From positions 62,001 through 126,000 of the forward strand of contig JBEWZL010000011.1 of NCBI GenBank assembly GCA_045837725.1: a stretch of DNA of 64,000 bases, read 5' to 3'. The position numbers and the translations under genes are program-made. Below, piece by piece: positions 1 through 64,000 of this stretch (its first letter is position 1; each line of letters opens with the position of its first letter). A model generated the notes under the pieces. It was not told where the DNA came from. It searched no databases and was given only the letters and a program-made list of their open reading frames with translations. This stretch comes from Vermamoeba vermiformis (Eukaryota).

Positions 1-2
1 AT

Positions 3-759
3 ATGACAGAAGCTCAGCTTGTGAGTAATCATTTGATTGCAAATATGACCAACACTTTGATAGCTAGAGAGATTGAGAGAAGAGCAAAGAAACTCTGAGA
101 CAAGTACTCTAACACGACAAACTTCTTTGCTCTATGTACAAATCCTTGCTATGGAAAGAATTGCAAGGGCAGAAAATCCCATTGCTGTAAGCGATTGATT
201 GTCATAAGCTAAACTTATTTTGTTATTTAGCAAGTTATTGTCTCCTCAAAATACTCTTCTCCTGCCCTTGGTGATGACAGCTATTCAAGACACAGGCTTG
301 CAATGACAATGGAGCCTTATGACCAAAGCCCTGCTGAGTTGTTAAAGCGCTTTGAGCATGAAATGAAAAAAACCTATGGTGCCAAGATTAGTTACCTTTT
401 TACAAAACACAAAACAGCACTTTGTCGTCTTGCTAGCAGACCAAGTTACTTGTGGTCATTTTTTGAAAAGGTTAGTAATCAGTTTTTTTCTTGTTCTTAC
501 CAATTCAACAGATGCCATCACCACAATTAAAAGACTTTAAGCAGTATGTGGATAAATGGGTGTATGAAGTTGAAAAAGCAGCTTGTCTCCAAGCTAAACA
601 GTAGGTTGATAAAGCAAGAAAACTTGGAGAGATAGATGAAGTCCAATAGCTGGTATGTTCAATCCCTCTCACAATATAAGCTAAAAATACCAGGATTTAG
701 CCAAAGTAATGGTTCAAGTTGCCTTTGGAATTTCAAGCAATACTCAATTGAAAGAATAA
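3..759 (+). pseudogene. Intron-containing gene fragment with in-frame stops, CpG-depleted; product unknown
   Basis: Five GT-AG-bounded exons splice into one frame (MTEAQL|LERLREEQ...|QVIVSS...FFEK|MPSPQL...|DLAKV...LKE*). The exon starting at 512 has in-frame TAG codons at 602 and 647. I count only 4 CpG in 1-880. The gene may begin upstream of the window. Confidence 0.5.
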
Positions 760-869
760 GTAGTGTTGCAGCAACAATTTGTAACCAACTTGTTATTAAA
801 CAGAGTTTTTAGTACTTAATCTACCCAAATCTGCAAGATAATAGTGCTAGATGAATAATATGATTACAA

Positions 870-2172
870 TTATACTTTGTACACGACTTGACCGTGAAGT
901 AACGGCGCTTGTTCCGAAGTTTGAATGATCTGAATAACAAAATCGAAAGTTAATCACTGAAATGCCGTATTTAAATTAATACTTAATTCAAAATAAGTAT
1001 TTTAAGGGTTTCGTTATATTGCTTTGTTTTAAGACGCTCTAACTAAAATTCAGCAGATTTGGCTTTTTCGGATCCGAATTTGTACACTAGCAATTTGTGC
1101 AGCGATTTAAAATATGTTATATATTTACGTACTCTGTATTCTCTTGTGCGAGGACCATCATTCGCAGCCACACCAGCAGCAACGCAAACACCGCAGCAAC
1201 AAACCAATATCAAAATGATCGGCAGAGCCACGCAAACCAAAACGAGAATAATAACGACGACTACGAATACTGCAATAGTCATACCCAAAATTTTAGTTCC
1301 GTCTTCGGCTGCTTGCGCTATTGAAAAAGGTCAGATCCAAATCCGGATTTGAAAATGTACTTACAAAAGCTGCAATCATTGCCAGACCATCTATAAATAG
1401 TGTCATCGCATGTACAAGTCAATGAGGTAATATTGCAACCGCCTTGGCCGGAGCACAAAGAAGGACAAAATGCTAAATTAAAAACGTGGGTATTAGCAAT
1501 GCAAACCTTCTACTTACGTATATAGCATATAGAATACATATCACAGTGTAAAATATAACGTACTTGCACAGCTTCCAGGGCAATATTGGATCGCGTAAGT
1601 GTAATTTACGTTGTCAGCGTAGATTCCGATGTAGTAATCGCCTTTTGCTTCGTAACGACCAATAGTATAGGTAGTACGATATCCAAAGCCCGATTTGACG
1701 GTAAAGTCGGAGCTATTGTATGCCACGAAGAACTGGATTCAAAGATATTACCGTTAATAAAAATTAGTGATAAAAATGTATGAAGATATTTGACGTGCTA
1801 AATAAGCACACTTAATTAAAGTAATTATTATAGCGTAGTATAAATTAGTATCAATCCCGGGATGAGTTCTAATTTTCGGGCGATTGTTGCAAATCCGGAA
1901 CTTTCAATCAACTCTTCAATGCAGTCATATTTAATTATTATAATTACCTTGGCCGCATAATCACTATCCACGGGGGTCATACGAATTAATTGGATTTGAT
2001 ACGAAGTGCTGCTAGTAGAATTTAGATGGATCTTGTAGGTGGTCATGTTAACGCCATTATTCGACTCCACACTGCCAAATTCAAGTGTATTAGGTGGCAG
2101 TAATTTTTGTCCTGCTGAAAGCGCGACTAAAATAAATAATGAAAGTGCGCTAACTACAGATCGGATGGCCAT
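870..2172 (-). CDS. Type I membrane protein: signal peptide, EGF-like domain, TM helix, Cys-rich juxtamembrane tail
   Basis: Signal peptide MAIRSVVSALSLFILVALSAG; exon ~1365-1472 encodes CPSLCSGQGGCNITSLTCTCDDTIYRWSGNDC (EGF-like); long hydrophobic stretch followed by CCCGVC; last exon ends ...VVYKV* at 870. Confidence 0.7.
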
Positions 2173-2515
2173 GGTTAGATTTGGCTTTTGTTGGCGTACA
2201 GTTAAAGCCTAATATGACCTATGGTATTCAGTTTTTGTATGTTAAAAATATTCGTGTTTCTACACTAAACAGGGTTTCATTTTTTCGGGCTTTAGAAACT
2301 GTTCGAAAAAACAGGCTGTGAATCCGATCGTAAACTGCGCAAGTGGGGAGCCAAACAGTTGGTATTAAACAATATTATAGTGGCAGCTGAGAAAGCGCAG
2401 AATATTCGGAAATTTCAGTTCCCGCTCTTTTTTAACATAAATAAGAATTATTTTTTGTCAGATTTGCAAGTTGAAAGTGTGCAGCACCACGACAGGTTTA
2501 TTATATAATTTTTAG

Positions 2516-5500
2516 ATGTCCGAACCAACAAATAATACCGATACAACCTCAAAAGAGGTAACGCATCCATAAATTTTGCTTCATCTAATACTTACGTGTC
2601 CTTTTGATCAGGATAACAAAACAAAGCCTAATTTTCGTCGAAAAAAATCAAATTTGAATAATGGTTGGCCTGACGTTCAAATATTCGACCTGGTATTGCC
2701 TCCCAAGCAAGTAGATCTGAGTCAATTTGAAGAGTATTTAACGAGTAAGTTGATAAATGTATTATCCTTATACGATGTATCATATGGTATTTCGGTCATA
2801 ATTACGAATTAATTAAACTTGATTATTTATTTATTAATTATTTTTCACTCCGCAGTCAAGTGCAATGACGGCGCTGAAATATTGATCCCAAAATTAGTAG
2901 CAACATCAACTTCATTATGGATGCGACGACTATTGTCAAGTAAGTCTTGGATAACCCCAGATGCCGACCCAAACTAAATTTTAAGTTTTGTTATTTTTGC
3001 TTGGTCTCAGCTTACAATCGGAAATTTAGGCGATTTTAAAGAAAAACAAACATTGTCCGTTGAATTTAAAGAATTCTCCGGCGTGATCTTGGAAGAAATC
3101 CTTCGTTTTTGTATTCAAGGTACGTAGCTCCAGATCCGCTCAATTTAATTCAAAACTAATCTTAGATCATTAGATTATATTGTTAACAAGCCGAATTACG
3201 ATGAAGACGTTGAGGGCAAAAAGCAACAGCCTCGTGTCGTATTTCAATTTTACATTCATCCTAGCGTCGTCATGGAAATGTTAATGGTACGAAAATATAT
3301 TACTAAATTAGGCAATAATTATAATTATAGTTACTAATGTAATTTTAAGGCCGCTGATTTCTTGCAAATTCCATCACTGCTCGAATTATCTTCGCTAATG
3401 TTAGCTCATTACATTGACTGTAAGTACCATTAAAAATATCATATAGTAAAGTAATACTAATCGTATTTATCTATATATAGATGTTCCATCGTTTGCTGGA
3501 ATTGCACCGGATCTAATTCTCGGAGTTTTCGCGCGTGTCAACCCGATCAAGTTGTGCGGTCTAGAAGACAGACCTGAATACAAAGCATTGAAATTAGGTA
3601 CGATATTATATAAGGCCGGGACCCTTAATATACATATCATATTAATATTGTTACTATTGTTATAGACACCGCGCCTATTTGGTACAAACATTGCATCAAA
3701 AAAGATTACAAAGCGTTAGGCCCTGTTTTTAGCTGGGACAGAAATCCGATACTGAAACAGTATTTGGACTCACTATACCCCGAAAAACAGACTAAGACCA
3801 CCCATATATATAACTACGATCAACATCATCAAGTCGTGGAAGATCTGCATTCAGTTGATTGGAAGAGAATGTACCTCGAGCGAGACCTTAATTTGCGATT
3901 GTTTTTCTTGGAATACTCCAATGAAAAGCACGCAAAGATTAATGGCGAAAATAACGCGAATAGTAATAATAATAACGTGATGACTTCGGATCCAAACCCG
4001 GATGTGGGACCTGAAGATGATGACGACGAAAAAGTTGATATTTTAGATCATTTAGATGATGTCGCGCCATATATAAGGTAAAGAATCGATATGAAAACCG
4101 TTCAGTGAAACTAACGAAATTTCATTTTTTTTGTAGTTACCTCAAAGTCACGATGTCAAACTTCAATCTCGCTCCGTTCATCGAACACTTGACTAAGCTG
4201 CAATTATCAAAGTTCCAGTTGACTAAAGAGCACGCGCAAGTCATTTCCAAGTTGAACAAAGTCACGGATCTACTTTTGACTGAAATGGTAAAAATATTCA
4301 TATTCTTATATTAAGTCCTAATATCGATTATATGTAGAATATTAGAGACACTACAAACGTTGCAACTATTTTGTCATCGTTAACGGTATGTAAATACGAG
4401 AAAAAGTATACCGAAGTATATACTAAGAAGTATTCATTTTTAGAACTTGAACGTCCTTGATTTGAGCGATAACGAGATCGATGATAACGGAATTGTTCCG
4501 CTTTGTCGAGTATTGGCAACAAATAACTCGTTATCGCGGTTAAGTATTGCGTACAATAAGCTTGGCGGACCATCGATGGGACTGCTGTTTGCATCACTTA
4601 AGAAGCACGTCAATATCGAGTTATTAGATATTTCGCATAATAATATCTTTGCAATGGGTAGGTCATATTATATATACCTTAGATACCGTATTCTGATTAT
4701 TCCTAATGCTTGTAACAGACGTCGAAGAGGACCGTTTCCGCGACTTGAAAAACAACATGACTTTGAAGCACTTAATTCTCGATGAAAATCCATTGGGTGT
4801 GGATGTAGTTCATAAGTACGTATTATTATATAATATTATATTACTAACGGTTCTTATATGTTCATGCACATTTTTCACGGTTACTTTTATTTTCGCAAGG
4901 CTAACTTTCATTTCCTTTTTAGGGCATTTTTCAACTTCAAACTTGCCCGTCATTCACCAACAGCGCTCAACGCACTGTTCGCCAACATTCCAAATCAGCT
5001 CTTGTCGCTGTCACTTCGCAGCACAGATCTGATCCCCGAGCACATGAACACGCTCGCTACTCATTGGACTACGAACACGTTGATGCAACTTGAATTCTTT
5101 TCGATATCGAATAATGAAGTGCGCGATGAAGGTGCTCAAGCATTGCGCGATGTTTTGCAAGTCAATCGCAGCATCAAAATGTAAGTCAGATCCAACGGAG
5201 AAAATTAGCTCTACTATTACTTTCTATCATTATATACTATCAAGTAGTTAGATGTATGACATATCTTACGGTATTTTTGTCACAGCTTGGATCTGACCAG
5301 ATGCGATCTGAAACAACAAGGCGCGGAAGCACTAGCAGTCTGTTTGCAATTGAACGATTGTTTAGAGCACTTGATACTAGACCGCAATAAGATACATAGC
5401 ACTGGTACTATTAAGCTAGTTGAGGCTATTAAGAAGAACCCTAACCGTGGCTTGAAATCATTGCACTTCAAATTGACCGAGACTAACAACGACGTGACAG

Positions 5501-5586
5501 TGCGATTAGAAGAAGAGTTGGAAGCGATAGGCATTATTGCTTATACTGATAGTACCCCTGATACCACTTGGCGATACAAGCGTTAG
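2516..5586 (+). CDS. Elongin C/Skp1-type POZ domain + Elongin A-like module + RNI-like leucine-rich repeats (putative cullin-RING substrate receptor)
   Basis: Spliced exons give SDFKEKQTLSVEFKEFSGVILEEILRF and FQFYIHPSVVMEMLMAADFLQI (POZ), then IPSLLELSSLMLAHYID...IWYKHC...DWKRMYL, then repeats such as LDLSDNEIDDNG, LSIAYNKLGGPS, FSISNNEVRDEGA, LILDRNKIHSTG. Confidence 0.8.
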
Positions 5587-5645
5587 AAAATTAATAGGTT
5601 ATTTTACATAAACGTGTATTTACAAGTGTTGGTATGATTCGTTTT

Positions 5646-7765
5646 TTAGACTTGCGGATCTGTTGCCGTAACTTTTTTGACATCTTCGTTTTCGGATGGT
5701 GTTGAATCATTCGAGTTTGATCGATAAGGCGTGCACCATAGTAATGTAATGTAGAGCCCACTGTATAATAGAAGAGCGTACGTTATTCCAATAAGGCTGG
5801 TAATAATGATTCCTGCGGCGTTACATCCGACTCCAAGCCCGACCGCTGCAATTGGATCTGCCAAACAGTTGTCAATCTCTGATAATTAAGACATCGTATA
5901 TAATGTATATCATTCAGTTCCTACTTACTCCATGACATTTTAAACGAGATGCTCTTGCAGATCGAGCCTATGAACATGAAAGAAAGGAACCAATGCTGGA
6001 ACGGAAATAAACTTCCTAATAGCAGTAAATATAATTCTGGGTCTAATCGCTGTATTGCGAATAGAACGCGTCGCAGGAAACCAATGGTTGACTCCATCCG
6101 GAAATTGTCAAATTCAGTTCGCTTTTATCGATAAGATGCTCTGTGGTTATGTTACCATACAAAAAAATAGACCAATTCAATTGATTTGCTAACAAAAAAC
6201 GGTTGTGGTATGACCTACAAAATTGAGTGTGTACCACACAATCGTTAGAGGTCATACGGGAGATTTTGGCATCAGTTTTAGTAATTCGATTTGCAAACGA
6301 CAAAATTGGCTAGCAATTCGGTAAGAAATAGTTGTGACAACTCTACTTGAATTTTACACAAACAGCTTGATCAGATCGTCGTTGGTTACGTTTAATGCAG
6401 GGTCAAGCTCTTGTACGTAATAAATGGTACAGGTTATTTATCATTTCCTGACTAATTAAAAGGTAGATCCAAATTTACTAGCATTGTGAAAAATCGATGT
6501 CATTTAACATCGGAAATAGAAGACAGTATAATTACATCGTTACTATTTATAAGCACTCACTCAGTCTACTCGCAGTTTGTGCTGTTCTTTCGCCAACAAA
6601 TCACCGAACATTTCCGCAACCGTCAAATGACCCCATAAGAGCGCTGGACCTGTCATAATGCCAAGTGAAACCGATGACACTAATAAGAATTATATTAATA
6701 ATAAAATAAATATAACAATAACAAAATTTCTTGGAGTTCGATCAAACGAAAGAAATTATACGATTTAAATTTAATTTTTTGTACGGATGCACCAGGAAAA
6801 TTGTTATTTTTAATAGACTTACCAATCGTACAAAGAGCAAGTGCAGCAAGTGCACTAATCGTAGCCTTCTTATAATTCGATCGAGCCATAGGACCAAGGG
6901 ATTGCCAGATCCTTCGAACAGTTGTCGTATTAAATATGCTGGTCCATTTGTTCTTATGATCTTGATTCACTAATGCATATGCAGCTATTAATGGCGCAAA
7001 AAATAGCACTAAAAATGCGGCCAAAAATGGTGGAGCAGCGAGGACCATAAATGTCAAGAAGTTTGAGTTTTGGAATAAAGCTGCTGGGATAGATATAAAT
7101 ATAACAAATAGCGCTGGTGCGATGAGAATCCATATGCCATCTTTTAGTAGTGTTGATACTCGTTCGCTTTTGTAAGCGGGCAAGATGTGCATGTTGATAG
7201 CGGATGGACTTAAAATTTTGTCTCTATAAGCATTAATAGCAAAGCCTAAGTAAAAATGATGTTATTTATGAGGTTTGTATTATATTAAAGAATTTGCATA
7301 TCAAATTAAGGTAGATCTAGCGGAGGTCGGATTCGGATGCATCTGTTTTTCATTTATGTGACTTACCGTTCAATATAAGATAGGCTGCAATATCTACAAA
7401 CGGAATAAACATAGTGAGTGATAGGGCCATGCTCCAAGACCAAAATCTCTTAAGCGGAAATTTTGTTGGTGTGACTCCGATCCCTAAGTTCATTAGATTA
7501 GACTTGAATAATTTTTAAAAATTATTTAAAAATATATTTGCTTACGTATGAATGGTACTCTTCCCCAAGTGTTGAACAGATTTCTGACACTGTATGGATT
7601 TGTTTTTTTGTATTCCGTGTACGAGCCGATATACCGTTGCTGGATTGTATTAACACTTGATTTCTTCGCCAAAATTAACGAAAATATTGGCTTATTAATT
7701 GCTATCTTTTTAGCGGCTACTCGAACCGCACCAAGGCGCAGGCCAGAAGAAAATATTTTCAACAT
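5646..7765 (-). CDS. Multi-pass membrane protein of unknown function with a mitochondrial-type N-terminal presequence
   Basis: First exon MLKIFSSGLRLGAVRVAAKK is basic and lacks acidic residues. Hydrophobic exons lie at ~7370-7480, 6830-7190 and 5646-6130, with GT-AG junctions. Not every junction was resolved. Confidence 0.5.
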
Positions 7766-9250
7766 CTGTTGTTAATGAATGAAATTGTTAGATCTCTAGT
7801 GCAAAAATATGAGCATATTTATGCTGTAATTATTCTTATAATTTTAAGATGACGTGTAAAGTTTTATCGAAAGGATTCAGTGAGCTCAATGCGTGAACTC
7901 CCTGGCAACGTCACCTTCGATGATTACCTTATGATTTTAACGTAAACAGCAGTAGTGTTTATGCTTCTTGCATTTGAATTGATTCGGTAATTGTTTGTTC
8001 GTAAGAAGAAAAAGGCACGCAAAATCGATCTTCGAAGATTGCACCATTATGATCGCTCAAGCTAGAATAGCCAGCATATTAGCTATCCAGGAAATATTAT
8101 TTATTAATGAATACGAGCTCAATTTATGGTAGCTCAGCATTGATTTGGGGCTGTAAAACTAAATCAGCGTGTAGGAGAAGATCCGCCCTTACAAAAATTA
8201 TTCCCCGATAACTCACATTAGGTACGATATTATTAATGTGTTGCACGTTGTTGCAGCTTCATCCTAATTTTACAACAAAATTTTGATTTTTATGTCAAAG
8301 TACTTCGCAATCTTATGCAGCCATCATTACATTACTAATCACATATTAAGCAAAAAATTATTCCTAAATTAACTATCGTTTTTTTACTTGGTTTTGTAAC
8401 TGGATACATCCTCGCCAATTTTTTGATTCAATTTAGGTTGTACGAGATACGATTGCTGTTACTCGCGACAAAGCTCCCAAGACTCATGAATTAGTGCAAT
8501 AGAGTTGCATCCAGTTGCTGTGTGAAGATCCTCTGGGTACTAATAACGCCTAAAGGACGAAAGAGGCCCGTTGGTCCTAGTTATCCATTATGAAGACTAC
8601 TAAAAGGTGCATCGGTCATAAGGATGAAAAAGAACACATGGAATCGTTGGTGACATTAAAGGACTTTACAACGGTTGAGCCGGATTCAAGAAGAAACATG
8701 CCGTTCGTACGTGCCAAAGACCAATAATGCTTCGTACTAACGCGTCATGTTTAAGCCCAGGCCAGAATCAGCCGCTGGTCAAGAAAAACCTCCTAAATCC
8801 AGATCCCTTCGTACGAAATTTGGTGAGTGAGCCTTCGTTTGACTTTTGCGATTGCAAGTCTTGTAAGTACCTATAATTATAGTCATATAATGTCAAATCG
8901 CTAATATTATTTGGTGTCGCTTCATTAGTTATGCTCGGATCCCACATCCACCACAAAATAACGGGACCGTAAGTCAAAGAGACCTTAGCCCACCCCAAAA
9001 CTTTAGGCAGTCCAGTTAGCGACCCTAATTTCACGTGGCAAATGTGATTGTGAATTCTTGGTCTGGTTAATGATTGGCTGACACAAGGCGTTAAAAACTA
9101 AAGTCGCGTCAGTAATTTTATTATTTGGTCCTACAAACGTGATCAAGACAATAGGTACACTTCATTATAAATAGAGGGAAAATCAATTATTTGAAATTAA
9201 TTGTTTTTGGATCTCGAAACGGATTTGATACTGATCCTGACTTTTTAGGC

Positions 9251-12200
9251 ATGGAAGCACTTGAAGGATTGCTTAGCTCGCTTAAAAAGCGCGTCTATAA
9301 TAGCTTCGAAGAGGCCAATGCACAACTCGAAGAAGTCATCAAACTTCGAGATGCGGTCCTTGCCTTCGAAAAGGAAAGTCTGATGAAGATTGTTCCTGCT
9401 ACTTTTGCCAAGACTCAACAATTCGTCTCTTCCGCGAAGAACGATCTCAAGAAACTCGAAAGTGATGCCAGATCCTTTGTAACGAAAGCTCTGGATGGCT
9501 TATACGCGAACGTCAAAACTCCAATTTCCAACGCCACTGATATGCACTTCCATAACCGATACACCGAGGCTTCTCAAGCACTAGAAAAGGCTCACGCTGG
9601 TTTGATTGCTCTGGATGTGGCTCCGTACAACTTGTCCGACGCCGTCAAAACTTTCCTCAACGAATCTCGCGTGCAGATCGACACTCTCGAGAAGAAGATT
9701 GCCGAGTCTATGATGGGCAGAGTTGTTGATGATAAGATCAGAGAAGCCAAGACTCACGGCACCAATGCCAAAGATATGCACTTCCACAACCGGTATCAAA
9801 ACGCACTCGACGCTGTTGCCAAGGCTCGTGATATGATCGCTGAACTGTCTAGTCCTCCTTTCAACTCACTTCCTGACGTTGTGTCCTTCTTGCCTGCCTT
9901 CATCGCTCAAATCGATGATGTCGAGAAGAAATGTGGTGATTCCTTATACAGCCGCCTTGCTGATGACAAGATCCGCGAGGCCAAGACTCATGGCACCAAT
10001 GCCAAAGATATGCACTTCCACAACCAGTATCAGAAAGCACTCGACGCTGTTGCCAAGGCTCGTGATCTGATCGCTGAACTCTCCAGCCCTCCTTTCAACT
10101 CCGTCCCTGAAGTCATTGCCTTCTTGCCCACCTTCATTGCTCAGATCGATGATGTCGAGAAGAAATGTGGTGATTCTATGTTTGGTCGCCTTGCTGATGA
10201 CAAGATCCGCGAGGCCAAGACCCATGGCACCAATGCCAAGGACATGCACTTCCACAACCGGTATCAAAACGCACTCGACGCTGTTGCCAAGGCTCGTGAA
10301 ATGATCGCTGAACTGTCTAGTCCTCCTTTCAACTCACTCCCTGACGTTGTGTCCTTCTTGCCTGCCTTCATCGCTCAAATCGATGACATTGAGAAGAAAT
10401 GTGGTGATTCCTTGTACAGCCGCCTTGTTGATGACAAGATCCGCGAGGCTAAGACTCACGGCACCAACGCCAAAGACATGCACTTCCACAACCAATATCA
10501 AAACGCACTCGACGCTGTTGCCAAGGCTCGCGAGAGCATTGCCCAACTGAAAGAGGCTCCTTTTTGCAACTTGGAGGCTACTCAAGAGTTCTTGCCAGCC
10601 TTTGAAAAGCAGATCGACGAGATTGAAACAAAGTGCGGCGAAGTTATGTTCTCTCGCCTTGCTGACGACAAGATCCGCGAAATCAAGTCTCTTGGCACCA
10701 AGGCCAAAGATATGCACTTCCATAACCGTTACAATGACTCCCTGGAAGCTATTGGCAAGGCCCGTGACCAAATGAGCGAGCTTACGCAAGCCCCTTACGT
10801 CAACTTGGACATCGTCAAGACCTTCCTCAACGAGTTCACCAAGCAAATTGATGACATTGAAGCGAAGTGTGGTGAAGATATGTTCTCTCGCCTTGCTGAC
10901 GACAAAGTTCGCGAAGCCAAGACTCACGGTACCAAGGCCAAGGACATGCTCTTTCACAATTGCTACCAAGATGCTATCGACGCCGTTGCCAAGGCCCGCG
11001 ACAGTATCTCTGAATTGCAACAAGCACCTTGGAGCAGTTTAGCAGTCGTTGCTACTTTCCTCCCTGAATTCGCCAAGCAAATCGACGAGTACGAACGCCA
11101 GTGCGGTGAAGCTCTCTTCAGCAAAGTTGTTGACGAGAAGATCCACGAAGCCAAGACACTAGGAACTAAGGCCAAGGACATGCACTTCCACAACCAGTAT
11201 CAGAACGCACTCGACGCTGTTGCCAAGGCCCGCGACATCATTGCTGAACTCAAGGAGGCTCCCTATGGCACCTTGAAGGCCACTCAAGCATTCTTGCCCG
11301 AGTTCATCAAGCAAATCGACGAGTACGAACGCCTTTGTGGTGAATCTCTCTTCAGCAAAGTTGTCGACGAGAAGATCCGCGAGGCCAAGACCCATGGCAC
11401 CAATGCCAAGGACATGCACTTCCACAACCAGTATCAGAACGCACTCGACGCTGTTGCCAAGGCTCGTGATCTGATCAACGAGTTGAAGGAGGCTCCTTTT
11501 GCCAGCTTGAAGGCTACTCAAGAGTTCTTGCCCGAGTTCGAGAAGCAAATCGATCAATACGAACGTCAATGCGGTGAAGCCATGTTTGGTCGTGTTGCTG
11601 AAGACAAGATTCGTGCTGCCAAGACACTTGTCACCGATGCTGAGAATAAGCACCTCCATTCCATACACCAAGAGGCTCTTGATACTGTTGCCAAGGCTCG
11701 CGACGCTATTTCCGAGCTTGAACAACCTCCTTACGGTACTCTGGAGGTTACTCTGGCTTTCTTGAAGACCGCCAAACCAGCACTTGACGCACTCGAAGGC
11801 AAGATTGGTGCAAGTTTGTTCGGCCGATTTGTTGAAGACAAGATCCGCGACGCCCAGACCCTCATGACCACAGCCAAGGACTTGCATTTCCACAGCCGCA
11901 ACGGTGAGGCTTTGACCGCCATTGCCAAGACCCGCGAGGCCATTGCTGAGCTTGACACGACTCCGTATAACAACATCCCTGCCGCTGTTGCCTTCTTGAA
12001 GGAGACCAACCCTGATTTGGACGCCTTGGAAGCGAAAGTTGGTGAAGCCATGTTCGGCAGAGTCGTCTTCGACAAGATCAACGCTGGCAAGACTCACGTC
12101 AACAACGCGAAGAGCTTGGCCGAGCACTCGTGCCACCAACAAGCTTTGGACGCGTTGACTAAGGCCTATGAAAGCCTGGATGAGCTCGAGAACCCGCCTT

Positions 12201-14430
12201 ACAACACCTTGCCTCTTGTCAAGACCTACGTGACCGAGGCTCGCGCTGCTCTTTCAACCTTGGAAGGTACAATCACTGCTGCCATGGGCAGTAAAGCTGC
12301 CGCCGGTACTGAATCTAGCGCTGGTACTCCTGCTGTCAAGGCCTCATCAGGTAATTATTTCACGTTAATTAATTGCTTTCGGATCCGATTCTAATTCAAC
12401 ATTCAGTACCCAATGCACCTGGCTTCCCCAGCGGTCCTATCCAATCCACGGTTGGTCCTTGGGTTATTCACATGAACTCCCCGTTGTCCAGCGTTCAAGC
12501 CCAGTCTTCTACCCCTGCTCAGACTCGCAGTTTCCTCATTAAGTGGAACACTAACATCTTGAAGATCAACGGCGAGTGGAAGAAGGCTGTAAATGAGTTG
12601 ATGCGCATGGCCAAGGCCGCTGAAGTTGTGTCAACGGCTAATAACGCCGGCTACTACAAACCTCCTGAATACATCTATGGCAAGTGGGCCGTTGCTCTTT
12701 CGTTGGTTAAGGAGATGGAGGCACAAGTCAACGAGCTGCCGGCTGATGAGCTGAAGACCACCATGCTCGAACAACTCAAGACAGCTCGCACTCAACTCAA
12801 AGAGAACGACAAACGCAACAAATTAGTCTCCGAATTTGTTAGTGTCGTGGAGAAGGCCAGTCGTTTGCACCACCGCCTTGTATGTGAGGTAGAGCAGCCC
12901 TTGCGCGACAACATCTTGGGCTTCGTGGACGAAGTCGCTTCTGAATGGCACTCGCTCAACATGAAGTTCCCGAACATCCCTCCGTTCCAAGAGAAGATGG
13001 ACAAGTTGATCAATGGTCAAATGCACGCTGGCAAGGTCACCTCGATCCTCGAAACTATTAAAGCCATGGCTACGAATGTCGACAGCAAAGTGCCTATTCA
13101 CAAGCAAGAACGTATTATCAACGGACTTAAACAGCTCGAGAAGTGGCCTGTTGCGCACCGTGCAGCTATCTTCCGTTTGCAGAAGGTTTGGAACAACTAC
13201 TTCCGCTTCTTCCAAGAAAATTGGAAGCCCGAGTTCGAGCCTGAATGGCCCACGCCCTCTGCTCCCGCTGACTTGTGGCAGCCTTCTGAAGAAGACGTTG
13301 GCCTTCCTGGCTACGAGATGATTCGTCCTGGCACCCCTGCTCAAAGCGGTCTTCCTTTCGCTAACAGACCTGATAGCACGAAGGACTCTATTTTCGCTGA
13401 ATACACGTTGCCTTTTGCCGGCAAGATCGTCTTTGCCAACGAGACTATCCAGCCTCAAATCAAGAACAAGGACGCCTTTAAGACTAAGTTCAACTTGACT
13501 GATCCGATCTTTGCACGTGCTGTTTGGCCGCGATCTATCGCCAACTATGCGATCGGCAAGAAGAAAGACGGCAGCCCTGTGTACCCCGCTGACGGCCTCA
13601 TGGAAGACCCTCGTGCTCCCAACTTAATCATGTCGTTGGTGCTCAAGATCAATGGCAAACCCGTGTCCAAGAAGTACGCATTCCAAGACTGCTTTGGACA
13701 CTTCGGCGGCAACGCGAAGATGTACAACACGCAACAGACCGTTGGCTTTGAGATCTTGGGCTTGCCTATGGCCCCTGAATCGTTCTACACTGGCTGGGAT
13801 TTGATGCCCAGAGTGCTCTACGGCCAACTTCTGCGCGCTGGTGCTGGCACTCACAAGGTCGAAATGTCGCTCCATTACAACCTTTTTGATACCGATCCCA
13901 CGCATCAAAATCTGAAAGACGGTCCTACCAACATTGACACTTTGACATCTCATCCCTTGGCCGAGGGTTCATTCGAGGTCGTTGTTCCTGCTGGTGCAAA
14001 GATGCCCGACTCTTTTGGACCAATCAACGTTGAGCCCGCGCCGTTGCAAGCACTCCAAACTTACTTCCGTGACCACCGCGAACACATGGTTTGGGCCAAG
14101 CTCGAAGACGATTGGCAGATCCGCGAAGAAGCACAAGAACTTCTTGAATACGATAGGTTCAGCAAGGTTATGGTCAAGACTAAGATCCCTGCTAAATATG
14201 GCAAGGCGTACGGCTGCTTGACGTACAAGAGCCCCGAAAACAAGTGGCCGCAAGAAGCGATTACGTACTACGTCGTGATTGTTATTGCTGGCCCCAAGAA
14301 GACTTGGTCTGAAGGCATTGAAGGTATCTCTGTGTTCCGTCAAGGCGCCCAATTCGAAGCTGACTTCTTGCCGGATTCACTCCTCTCCACCATCCCGAAC
14401 AGATGCGAGCCCAAGTTCCGTAATCTCTAA
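9251..14430 (+). CDS. ~1,707-aa protein with 12 tandem 78-aa helical repeats and an uncharacterised C-terminal region
   Basis: ORFs 9191-12394 and 12373-14430 are joined in frame by a phase-1 intron at 12351-12406 (GTAATT...CTAAT...TTCAG). ATG at 9251. Strong bias to C-ending codons. Confidence 0.9.
9494..12290 (+). repeat. Intragenic tandem repeat, 234-bp (78-aa) unit, about 12 copies
   Basis: DDKIREAK starts at 9728, 9962 and 10196 (234-bp period). The DMHFHN-like motif recurs every 234 bp from ~9539 to ~12113. Confidence 0.95.
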
Positions 14431-14545
14431 TACGGGATCGTGCAAATAGTGCATTAGTGTTAATAAATACCAATTTTAAATATATTACGTGGAATTTATC
14501 GTTACGTCAACCATAAACATTGAAAGAATTCCGAAAAATCAATAT

Positions 14546-16303
14546 TTACAATTCGCCGTTTGTTAAAGTCGTTTGGTTTTGTACGACCTCGCTCAAGTTT
14601 GCATTAATTACGTCCATAATACTTTCCAAAGCTCCTATTGTCAAATCATACGTATACCATGCGTCTGGTTCTTGTTGTAGATTTAAAAATACGACTTGGA
14701 GGTACTCAAACTGATGTTTGATCCACATCCGCTCGGCAGGTTCAATAATGTTCGAATAAAATTGTTCTACGTGTTGAATGCACCTATCAAATTCTTGTTC
14801 CATATTATTAGGCATGTTGATCATCGCTAATGCCTTCAATCCGTATACTAGAACTCCATAGAATTGATAATGAGTGGATCCATAAAAAATGGCAAAATAT
14901 TTCTCAGCATTAGCGGCATATTTCCATAAATAACTAAGAAATTATTAGTTACATTACATACTAATATAATTATTATTCTTACTTAAGTGCTCGTGCATCT
15001 TCATGAGTACGAAGTTTCGATAAGCGCGATAAAAATGCCATAATTCGAGCAAGTTCCTTGAACAGTGCTAACTCTAACTATAATATACAGTCTATAAGTA
15101 TATGATTATATTTGATATAATGAACCTACAGTAATGTTGGCGCCTTGAAATGACTCCAACTTGCGGATCCAAATATCGGTGTCTTTGCAACTCTGAATAG
15201 GCGCTATAATTATTAACGTGTACGTTAGCCTAAATATACATATTAGTATTATAAGAAATAATTTATATAGGCAGTTCTTACTCTTCTACAATTCGTGGAT
15301 CTAAAGTTTTCTCGTTTATTCGTAGTAGATCCGCTGCTCGTTGCCATAAAGATGGGATCGTCTCATAACTCTTCTTAAATATCATATAGAAAATGCTGTA
15401 TATTGATGATAATATGAATTGCTTCGTTGATTCCGGATCGAGTACCGAAAGGTTCTTAACTGCTGGCAGTTCTAGGATAGCCATCGCTGCGCGATGAAAA
15501 TGGGCCGCTTTTATATCAAGATGAAGTAATTTTGACCCTAAATAGAATCATAGTTAGCTCGATCCAGTCCAGTACAATTTCCAAAAAAGGAAAATCAAAA
15601 ATTAAACGAATTTTTCTGCTGTTAAAATTAGTCAATTTAACGTACCTATTGCAAACATTGAACTTTGACTAAGGAGCTGCAGCATCATTTCGAAATTGAA
15701 GACGGAACTTCCGGCAAAGAGGTCATCCGGAATTTTTGTAGTAAATAGTCGGTGATAGAACAATCCAGAGAACTCCGTTGCATAGGCAACAGTTGTATGC
15801 GGCATAAGCGGCTTCATTAAGCGATAAAATGCTGCTGTTGTAGCCTGCACTACCTGCAGCATCGAGTCGCAAAATCCAGGTTCGATCCCGCAAGCTTTGG
15901 CTGCTAAAGGGACTCCAGGCGGTAATACTACATTTTCTTCTACTCTTTTTTCTATATATTCATGGTGCGGATGTGCTATTACGTTATTTTGGGGCTCAAT
16001 GTCGATCTTGATCGGATTTTGTTGGGGCGGATTCTCGATACTTCTTTTTCTCTTTCGTTTGGAAGGCGGAGCTGTATATTCGCATTGCAATCCTCGACTT
16101 ATGCATTGAAAACAAGCCAATCGATAATCACATTTGATTTTGCGCTTCTTGCAAGAGTCACACGGCCTGTCGAACTGAAGCGACGGATCTGCATTCCGTT
16201 TTGTGTCATTATTAGAGTAAGTATTGTACTCCATATTGGTCTGCATACTTGTTGTGTTGTTATATTTTGATTTGTGAAATGACGTTCGAGCAACTGGTCC
16301 CAT
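14546..16303 (-). CDS. Zn(II)2Cys6 binuclear-cluster transcription factor
   Basis: CDSCKKRKIKCDYRLACFQCISRGLQCEY matches CxxCx6Cx5CxxCx6C and is followed by a basic NLS-like KRKRKR. Downstream exons run to the stop at 14546. The start Met is uncertain. Confidence 0.9.
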
Positions 16304-16983
16304 CCGTTAAAAATCGTCGGATGTAGAAATTTCCAGCTCCGAACGACTCTTCTCGGACGTCGTGCTTTTAGAAACTTCTATTTTCCAGGATGCAAAGCAG
16401 AGGCGCCGCCTAGCAGATTTTCGGAGTTGCAATTTACCAGAAGCTTCTAGATGATCTTGAAAATGAATGATTAATCACAATTTTAAGGTGAGTTTAATTA
16501 AATTTAATATTTAGGTTGATTTTCCGTCGTGAAACTAGTGCTGGTAAAGCCATGACATTACATCCGACGGAAAATCAACTGCAGATGTTACTTATTATTA
16601 ACGTGGTTTAATTATATGATAACTCTTACCAATATTTTATGTTATTTTGAGCACGATTATTATTTGAATTTCTTGAAAGCTCTGCTCATCTCAAGCCTAA
16701 CCTTTAACCTTAGTTTCTTCCTGTCCAGTGGATCGTATACAAACCACTGCTAACAAAGCTTTTAATGTGCACACTTTATTATTTACTGATGTGCTCATCA
16801 TTATCGTTGTTGCAACAACCATCACCTCGTTGAAAAAACTTTTTCTTGTGTGATACAAAGCTACTAGTGGCGTATGAGCAGTCAACGCATGCAATAAATA
16901 GATTTAATAACTCCATAAAATATTTCCTTGCTGAGGTGCTGATCCAAATCCACCCGAGCTCGAAATTCTAGCTAAAGCTACTT

Positions 16984-19570
16984 TTATTTGCCAGCATTGC
17001 TTGGTGGTAAAGCAAAGAAATCGCCGTACACAGGCGTATGATCACTCACTCGGTCTTGTCGCTTGCCCAGGCCTTGTGGTGCTTTGCTGTACTTGGCAAA
17101 CAATCCATGAGCAATACCACAGCTGGTGACTTGCTCGTCTAGATTAGGACTGATGAATATATGATCAAGCAAGCACTTTTTCTCCGACACGCGATCAACG
17201 TAGTCATCAAAGACGACGGAGTACATCTGATCTTCAGGCAGATTCGACTTTTCGTTCAAAAGTGCTTTGAGCAATTTCTTCGCATAGAACGGGCTGCCCA
17301 TCAAAATTTCAACGCTGTCGAACAGCAAATAATATTCTTCGAAGAAATCCATGCCTGCAATAAAAACGTAAGTAATCGTCCGAGGTAAACTTTTCAGCAG
17401 ATCCGCACGCCACCATCGACACAGCTAATGACAGATAATATTGATTATGATACTTACCGGGACCATCGTTCAAATCACCGGCAACAACGACCATTGCGTC
17501 TTTATGTCTCGCAAAAATAACGCTGTCAATGCACTTGCGGACACGTGTACTACAAATCCATCAGTTAGTTTCTATTTCCTTATTTGGTTCTTCGAATTAG
17601 CGTACCATTCAGATGCAATTCTTCTACGAGTCTTAACAGCCTTTCGAATGTACTCTTGTTGTTTTTCAGGTTCGAGACTTCGCCACAATTCTTCACCTTC
17701 TCCCACGTGCTTTGATTTCAAGTGCAAAGCAATGAAGAAAATTGGTTGCTTAGGATTATTGGGCAAATTAATCTCTGCTTGAACGACGACAGGTCTGCGA
17801 GTGAATCCGTAACTTTCTAATTTGAACTGGCCGCTGACATCGAAATCCCACTTCTTCGCCAAGAAATCGTTTGACTGAATTTTGCCATATTAGGATATAC
17901 ATTATAAAGCACGTGATTATTGTAATGACTTACGGGTGCGTGCAGCTTGGCGTCAGAGACAGGACCGTTCTTCTTGGTCATAATGTAGATTCGTTGGTGA
18001 TCGCCGTCAATGCCTCCAAAAGCATCATAGGCGTCGTTCAAATAGGTCTTAATCCAAAACTTCAATTTGTCCAGATTAGCAGGACCTGCAAGGATAAAAT
18101 TAAGTCCGTGAAAAAAAATCCAAAAATATCAATGTTTTTTACCTTCTTGAATGCCCATCACGTCCGGATCTAGTTCCTTAATTAGGCCGGCAATTCTTTT
18201 GCTCAATTCGTTGCCATCAGTGATGCCTTCATTGCGACTTTGAGTGATGATCGTGAACGTGCCATCAGAATCTATCAAAACCATTTTCAGTATTAAGTAC
18301 AGCTCATATAAAATATAATACTATTAATGGTGAAGTTACTTACGCTCTTCAATGATTTGATCGAACCACTCGATGTTCCAGGAGGCAAATCGCAAGCGTC
18401 CGGTGCGGGTACATTCGGGCGTCGGAATAACAATCTCTTTGGTGATGACAGGAGCAGTGACTGTCACATTGGATGCAGCTACGACCTCTTTAGCGTCCTT
18501 ATTAGTGACGGTTGCTTTGGCGGTCTCCTTAGTCGCAGTAGTTGTCGTAGATACGACGGTTGTCGCGCTCTTTTCGGCGTCTTTGGGAAGAACCTCTACA
18601 ACTGTTGCTTGCTTCTGTTCGGTATTTACAGCTAGCTCGACCTTCTTGTCGCCTTGCGTCTTCTCGACTACGTTTTCGTTTGATTTCTCCGTAGTTTTTA
18701 CGGCCGCAACTTCTGGATGTGGAGCCTCGACAACGATCGTAGGCGAGTTTACCACGGCAGTTTTATCGTTGTTAGGCTTCTTTTCTTCTACGTTAGTATT
18801 ATTGACGGTATTATCAGGCTTTTTCTCGGGAGTTTTCGAAGTCATTTGAATTTCATGAACGGTTCGTTCCAGTTGCTGGATTTGTTTTTGATGGAGCTCT
18901 TGGACCTTAACTAAATTGTAGATTTGTTGCTGGAGGTTCCTAGTAGTCGCAGTATCCTTCTTATACTTGGCGCTTTCGGGAATTTGATAAAATCGCGAAT
19001 CATAATCGTCAAAATCTTGAGCTCCCTTGAATCTCTTGCCGTGAGGCACTTGATCTTTGGGGATAAATATTTTAACCTTCTCTTTGCTTTTAGAGCGTGA
19101 TCTGTATCATAGATAAGGTCAGTTTCGTGTGAACCTGAAATTTAATGAAAAGGCATCCTAAAAAATATTAAAATTCAAAAATCTGACGGTTAATTATACC
19201 GTCACGGTATTATATAATACATTACTATAATTATCGTAAATTACCTATTGCGTTTATCATCCCGACGGTTGTATTTGTCGTTATCTTTTTCAGCATAAGA
19301 GCCTGCACGTCCTCTATGATGATCTTCGTGGTCTATATGTGCGCCACTACTAGGAGAAGGTGAGGCAGTCCAAGGAGATCGAGCCATAACTTCGCGCAAA
19401 GTCTTTTCGTTGGGAGATTCGGGCACGGAGAATTCAGCGTCTTCTTCCTCTGAAGTCGAATTGTCCTCGCTGGAAGGGATCCGAATAGGCTGCGAAGGTC
19501 CTTGCAGTTCATCGTCGTCGTCTTCGACCGGTTTAGCTCGACGACGATTGCCTTGTTGTTTCAAATCCAT
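16984..19570 (-). CDS. Endonuclease/exonuclease/phosphatase (EEP, DNase I-like) family protein with a long low-complexity N-terminus
   Basis: Motifs FASWNIEWF, HLKSK, VVAGDLND, LLDHIFIS and SDHTPV across spliced exons. The N-terminal exons are acidic and T/V/K/E-rich. Confidence 0.85.
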
Positions 19571-19635
19571 TGTGAAATTTTGAAAATAAACCGAAAAATC
19601 AGATTTTTTTTATTCACGCGAACTGAAACGATCCA

Positions 19636-20881
19636 ATGACTTCATCACACGTTTCAACACCTATATTACACGTCGGTGTATACCAAGGAGGATGCGCAGA
19701 AGGTGTAGAAGCAAATCTGAAATTGTTAGAGAAAGTTACTGCACAAAAACGAGATCAGAAATCAGATCTAGTAATATTTGCTGAATTATTCCTCTGTGGA
19801 TATTGCATTGGTCCTAAATTCCACGAAGGTACGATTAATAAAAGCATATTAAAAATAAAAATATCAAGTAAACGTTGGAAAACGGTTAATAAGAACTTAT
19901 GATATATACGCGACGATCAATAATTAATATTTACTTGTATTAATTAATAGTATGATATTACTGCTCGCTAATTACTTTACAGTGGCTGAAGAAGCAGATG
20001 GACCATCGTTTCAATTTATTTCAACGGTAGCGAAGAAAAACAACATAGGAATTGCATACGGATATGCTGAAAGGTATGTATATATATGATATTTTATCCT
20101 ATTAAATATGTTAGTAAGTCAATCCGCTTACAGATCCAAAGAAAATTCGACAGTCGTTTACAACTCAGTTCAAGTCCTCGACAAAGAAGGCAAATCAATA
20201 CTAAATTATAGAAAAACACATGTATGGGGTCCATATGAAAACGAGTTCTTTACAAAAGGCGACGTTTTGCCTCCCGTTGTTGACTTTTGTGGTAAGCATT
20301 CAGATCCGCTTGTTTATGATAACTGTACCATGAAACACGTACTAATAATGGATATTGATATTAGGAATGAAAATTAGCGCTTTAATATGCTACGATATTG
20401 AGTTTGTTGAACCAGCCCGGATCTTGGCAATTAATGGCGCTCAATTATTGATCGTACCGACAGGTAATTATTATCTACTTTATATCGTACATCTATAATA
20501 CTTATATAAATCCACATAGCCATCGTTACCACTGAAATGTCGAGATTGACTATTCCTTGCCGCGCTTATGAAAATAACGTATTTATCTGCTATGCAAATC
20601 GAGTTGGATTAGAGCCATGTCCTCATTGGAAGAGGAACTTGAATTTTGTAGGCAATAGCGTTATATGTAAGTCCTTGTAGTGCTTAAATCGGTGAGTTTT
20701 CTGATTCTGGTTGCCAGATGCGCCGAATGGAATTGAGATGGCAAGAGGAAATAACACTAAAGAAGAGCTTCTTATTGCCGAGCTAGATTTTTCGAAGAAT
20801 TCTTACAGAGAAAAGAACGCGCAGAATCCTTACTTCACTGATAGGCGGCCAGAATTGTACGAGCAGATCCTGAAAAAGTAA
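19636..20881 (+). CDS. Carbon-nitrogen hydrolase (nitrilase superfamily amidase)
   Basis: Catalytic triad motifs IFAELF (Glu), YRKTH (Lys) and LICYDIEF (Cys); also RAYEN and C-terminal DRRPELY. Multi-exon. Confidence 0.93.
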
Positions 20882-21330
20882 ACCAACCCCGATATATCGG
20901 AATCTACTACATTAGACAGACAAGCGCACCCTCTTATTGCTTTATTGGTGGAGCGAGTGAAATTTGATAATGAGGGTTAGGGTTAGGGTTGCGGTTGCAC
21001 CATATCGATACATGCTCCGTGTCCTCGTCACATGATTTGAATACGGGTTACCAGGATGCACGGAGTGATGGTCGGAAGTTTATTGACTACTTTGAGCGGG
21101 CCTATACGAGGCTTGTGTAAACTTGACAAGACCAGACTTGGCTTGATACAGATCTGAAGAGCAGCAAAATCGATTTTCCTTAACTGGACTATGCAATATT
21201 TCTAAACTATCAAGGACAAACGGCGAAGCGCGGCGAAAATCACATTTGAGCGGATGTCCGATCACTCACGATTTAATAACCCAACAATTTTATTTTATCT
21301 AACAAAACAAAACAATACATTACACGAAAA

Positions 21331-22024
21331 ATGACCACCGCCATCTTGTGCTGCGACTTCCAACCTGATATTCTTGGCATATTGGAGCCTGACGCCAAGA
21401 CAAACGTCATAGCCAAAGCGCAGCAAGCTCTCGAAGCTGCACGAAGCAAAAATTTATTTACAATTTTTATTCGTGTGGCCTTTAGACCTGGATACCCAGA
21501 AGTTAGTCCCAACAACCTGGTAAATATTCTACATTTTTAAAAAAATATCTAACGAAATTTCTGGCTCGATCTAACATTTATCAGGCCTTCGCTGGTGTTA
21601 AAGGTTTCAATCGTGTCATCGATGGTACTCCTGGTGCTGCAATTATTGATGAGCTCAAACCAAGAGACAATGAAGTCGTTCTGACCAAGACCAGATTCGG
21701 TTCTTTCAGCACAACTCCTCTTCGTACAATTTTAACAGCACAAGGCGTCAACCATATTGTGATATTCGGAGTATCGACTAGCGGCGTTGTATTGACTACT
21801 GTTCGCGAAGCAGCTGATATGGACTTCAAAATCACCGTCATAAGTGACGCGTGCGCAGATCGATCCGCTGATGCCCACAAAGTCCTAAACGGTACGCTAG
21901 TTTAATATCTATTTAGCACCATTGAACTTACTAACAAATTTGGTCAGAGATTATTTTCCCCCGTCAAGCTAGTGTTGTTACTACAGATCAGTGGATCGAG
22001 TCTCTTAATGCCACGAGCCACTAA
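21331..22024 (+). CDS. Isochorismatase-like (cysteine hydrolase superfamily) protein
   Basis: Exons 21331-21519, 21585-21891 and 21948-22024 give TAILCCDFQ, KTRFGSF, GVSTSGVVLTTVREAADMDF, DACAD and IFPRQA. Confidence 0.92.
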
Positions 22025-22085
22025 TCCGTTCAATAAATAAATGTGCTTTATCATAATACATTGGCAATTTATTTTTTATCGCGCG

Positions 22086-25000
22086 CTAGTTGAGTACAGT
22101 TTTGATCTCGTTGGGAACAGCATCACCTCGTTTGATCAAAGTGACCGACTCCGATGCTGGCAAACGAGTCGAGTGACCACTGATCTCTTCATCTGGATAC
22201 CCAAAGCGAACAACAATCAGTGGCATCTCGTTGTCTTTGATTTGTGGAACAATGTGACGCAACAGATCCAGCTGTTCGAAGAAGTCAGGTGTTTCTTCAG
22301 TCACTTCTGATCGAATCTTTTCACCGAATGCTGAGAGTCTTCCGTTCAAAGGCCACAACAAGCGTTGCAACAAGAATGCTGTGGTCCATGGCTGAGTAGC
22401 AATGTTGTACTCGGTGCACTTGAGCATTGCACTGATCAACGTCGCACCGAGAGCATTGGTCAGTTCGTTCAGCGAATGATCACGTGGTCCGACGAACAGT
22501 AGCAAACCAGCGGAATGGAAGATTTTCTGACCAGTAGCGATACCAAGAGCTTTGTGTGCTTTCATCGTCATGATGGTGTTCTGATCCATCGTCACCACTT
22601 TTGTTGCAGTCACAAGTTGCATTTGACCAAGTTCAAGCGCGTCCAAAGGAATCGTGTGGTTACGTTGTTCTTCTTGCACGCCGATGTTTCCAATCAGTCC
22701 TTTGCGAACACAATCACTGATGTACGAGTTTGTCTCGACATCTTCAACGTATCGTGAGATCATCTCGATCTGTGCTGGATCGTTGATGACAAGAACACGA
22801 ACTGGATCTTGACTCAGCGCTGGATTTGAGAGGTGTTGAAGTGTTCTCATTGGCACCACACGTCGCTTGGAGTAGTAGTGACGATTTGTCACTCGTTGTG
22901 AAACAAGTGACTCGAATTGCTTCGCCGCCTCCAGTCGTTCTTGTCGCGAGGTGTTTGACGAAGACTGAGCCACATTTGCTCGTGTCAATTGGGGCGAGCT
23001 CGGTTGTGTCAGAGAGTCTTGACTAGTTGGTGTAACTTGTTGTGGCAATACATTCACGGTTGGTAATCGCCTGAGCTCGCCGTGTTGAACTTTGCCTTGA
23101 ACAGGCTGCTTGGGCAGCCCCATTTTCTTAGGAGCTTGACCTAATTGGTCGCGTGGCATGACAGGAGAGTTCGGTTGTTTAGGAGTGCTGGCGGGAGAGT
23201 TGATCATCTTGGGTCGATTGATCGCTCCCAAACTGTGTTGTCGCTTCATTAATGCAGGCTTCGCAGTTCCAGCGCCAGCTGGTGCAATCGATATCACCAT
23301 AAACGGTTCCATTTCAAGATTGGCATTGCTCTCAAGAACTTGTTGTGTCACTTGGAAGCCATAGCCAACAAGAAGTTGTTTCATCACGTGGATTGCTGCA
23401 CCCATTCCAACACGATCGTAGAACGACATGCTGTCAACTGCCAAGAAGAATGGTGGAATGCGTTTCTTGTTCAAGCACAACACGATCTTCAAGTTAGTCT
23501 CGTCGATGAAGATCTTCCATGGCTGAACATTGTGTCCTGATGGTGCCATGAGACTGAAGTACACTGCTCGATGAATGGCCGCCACAGGATTGATTGGTCC
23601 TGATTCAGGAATATCGATGCGAAGCAAGTCATTGGGCACTCGCCTCTCGAGGTTGTCAAGTGTTGGTACGCTTTGAAGGTTGAGTGTTTCACGAACGGAA
23701 GGAAGCTTCATGTAACTTGTGCCTAAGAGCGCCATTAGTAAAGTTATCTTTACGAGGCTGTGCCTTACCTTCTCGCTCGAGTAAAGTGACCAAGTTGTCA
23801 ACAACCACGTCAATAGCTCTGCTGTCGCGGATGATTGTGAGATGATCCCCTGGTGTCATTGTCACATCGATGTTTTCGTGAAGAGTTTTCCAACCCAAGT
23901 CATTCATGCCCATCGGATTGTAATAGTTGTATAGAGCCCACTTCTGTTGGGCTGAAAGCAATGTGATGCGTCCACGCAATGGTTTGAAGCGATAGTTTGT
24001 GAGAAGTCCTGATGATGATGCAAAGTGTGCCAACGCTCGCTCAACAAACGGAACAAGAATCTTCTTGTCGATCTTGTCGCTGAAAGCATCGATCAGTGCC
24101 TGCTTTTGTTGTTGAGGTGTCTTCAAGTGTTTGAAGTGTTCTTCAGTCAAGTCACTTGTCTTGCCAATCAGTGCCATTGCAATCTCGAAAGAGATCATTC
24201 TGAAGATCGTTGGTGCTGAGATATCTGAAAGTCCTCGTGCATTCACGATTGAAGGTGCTGTCGAGTCGATCATCGCAACAGTGCACACGTTGCATCCTTT
24301 TTGAAGCATTTGGTGTGCCATCTCGCAAACAAGAACACCACCAAAGCAATAGCCTGCCAAGTGGTAGATACCACTGCTTTGTACTTTCATCAGAAGCTTC
24401 ACGTAGATGTCTGCGAACTCTTCCATCGTTGAAGGATGGTCATCGTCGGTTTCTTTAACGTCAAGTGGTGTTGAGTCTTGGAAACTGTAAACTGTGACGT
24501 AAGGAGGAAACTTTGATGCAACATCCTTGAACACAACACCGTTTCTGAACGCTCCATGAACCAAGAAGATGTTCGTTGCTGGTGCTTCTGTTGCTTCTTT
24601 CAGTTTCACGCATTCATAGTGTGTCAATGGCTTCTTCTTGAAGCGTTCAAGTGAGCTTTCTGATTGTTGTTTGGCTGCTTGGAAATCGAACAACTTGGCG
24701 AGCTCTCCTGGTGACGCGTTGTCAAAGAACTGTTTCAGTTCGAGTTTGACATTGAGTGCTTCGCTGATCTTGTTGACGAGAGTGAATGCGTGAAGACTTG
24801 AGCCTCCCAAGTCGAAGAAGTTGCTGTTCGATCCGATCTTTGATTGATCAATGCTCAGTACCTCGGCGAAGCACTTGGCGATTGTTTTCTCGACTTGAGT
24901 TGACAATGGCTTCATTGGACCTGTTGATCCCGATGCATGTTGATCGCTGAAGTAGGTGGCTTCGAACGGATTGGGAAGTTGTTTGGTATCGACTTTGCCA

Positions 25001-28000
25001 TGTGAGGTCAGTGGGAACTTGTCGATCGCAACAAGTCTTGTTGGTACCATGTATTGAGGAAGCTTTGTCTTCAGTTCACCAAGCACCGATGTCAGTTGTG
25101 ACACCTTCGATTCGTTGTTGATTGATGAATCGAACTCGACAAAGCCAACCAAGCATTGATCTCGTTGTTCTGATTTGTGAACGACAACACTTGACATCTT
25201 CACACCTGAGCATCCAAGAATCGCTGATTCAATCTCACCACACTCGATGCGGTACCCACGAAGCTTGATCTGGTTGTCTGCACGACCCAAGAAGTGAATC
25301 TCGCCTGATGGAAGATACTTTGCCAAGTCTCCACTTGCATACAACCTCTTTCCTTCAGCATATGGGTGGTCCACGAACTTTGCTTGTGTTTGTTGAGGAT
25401 TGTTTGCGTACCCAAGAGCCAAGCAGTCGCCACCAATGTACAACTGTCCTGTCACTCCAACTGGCACGATGTTACGATCTTCACCAAGAATCAACAACTC
25501 GCTATTGCGGATTGGAGCACCGATTGGAACAACATCGTTTGCTGATCGTGTTTCAGGAAGTGCATTGCAGTCGTAGTAACTGCAAAGAACACACGCTTCA
25601 GTGGGTCCATAGTTGTTGATCACTCGAACTGATGGAAGTGATTTCTTTGTTCTGTCAACGAGTTTGACGTACAATGCTTCACCACCACATCCGACAAGTT
25701 GAACTGAACTGAACTTTGACTTCTCTGAGGCATTGATGTCAAAATAGTCCAAGATCATTGAAAGCATTGATGGAACCATCAAGATTGTTGTCACTTTGAA
25801 CGAGTGTGCTGTATCGATGATGTATTGTGGATCTTTGTTGCCGAACGGTTTCGAGATCACCAATGGACAGCCACGAGAGATACTCATCACAACATCGTGC
25901 AAATGTGCATCGAAACTGAATTCGAACAGTGCCAAACATGCTCCTTGAACATCATTGAAGCTTGATGACATTTCGTTGGCCAAGTTGCTCAATGCAATGT
26001 GAGGAACAACGACTCCTTTGGGTTTGCCTGTTGTTCCTGATGTGAAGATCATGTAGCATGGATCGAGTGCTCCAATCACTGGCAAGTTCACTTCCACTGG
26101 CTTCATCACTTCATCCAACGTGATGACCAACGACTTGACTGTCGTGATGTCCTTCAGCAAGTCGAGTTTGTTTTGTTGAGTGATCACAACACTCGCTCGT
26201 GCATCAGTCAGAATGCCTTTGATGCGTTCGATTGGATCTGAGCTGTTGAGAGGCAAGTAGACACATCCTGCACTCATGATACCAAGCATTGATGTCGTGT
26301 AAACAACTGATCGATCCATGAGCACTGCAACAACTTGATGTTTGCCTGCCACATGACTTTGAATCATCTTTGCAACTCCACGTGCTGCTGTTGAGAGTTG
26401 TTTGAAAGTCAATGAGGTGTCTTTGTCCGCAACTGCAAGACTTTCGCCCAATTCGCTCGATGAGCCAAAGTTCATCACTCGTGCAAACATCGGAATAAAT
26501 GGTCCTGTATTTTCGTTCGTTAGAACTGAAACTGACGCACTAATATGGCAACCCATTACTTACCCTTTCGAGTAGGACCTCGACCACGAGTCGCAAGTGA
26601 GTTGCCACTTGCAGGCGAACAATCTCGTTCACTTTTGTATCAGCACTTGACTTGACTAACAACGAGAGCAAGTTGAGAAGATCACTCTCGATTTGTTCGA
26701 TCAGATCTTGTTTGTAAAGATCGGTGTTGTATTTGATGTTCAGAATCACTCCGTTGTTCAGTGTCACGAACCATGCTGTCAAATCTGTCATGCCTGCTTG
26801 CATGTAGTGAGGATAGATGCGTTCTTTCATCACCAACTCTTTCGATGCCAACTTGGGCAGTGAAGGAATGTGGTAGTAGTTCATTTCGATTTGAAACAAT
26901 GGACTTTGACCTTGTGCAGTGACGATCTTCTTCGTGTCCAAGATGTCTTTGATCAGTGCTGATGCTGGATACTCTTCGTTCTTCTTGCACGAGTCAACTG
27001 ACTTCTTCAGCGATGAAACGAAGTCTTTCAGACTCAACTCGTGATCCACTTCCACACGAACTGGCATTGCATTCGATGTGAAGATGGTTGCATCGAGCCA
27101 GTCTTCTTTTCGGCAATGAAACGCTGTGCCAAGGTTGAACTTGTTTTGTTGACTGTAGCGAGACACCACGATCGACCATGCTGCTGCAAGCAAGTGGAAG
27201 CGAGTGCTGCCGAGTTCACTTGACTTGTTCTTCAGTCCTTCCCAAAGTGATGATTCGAGTTTGACGATGCGTTCAGCACCATTGAATGTTGGTGCACCTC
27301 CTCGAGGCATGCTTGTCAGCATGTCCAAGCGATGATCGAACTCTCCCGAGGCAATCTTTGATGTCCAAAAGTCTTTCATTGCGTTCTGCGTTTGTGCGAG
27401 TTGTGTTTGACATGCATTGAAGTGAAGCATCACATCGACTGCTGATGGACGAAGAGCGTGAGTGAGTTGCCAGAAGAAGTTGTCTTCGCGATGGTAGAAT
27501 TGAAGAATGCGCGGGGGCATTGAAAAGCCGGAGAAGCCATCGCTTGCCAAGTGATGAATGATGCCTTGAACAATTGCGGTCTTCGTGTTTACAATTGGAA
27601 AGACGTGAAATCGAACGAGACCGATTTGTTCGGAAAGAACAATCGGCGTTTTTGTGTTCTTTGTTATCGCAGCCATCACCTCTTCTTCTTTAAGAGGCTC
27701 GTGCATGAAGACTGATTTCTCAGCCATTGATCGCACAACACTGGAGCTTGCAATAACTGCGGTCTCGTTGTCTTTCAGCGTCATTGTGCAACTTGGGTGC
27801 GAGATGTAAAGCATTTGAACAGCATCGATCACTTTAGCGTGTTCAGGCACACCAGTGACGCGCACAATATCGGTGATGTTGTAGATTGACGATGATGGGT
27901 AGCGCTGTTGATGAAGTGCAATCATCTTTTGATTGATGTTCAGTGGTACTTCTCGCGAGTCTATTGTCGTCAAGTCAACGTTAGTAATCGCTCCTGTGAA

Positions 28001-29353
28001 ACAAGTTTCAGACATTCTTACCGAACTCAAATGAAGGAGGTTTGGTTGTGTCCATTTGAATCTCATGGGACTCTGATGTGCTCGAGACAAGAAACAACGA
28101 ACGTTGTTGAGATTTGTCGCTATTGTTGTTGGTGAGAACAAAGTTGATGGTTGAACGAAGTAAAGGAAGATCGATCGGTCTGCCAACCAAGAAGTCGATC
28201 ATTGCATCGAACATGGGTGTTCCCATCGATGGCACCATGCGCACTTGACACACCAACGACTTGCCTGTCACACATCCGTCGAACGGTGACACGAGTGGAA
28301 TCTTCAGGAGTCGTTCTGAAGGGAAGCTTGAGTTGCGGCTGATGAAGCCTTGAAGTCTCATCAACACGGGTGGCAGATCCTCCATCATCAGCCTAGAGAA
28401 TTCGGGCGTGGTTGGGTGGTAAGAATCAAGTATTACAGCCGTTGGTAAATCGTCGGTTGGTTCTATGGGTTCTGTCTTATGTCGTTAGAAGTGCCCGAGA
28501 ACATTCAATTTACGCAAATACTTACTTGCAGTGATGGTTTTGTTGTAGTTTTGTTGAATATACGCTGTTAGTTTTGGAAGATTTGAAGCAGGTCCTTTGA
28601 CAACAAGAGTGTTCGTGTCAAGAATGACTGGAACTGAAAATGACGAGTCTGACATTCGACTCGCTGTTAGAATTTGCGGTCTTGAAGCTCCTGTAACGAT
28701 ATATGACTGGTATTTTGAAGGCCACATCCCTTGTCCTAGGATAACATTTATTAGATTTGTGAAAGCAGATTCGGATCTTTGAATTACGGACCGAATTACG
28801 AAATGTGCGCAGTGAAAATTGTATACATGATATTGCTTACCCTCTAGTAATACTGCAAGCTCTATTAACGTAATCAATGAAGCAACTGTGTAAGTGGAGA
28901 TTTCTTCATCTGTCTCTGCAGATGCAATAATAAACTGAGCCAAATAGCTTGATAATGACAGTCCTGATGCGCCGACCAGTTGTTGTCTGAAGTCTTTGAG
29001 ACTTGGGAGGGGTTGTTGTGATTGACGGGCATCCAAAAAGATACTCACGATCTGCACGAGTTCGCGAGAGAAAATCAACGCCAAAGTCTTATTGCTCGAA
29101 GGAGACCCTACAATAACGTTTGTAAATAAATGATTGAAATATTCCTAGTTTTTTCCGTACCTTCAATTTCGTTAATTACTGTTTGGATCGCGTTCTGTAC
29201 CAATGCATCACCAGAGCACTCTTGAAGATACTCTCGAAGACTTGACACTATATTATTGACTGGAAGTCCGGATGATACCAAGGTACGGCCAGATGACTGA
29301 TGTGAAATGACCGAGCCATCGAGTTGGATCGCGTTTGGTGAAAAGGAAAACAT
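22086..29353 (-). CDS. NRPS copy 1: SAT/AT-like - C - A - T - TE(Cys) - Acg-like nitroreductase, ~2,296 aa; one apparent frameshift near 26610
   Basis: Exons 29353-29161, 29107-28841, 28735-28526, 28471-28022, 27960-26564, 26504-23769, 23722-22086. Motifs HHLASDG (C); YMIFTSGTTGKPKG, NNYGPTE, SGDL, GRADNQIKLRGYRIE (A); FFDLGGSSL (T); GYCFGG and PGDH (TE); APSGHNVQPW and RVTNRHYY (nitroreductase). Confidence 0.92.
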
Positions 29354-30374
29354 CTTCGCTTGTGGCGGTTCGCTCGTTTGAAAGTTGTAGAATAAAATTC
29401 ACGTTGAAGTCCACTATTGCGACTTCAACGGACGAAAATGAAGCTTGTTATTCGGAAACTCCAGTCACGAAACCTTTTGTCACTTCGTGTTTGGTACATG
29501 ATGAGACCAACATTTTGGAACTTGATATCTTCGGGCCCTGACTAGCTTAACGTTATTCTCAACGTTATAATGAAACTTAAACCTTTTATACACTTACTCA
29601 AACGCGATTTAGGGCTAAATAATGTGGATCCTCGAAGATTCGGATTTGAAAGAAAGTGGTTCTTGTTATTCTCCTCATTCTACGAGCATAAACAATCTGC
29701 AAACTTGCAAACAGAGTCAAGAATGCAAAAATACTGCATAAAGTCTCGTCCGTCCCATCGCCAGGTGCCTTCGAAATTTCAAGTCGTCGACTTATTTAGC
29801 TGGGAAGGAAAGTTAATACTCAACTTAGTACTAGGCTAAGGCCAGCTATGCGTGAATATATTAATCCTACGACTTACACGTCGTTCGTCTGATGATGGGG
29901 TAGATGTGTTTTTTGATCCGGATGCCAATTCGCGTGCCTAAATATTGGATTAATTTTGTATAATTACGTCAAACGTGATATATGAAAAAATTGCAGCTCT
30001 AAATAAAAACGAATAAATAAACTAATAATAATTCTAATTTGCAAAATCTATCGCTTCTAACCAGCAAATAGTGCCATAAATATGTATCGTAAATTAATGT
30101 GCGGAATTTGATTGAAAAAAATAAATTACTGAATCCAGATGTTACGAACAGGATCGCACTAGTCCGGTATAATACCTTAATAATTTTGTTGGCAAGCGAG
30201 TGCGCTCCGTACTTCGTCGTTTCAATACACGAAGGATGCTCTTTCACGCTCCAAGCTAAATGGACGTGGTGTGCACATGTTATGTAAGCTGCCGGATCGA
30301 AAAAAATGGTGAATGCAATTCAATTAATTTCTGCTTTACTGTGTTTACGGTTCTAACAATTTTATTGCATCGCG

Positions 30375-33300
30375 TTAGTTGAGTACAGTTTTGATCTCGT
30401 TGGGAACAGCATCACCTCGTTTGATCAAAGTGACCGAGTCTGATGCTGGCAAACGAGTCGAGTGACCACTGATCTCTTCATCTGGATACCCAAAGCGAAC
30501 AACAATCAATGGCATCTCGTTGTCTTTGATTTGTGGAACAATTTGGCGGAACAGATCCAGCTGTTCGAAGAAGTCAGGTGTTTCTTCTGTCACTTCCGAT
30601 CGAATCTTTTCACCGAATGCTGATAGTCTTCCGTTCAATGGCCACAACAAGCGTTGCAACAAGAATGCTGTGGTCCATGGCTGAGTGGCAATGTTGTACT
30701 CGGTGCATTTGAGCATTGCACTGATCAAGGTCGCACCGAGAGCGTTGGTCAGTTCGTTCAGTGAATGATCACGTGGTCCAACGAACACCAACAAGCCTGC
30801 AGAATTATATATTTTCTGACCAGTGGCGATACCAAGAGCTTTGTGCGCTCGCAATGTCATGATGGTGTTCTGATCCATCGTCACCACTTTTGTTGCAGTC
30901 ACAAGTTGCATTTGACCAAGTTCAAGGGCGTCCAACGGAATTGTGTGGTTACGCTGTTCTTCTTGCACGCCAATATTTCCAATCAGTCCTTTGCGAACAC
31001 AATCACTGATGTACGAGTTTGTCTCGACATCTTCAACGTATCGTGAGAGCATCTTGATCTGTGCTGGATCGTTGATGACAAGAACACGAACTGGATCTTG
31101 ACTCAATGCTGGATTTGAAAGGTGTTGGAGTGTTCTCATTGGCACCACACGTCGTTTTGAGTAGTAGTGACGATTCGTCACTCGTTGTGAAACAAGCGAC
31201 TCAAACTGCTTTACACTTTCATGTCGTTCTTGTCGTGAGATGTTTGGCGAGGACTGACTTGAAGGAATCGGTCGCGTAAGCATTGGAGAGCTTGGTTGTT
31301 TCGGGACCTCTTGGCCAGCTGCTGCTACCTGTGGTCCAGATTGGTTTTGCGATAACACACTTGCGCTGGGAGATCTTCTAATCTCGCCGTGTTGAACTTT
31401 GCCTGGGACTGGGCGCTTAGGTAGTCCCATCATCTTCTTCGGAGCTTGAACGAGCTGGTTCGATTGAAGTTGTGATCCTTGAGTCGTTGGGCCATTGCGC
31501 AGCATGACTGGAGAGTTTGGCTGCTTTGGTATGCTTGCAGGAGAGTTGATCATCTTGGGTCGATTGATCGCTCCCAAGCTCTGCTGTCTCTTCATTAATG
31601 CAGGCTTTGCAGTTCCAGCGCCAGCTGGTGCAATCGACATCACCATAAACGGTTCCATTTCAAGATTGGCATTGCTCTCGAGAACTTGTTGTGTCACTTG
31701 GAAGCCGTATCCAACAAGAAGTTGCTTCATGACGTAAATCGCTGCACCCATTCCAACACGATCGTAGAACGACATGCTATCAACTGCTAAGAAGAATGGT
31801 GGAATGCGCTTCTTGTTCAAGCACAACACGATCTTCAAGTTCGTTTCGTCAATGAAGATCTTCCATGGCTGAACATTGTGTCCTGATGGTGCCATGAGAC
31901 TGAAGTACACTGCTCGATGAATGGCTGCCACGGGATTGATTGGTCCTGATTCAGGAATATCGATGCGAAGCAAGTCATTGGGCACTCGCTTCTCGAGGTT
32001 GTCAAGTGTTGGCACGCTTTGAAGGTTTAGCGTCTCACGAACTGATGGGAGTCTCATGTAGCACGCGCCTTCTTGCTCAAGCAATTTAACTAAGTTGTCA
32101 ACAACTGCGTCAATAGCTCTGCTGTCACGGATGATTGTGAGATGATCCCCTGGTGTCATTGCCACGTGAATGTTTTCGTGAAGAGTTTTCCAGCCCAAGT
32201 CATTCATGCCCATCGGATTATAGAAATTGTAGAGCGCCCACTTCTGCTGTGCTGATAGCAATGTGATGCGCCCACGCAAGGGTTTGAAGCGATAGTTTGT
32301 GAGAAGTCCTGATGATGATGCAAAGTGTGCCAACGCTCGCTCAACAAACGGAACAAGAATCTTCTTGTCGATCTTGTCGCTGAATGCATCGATCAGTGCT
32401 TGCTTTTGTTGTTGAGGTGTCTTCAAGTGTTTGAAGTGTTCTTCAGTCAAGTCACTTGTCTTGCCAATCAGTGCCATTGCGATCTCGAACGAGATCATTC
32501 TGAAGATTGTTGGTGCTGAGATATCTGAAAGTCCTCGTGCATTCACGATTGAAGGGGCTGTCGAGTCGATCATCGCAACAGTGCACACGTTGCATCCTTT
32601 CTGAAGCATTTGATGTGCCATCTCACAAACAAGAACACCACCAAAGCAATAGCCTGCCAAGTGGTAGATACCACTGCTTTGCACGTTCATCAGAAGCTTC
32701 ACGTAGATGTCTGCGAATTCTTCCATCGTTGAAGGATGGTCATCGTCAGTCTCTTTAACTTCGAGTGGTGTTGAGTCTTGGAAACTGTAAACTGTGACGT
32801 AAGGAGGAAACTTTGATGCAACATCTTTGAACACAACACCGTTTCTGAATGCTCCATGGACCAAGAAGATGTTCGTTGCTGGTGCTTCTGTTGCTTCTTT
32901 CAGTTTCACGCATTCATAGTGAGTCAACGGCTTCTTCTTGAAGCGTTCAAGTGAGCTTTCTGATTGTTGTTTGGCTGCTTGGACATCGAACAACTTGGCA
33001 AGCTCTCCTGGTGATGCGTTGTCAAAGAACTGTTTCAATTCGAGTTTGACATTGAGTGCTTCGCTGATCTTGTTGACGAGAGTGAATGCATGAAGACTTG
33101 AGCCTCCCAAGTCAAAGAAGTTGCTATTTGATCCGATCTTTGATTGATCGATGCTCAGCACCTCTGCGAAGCACCTGGCGATTGTCTTTTCGACCTCGCT
33201 TGACAATGGTTTGATTGCACCTGTTGATCCCGATGCATGTTGATCGCTGAAGTAAGTGGCTTCAAATGGATTGGGAAGTTGTTTGGTGTCGACTTTGCCA

Positions 33301-36300
33301 TGCGATGTCAGTGGGAACTTGTCAATCGCAACAAGTCTTGTTGGTACCATGTATTGAGGAAGTTTTGTCTTCAGTTCGCCAAGCACCATTGTCAGTTGTG
33401 ACACCTTCGATTCGTTGTTGATTGATGAATCGAACTCGACAAAGCCAACCAAGCATTGATCTCGTTGTTCTGACTTGTGAACGACAACACTTGACATCTT
33501 CACACCTGAGCATCCAAGAATTGCTGACTCGATCTCACCACACTCGATGCGGTACCCACGAAGCTTGATCTGATTGTCTGCACGACCCAAGAAGTGAATC
33601 TCGCCTGATGGAAGATACTTTGCCAAGTCTCCACTTGCATACAATCGCTTTCCCTCAGCATAAGGATGGTCCACGAACTTTGCTTGTGTTTGTTGAGGAT
33701 TGTTTGCGTACCCAAGAGCCAAGCAGTCACCACCAATGTACAACTGTCCTGTCACTCCAACTGGCACGATGTTACGATCTTCACCAAGGATTAACAGCTC
33801 GCTGTTGCGGATTGGTGCACCAATGGGAACGACATCATTTGCTGATCGTGTTTCAGGAAGTGTATTGCAGTCGTAGTAACTGCAAAGAACACATGCTTCA
33901 GTGGGCCCATAGTTGTTGATCACTCGTACTGATGGAAGTGATTTCTTTGTTCTGTCAACGAGCTTGACGTACAATGCTTCACCACCACATCCGACAAGTT
34001 GAACTGAACTGAACTTTGACTTTTCTGATGCGTTGATGTCAAAATAGTCCAAGATCATTGAAAGCATTGATGGAACCATCAAGATTGTTGTCACTTTGAA
34101 CGAGTGTGCTGTGTCGATGATGTATTGTGGATCTTTGTTGCCGAACGGTTTCGAGATCACCAATGGGCAGCCACGAGAGATACTCATCACAACATCATGC
34201 AAATGTGCATCGAAACTGAATTCGAACAGTGCCAAACATGCTCCTTGAACAGCATTAAAGCTCGATGACATTTCGTTGGCCAAGTTGCTCAATGCGATGT
34301 GAGGAACAACGACTCCTTTGGGTTTGCCTGTTGTTCCTGATGTGAAGATCATGTAGCATGGATCGAGTGCTCCAATCACTGGCAAGTTCACTTCCACTGG
34401 TTTCATCACTTCGTCCAACGAGATGACTAACGGCTTGACTGTCGTGATGTCCTTCAGCAAATCGATCTTGTTTTGTTGAGTGATCACAACACTCGCTCGT
34501 GCATCAGTCAGAATGCCTTTGATGCGTTCAATTGGATCTGAGCTGTTGAGAGGCAAGTAGACACATCCTGCACTCATGATGCCAAGCATCGATGTCGTGT
34601 AAACAACTGATCGATCCATGAGCACTGCAACAACTTGATGTTTGCCTGTCACGTGACTTTGAATCATCTTTGCAATTCCACGTGCTGCTGTTGAGAGTTG
34701 TTTGAACGTCAACGAAGTGTCTTTGTCTGCAACTGCGAGATTATTGCTGCGGTCTGGCAATGAGCCAAAGTTCATCACTCGTGCAAACATCGGAATAAAT
34801 GGTCCTACAATTTCGTCAGTACTGAAAAGTGTGGTTTACTAATGTGATCTTACCTCTTCTGGTAGGACCTCGACCACGAGTCACAAGTGACTTGCCACTC
34901 ATACGAATAATCTCGTTCACTTTTGCGTCAGCATTTGACTTGACCAACAGCGAGAGCAAGTTGAGAAGATCACTCTCGATTTGTTCGATCAGATCTTGTT
35001 TGTAAAGATCGGTGTTGTATTTGATGTTCAGAATCACTCCGTTGTTCAGTGTCACAAACCATGCTGTCAAATCTGTCATGCCTGCTTGCATGTAGTGAGG
35101 ATAGATGCGCTCTTTCATCACGAGTTCTTTTGTTGCAAGCTTGGGCAGCGAAGGCATATGGTAGTAGTTCACTTCGATTTGAAACAACGGACTTTGACCT
35201 TGTGCAGTGACGATCTTCTTCGTGTCCAAGATGTCTTTGATCAGTGCTGATGCTGGATACTCTTCGTTCTTCTTGCACGAGTCAACTGACTTCTTCAGCG
35301 ATGAAACGAAGTCTTTCAGACTCAATTCATGATCGACTTCCACACGAACTGGCATTGCATTCGATGTGAAGATGGTTGCATCGAGCCAGTCTTCCTTTCT
35401 GCAATGAAACGCTGTGCCAAGATTGAACTTGTTTTGTTGACTGTAGCGAGACACCACGATTGACCATGCTGCTGCAAGCAAGTGGAAGCGAGTGCTGCCG
35501 AGTTCACTTGACTTGTTCTTCAGTCCTTCCCAAAGCGACGATTCGAGTTTGACGATGCGTTCAGCACCATTGAATGTTGGTGCACCTCCTCGAGGCATGC
35601 TTGTCAGCATGTCCAAGCGATGATCGAACTCTCCCGAGGCAATCTTCGATGTCCAGAAGTCTTTCATTGCATTATTTGTTTGTGCGAGTTGTGTCTGACA
35701 TGCATTGAAGTGAAGCATCACATCGACTGCTGATGGACGAAGAGCGTGAGTGAGTTGCCAGAAGAAGTTGTCTTCGCGGGTGTAGAACTGTATCACGCGG
35801 GTAGGCAGCGCAAATCCGGAGAAACCATCGCTTGCCAAGTGATGAATGGTGACATGTACGGCTGTTGTGTTTGTATTTGCAATAGGGTAGATGTGAACCT
35901 TCAACAATCCGTTTGGCTCCGAAAGAATAAATGGAACTTTAGTACTCGCGGCGATCGCGGCCATTAGCTCTTCTTCTTTGACAGGCTCGTGCACGAAGAT
36001 TGATTTCTCAGCCATTGATCGCACAACACTGGAGCTTGCAATAACTGCGGTCTCGTTGTCTTTCAGTGTCATTGTGCAACTTGGGTGTTGAATTAGCACC
36101 ATTTGAACAGCATCGATCAGCTTGGCCTTGTCGACGACACCAGTGACGCGCACAATATCGGTGATGTTGTAGATTGACGATGATGGGTAGCGCTGTTGGT
36201 GAAGTGCAATCATCTTCTGGTTGATGTTCAGTGGTACTTCTCGCGAGTCTATTGTTGTCAAGTCAATGTTAGTAATCGCTCCTGTGAAACAAGTTCAAAC

Positions 36301-37791
36301 ATTCTTACCGAATTCAAATGATGGAGGTTTCGTTGTGTCCACTTGAATCTCATGTGACTCTGATGTGCTCGAGACAACAAACAACGACCGACTGTTGAGA
36401 CTTGTTGTTGGTGAGAACAAAGTTGATGGTCGAACGAAGTAAAGGAAGATCGATTGGTCTGCCAACCAAGAAGTCGATCATTGCATCGAACATGGGTGTT
36501 CCCATCGATGGCACCATGCGCACTTGACACACCAACGACTTGCCTGTCACACATCCGTCGAATGGTGACACGAGTGGAATCTTCAAGAGTCGTTCTGAAG
36601 GAAAGCTTGAGTTGCGGCTGATGAAGCCTTGAAGTCTCATCAACACGGGTGGCAGCTCTTCCATCATCAGTGTTGAAAAATCCGGTGTTGTTGGGTGCGG
36701 AAAGTCGACGATTAAAGCCGTTGGAAGGTCGTCGGAATGTTTCAACAGTTCTGTTAATTGACGAGTTAGACAATAAGAAATTAATCCGAATTTCTATTTA
36801 TACTTACTTGCAACGATGGTTTTACTGTAGTTTTGTTGAATGTACGCTGTTAGTTTTGGAAGATTTGAAGCAGGTCCTTTGACAACAAGAGTGTTCGTGT
36901 CAAGAATGACTGGAACTGAAGACGACGAGTCTGACATTCGACTCGCTGTCAGAATTTGCGGCCTTGACGCTCCTGTAACGATAAATGATGCTCCTTTTGA
37001 TGGCCAAGAGCCGCGTCCTATTAGATGCACATTAGATTTTTAGCAGATACTCAACGACAGTCCCGATTTAGAATCATTGCTGTGACTCAAAAATTGCAAT
37101 GTAAAACGTAACAAATTAACTTACGTTCCAATAATACTGCTACTTCGACTAATGTAATCAATGCTGCGACGGTGCTTGAAGAAAGTTCTTCGTCTGTCTC
37201 TGCAGATGCAATAATAAACTGAGCCAAATAGCTTGATAACGACAGTCCTGATGCGCCGACCAGTTGTTGTCTGAAGTCTTTGAGACTTGGGAGGGGTTGT
37301 TGTGATTGACGGGCATCCAAAAAGATACTCATGATCTGCACGAGTTCGCGAGAGAAAATCAACGCCAGAGTCTTATTGCTCGAAGGAGACCCTATATTTC
37401 GTTGCGTGAGTACTATTTGTGCAGAAAGTAAATTTGGAAGCTATTTTCGAAACGCAATCTTTTCAGCAACATTTACATGCTTGGCGAAGAAATTAGCCAG
37501 CAATTTAAATTGAATTGAATACGTGATTGTATCTTGACTAATGAAAATATTAAAAGTTACGTGTACTGGATTGCAATTTAAAGTCAGGTTGCTTTTACCT
37601 TCAAGTTCGTTGATAACTGTTTGGATCGCGTTCTGTACCAATGTATCGCCAGAGCACTCTTGAAGATACTCTTGAAGACTTGACACTATGCTACTGACTG
37701 GAAGTCCGGATGATACCAAGGTACGGCCAGATGACTGACGTGAAATGACCGAGCCATCGAGTTGGATCGCGTTTGGTGAAAAGGAAAACAT
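30375..37791 (-). CDS. NRPS copy 2: SAT/AT-like - C - A - T - TE(Cys) - Acg-like nitroreductase, ~2,311 aa; one apparent frameshift near 36392
   Basis: Exons 37791-37599, 37391-37125, 37017-36808, 36750-36309, 36248-34854, 34804-30375. A-T-TE-nitroreductase lie in one uninterrupted 1,471-aa ORF, so the TE-nitroreductase fusion does not depend on a splicing model. Confidence 0.93.
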
Positions 37792-39060
37792 CTTCTCTTG
37801 TGGCGATTCGCTCGTTTGAAAGTTGTCGAATAAATTCACGTTTCGGTCTGCTACTGCGACTTCAACGGACGAAAATGAAGCTGTTTTGCGATGTGGCGTT
37901 TTACCGAGAAACTCTTGTCGAAATGGCGGTCTCGTGCAGGTGACGCGGAAGTCCCGTTCATTTGTAGCATTGCAATCCTCGCTGCATTTTATCCATGGAA
38001 AATCCGAGTTTTCGCTCTAGAATTCCCTTTCACGGCCTTGTGTCACATCTACCGCGGTTCTGGTACATGAAGGAGACTGCCATTTCGGACAAGATTCTCT
38101 CTATGTTTAGGGTCCTGCTTCGTGGCATAACAGTAATTTGATATTGGGTATGCTTAATTCCACGCGCGGGCCCCGTTGTTGGGAGTTCGAATTGATCCGA
38201 TTAGATTCGTTGGATCTGCAGAATTTGGTCGTTGCTGCTGTTGTAACTGATTCTACTACCGTGCCAAATGCTGCAAATGCCGTCGGGATGCAAAAATAAG
38301 CGTACAGTCTCGTCGGTCCCGTTCCTTGTAGCATCGAAATCTCCGAAGGTTCAACATCGTGGTTTGTCCGTTCATCCGCATCAATCCGCATTGCGAACTC
38401 AGTGCCATAAACCTATGTTAATGAAATCGTTAGCTAAATATTGTTCGAATACGCACGAAAATCGTAGATTTCGGGTTTCACCAGCATTTTGTCACATCCG
38501 ACGTGACTAAATGCTTCAACCGCATAAAATTAATAAACTAAAATTAGCCATCTTAAAATAACCAATATTAGTATCCCTTCCAAATTGCTACGAGGACCAC
38601 TTCGCAATTAGTTAGATAGAGATCTTCGATGTCGCAAGCATCAAAAAAAATTGGACTTAATAAAAAGGTAAATAATTTAATATTTCTAATGACCTTTAGA
38701 CGACTTTTTATTTTGTTTTTTCGGGTGCGCAAATCCTTTTTGCCGATCGCAGATCAGAACAAATTACCAATTAATTTTAAAATTTGAGGCTCAATTAATA
38801 TGCATTGTATTCTCACTTACCAAGGCCAGCCAATTCGCACCCAGGCTTTGTCAAAGTTCTTCTCGAACTGCTTATCGGGATCCTTTAACCAAGGCTGTAC
38901 ATAGCAATGTACAAATAGAATTTCGGTATTTCCGTGTAATGGTTGCATTACTTAATTAGTAGTGTTGCTGAGTCGAAGCAAACAGAGAAAATTTTGTGCT
39001 GCACATTTTTAAATTTACGTAACGCCCTCCAAAGACAACCACAAGCTTTGAAGTTAAACC

Positions 39061-41926
39061 ATGCGTAAGTATTCCTAATATTGAATAGTAATTCCCACGT
39101 GCTTTCTGTTGTTATACCTTAAAGTATACAAACTTTTTTGCCTTCCGGCTTCTGCCGACATCCAAAAAATCTTAAACAAAATCTAATTTAAATTTCTTGA
39201 TTTATCACTTAAAGGGCACGTTATTTACGAATCATATTGTTGCCATAGCAATTTTTTAAATTTCTAAATTTAAATTTTTGTGAAAGTCAAAAAAGAAAAG
39301 AGCGTTGTCAAGAGCTCCCTCGAAGACTACCTTAAAGAGATTAAAGAAGACGCACATAAGTATCTCGTCATATGGATCTATCACTCTGACGCTAGTTTTC
39401 TGCATCTGTCCGAAATGATAGACGCAGATCTGAAGAAAAACCCCAAGAATCGAACTTCATTAATCAAAGTTGACTATACCGAGTTTATGAAGAGTGGTAT
39501 CAAGAAAGTAGAAGACTTAGTGTCCTCTTCAGCATCAACTAAGAGCGCATCTTCTCGTGTACGCCTTGTCTTGCAATTGACCGAGTTAAATCCACCAGAA
39601 CCTATCTTAGAGCTCATAGATAGAATGGTGGACTTGAAAATGACCGCTGTACCACTCAACGTAACCACTCCAAGCCCGTTTACGAAAGATCCTACTTTGA
39701 TCCGTCCTCTGCATCTGAAAGCCAAAGAAGCGAATTTAGAGTACTTCAACGTTGCACGAGAGCACTTCAGAATTGATCGATATTGCATGTTCCCTTTCTT
39801 GCTTTGGGTAAGCAGATCTGCTTCCGTTCGGTTGCAGTAAGCACTTTTGACTTACTTTATTTCGGTCTATTAGGTCAATTTGACTGGCGGCAAACCTAAC
39901 AACGACTACTTTGAAAATCAATTCAAGAATCGTGGTGTCGTCATCACTCAAAAGAATACCAGAGAAGAAGTACGTGCCGACATCCGGATGTCGTAAACAC
40001 AAAGACTAATGTCGTTCATTTGCGCAGATGGCCAAGTGGCTTAGTGTCAACACTCACTTGAAAGAAAACCCGCTTTTCCGTATTGCAGTTGACATCACAA
40101 TCGGTGGTAATGAACAACACCTCGGAATTGTAAGTGCCACATCCACTTTTCTTGAAGCGTGCAATATTAACCTTGCAAATGTTAGGTGCAAGAAGTTCGC
40201 GAAGGCTTGTCGATGAACGCTCCTATTTTGATCTACTACACAGACAGCAAAGCTTTGAAGAACGAGATCTACGACTTCAATCGTGTCAAAGCCAGCACTG
40301 CCGCTGTAAGTAGAACTGTCAATAGAATTATACTCGTGCAAACAATTGACAATCTTCTCTATAGGAAGACATGCTCGACTTGGGTACTATGGGTACTCTA
40401 GAGTGGGCTGCGGACAATGAACAAGAGCACGCGAATCAACCCGTTGTCGAAGGCTATTTCAACGTCTATTCAGCATCGTGCGCGAATCTTGCACCAAAGG
40501 ACTTAAGTAAGTGTCAGATATATTACATTATTGATGGTATTAATAATGAATCTAGACGGCTTGAGCGACCCGTACATCATCTTCACGGTGAATGACACGA
40601 AGAAAAATTTCCGTACTAAAACCAAGATGAAAACTTTGCACCCTGTCTGGCCCACGCTCAAATGCAGCTTGTAAGTGACCCTCTTAGCCTAGGCTTCTTG
40701 CTCACTTTTGCCTTTTTAGGAAAGCGAACTCGAACAGTAAAGTCAGCGTAGAAGTGTGGGACTGGGATATGCTCTCAAGAGACGGTGCGTACATTAATTT
40801 AGCGTGTTGTCATTCGTGTCAAAAGTGTCAAAAGTGTCAAACTCTAACCTGAGCATTGCAGACTTCGAAGGACAAATCGAGATTGACTTGCAAACTATTT
40901 GCAACAAAATGCAGAAAGGAACGATTGAACGTACCTACGCTCTCAAGCCTAAGAAGAGCTCGACAGAGAACGTGACGGGCACAATCACGTTGAGCATGGG
41001 ATTCTCGACTGAGAGTCAAGACTTGGACGAGAAGCCAAAGAAAAAGTCACGTGCGACATCGGTTTCCAAGACGAGCGACAAGAAGGTGACGAAGCCTGAG
41101 AAAGAAGCTGGTCCTCGCAGACACTTCGGCTTACCTTTGCAAACATCGTTTGAGAACGCCAAAAAAGACAACATTTTGCACGTGACAAAGAAATGCATCA
41201 ACTATTTAATGAAGCATGGTAAGACAGCCCACCGCCTATTATCAAGTGCTATGTGAGCTAGTTGCTAATATCTTGCTTAGTGACGGAAGAAGGTATCATC
41301 AGAAAGACTGGCAACAAGACTTTTATGTTGCAGTTAGCAGCGCAAATTGACGACGGTGAGGACGTGAATTTCGACGAAGTTTTGGAGCCTCACGATATCA
41401 ACTCGCTTATGAAAGTAAGTTGCAATGTACATAGCCGAGACCCATTATAGTTATAACACTTTATTTATAGTACTACTTCTCGTCGTTGCCCGATCGATTG
41501 TTCCCAGTCGCATTGTTCCCCGAACTTCGCGCCATTAACGTCAATACAGCTGAAGGCAAAGCTGAATTTGAAAAGGTTTGGAACAAACTACCTGCCGAGA
41601 ATAAGGTAATCATCATAGAATAGCGCTTTACTGGAAAAGCCAACTTTGGATCTGGTGCGATCTAGATCCGGATCAGCAATCTTACTGACTTTCCAAATTT
41701 TTACTAGGAAGTCTTCCTTGACTTAAGCCCTTTAGTCAACAAGGTCGCACAAAACACTGAGATGAATTTGATGACAATGGCTACCTTGCAAATCGTCTTG
41801 GCACCTACGCTCATCATTCCTGAAGACGTTCAAGACAATATGGAAGAATTTGGTCGAGCCTCTAAGGACATTTCAGATACGTTCCATTACATGTTTGAAA
41901 CTTTCTTACCAAGCAAAGCTAACTAA
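39061..41926 (+). CDS. C2 domain + RhoGAP protein with an uncharacterised alpha/beta N-terminal region
   Basis: C2: NLAPKDLNGLSDPY, KTLHPVW, VEVWDWDMLSRDDFEG. RhoGAP: FGLPL, EEGIIRKTG, PHDINSLMKYYFSSLPDRL, NLMTMATLQIVLAPTL. The start (ATG 39061, 4-nt first exon) is tentative. Confidence 0.85.
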
Positions 41927-42196
41927 GCGAAGTCTGCAATTAATTTGAACGATAAATTAGTATGGTTTATTATCCCTGCTAACTCTCTAATACGAACTAT
42001 TCAATCAATGCACGCAACTTATTCGTACAGGGCATGTTCATATGACTCGAGATGAAAAGTGAAGTGCAAGACTGCTCGCCTAACAAGAAAATCCAAACCA
42101 AAATTTTGCTCTTTTAAGCAATGCTAAGTAGAAACGTAGTGAACTGACTCCGTAAGTCAGAATTCTTTATAATTCTACACGCCATTCGAACAAACG

Positions 42197-43054
42197 TTAA
42201 TGCTTTTCGGGAGCATCATCGAAGTCAGTGGAAGTGATGATGTCCTTGTAGGTATCGAAGTCCGCGGATAATTGTGCAATGCTGCGTTGAATATTTTGAA
42301 GCGAATCTTTGCCGAGAGGAATGTGCAAAGGAGGCTTTTCTAATGCAAGAATCTTCTCAATCGCAATGGCCATTTTTGCTGGATCTCCAGGTGCTTGGCT
42401 GGCACTTGCTCCAATATGAGCCAAGATCTGCTTCACCATGTCATAGCCGTCCAGGTCCTCTGGCTTAGGCATCGTTGAGTTCTCTCCGATCTTGCTTCTG
42501 AACATGCCAGGCTCAACAATGATGACACGAATGCCATGCGGACCGACCTCTAGTGCCAGGGCCTCAGAAAAGCCCTCGAGTGCAAACTTGCTAGCGCTGT
42601 AGGCGCCCGTGGAAGGAAACGAAATTCTTCCAACTGTCGAGCTGATTTGAACAATCGTGCCGCTCTTCTGTTTGCGCATCGTGGGAAGCACTGCTTGGGT
42701 CATAAACACTGCGCCATAGAAGTTTGTCTCCATAAGGCGACGGATGTCTTCTTCTTTGAAATTCTCTACAACGTTCACGATTGTAAACCCAGCGTTGTTA
42801 ATCAAGACGTCGATTTTTCCAAATTTTTCGAGAGTTTTGGAAACTGCGCTCTCGATCGATGCGCGATCTGTCACATCCGTCTTCAAAGCAAGAGCTGTTC
42901 GTGGAAATCTCTTCTCAAATTCAGAAATTTTCGAAACATCTCGGGCAGTTGCTACTACGTGGTGGCCAGCGTTCAAGAAATGTTCAACTAGGGCAAATCC
43001 AAGGCCGCTAGAGCATCCAGTAATGAGAAAAACTTGCTTCGTTGAGGTTGACAT
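42197..43054 (-). CDS. Classical short-chain dehydrogenase/reductase, intronless
   Basis: TGCSSGLG, DVT, NNAG, YSASK and EPG motifs in one 285-aa ORF. Confidence 0.95.
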   Translation of the reverse strand: MSTSTKQVFLITGCSSGLGFALVEHFLNAGHHVVATARDVSKISEFEKRFPRTALALKTDVTDRASIESAVSKTLEKFGKIDVLINNAGFTIVNVVENFKEEDIRRLMETNFYGAVFMTQAVLPTMRKQKSGTIVQISSTVGRISFPSTGAYSASKFALEGFSEALALEVGPHGIRVIIVEPGMFRSKIGENSTMPKPEDLDGYDMVKQILAHIGASASQAPGDPAKMAIAIEKILALEKPPLHIPLGKDSLQNIQRSIAQLSADFDTYKDIITSTDFDDAPEKH

Positions 43055-43341
43055 GATGTTGTTTAGGGTAATAGTAAAATGTGCATTGAATTTTTCAGAA
43101 TAAATATTTTACGGGAGCGGGATCACTTGCCTATTTTAGAAAAAAGCGGCGACGATTCACACGCCGGAGAAACGGAATGATTTCCTTAAGATCAATAATT
43201 TGACCATACTTTGGCCATGGAGCCATGCTTTGTGACTGCTAAATTGGGTAGAGGTCCGAAACAGTGATATTCAATTTCGGTGCATTATCTTGCAAAATAA
43301 TTTATTTAGTTCATTTGTTTTCTTATTCTTATTACACATGC

Positions 43342-45853
43342 TTAGCTAGATTCCTCAGCTAGATAATCTTTAAACACACGTCCTTCGGGCAATGTCAAGT
43401 CAACGACAATGTCCATGCCACCCAACACTCGCTTCACTGGCAAGTCAGCCACTGGTGCGTTAGCGTGAGGAATCAATTCCAAACGAGCAGGTCCTATTAA
43501 TCACCGGTTAATATTCGATTTAGTTTCAGGAGTAAAGTTTTTGCGTACCTTCCCATGCGCTATGTACTCGGATCTTGGAGTGTTCCAAAACGACCTAATG
43601 AACGGTGTATTTAGTAAGGACTCGTATATACGTAGAAGGTGTCTAGTACTTACCAATTGCGCAATTTCAGCATCACCGCGGACGTTAGGAATCAACTTGA
43701 GATTGATGTGAGGAGTGGTCATCCAACTGACAGCTTGGTTAATGTCCACGGCCTTGTGCTTGTACGGCATGGTTCCTGATGCTACCTATAATAAACAATA
43801 TTAGCTGCAAGCACGATAAAATGCCGATGTAAAATTATTCAGAAATTCTTTCTCGCCTCACAAAAACAGCCAGAACCACTTCTGATCCGTGTTTTATGAA
43901 CGCTTATTAAAGCTACCATGAACATTTTTGCTAATTCATATGATGTAAATGCACTGTACTTGCCTTCAACTGAGCGTAGTTCAAGTGACCGTTGATCGTG
44001 TCCTTGTTGACTTCGAAGATCGGATCTCCGAACTTGTGAGGCTCACCCCACACTTCACGACCAGCTGTAATGGCAGCTACAATAGTAGTCGATTAATATA
44101 TGCTATATTATGTAAATAGGTGTCGGCTGCAATGTACCTGAGCTGTTTACGAATGAATAGACGCCAAAGTTGTAAGCGTTTCCGTGCTCGTCTTCGCAAG
44201 GAATGAACATTTCAAATTTGCTGTAGTTGCCGAGACCGGTGCCGTGAGTGTTGATCCATTGGGCCACAACGATATTTTCCTTATTGGCGTACAAGCAGTC
44301 AGGCAAAAAGCTACACAAAAACATCTTAGGTCTCGCATCGTGAAGAGAAGTCATTTCCTTTTTAGGAAATGGATATCACGTGACATACTTGCGAAGGGCT
44401 TCAGGATCAGTCTCGTATTTGATAATGAAGTATTCTCGGTTGTTCAAGCTCACAGGACCCTTGCCGTAGCTAGCAGCAGGTGCGGGCATAGCGCACATGT
44501 TGAGAATTTTTTCACGAGACAAACGACCAGGTTCAGACTTGAAGACCTTGCCTGAGTCTCGCTCGACAATGTAGTCGTGGAGCACTTGACCATAAGGCAA
44601 AGTGATATCAGCTAAGAAATGTTTGCCGCCTAAAACATACGACAGCGCGTTAGATCCGGATCCAAAGATCGTTGAAAGTCTAAGGAATTCTTTGATTATA
44701 ATACACACCAAGAACTTTTTTGACGGGCAAATCAGCAGCAGGAGCATTAATGTGAGGCAACAAGTGCAATCTGGCTTGTGATTGCCAAGCTCCTTTCAAA
44801 CGAATGTTCGTCAAGTTGTAGCTAACAAGACGAGCGATCTAAAAAATATTAGAATTTCAATAAATTTGATAAATTATTCAACGTACTTTAGGCTTCCAGT
44901 TGACATCAGGAATGACCTTCAAATTGACTTGAGTCTTCGATAATGAATTCAAAGCCTCTTGTTCGGGAATAGGCTCGTTCTTATAAGTCATAGTACCAAC
45001 GGCGACTTCTTGATCCGCGTACCTGAGAATGACACGTGTCAACAAATGTCACAATTTATTTTTCACGGACGCGTTCAATTTTGTTTTAAATATCGGATAT
45101 TATGGTAATAATAATAAAACTTATATGAGCTTACTTAAGAGTACCAAAAATCGTGTCGCTATGAACGCCAAAGACGGGCTTGGCATATTTTTTAGGGAAA
45201 CCCCAGATCTCTCGACCAGCAGCAATAGGAGGCTCGCTAATAAGTATAATATAAGTACACTAATATGAACACATTTTTTAAAAGTCTGAAATTGTAAAAA
45301 TCTCGTTGTTTGAACGATTAGCTCAGAAAATTTACGGTGAATAAATTTGTGATTGAAATTAAACAAATGATTTACAGCTTATATCTGCCTTAAATGTATA
45401 TATAATGATATATATGACTTACCAATCCAAAAACATTTGAGCTGTATAGTTGACAGGTTTGCCCTCATAAGTGCACGGAATAACGGTTCCGGATTCAGTA
45501 TAGGCGCCGAAACCAGTCGAATCAGGCATATTAATCCATTCATATAGAACAATGTTGTCCTTATTAGGTTCTAATGGCTCAGGCACGGCAGCGCGAAGAG
45601 CGGCGGGATCTGTCTCGTACGAAATGATGAAGTATTCCCTGTTGATGAAGGTGTAGGGGCCATGAGGATATGATGGCGAGAAAATAGGCGTAGAAGGAGA
45701 TTTCACTATCTGCTCCTTGGTGACGCGACCCTTTCTAGCGGATTTGCCGTTCGAAACATTTCGGGATTGAATCCATAATGTTGGCAAACTGGCTTGAGAC
45801 TTCTTTAATATAATAGAAGAAGTTACTAACTTGGTAGTTAATTGCTTGAACAT
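43342..45853 (-). CDS. adc: Acetoacetate decarboxylase-family protein with two tandem ADC domains and a mitochondrial-type presequence
   Basis: Domain 1: [48 protein letters not shown]. Domain 2: [43 protein letters not shown]. Stop at 43342. Confidence 0.88.
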
Positions 45854-46122
45854 TTTGCTGCTGATCCGTCAGGCTAAAATAAAACAAATGGCGTTTAAAC
45901 TTGACATTAATTTTGTTCGACTGAGACTTTTAGACCTGGTGTGTTTCCTTTTTAAGACATTGAGAATTCGAAACGACAAGATTCTGACCGAATTAAACAA
46001 ATATAATTATCGATATCAAGACTTACATCCAAGATCAAGCTTTTTATCCGCGACTAGATCCACTTCCGGTGCTCAGATCTACAAACAAATTCTTCCGATA
46101 TTATTTTCTTCTCATATCTCTT

Positions 46123-49100
46123 TCAATCTTCGATATTCAAAGCAGTCACCTCAGATCTAGCCAAGATCTTCTCAATCCAGTTCGCATCTTCGTGAATGGT
46201 TGGAGTTTCTCTTCGCAAAGCCATGTACTCGTGCCGCTGCTCTAGAATCTTACATCTATCCTCCACACAGTTCATAATCAGCGTCCAATCACGTGCTTTG
46301 TCGATTGAAACGAGGTGGTAGCGCAAAAGACGCAAATCCGTTGGTGCAGGCATGATGGTTTTCAAGTGACCAATCATTTCATATGCGTTGCCAATAGCCG
46401 TTAGATATATCTTCATACTCATGCTTACGCGGCCAATAGCTCCAATGCCTGCTCTCGTAGAACCAGTCAACTTCTCTTTTTGTCGGATCCTCTTTTCTAT
46501 GACTTCAATATACATATGTCGAGCAGTGGAAGGAAGCGGAGTTAAGTCGGGTATTTCGGTCGTCATCATCTTACACAGGTGTCTTTCTTTAGGCGGTGCG
46601 CTAAGTACACTCGCTATGGCAATGTCCCAAAGTCCTACGTACACAAGGGTTGGTTAATGTACCTCAGAACATATCGCTTATTTAAAGGTGATATCGCTCA
46701 GCTTCGTAAGCAGACTTACGTTTGTAAACTAAAACTTTGAACAATGTAAGAGGTCTCGGTGTTTCAGGCTGAAATAAGAGAAATCGTTCGAGCACAATGT
46801 TCTGCAACCAAACGCATCCGTTATCAGCTAGCCTAACGAAATCTTCGTATATGGGATCTCTGAGGCAATTAAAGGCCTCTGTAAAGGGAAAGTTCGTTCG
46901 GATCGTTCTGCGGAGTTTCTATTGTGAAGGTCAGATTGATGGTCGTAAGATTCGAACGACGGGCTCATTTACCTCGCACTTTTCTTTGATGCTGTGAAAG
47001 TATTGTGTTCTAGTATACATCAGTAGGTAGTATAGTACGAAGCGCGTCACGAAGTCCCGTTTGACACCTTCTGACAGCTTCAGATCCATGTAGGCCATTG
47101 GATTGCCCGCAACAATCGAGACATACTTCCAACCTGCTTCGTTGAACAACGACATCTCGTTAATGTCCCGCAGAGGACTTGCCTGGTTATGCCATATTAG
47201 GAACTTTAGATTTTTAATTGGTGAGATTTCTTACTGCCAAAGTGAGCATGTGCGTGACGAACCGTTGATGAAGTTCGTTCTCCCAATCTTCTATTTGCAC
47301 CGTTCGCTTCTTCGGATATCTGTTCTTGTAGAACTCGCCCATGGCACAGCACAGCATTAAACTTTCGAAATCCTGGTCGTGGTTTCTGAGACGTTTTGCT
47401 AGCCAAAGGTATTGCACTTGTCTTTCTACTGTGAGTTTCGCCTTCGGTGAACAGATGTCAAGTAGCTCGTCGTGAGTCTATAAGAACATTAGTCATGCGC
47501 CCGGTGATAATGGCACAGTTGCGGGTACTTACCAAAGGATAAACTCGTTCTTTTTTAGTGAATACATATTTCCACATTGCACTAGCGATCTTCAAATAAG
47601 GCTTTCGGTGGCAACGTACAAACGTACGCAGAATTGAATCGACCTGATTTTGGTCCAATCTCAAGCCGACCTCCTTCAAAAACAACGCCCAAGAATGACT
47701 AGCCAAGGTTATTAGAATTCACGCGACTTTTATGAACTTACGCTATTCGATCCAGGAACGATGTATGTGAAATTCGGCTGACAAATATTTGACCCAGGTC
47801 ATTCGTGTGATCAGTGAAGTAAAGCAGTTGCTCTAACGCGCCACTGTATTGCTTGGTCCCCGCTCTTCTTTTTTGAGTGTGACCCTTTGATTGCAATTCT
47901 TCGACCAATGCCTCAATTTTGTGCAGCATGTCCATAAAGTCTCGCCAATCCCCAGGAACCGCGCGCTAACAAATAATTACTATTAGCCACCCACTGACTT
48001 GATCATCGATGCTGTAACTTACTTCAAACTCATCATCATCGATGTTTATGATTGTCTTCTTCTGCTTCAGATTGAAGGTCAATTGAATCATCGTCACCAA
48101 GACCTCCCTCAGCTGCACCTTCGTTCTCCTCCGTTGATTTGGCAACACCATCACTGCATTTATCCCCGTCCATTGCACTCTCGCTGTCTTGCTGGGATAG
48201 ACTCTCGTCGATAATACGTGGCTTTTTAGCTCTGCTTCGAGTACGTTTTGGCTCCTCTCTGCCATCTGATTCTTCGTCGCTCATCACCTCGCGCTTTCTC
48301 TTGTTTCTAACTCGCCGCTTGCTAGTTCGATTCGCCTCTTCATCACTAATCGATATGTTGCCCAATCCCGTTTCTTGTTCGTCACTGATATCTGCTTCTT
48401 TCCCTCGAGATCTGGCCGATGACCTGGTCGCGTACTTGCGTCCTCGAGACTTCTGGACAGGCGTTAGATCGTCAAAATCGCTCTGTTCTGACTCTTTGAG
48501 TTGATCTATATCATGCATCTCGGACTCGTGCATTTCTCCTTCACTCATGTCAACGTCGCTTGCGCCAGCCTTTGCGTCTGCCTCGTCATTGCCTGGTGCG
48601 AAGCTCGCGTCACTTTCAGAACTAGAGTACTCCCCATACTCTTCCTCTTGCTCGCCTTCGTCATTCTCTACATTTGACAACTCATTGACATGGTCATATT
48701 CGTCGCTTTGTTCATCAGATCCACGCATTAAACGGGAGTGCTTTGCGTCCAGTTTTTCAGGCAAGGCATTGTTCTCGTAATCTTGAAGATGAGATTCGAA
48801 CTTCTTTGTACGTCTAGAGCGTCTTTGAGGGCGTTCTTGAGGCACTGTTTCCTCGTATTCATTGCTGGGGCTTGATCTACGTTTACCAAAAGGATCGGGT
48901 TTGAATTTACCGGAAAGAATACTTGATATATCAACATCTTCCTCGTCATAAAATATTTCTTCATCAGATACCGATCCATCCACGTCTTTCTTCTCAGGTT
49001 GCGCGTTGGATCTCAGGCGTTTTCTTGGTGAAACGAAATCTTGCTCATCTTCATTTAATTCTTCGAGTAAATCATTTTCAATTTCGCCCTCGTCGCTTGA

Positions 49101-49136
49101 ATGCGACTCCTCTGAAGCCACAACTCGCCTCTTCAT
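46123..49136 (-). CDS. Hypothetical, probably nuclear protein: ~370-aa acidic/basic disordered N-terminus and a multi-exon helical C-terminal region
   Basis: A 366-aa D/E/S/R-rich ORF with basic NLS-like clusters is followed by co-oriented exons with GT-AG junctions down to 46123. No family recognised. Confidence 0.6.
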
Positions 49137-49526
49137 TGTCTAAAATAAAATAAATAATTAGTTTAATTAAGTTGTCGCATCATAATTGATTCTCTTGATA
49201 AGGGTATTATTGTAAATATGTATTTGATTTTTATTCTCGAAATTAGCCCTTCAGTGTCACAAAAACAAGTGCATCTGTTTCCGAAGTATACTTACACGTA
49301 AGTATACTGACTAAGATGAGCGTATGTGTATCACATGAGCTCTGTTGTCAACGATTTAAAGCCTTTTGAACTGAAGACACAACCCCAAAAAGCAGGCGTG
49401 TCTTCAACGAATTGTAAATACTTGGAATAATGGTTATTACTTCGACTTTAATATTTACATATTTACAATACTATATAATTTAATGCATTGTCACAGATCG
49501 CAACAACGACGAAGGCTTGGGTAAGA

Positions 49527-50708
49527 TTACATGAGCATTTGGATCGTGGAGAATTCCTCGAGGGACATGGGAGGAAGACCGCTTTGCTTGATTACTGCAG
49601 AAACGTTAGCAAGTTGCAGAATACAGCTAATAGTAAGCGTTCTTACCTTGTCTATAGGCCAAGTAATCGTCCAAAATTACTCTGTATTCCTCTTTGCAAG
49701 AGTCTCTCAACTGGATCGTTGAAGGAGTCTCGTGGACCGCATTACTGTACTGCGGCATTGATGGCTTGATGGGTGTAGCGAAGACGTCAGCCTCTTCGGC
49801 AACGTCGTGGCTGTCTTGAGGTTGTACAAATTCATGGAACAAGAAGTCCGCCAGATCTGCGTCTAGATCGAGGTTGTCAGCAAAAAAAAACTTGCGCAAA
49901 AATGAACAAACTTACCTGCTGCCTTTTTGGCAGGTTCCTTCTTGGCAGGAGCCGCTTTCTTCGCGCGACTTGCCTTAGTTGCTGCCTTGGCTTGGGTCGG
50001 AGCCTTGGCAGTTGTGTTTTTCTTGGGTTGTGCCGCGCTTGGAGGCATACGGCCTGGCGTTGAGGTAGGAGGCAAGATCTCATCCTGGCTCGAGGCCAAT
50101 GGTGCTGATTTGAAGAATTGCTCGGGAGCTGGAAGATCGTCTTCAATGATGCTATGAGGTGGAGACTCGGGAGCGAATTGTGCAGGCAAGGGTTCAATGT
50201 CAAGATCGAGCATGTTTGAATCGATTGTCGCGTTACTTCTAATACTCTCGCTTACGGATCGTAGAGCTTTGAATATAGATAAGTCTTCAGGCTCGATTTG
50301 TTTCTTCTTTGCTTCAGCTGGTTCAGCCTCGCTTTCTACAAACTGAAACTCATCGACCTGGGCAAAGGCTTTGCTCTTCTCTTCCAAAAATTTATTGAGG
50401 CCACGGTCCTGTCGCGACAATATATATTTAATATTGCCTCTGTTTACTCTACTGTCGAAGTTGCTTACCTCTGTGACCTTTTTTTTCTTTGGCTTCTCAT
50501 CCGGTGACACGGGTTTTTTAACGACTGTCTTCTTTGGTTGTAATGCTGTGTTGCGTGTTCGAGTAGGCTTCTTCGAGTTAATTACTGCATCAATGTTCTC
50601 TTTATTGCTAGAGTCTTTGGCCTTTGTTAAGAAAGAAGCTGTCGATAGTAATGAGATCGTCGATGGGATCGCTGCCTTCTTCTTCCTTGCGTACGTTGCT
50701 ATCGACAT
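49527..50708 (-). CDS. Disordered basic protein with TYAR motif, KEN box and Sororin-like FxxVDxFxxxE motif (candidate cohesin regulator)
   Basis: MSIATYARKK, NKENID and EEKSKAFAQVDEFQFVE in exon 1; two more exons end ...FSTIQMLM* at 49527. The gene model is clearer than the functional call. Confidence 0.55.
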
Positions 50709-50979
50709 ATTTAAATATTTCTATGTGTGCTTCCTTTTATGGAACATTGAAAAAATGACAAAAGGATCGTTCCAGTGCACAAATGGTAAAAACTCAAAAG
50801 GGCGGGAAAAATAGTAACGGTAACTTACCTGAAAAGGAAAAAGAGTTCCCGCCCGCCTAAACAACGTCGTCGCGCCTTCGGATTAGCGTTATTTTATTGT
50901 ATTTACAATTGTTTCGATCATAGAATTACAAAATTCGCTTATGTAGCTCGAGCGTTGGACGGATTGGCCACGACCCAAT

Positions 50980-53900
50980 CTATTTGGGCGCTTCTCCAAA
51001 CATCATAGAGAAATTTTCTATTAGACATTGTACAATCCTAGAAAATAGAATTAGTAAGACTCTTTGGATTATACACGGTCTTGAAGTCGCAGAGCACGAG
51101 ATGCGTACCTGTTTACTCGAGTAATAGCAACTGAAGCTTCTGCGCTCTGATTGTCGAATTGAGGCTTAAGAATATTTGACGCAAACACGATAGCCAAGTT
51201 TTGTGACCCCATTTGATTTACAGCTTCGTGGGCCATGACCTACAGAAATACGGTAAGATTCGATCCTTCCGTGCCATCATTTGTACGGGCAGCATACCTT
51301 CGTTAAAAATTCAATCAAAAATCGCAAAATTTTAAGATTTTCTGACGGTAGTTGATGAACTAAAGCTTTCAGTTTTTGCTCGGTCGCATCCAAATCCAAA
51401 TTCTCTCCTGTTGAACCGCATATTAGGATTGATTTATGACTTGACTAATGATCGCTAAGCATTAACTTCAACGTACCAGCTACTTTCATAAATTCAGGAT
51501 ACAGAGAGGCAGGCATTACTGAATCCGGCATTTCTCTGAAGAACTCTTTCAACAAGCCAGCAACGGTGTGAGGACCGAACTCAGCCAAATTCACTGTTGC
51601 GCCTTGACCTAGGGGACGCACACTCGTTAGTTAGAAGTTCGAGGCTCGACAGACGAAGAGCGAGGACGCGTACCTTTGTCGAAAACAGCCTTCAAGTCCT
51701 TGACGTGCTGCTGATTGCCGCTAACACGGAAAATACCTTCCAGCTTAGAATTGTCGCCTTGTAGAATGTAATCTGTGGCCATTTGAACGATTTGAGGAAT
51801 ACCGTTGATCGTGTCTTCGCGCTTGACCAGATCGGCAATATCGACACCGAAGACTATGAAAAGAGTTAGCCAAGGACAAAATCAAGTAGAATTCGCGTCT
51901 TTTATACCTTTTCCTTCATTGTTCCACTTTTGAATGGCTCTGTTTAACAGCTGCATAAATTCTTTTCGTTTCGCCGTGTTGGCCAATTGCAGGGTGCCAA
52001 TCGACTTTCCTGCTTGGAGGAAGTCAACGCCGTCTGCGAAGATGTTAGTAAGTGCCACTGTTGTTAATACGGTATGTAGGGTAGGCGTACCTGAGTCGAC
52101 TTCTTTGACCGTAAGGTCTTTAAACTCAGCAGCATATCGTACTTTAAACGTGTCATCGTCTTTGTTCTTGGAAGTCACTAACAACAGGTCATTGAAAATG
52201 AAATAGTGGCGGGACTCTTTCTTCTTTTCAGTTGCATCGCCTTCTGAAATAAGCTTCCTGTTGGCCGTGGCAGTGCTCAACTATTGCAAGGTCAGTGCAT
52301 GTCCTAAAGTAGAACATACAACGTTGCTCTTACCAAGTTGTAGCCAACTAATTTCCTGTTTAATTCTTGCAAGGCCGCTCTGTCGGCAGATCTATCGAAG
52401 GCCTTGCCAACGATAGCCTCCATCTTTTTCAGGAAAGCAAGTGCCTCGACATCCTGTTGCAAGCTCTTTGTGAAGCGCATGTGAGGTGTTCGGTTACCGA
52501 AGCACGTGTCGAGATCAATGGACGGAGTGGCGTCAATCATGCCCTAATCAACTATGAGTTGCATCCTCAAGACAAGTTAGGCGAGTGACATACCGATAAG
52601 AATTTAATATAGCGCGAAATTTGTCTCGCGGGTGCACGCAGTAAATCGGCAAGTTCACCTTCAGCTTCTTTAGCAGTCTTGGTCAAGAACTCATTCAACC
52701 ACGTGCTCTCGTTGCGACAGCGATTCAAAGTGTCGACTGAAAGCTTCAGGTTTTGTACATAAAGCTCGTAAACTTGGAATTTGGGACCCTACATTTATCA
52801 TTAAGATGCGTTTGAACGCTCGGTGAGTGCTGTTCGATCTTACCAATGCCAAGAAGGACTCTCCCAGACCGAAGATGTTAGGGTATTGTGTGAACAGACT
52901 TTCCAAGTCAACAATCAGGGCTTTATGCAGCTCAACCAATTCTTCCATGCCAGTGTAAATACATTGTACGTCTTCGAGTGATAATTGCTTTGATTGGTTG
53001 GTCTTCGCTCTGGCGACCATTGGTTTCATGTAGAACTGTCGAGACGTTTAGTTACAGTTCATACTTAAGAGCAACAGGTACTCACCTCGTAGACGTTAGT
53101 CAATTGCTTAGTATATAGTCTCTCAGCGCGCAACAAGTTGACAAATTGCTCGTTTCGTTCTTTCATCGCGCGGTATATTTTTGTCTTGCTCATCATGTCG
53201 TACGCTCGAATATGTGCTTGAATGACCGTGGCTGCTTGGGATCGCTCAATTACTTTAATTTCGTTCTGCGCCATGGTAGCGATTTGGCTCTGCAATAACG
53301 AGCGTAAGAATAAAATTTAAACTTCCGACCCAATAAAGTGAGGTTATACCAATTTGGCAATTTTCTCTTGTCCATCTAACTTGATCAAGTCCTTAGATTT
53401 TTCATCGACCATTTGTACAAAGGCAATTTGCTTCGCGGGATCCATTCCGTAGAGTACCAGAACGGCTTTAAGCATCATTGGCAAGGCATTTTCGTCGCCC
53501 TTGTAATAATATTAGAGCCGAGCGCCATATATTATCGTTTACTTACTAAGAGCTCTTTTTGTTGTTGTTTTGATTTTAATTGTTCGAAGAGCATTGAACT
53601 CTTAAAACTGCCGCTTGACGAACTAAAATAATAATAATACTTTAGTAATCTGCTAATTGTGATTTTTGCTGAACATGTTAAATAATGCATTTCTCAAAGC
53701 GTTTTAGTGGTGATCGGTTTTCACACAATCTGGATTGGAAATTTGCTTACCTTTGTAGTTTCTCCTTCTCTTTATCTCGTCCCGTAAGCCCCAGCGAGTG
53801 CCGCCATTTTTTCTGTAAGTTATAAGGTGGGTTAATTTTGTTTAATTAATGCCGCAGCCGTCTACAAATTTTTAAATCTCGTGTTGGAGAATTTCAAAAA

Positions 53901-54219
53901 TTAATTTAAAATGAGGGCTAATTACCTTCTTATCTTTGACAGTGGCATAGCCTGATTCTAAATTCAAACCGAGACTTCCCGTGCTACTGGAAGGAGTTGG
54001 ACCGGCAGACATTGCGGGTGAGCCAATATTTAATTGCGAGTTCGAATGGGCTAGTTTTTTCCCAGGTGCTTCCATAGACATTGAAATAGAATCTTCTTCT
54101 TCTTCATTAAATGAATCACGTCGGCTTCGTGATGGCTGCGGAGAACCACCAATAATGGCCAGCGACATCCGCCGACTTTTCTTGTCCTTTAAATTCGGAG
54201 TAGAAGGTGTCGATGACAT
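50980..54219 (-). CDS. IQ - RhoGEF (DH) - PH - RhoGAP protein
   Basis: IQ: AATVIQAHIRAY. DH: LLRAERLYTKQL, MEELVELHKALI. PH: RHYFIFNDLLLVT. RhoGAP: VFGVDI, EGIFRVSG, AGLLKEFFREMP, NQMGSQNLAIVFA. Confidence 0.9.
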
Positions 54220-54766
54220 CGAATAAATTTGTCAAGGCCTTCTCCTTGTTGTGCGTTTGCTCTAATAATTATGAACAAAATAGCGGTTGGAAATTTTATC
54301 CGTTGTGAGCTTATCTCCCGTGTATCTCCCAGGAGTAGGATGCCTCGCGAACTCGAATTCGCTAATAAAACTGTTCAGTTTGTACTCGTATCAATGTATC
54401 AACCGAGTATTGCGCAAAAAACAGTCTTGTAACGACTTGTAGCGAAGTTCGGTGCAGATCGAGTTAATCCCGGCAAACTTCCCCACCGTATAATATGCAA
54501 CTGTCTTATTATTGTGTGTTTCTAGCAGCTTTACTGATTGCATGCAGGTTCTACAGGGCGCTGTAGATCTTTTTGCGCATCTTTGTTAGATCTTTGTTGG
54601 CCTGACACACCTCGGTTGTAAATCAAGTTATGGTTATAACTAATCGTGAAAAATAATAATTTTAAAGAGCGTTTGTGTTAGTGTTCGGCAGAAGGTGCAA
54701 CGTGCAGAAAAAGGCTGCGTGCCAAAACAGACATCTGTTTTTTGCTTCAAGTGAGTGCACCATACA

Positions 54767-57700
54767 ATGCGCACGACGTTAGTTACATTCGTCGGCCTCG
54801 CGCTGTTCTGCCTCGCGCTGCCTGCGATCTGGGCTACTGATTCCGCATCAACAACTCTTGCGGGTGATAACAAAGCAGTAAATGTAGTCCTGCGCACAAA
54901 ATGGTCAAATTCGCCATTGCATTTGGATGCTAGGTAAATAGTTATTAGAGCAATCAAATTCTGATCATCCAAAACCAATTTAATAACCAGCGTTCAAAAA
55001 TATCCTAATATTTAGAAATTATTCGTAATATTATTCTGTAATATTTTTTCTTTGATATGCACGTTAATTAAACAAAGAAAATCTTCTGCTTGCGTGGCAT
55101 CTAAGATCCACGTCACCTCCTTCTTAATTTCTGAAACTTCTAATAACATTAATATTTTAGCGAGTATTTGTTCAAAGAATCTCCTCAACAATTCTGGAGT
55201 TATGTCGACAATTTGGGTATTGTTTCCGGATCTGACAAGGTAAAAAATCAATTCCAAGCTACTACTATGAGCTAGTATTCATCGTATTATAATCAATATA
55301 GGAACAATACGACAAAATCATTAAGACTATTGTCGATAACAAGCTGTTGAGCAATGGAAAGTTGAAGCACTTGGAAATGGGCTTGTCTCTGCACTACTTC
55401 AACCCTGCCGTAAGTATCTCCCTCTTTATAATGGCCTAAATAGTTGCCACAGCAGTTGTCTGTGCCCGTATTTTGTAGTACCAAGTGAATGACAGATATT
55501 TTTCTGCAGGTTGCTATGTATCAAAAATTGATTGAAGATGAAGTCAAGCGATTGGCTGACGACCAAAAGACAATTCTAAAGGTAATAATCACTCGTGTGA
55601 TTTGATAATTTAATATATGCAGAATTATTCCGCTGTATGCATGAAGTTTAATAATACCGTCTTGTCAATTTAGGGTTGCAAAGCTTGGGTTCAAATTGGA
55701 AGCAAAGTCACTTGCGACTTAAAGACCCTCGAGGAATTCATTAAGACGACTCAAGATGACGACACAGTGGTGACTTACGACTTCGATCACGTGACTGGAA
55801 ATCGCGCAGCTGTCCAAGTAGTCTTGTACGCTGAGCTGGGCACGAAAGAATTCGTTGAGGCTCACAAGGTCTTGTCAGCTAAGGCTAAGAGCGACGAGAT
55901 CAAGTACATCTTCAGACACTTTATGACTGAAGAGACCGTCAAGAAGATTGGTCCCTTGAACTTGCAAGGCTACGGCGTTGAGTTGGCGTTGAAGAACGTC
56001 GAATACAAAGTGATCGATGACAGCAACAAGGACCAAAAAGACGAGGCTGAGCAAAAGAAAGAAGAGCCCGCGAAGGAAGAGGATAACACCCCCGTCGAAG
56101 GTACACTAATTATATTGCTATAAGCCGTGATGTTAACACTATACAGGCTTTGACTTCGCTACCCTCAAGAAGCGCTACCCCGACTTGTCCGTTGAATTGT
56201 CGCAGTTCAGATCTTCTTTGACTCACGATGACGAGACTGACTTCGCTCAATTGAAGAGCGCAGAGTTAAAAGATATGGCCATCAAGGCTGCTCAAAAGAT
56301 TATTGACTCTCAAGAGCCTTTGCACGTCTTGCGTGACATAGCTTCTAACTTGCCGTCATTGGCCAAGTCGATTATCAAGCAGCCCGCTGTTACTACTCCT
56401 CACAAGTCTATCAAGACCAATATGATCAATTTGGGTGCTGTAAGTATTTTAACTATTCGATTGAATATCGCTAATCAATTCGCAATAGGAAAACAACGTT
56501 CTCTTGATTAACGGCAAACAACTTGATTTAGAAGAGTCGAGCATCTTTAGGTATGGGAATAACGTATTATAGAAGCCTTACTCACTGATTTTATAGCATC
56601 TTCGATGTTTTGTCAAATGAAATCGAGAAGTTCGATCAAATGAAGCAGTTGCACATGAAGAGCAAAGACGTTTTCGAGATTTTGACCAACGCCAATGCCC
56701 CTGGCAACAATGCAGTCAGAATCAAGATGACTCCCGACAACGTGTTTTTCGTTAATGACTTGGAGACCGATCAACGTTACTCTAGATGGCCCAAGGACGT
56801 CGAGTCATTCAACGCTCCTTCAATGTACCCTGGCTCTCCTCCATACGTTGCTAAGAACTTCTACACTACGGTCCTGTTGATCGACCCTACTCGTGTCACT
56901 GACCTCGAGATTACCACTCAAGTCATCAGCGCTGTTTTCCAAAACTTCCCTATTCGCGTTGGCCTTTTGTTCTACAACAGCGACGCTGAGAACGAAGCAG
57001 CTTTCAACGCATTTGTTCGTGCTGCTTACCACTTGAAGAAAATCGGCATCACCAGCTTCATGCAATTCCTTCAAGGAGTACGTTACATTATTTAATTATT
57101 TTTTAGGCACGTTCTAATGTATTTAATAGACTTTCATGGCTGCTCGCAGCAGTGCAGTCGGTTCTCACTTCACAATTGGACACTTCGCGGCTGGATTTAA
57201 CCGTGCCAACGCTGGTCAATTTGCTTCTGTTATTGCCAGTACTGAACACGATCAAGCTATTGAGGACATGAAGAAATTCATCGACGAGAAGAAGATCACC
57301 GGCTTCAAGGTGTTCTTGAACGGTTTCCTGGTTGCCACTTCCTCTGATCAAGTAAGTGACACGTGGCTACGACAAAGGCGTCCGTATTTCTTACGCTTTT
57401 CTATTAGTCCATGAACAATCTTCAACGCGGATTTGGTGAACAACAACCTCTCATCGCTGCAATGATTGCTGATGGTCGTCTCACTGACAAGTCTGATGTC
57501 TATGCGTACGTATTAAGGAGATATTAAATAGTGCTTGGCTAATATCTAACAGCGAATTGTTGAACGATCCATCTGTTTTCGAGCGATTCAGCCCTTACGT
57601 TTTCACCTCCACTGAGCAGCCTTTGCAAAGTGTTGCAATTCACAAGGGAATTGGCAAAGATGTTATCAAGAACGTTCCTTTATTGGTCAACGATAAGGGT

Positions 57701-60700
57701 AAGGAAAAGCTGTTCGTGCAATATATTTTACTAACCAGACCAGCCTTGGACTTCATTACTCCTGTCACCATGTACGTGATTGCCAATTATTCCACTGAAG
57801 GAGGCCTTACCAAGGTCAGAGAGGCTGTCAATTTCTTGGTATGTACCCATGGAAAACTGCGCAAGAGCGCGTCTATTGACATTAGATTAGGCTCAAGAAG
57901 AAGCTCCCAAAGCTCGTCTTGGTTTCATCAACTGCTTGGCTTCGAAGTCCGCTGACGCCCACGACCGTGTTCTTGCTCAAAGCATCCGAGCTGCCGCTGC
58001 TGCATATCCCACCAAGTCCGCCTTGCCTCTCGTGCAATCATTGTTGCAACAAGAGTTGTCTGGTGTCTCAATTGCCTCGGTTGAAAAGCTTGTCAAGGAC
58101 GCTGGTCTCGATGTTGAGAAGTTCAAAGAGAAGTACGAGATTAATGATATTAGTGATTGACGGTTACTAATAGGCAATGTTAGGTACGCTTTGGACTTGA
58201 CTTCTGTTAACAGACTCGAACAAGAGTTCTGCGAGACTGTTGTCAAAGTCAACGAGTCTCAAGCTGTCATCATTGCCAACGGTCGTGTAAGTGTTGGCGC
58301 TGTTGGTATAAATGTAGCAGGACTAATTCGTTGTAGGTTGTTGCTCTTAATGAGGAAGACTTGTTCAACATTGACGACTTCGGGCTGCTCAACTACTACG
58401 AGGCTCAAACTCGTGCCAAGACCGTGCAAGATGCAGTTGAAAACGCCGATTTTGATGGTGTTGCTGCCGAGGATGTCACTAGCGCTTTCAAGAGCGATAT
58501 TATTCGTGATGCTGTCTCATTGTTGTTGAAGGGCCAAGACGATTTGCCTGCAATTAAGCTTGGCACAAATATCATTCCGTAAGTCCTACTAAACGAATAT
58601 TTAATATGCTGGTTATTAATGTCATGGCAGTTCGGTTCTCAAATCCTCCGAAGCTGCTACTATCCAAATCAAGGCTATCGTCAATCCTTTCGCTCCTTCC
58701 GCTCAAAAGATCGTCCCCATTTTGATCGTAAGTCAAATCTAACGTAGATGAGTTGTCACCTAACTCGTTTATTAGTTTATTGCCGATCACTTGGAAGTTG
58801 ATTTGACTTTGTACCTCAACCCTGCCAACTCCTTGTCGCACATGCCTTTGAAGAACTACTACAGATACGTCTTGGAGAAGATTCAGTTCGACGAGAAGGG
58901 CAATTTGAACCAACCGGGCATCGCTAATTTCCACTCCTTCTTGCCGCAAACGAAGTTGCTTTCAATGAACGTGCACCCACCTGTTCCTTGGTTCGTTGGT
59001 GCTATTGAGTGCAAATACGACTTGGACAACTTGGTGTTGCAAGACATTCCTAAGGCCGAGAAGATTGTCAAGGCTGTCTACGAACTCGAAAACATCTTGG
59101 TCGAAGGTAGCTGTGGTGATATGAGCAACAGAGGCATTCCTCCTCGTGGCTTGGAATTAATTCTTGGTGACCGAATGGAGCCTCATCAAGTCGATACTAT
59201 GGTCATGTCTAACTTGGGTACGAACTAGATGAATTTTTCATTCCCTCTATTATGGTACTAATGTCATGCTTCGTAGGTTACTTCCAATTGAAGTCTAATC
59301 CTGGTGTTCATACCTTGCAATTGTCACAGGGCCGAGCTAGTGATATCTACCAAATTATCAACCACAACGTCGCCGTGCAAAACCAAACGATTGTTATCAA
59401 TAGTTTCAATGGCGCTCAGATCCAACTTCAAGTACGACCAAAAGCCAAACTGAGTGAATTTTCACATTTTACTAACACACTCTGCAGGTCAAGAAACGTG
59501 CTGGCAAAGAGAATGAAAAGCTTTTTGTTGACGAAGAGAAGCCTAATGTCGCTGAAGATCCCAGTCTTTGGTCTTCTGTCGCTAGCATGTTTGGCAGCAA
59601 GGGCGAGACTAACGCCGAGGTAGCCAAGAAAGACGAGACCATTCACGTGTTCTCATTGGCCTCTGGTCACTTGTACGAGCGTTTCTTGAAGATTATGATG
59701 TTGTCTGTCACCAAGCACTCATCGAAACCCGTCAAGTTCTGGTTGTTGAAGAATTTCTTGTCGCCCAAGTTCCGCGTAAGTTTTATCGAGGTTTTCTACG
59801 TGGTGAGACCTTGAACTGATTTCCTTTTTAGGAATACGTGCCTAAGATGGCTAAGGCCTACAACTTCAGCGTTGAGTTGATGACCTTCAAGTGGCCTGCT
59901 TGGTTGCAGAAACAGACTGAGAAGCAACGTATTATCTGGGGTTACAAGATTTTGTTCTTGGACGTCTTGTTCCCTCTTGACGTTCAAAAAGTCATTTACG
60001 TCGATGCTGATCAGGTACGTACATGTCCAAACTAATGTGAGGTACCTTTGTTGACTAAATCGTGTAGGTTGTTCGTGCGGATCTTGCTGAGTTGTGGAAC
60101 ATGGATCTGCAAGGTCGCGTGTACGGCTACACTCCATTCTGCCAAGGCGAGTATATGAGAGAAGAGACTAAGGGCTTTAGATTCTGGGACACTGGCTACT
60201 GGCACGATTATTTGCGCGGCAAGCCTTATCACATCAGCGCTTTGTACGTCGTAGATTTGTATAGAATGAGAAAGTTCGGCATTGGTGATCAAATCAGAGC
60301 GCACTATGATGGCCTGAGCAAGGACCCGAACTCTTTGGCCAACTTGGATCAGGTAAGAAAAAACAGTTTGGAGGTTAGAAAGCTTACTGAATTTCTCCAA
60401 ATAGGATCTTCCTAACTATTTGCAACATCAAATCCCCATCTTCTCATTGCCTCAAGAATGGCTGTGGTGCGAGACTTGGTGTACCGATGAATCTAAGCCC
60501 AAGGCTAAGACGATTGATATGGTAAGGATCCGGATCTGTTTTAAAAATTCGAAGCTACGGATCTAATTTGTTGTTTAGTGCAATAATCCGTTGACTAAGA
60601 AGCCTAAGTTGGAGAACGCTGTTCGTATCGTTGAAGAATGGACAGATCTGGATAATGAAGCCAAAGCACTCGATGCTATTTTAGAAAGCGCTAATAAGAA

Positions 60701-60710
60701 CCAGAAATAA
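54767..60710 (+). CDS. UGGT: UDP-glucose:glycoprotein glucosyltransferase
   Basis: Signal peptide; [109 protein letters not shown]. Confidence 0.98.
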
Positions 60711-61561
60711 GCTCAAATTTTGCATTTTAAATCGCAATGAGGTGACATAAAACAAGTATTTTTAATCTTTGATCATTTTTCGTTATTGGACTAAGCAACA
60801 ACCAACTACAATGACCTACGAACATAATATTTGTTGCTATAATTATTGTTGCCGGCGTAGAACTGTATGGCAGGATCGAGCTCCATTTGATCCGTAAGGG
60901 CTTATTAGTTATTGACTCCCAGACACCCTAAATAATTATAATATTATTTTATGTAATTAATTAATAATGCAGAACATATTTTGAGCAGATTTTGCGGGAC
61001 GCTAGTGCATCCGATCGGAATTAAAACATTTCCTTGGCTCTCTGAGAGCTATTAAGTTGCTAAGAAGAAATATTAATTTTTATTACAGACAGCAATGCTA
61101 TACGTTTGGCTCGCTTGGATCAAAGCAAGGCGGCAAGTACTCTCGAATGAAATTTCATTGTGCTTAGGAGACTTTTTGGCGGTTTAGCTAAACCTATAAG
61201 TGGGTATGTCCTAATACAATAGAATTTGTCGTTTGGCAACACATTGGTACCAAAGCTAATTTATCAACCAGCACATGCGGATCAAGCTAAGCAGGATACT
61301 GATTCAGATTGGGAGATACCTTGGACCAGTATACTTTATCTACATCTCGACAAACATGTATTAATGTCAGTTGTTATGAGTGAAGAGTCCAAGTGCAATC
61401 TGTCCCTTAAAGTGATTGGTCACTTCGGATGTGACAATTGTGCGAAAACTCCCAATTTATTCCATCCCGTACGTACATTATTTTCTGACCGGACAAATCT
61501 GCGTTTAATTTGCCAATCAAATAGGACAAGAACGTAGTGATTGCCTACGAACCCTTGTGGA

Positions 61562-64000
61562 ATGTTCTGCTTTTCACCGAACCAAATCCAACTCGACGGC
61601 TCCGTCATACCAAGCCATTCTACAGGCCGTGTCCGTTTGTCATCTGATCTGCCCGTCAGCAGTATAGTGACAAGTCTTCGAGAGTATCTTCAAGAGAGCT
61701 CTGGCGATACAGTGGTACAGAACGCGATCCAAGCAGTTATTAACGAACTTGAAGGTATACAACGTTTTATATCCGTTTCTAAACCCTATAATAACCATAT
61801 TGTTGCATTTGTTTATGGTATTATGACATCTTTAAATAGGGAAGCAGTTTTCTCGTTTGTTTTGTTTCCAACCGCTGAATTTGTAGTTCTCACAAAAAAG
61901 ATTGCACTTCGGAGATATGTTCGACTTTGTATATTAATGCTGTATTTAAGGTTCAACGTCGGGCATTCGGGCTCTACCGTCGATTTTCTCTCGCGAACTC
62001 GTGCAGATCTTGAGTATCTTTTTGGATGCCCGTCAATCACAACAACCCCTCCCAAGTCTCAAAGACTTCAGACAACAACTGGTCGGCGCATCAGGACTGT
62101 CGTTATCAAGCTATTTGGCTCAGTTTATTATCGCATCTGCAGAGACAGACGAAGAAATCTCCACTTACACAGTTGCTTCATTGATTACGTTGATAGAAAT
62201 CGCAGTGCTGCTAGAGAGTAAGTTATTTTTATGTTGCTTGACACGCTATTTAGTTTGAACCAGAGATCAGATCTTGATCCGAATAATTCACAGTTTACCT
62301 AACTGTAACGTTTAGAGCGAGGATTATGGCCGTCAAAGTACTCTTCATATATAGTCTCGGGAGCATCAAGGCCGCAAATTCTAACAGCGAGTCGAATGTC
62401 AGACTCGTCATTTTCAGTTCCAGTCATTCTTGACACGAACACTCTTGTTGTCAAAGGACCTGCTTCAAATCTTCCAAAACTAACAGCGTACATTCAACAA
62501 AACTACAACAAAACCATCACTGCAAGTGAGTATTTGCGTAAATTTGAATGTTCTCTGGCATTTCTAACGAAACGACAGAACCCATAGAACCAACTGACGA
62601 TTTACCAACGGCTTTAATCATCGACTTTCCTCACCCAACAAGGCCAGAGTTCTCAACATTGATGATGGAAGAGCTGCCACCCGTGTTGACGAGACTGCAA
62701 GGCTTCATCAGCCGCAACTCAAACTTCCCTTCAGAACGACTCCTGAAGATTCCACTCGTGTCACCATTCGACGGATGTATGACAGGCAAGTCGTTGGTGT
62801 GTCAAGTGCGCATGGTACCATCGATGGGAACACCCATGTTCGATGCAATGATCGACTTCTTGGTTGGCAGACCAATCGATCTTCCTTTACTTCGTTCAAC
62901 AATCAACTTTGTTCTCACCAACAATAAATCTCAACATCGGTCGTTGTTTGTTGTCTCGAGCACATCAGAGTCACATGAGATTCAAATGGACACAACCAAA
63001 CCTCCTTCATTTGAGTTCGGTAAGAATATCTCAGACACTTGTTTCACAAGAGCGAAACTAACATTGACTTTGACGTTCAATGAGACAGGTGAAAAAGAAG
63101 TACCACTGAACATCAACCAGAAGATGATTGCACTTCATCAACAGCGCTACCCATCATCGTCAATCTACAACATCACCGATATTGTGCGCGTCACTGGTGT
63201 GCGTTGAAAAGGCCAAGCTGATCGATGCTGTTCAAATGCTCTACATCTCGCACCCAAGTTGCACAATGATACTGAAAGACAACGAGACCGCAGTTATTGC
63301 AAGCTCTAGTGTTGTGCGATCAATGGCCGAAAAATCAGTCTTCATGCACGAGCCTATCAAAGAAGAAGATCTAATGGCCGCGATAACAAAGAACACAAAA
63401 ATGCCATTTATGGTTTCGGAGCCAAATGGATTGGTGAGATTTCATATCTTTCCAATTGTAAACACGAAAACAGCAATTGTTCAAGGCATCGTGCATCACT
63501 TGGCAAGCGATGGTTTCTCCGGCTTTTCAATGCCCCCGCGCGTAATTCAATTTTACCATCGCGAAGATAACTTCTTCTGGCAACTCACTCATGCTCTTCG
63601 TCCATCAGCAGTCGATGTGATGCTTCACTTCAATGCATGTCAAACACAACTCACACAAACAAAGAATGCAATGAAAGAATTTTGGACATCAAAGATTGCC
63701 TCGGGAGAGTTCGATCATCGCTTGGACATGCTGACAAGCATGCCTCGAGGAGGTGCACCAACATTCAATGGTGCTGAACGCATCGTCAAGCTTGAGTCAT
63801 CACTTTGGGAAGGACTGAAGAACAAGTCAAGTGAACTTGGCAGCACTCGCTTCCACTTGCTTGCAGCAGCATGGTCGATCGTGGTGTCTCGCTACAGTCA
63901 ACAAAACAAGTTCAACCTCGGCACAGCGTTTCATTGCAGAAAAGAAGACTGGCTCGATGCAACCATCTTCACATCGAATGCAATGCCAGTTCGTGTGGAG
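61562..64000 (+). CDS. NRPS copy 3, 5' part only (SAT/AT-like and C domain; runs off the window); apparent frameshift near 63201
   Basis: ATG 61562 (MFCFSPNQIQLDGS). Introns fall at the same four positions as in copies 1 and 2 (e.g. 61755-61950, 63020-63088). HHLASDG near 63495. Inverted relative to copies 1 and 2. Confidence 0.9.

Follow-up and report, generated by a model that had tools for sequence, protein, structure and literature searches.

In the window, that is, the whole stretch of 64,000 nucleotides analysed here, a large NRPS gene opens with four exons encoding an N-terminal domain that is real, consistently spliced in four loci, under purifying selection and always fused to a C-A-T-TE-tail module. 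The middle ~65 residues of this domain look, at marginal significance in profile comparisons, like the small subdomain of acyltransferases (AT), and the flanks are without recognisable AT character. Our leading interpretation, which is held tentatively, is that of a strongly diverged, perhaps inactive, AT-like domain that would handle the donor in front of the condensation (C) domain, and an orphan scaffold of non-AT descent is nearly as likely.

Gene Structure, Copies and Selection

The segment at 28022–29353 (minus strand) corresponds exactly to the first four exons of copy 1 of the gene, with a stop-free spliced product of 373 residues. Exon 1 (29161–29353, minus strand; residues 1–64 plus one base) opens with the ATG at 29353 and the conserved MF[SC]FSPN.IQLDGS, and exon 2 (28841–29107, minus strand; residues 65–153) carries FRQ.[LF]VGAS.LSL.SY, with the codon of Ser115 at 28958–28956. 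Exon 3 (28526–28735, minus strand; residues 154–224) contains NTLVVKGP, and exon 4 (28022–28471, minus strand; residues 224–373) contains the invariant His242 (codon 28418–28416), K.P..SPFDG and PS.GTP.FD, followed by a Ser/Thr-rich linker. The introns between these four exons are of the GT-AG type, having lengths of 53, 105 and 54 nt. Further along the minus strand are exon 5 (26560–27993), which encodes the condensation domain with an intact HHLASDG, exon 6 (23769–26504), which encodes the adenylation, thiolation and thioesterase domains with Cys as the TE nucleophile (GYCFGG), and exon 7 (22086–23722), which encodes a nitroreductase superfamily tail resembling Acg, Rv3131 and Rv1355c (FDO group). 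The full model of copy 1 comprises seven exons, open over 2308 aa with one terminal stop. GT-AG sites, branch-point-like CTAAC sequences and frames that are open in all four loci formed the basis of the splice model. The DNA of the window is fungal-type, with short GT-AG introns, CTAAC-like branch sites and a Zn2Cys6 factor at 15635–16306. Three RNA-seq runs with the same species label gave 6, 2 and 3 reads on 21800–38100 with zero splice joints, suggesting that the genes were silent in those runs.

Three paralogous copies of the NRPS gene, copy 1 included, were located within the window by tblastn and self-blastn. The N-terminal domain of copy 2 (36310–37791, minus strand) is a tandem duplicate with 91–93% nucleotide identity to copy 1, introns included, and a one-base insertion near 36390 introduces a frameshift in its linker. 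The N-terminal domain of copy 3 (61562–63019, plus strand) lies in inverted orientation, and its C domain continues past the window end at 64000. Copy 3 is located behind a UGGT gene, as is an ortholog on a metagenome contig (L001), which is complete, has the identical domain order including C-A-T-TE and conserves the intron positions of the window genes.

An exhaustive phmmer search with the exon 2–3 ORF against 1.84 billion representative proteins gave five matches at E ≤ 1e-3, all of them exon-sized fragments of close relatives with 48–68% identity, and five fragments were recovered by the exon 4 profile search. Among longer proteins (262–2000 aa searched, a range that lies below the ~2300 aa of full-length forms), none of 255 candidates matched exon 4 at E ≤ 1e-3. 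The search with the tail region retrieved a single protein, P0001, among 7994 candidates, with 47% identity and a shared A-T-TE-tail order. A search of genome contigs with very specific patterns confirmed no bacterial relative for either the C domain or A-T-TE, which is weak evidence. About ten relatives were obtained in total, all labelled hypothetical or unnamed, and, to judge from these searches, the family of the N-terminal domain is confined to a small fungal lineage. The dN/dS values of the N-terminal domain were 0.23 between paralogs and 0.09–0.11 against L001, indicating a real, constrained coding domain; for comparison, A-T-TE gave 0.076 between copies 1 and 2.

The C-A-T-TE Module and Its Tail

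After the first 373 residues, the Pfam domains Condensation (2.1e-31), AMP-binding (5.1e-70), PP-binding (2.9e-14) and Thioesterase (7.4e-19) were found, all four above their cut-offs and with HHxxxDG in the C domain, as expected of a C-A-T-TE module. The predicted domain order is an orphan N-terminal domain, C, A, T, TE with a Cys nucleophile and an FDO-type flavin oxidase tail. The C-A-T-TE order is shared with E. coli EntF, to which A-T-TE is 29% identical over 841 aligned positions (NCBIfam EntF, 1.2e-98 for the window protein). However, EntF is without an N-terminal extension and receives its donor from EntB, whereas the window gene has a Cys-TE in place of Ser and adds the flavin oxidase tail. 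The nearest PDB matches of the C domain are among PCP-C didomains and C domains of the elongation type (TycC PCP-C, 2jgp, 1.2e-10). In the alignment to EntF, both the Asp and the Lys that bind an alpha-amino acid are retained in the A domain. The TE residue aligned to the nucleophilic Ser of EntF is Cys in the window, L001 and P0001. Cys-TEs are uncommon, and those of ObiF and SulM form beta-lactone and beta-lactam rings (PMC11298585).

The sequence-only reading had proposed that no carrier lies between the N-terminal domain and C, and this was borne out: Pfam had no PP-binding match in that interval, and a comparison of exon 2 with the T domain of the gene itself gave P 0.75. Likewise, the 98 window ORFs of at least 75 aa, a size limit that small exons could escape, yielded no domain of the ACP, PPTase, acyl-CoA ligase, FAS or PKS type. 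An isochorismatase-like gene at 21280–21902 was considered as an EntB-like aryl carrier and rejected, as it ends without a carrier domain. The known routes of NRPS initiation with an acyl donor are starter C domains, loading modules of the FAAL-ACP type and GNAT loaders. A full-text literature search found no case of an AT-like head joined directly, with no carrier in between, to a C domain.

Within the nitroreductase superfamily, profile matches place the tail tentatively in the Acg/FDO group. NCBIfam NF047509 (Acg family) matched in two stretches with E 1.2e-21 (77.6 bits against a 199-bit cut-off) and NF005901 (Rv1355c family) with 1.6e-15, also below its cut-off, accompanied by weak Pfam nitroreductase matches, and no match at E ≤ 0.01 was obtained for the tail against PDB sequences. 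Unlike the FDO group (Acg, Rv3131, Rv1355c, TyzC and OxzB), the window tail follows an NRPS TE and not a ThiF domain, and it is eukaryotic. Characterised FDO members desaturate N-acyl amino acids (PMC10404671 and 10.1101/2020.06.11.147165), and for those of FDO-A these substrates come from an acyltransferase that is a separate protein (PMC10404671).

Comparison of the N-Terminal Domain with Acyltransferases

The domain had been likened, from its letters alone, to the acetyl or starter acyltransferase of fungal-type FAS beta. The curated libraries gave nothing in favour of an AT or SAT identity, and the part that stood was a weak, colinear HMM-HMM preference for AT profiles, limited to exon 3. 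Pfam was searched with five pieces at E ≤ 1 and with 17 members at E ≤ 10, the queries of the Pfam and AT-HMM scans being exon pieces or read-through, and zero AT, SAT or FAS_N matches were observed. Below the threshold, exon 3 matched Secretin_N in 5 of 17 members (best E 5.7e-4), and exon 1 matched RRM_Rrp7. Pfam SAT matched no piece of the orphan domain, although in 35 of 46 genomes it does recognise the AT of bacterial FAS-I. NCBIfam contained no match for the N-terminal domain, and all PDB sequences, searched by phmmer and with the family profile, gave no AT, the best being FecA (E 0.3) and a formyltransferase (E 0.46). In the ESM Atlas, the best value for exon 4 was 0.80, to OTU-like viral clusters, with no usable match for the exon 2–3 ORF. 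AT HMMs built here gave −2.7 to +1.2 bits with hmmsearch --max, which is the level of decoys; the profile comparison of A3 against a single FabD gave P 0.37, and hhalign in global mode returned nothing.

For the hhalign comparisons, the query was the spliced family alignment of 11 rows (Neff 1.56). The FabD/PKS AT profile contained 31 sequences (E. coli fabD and 30 proteobacterial loci), the bacterial FAS-I AT profile contained 28 sequences from Mycobacteriaceae genomes, and the combined AT profile was the two merged. The FAS-I profile is a valid proxy for the fungal FAS beta AT because a member of it finds the FAS beta chains of Candida, Chaetomium and Thermomyces in the PDB with E 5e-11 to 1e-8. 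The whole domain scored 24.0 against the combined profile (P 0.033, 285 columns), 21.9 against the FabD/PKS profile (P 0.041, 167 columns) and 20.6 against the FAS-I profile (P 0.099, 286 columns), and the alignments were colinear over these 167–286 columns. The AT profiles were the top three of 21 whole-domain comparisons, with scores of 11.7–19.0 for the 18 controls (reversed templates, the reversed query, plsX, fabH, fabG, KS, two other synthase segments and the gene's own C, A, T, TE and tail). When the whole-domain query was shuffled in 20-column blocks, 12 of 250 shuffles attained 24.0, and a reversed control in a separate comparison attained P 0.019. The hhalign probabilities were 0.6–1.6% for the whole domain and at best 8% for exon 3, against 99.2% (E 2.6e-19) for the positive control of FabD-type versus FAS-I AT, suggesting that the orphan domain, if an AT, is far more diverged than the known AT classes are from one another. 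The preference of the whole domain for AT profiles in these comparisons is therefore weak.

Exon 3 alone scored 24.1 (P 0.0041), 21.9 (P 0.0056) and 20.8 (P 0.017) against the three AT profiles. The best of its 11 controls was fabG with 17.8 (P 0.029), the reversed query scored 17.6, and none of 200 five-column block shuffles attained 24.1 (mean 12.8, sd 2.4, maximum 20.1). The segment (residues 156–224) always aligned to the ferredoxin-like small subdomain of AT, FabD residues 129–191. As far as the profiles can tell, the whole AT signal is carried by exon 3. FabD and PKS ATs (PF00698) are of similar size (~300–340 aa) and have a ferredoxin-like unit inserted ~150 residues in, which is the part that exon 3 aligned to, and their VV[IL]SG motif pairs with VVKGP of the orphan domain in all three alignments. 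In contrast to them, the orphan domain shows no significant profile match, no GHSxG and no detectable large subdomain, and its fusion partner is the C domain of an NRPS, without an adjacent carrier. The N-terminal position in a megasynthase is common to the orphan domain, the AT of FAS beta and FAS-I, and the SAT of NR-PKS (Pfam PF16073, PF17828).

Motifs and Structure Prediction

The strings quoted in the sequence-only reading were found in copy 1, with LVGASGLSLSSYLAQFIIASAETDEE at residues 108–133, NTLVVKGPASNLPKL at 195–209 and SFPSERLLKIPLVSPFDG at 272–289, and the strings around the His also read as claimed, DSYHPT (His242) in copy 1 and DFPHPT in copies 2 and 3. In the family alignment, GAS.LSL.SY was present in all six sequences covering the region, with the Gly preceding L-S-L replaced by Ala in one of six relatives (P0003). 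His242 is invariant in eight of eight sequences, as is [IL]K.P..SPFDG. The distance from Ser115 to His242 is 127 residues, where the catalytic His of an AT is expected ~100–130 residues after the nucleophile. The nucleophile elbow, GHSxG in AT or GxCxG/GxSxG in SAT (defined from PMC10401856 and from the AT alignments built here), is absent, and the sequence reads G-L-S-L-S. The N-terminal GQG oxyanion motif of the AT alignments likewise has no counterpart in the orphan domain.

The further claim that an AT Ser and His are retained found no support, as the segments bearing them had no AT signal of their own in hhalign. Exons 1–2 alone (Ser115) gave P 0.56 and 0.84 against AT profiles, with fabG as the best control (P 0.056), and exon 4 alone (His242) gave P 0.14, 0.64 and 0.64, with the gene's own A domain as the best control (P 0.076). 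Ser115 pairs with the AT nucleophile Ser in one of the three whole-domain alignments, that to the combined profile, which also pairs VVKGP with VVxSG. His242 falls one column off the catalytic His in two of the three alignments, with Pro on Pro in the combined-profile alignment. The FAS-I alignment puts His242 beside the His of F-H-H-P, and there the GHSQG column meets a gap in the orphan domain. Among 130 shuffled queries, a Ser fell on the Ser column in 20, a His on the His column (±1) in 32, and both in four.

A structural comparison with AT folds by AlphaFold and Foldseek had also been suggested as a check, and no usable model was obtained. The exon 2–4 read-through (361 aa, 17 rows) reached a mean pLDDT of 39.0 and a pTM of 0.26, and the intron-free exon 3–4 stretch of the relative P0005 (205 aa, 12 rows) a mean pLDDT of 40.0. 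The exon 3 segment alone attained pLDDT 50–70 in the read-through, where it was modelled, at low confidence, as a beta-alpha-beta..beta-alpha-beta unit, and exon 2 was modelled as all-helical, also at low confidence. Foldseek on the read-through model retrieved NikR and ACT domains (E 0.004–0.05), with FabD at rank 41 (5ypv) and rank 43 (3k89) and the CurL KS-AT at rank 50; all Foldseek and VIA-align matches of this model are below the tools' own noise limits, and both MCAT alignments partly cover intron-coded residues of the read-through.

Discussion

The N-terminal domain may be a very diverged relative of FabD, FAS-AT and SAT in which the small subdomain (exon 3) is still recognisable and the large subdomain (exons 1–2 and 4) would have drifted past detection, without a canonical GHSxG or GxCxG elbow. 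Such a domain could serve the C domain by selecting, holding or docking its acyl donor, either acyl-CoA or a carrier protein acting in trans, and the C domain would N-acylate the amino acid loaded on the sole T domain; the Cys-TE would then release the product, and the flavin oxidase tail would desaturate it. An acyl-donor head would fit an intact C domain that has no upstream donor carrier and is followed by an FDO tail of a group acting on N-acyl amino acids. The fold, any catalysis by Ser115 and His242, the donor and the product are inferences. It is quite conceivable that the domain has lost catalysis and persists as a structural remnant, as is the case for some SAT domains; degenerate SAT domains with a GxGxG motif are kept in still-active synthases (PMC10401856).

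The strongest competitor is an orphan domain without AT descent, in which a generic ferredoxin-like module would lie between a helical N-part and a C-part, and which would serve docking or scaffolding without any acyl-transfer chemistry, for example in oligomerisation among the paralogous synthetases or in recruiting a trans-acting donor carrier. This is consistent with the absence of a family match in any curated library, with the five matches among 1.84 billion representatives being exon fragments of close relatives, and with exons 1–2 and exon 4 being without AT signal. The fold class of exon 3 is also very common, with unrelated ferredoxin-like proteins in the top VIA and Foldseek rows, and the C domain resembles elongation-type PCP-C C domains, which accept a carrier-bound donor. 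Against a non-AT scaffold, exon 3 gives higher scores with each of the three AT profiles than the 11 controls or the 200 shuffled queries do, the small-subdomain-like unit lies at the AT-equivalent place (~155 of 340 residues), and the whole-domain alignments to ATs are colinear. A regulatory head is improbable, in which an ACT- or NikR-like unit would bind an amino acid or metal and gate the synthetase: the ACT and NikR matches that suggest it are all under the noise limits of the tools and come from a model with a mean pLDDT of 39, no Pfam ACT or NikR_C match appeared even at E ≤ 10, and an ACT domain of ~70 aa would account for one fifth of the domain.

Two other explanations are given hardly any weight. 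Exon 2, with ~88 aa modelled at low confidence as four helices and Ser115 just before a helix, might be imagined as a cryptic, degenerate carrier-like four-helix bundle, with Ser115 standing in for the phosphopantetheine Ser, and thus as the missing donor carrier. However, its hhalign score of 7.8 against the gene's own T domain (P 0.75) is below that of reversed controls (P 0.019–0.05), no piece of the N-terminal domain matched PP-binding in Pfam, and the residue ahead of the conserved Leu in VGAS[GA]L is Gly or Ala and not Ser; exon 2 as a carrier protein (PF00550) was rejected on the missing Pfam match and the comparison with the T domain. It is just as improbable that the exons are non-functional, either because the 5′ ends of silent, duplicated genes are decaying or because these exons were mis-predicted. 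The few RNA-seq reads without joints and the frameshift of copy 2 point that way, but this explanation is already disfavoured by spliced frames open in four of four loci, intron positions kept in L001, dN/dS of 0.09–0.23 and a copy 1 model open over its full 2308 aa.

Within the preferred interpretation of an AT-like, donor-handling domain, a more specific proposal, which we regard as unlikely, is that a descendant of a FAS/SAT-type starter AT was recruited, carrier-free, in front of an NRPS C domain, where it would deliver or present an acyl group, so that one polypeptide would make, release and desaturate an N-acyl amino acid. If true, the protein would unite in one fungal enzyme a counterpart to the OxzA/TyzA plus FDO pathways of bacteria and would represent a new mode of NRPS initiation. 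An AT origin would also illustrate how much drift the FabD fold can undergo and yet be kept, and would offer a new loading logic for the engineering of lipo-amino-acid synthetases. If the domain is not AT-derived, it would constitute a domain family without any annotation, placed on an unusual architecture of Cys-TE and FDO oxidase.

Domain Characteristics of the NRPS Genes

A putative oxidase is joined C-terminally to a thioesterase (TE) within this eukaryotic NRPS. The nitroreductase-type tails, located at window positions 22086-23722 and 30375-31900 on the minus strand, were matched by NCBIfam; the tail of about 545 aa lies C-terminal to the TE, and its match (1.2e-21) falls in two stretches and scores under the cut-off. 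From sequence, this tail is a predicted nitroreductase-superfamily member of the Acg/Rv3131/Rv1355c (FDO) branch. The A-domain region of copy 1 (24900-26504, minus strand) was aligned to E. coli EntF, and the specificity-determining positions read D-A-H-L-G-G-N-V-L-K, a code to which no substrate could be assigned.

In the A-T-TE exon of copy 1 (23769-26504, minus strand), the nucleophile of the TE is a Cys in the motif H-L-A-G-Y-C-F-G-G, which pairs with the Ser of G-Y-S-L-G-G in EntF. This Cys is kept in the complete ortholog on the metagenome contig L001 and in P0001, a protein relative found through the tail region. Cys-type TEs are rare; the examples ObiF and SulM are tied to beta-lactone and beta-lactam release (PMC11298585).

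Neighboring Genes and Expression

Four nearby genes are possible cluster partners, namely a hydrolase of the isochorismatase family that converges on copy 1 (21280-21902, plus), a carbon-nitrogen hydrolase fragment (20090-20374, plus), a short-chain dehydrogenase (42200-43108, minus) and an acetoacetate-decarboxylase-like gene (44379-45868, minus). Two long open frames of 1079 and 685 aa (9155-14430, plus), within a 51% GC island, hold a unit of 234 nt (78 aa) that is repeated in tandem 8.2 times (9723-11640), and had no convincing Pfam family. Across copies 1 and 2 (21800-38100), three RNA-seq runs with the same species label gave 6, 2 and 3 reads, and this cluster is silent in those three samples.

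Divergence and Ancestry of the Copies

Copy 2 carries one extra base, at about 36390 (minus strand), in the linker that joins its N-terminal domain to its C domain; the resulting frameshift marks this copy as a pseudogene, unless it stems from an assembly error. Where the TE meets the tail, copy 1 has a GT-AG intron of 46 nt (23723-23768, minus); it is precisely missing from copy 2 (site 32060-32068), whose A-T-TE-tail forms a single open frame of 1486 aa. The intron was gained or lost between tandem paralogs that are 91-93% identical. Introns 2 (28736-28840, 105 nt) and 3 (28472-28525, 54 nt) of copy 1, both on the minus strand, are in-frame multiples of three, the former without a stop and the latter with one TAA; their homologs in copies 2 and 3 measure 95 nt, and 57 or 53 nt, respectively. 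Intron 1 of L001 (1973-2114) has an apparent GC-AG splice pair with the donor GCAAGT.

Because a UDP-glucose:glycoprotein glucosyltransferase gene lies directly upstream of the synthetase in L001 (347-721) and also upstream of copy 3 (window 55674-59811, plus), copy 3 is probably the ancestral locus, with copies 1 and 2 being later duplicates.
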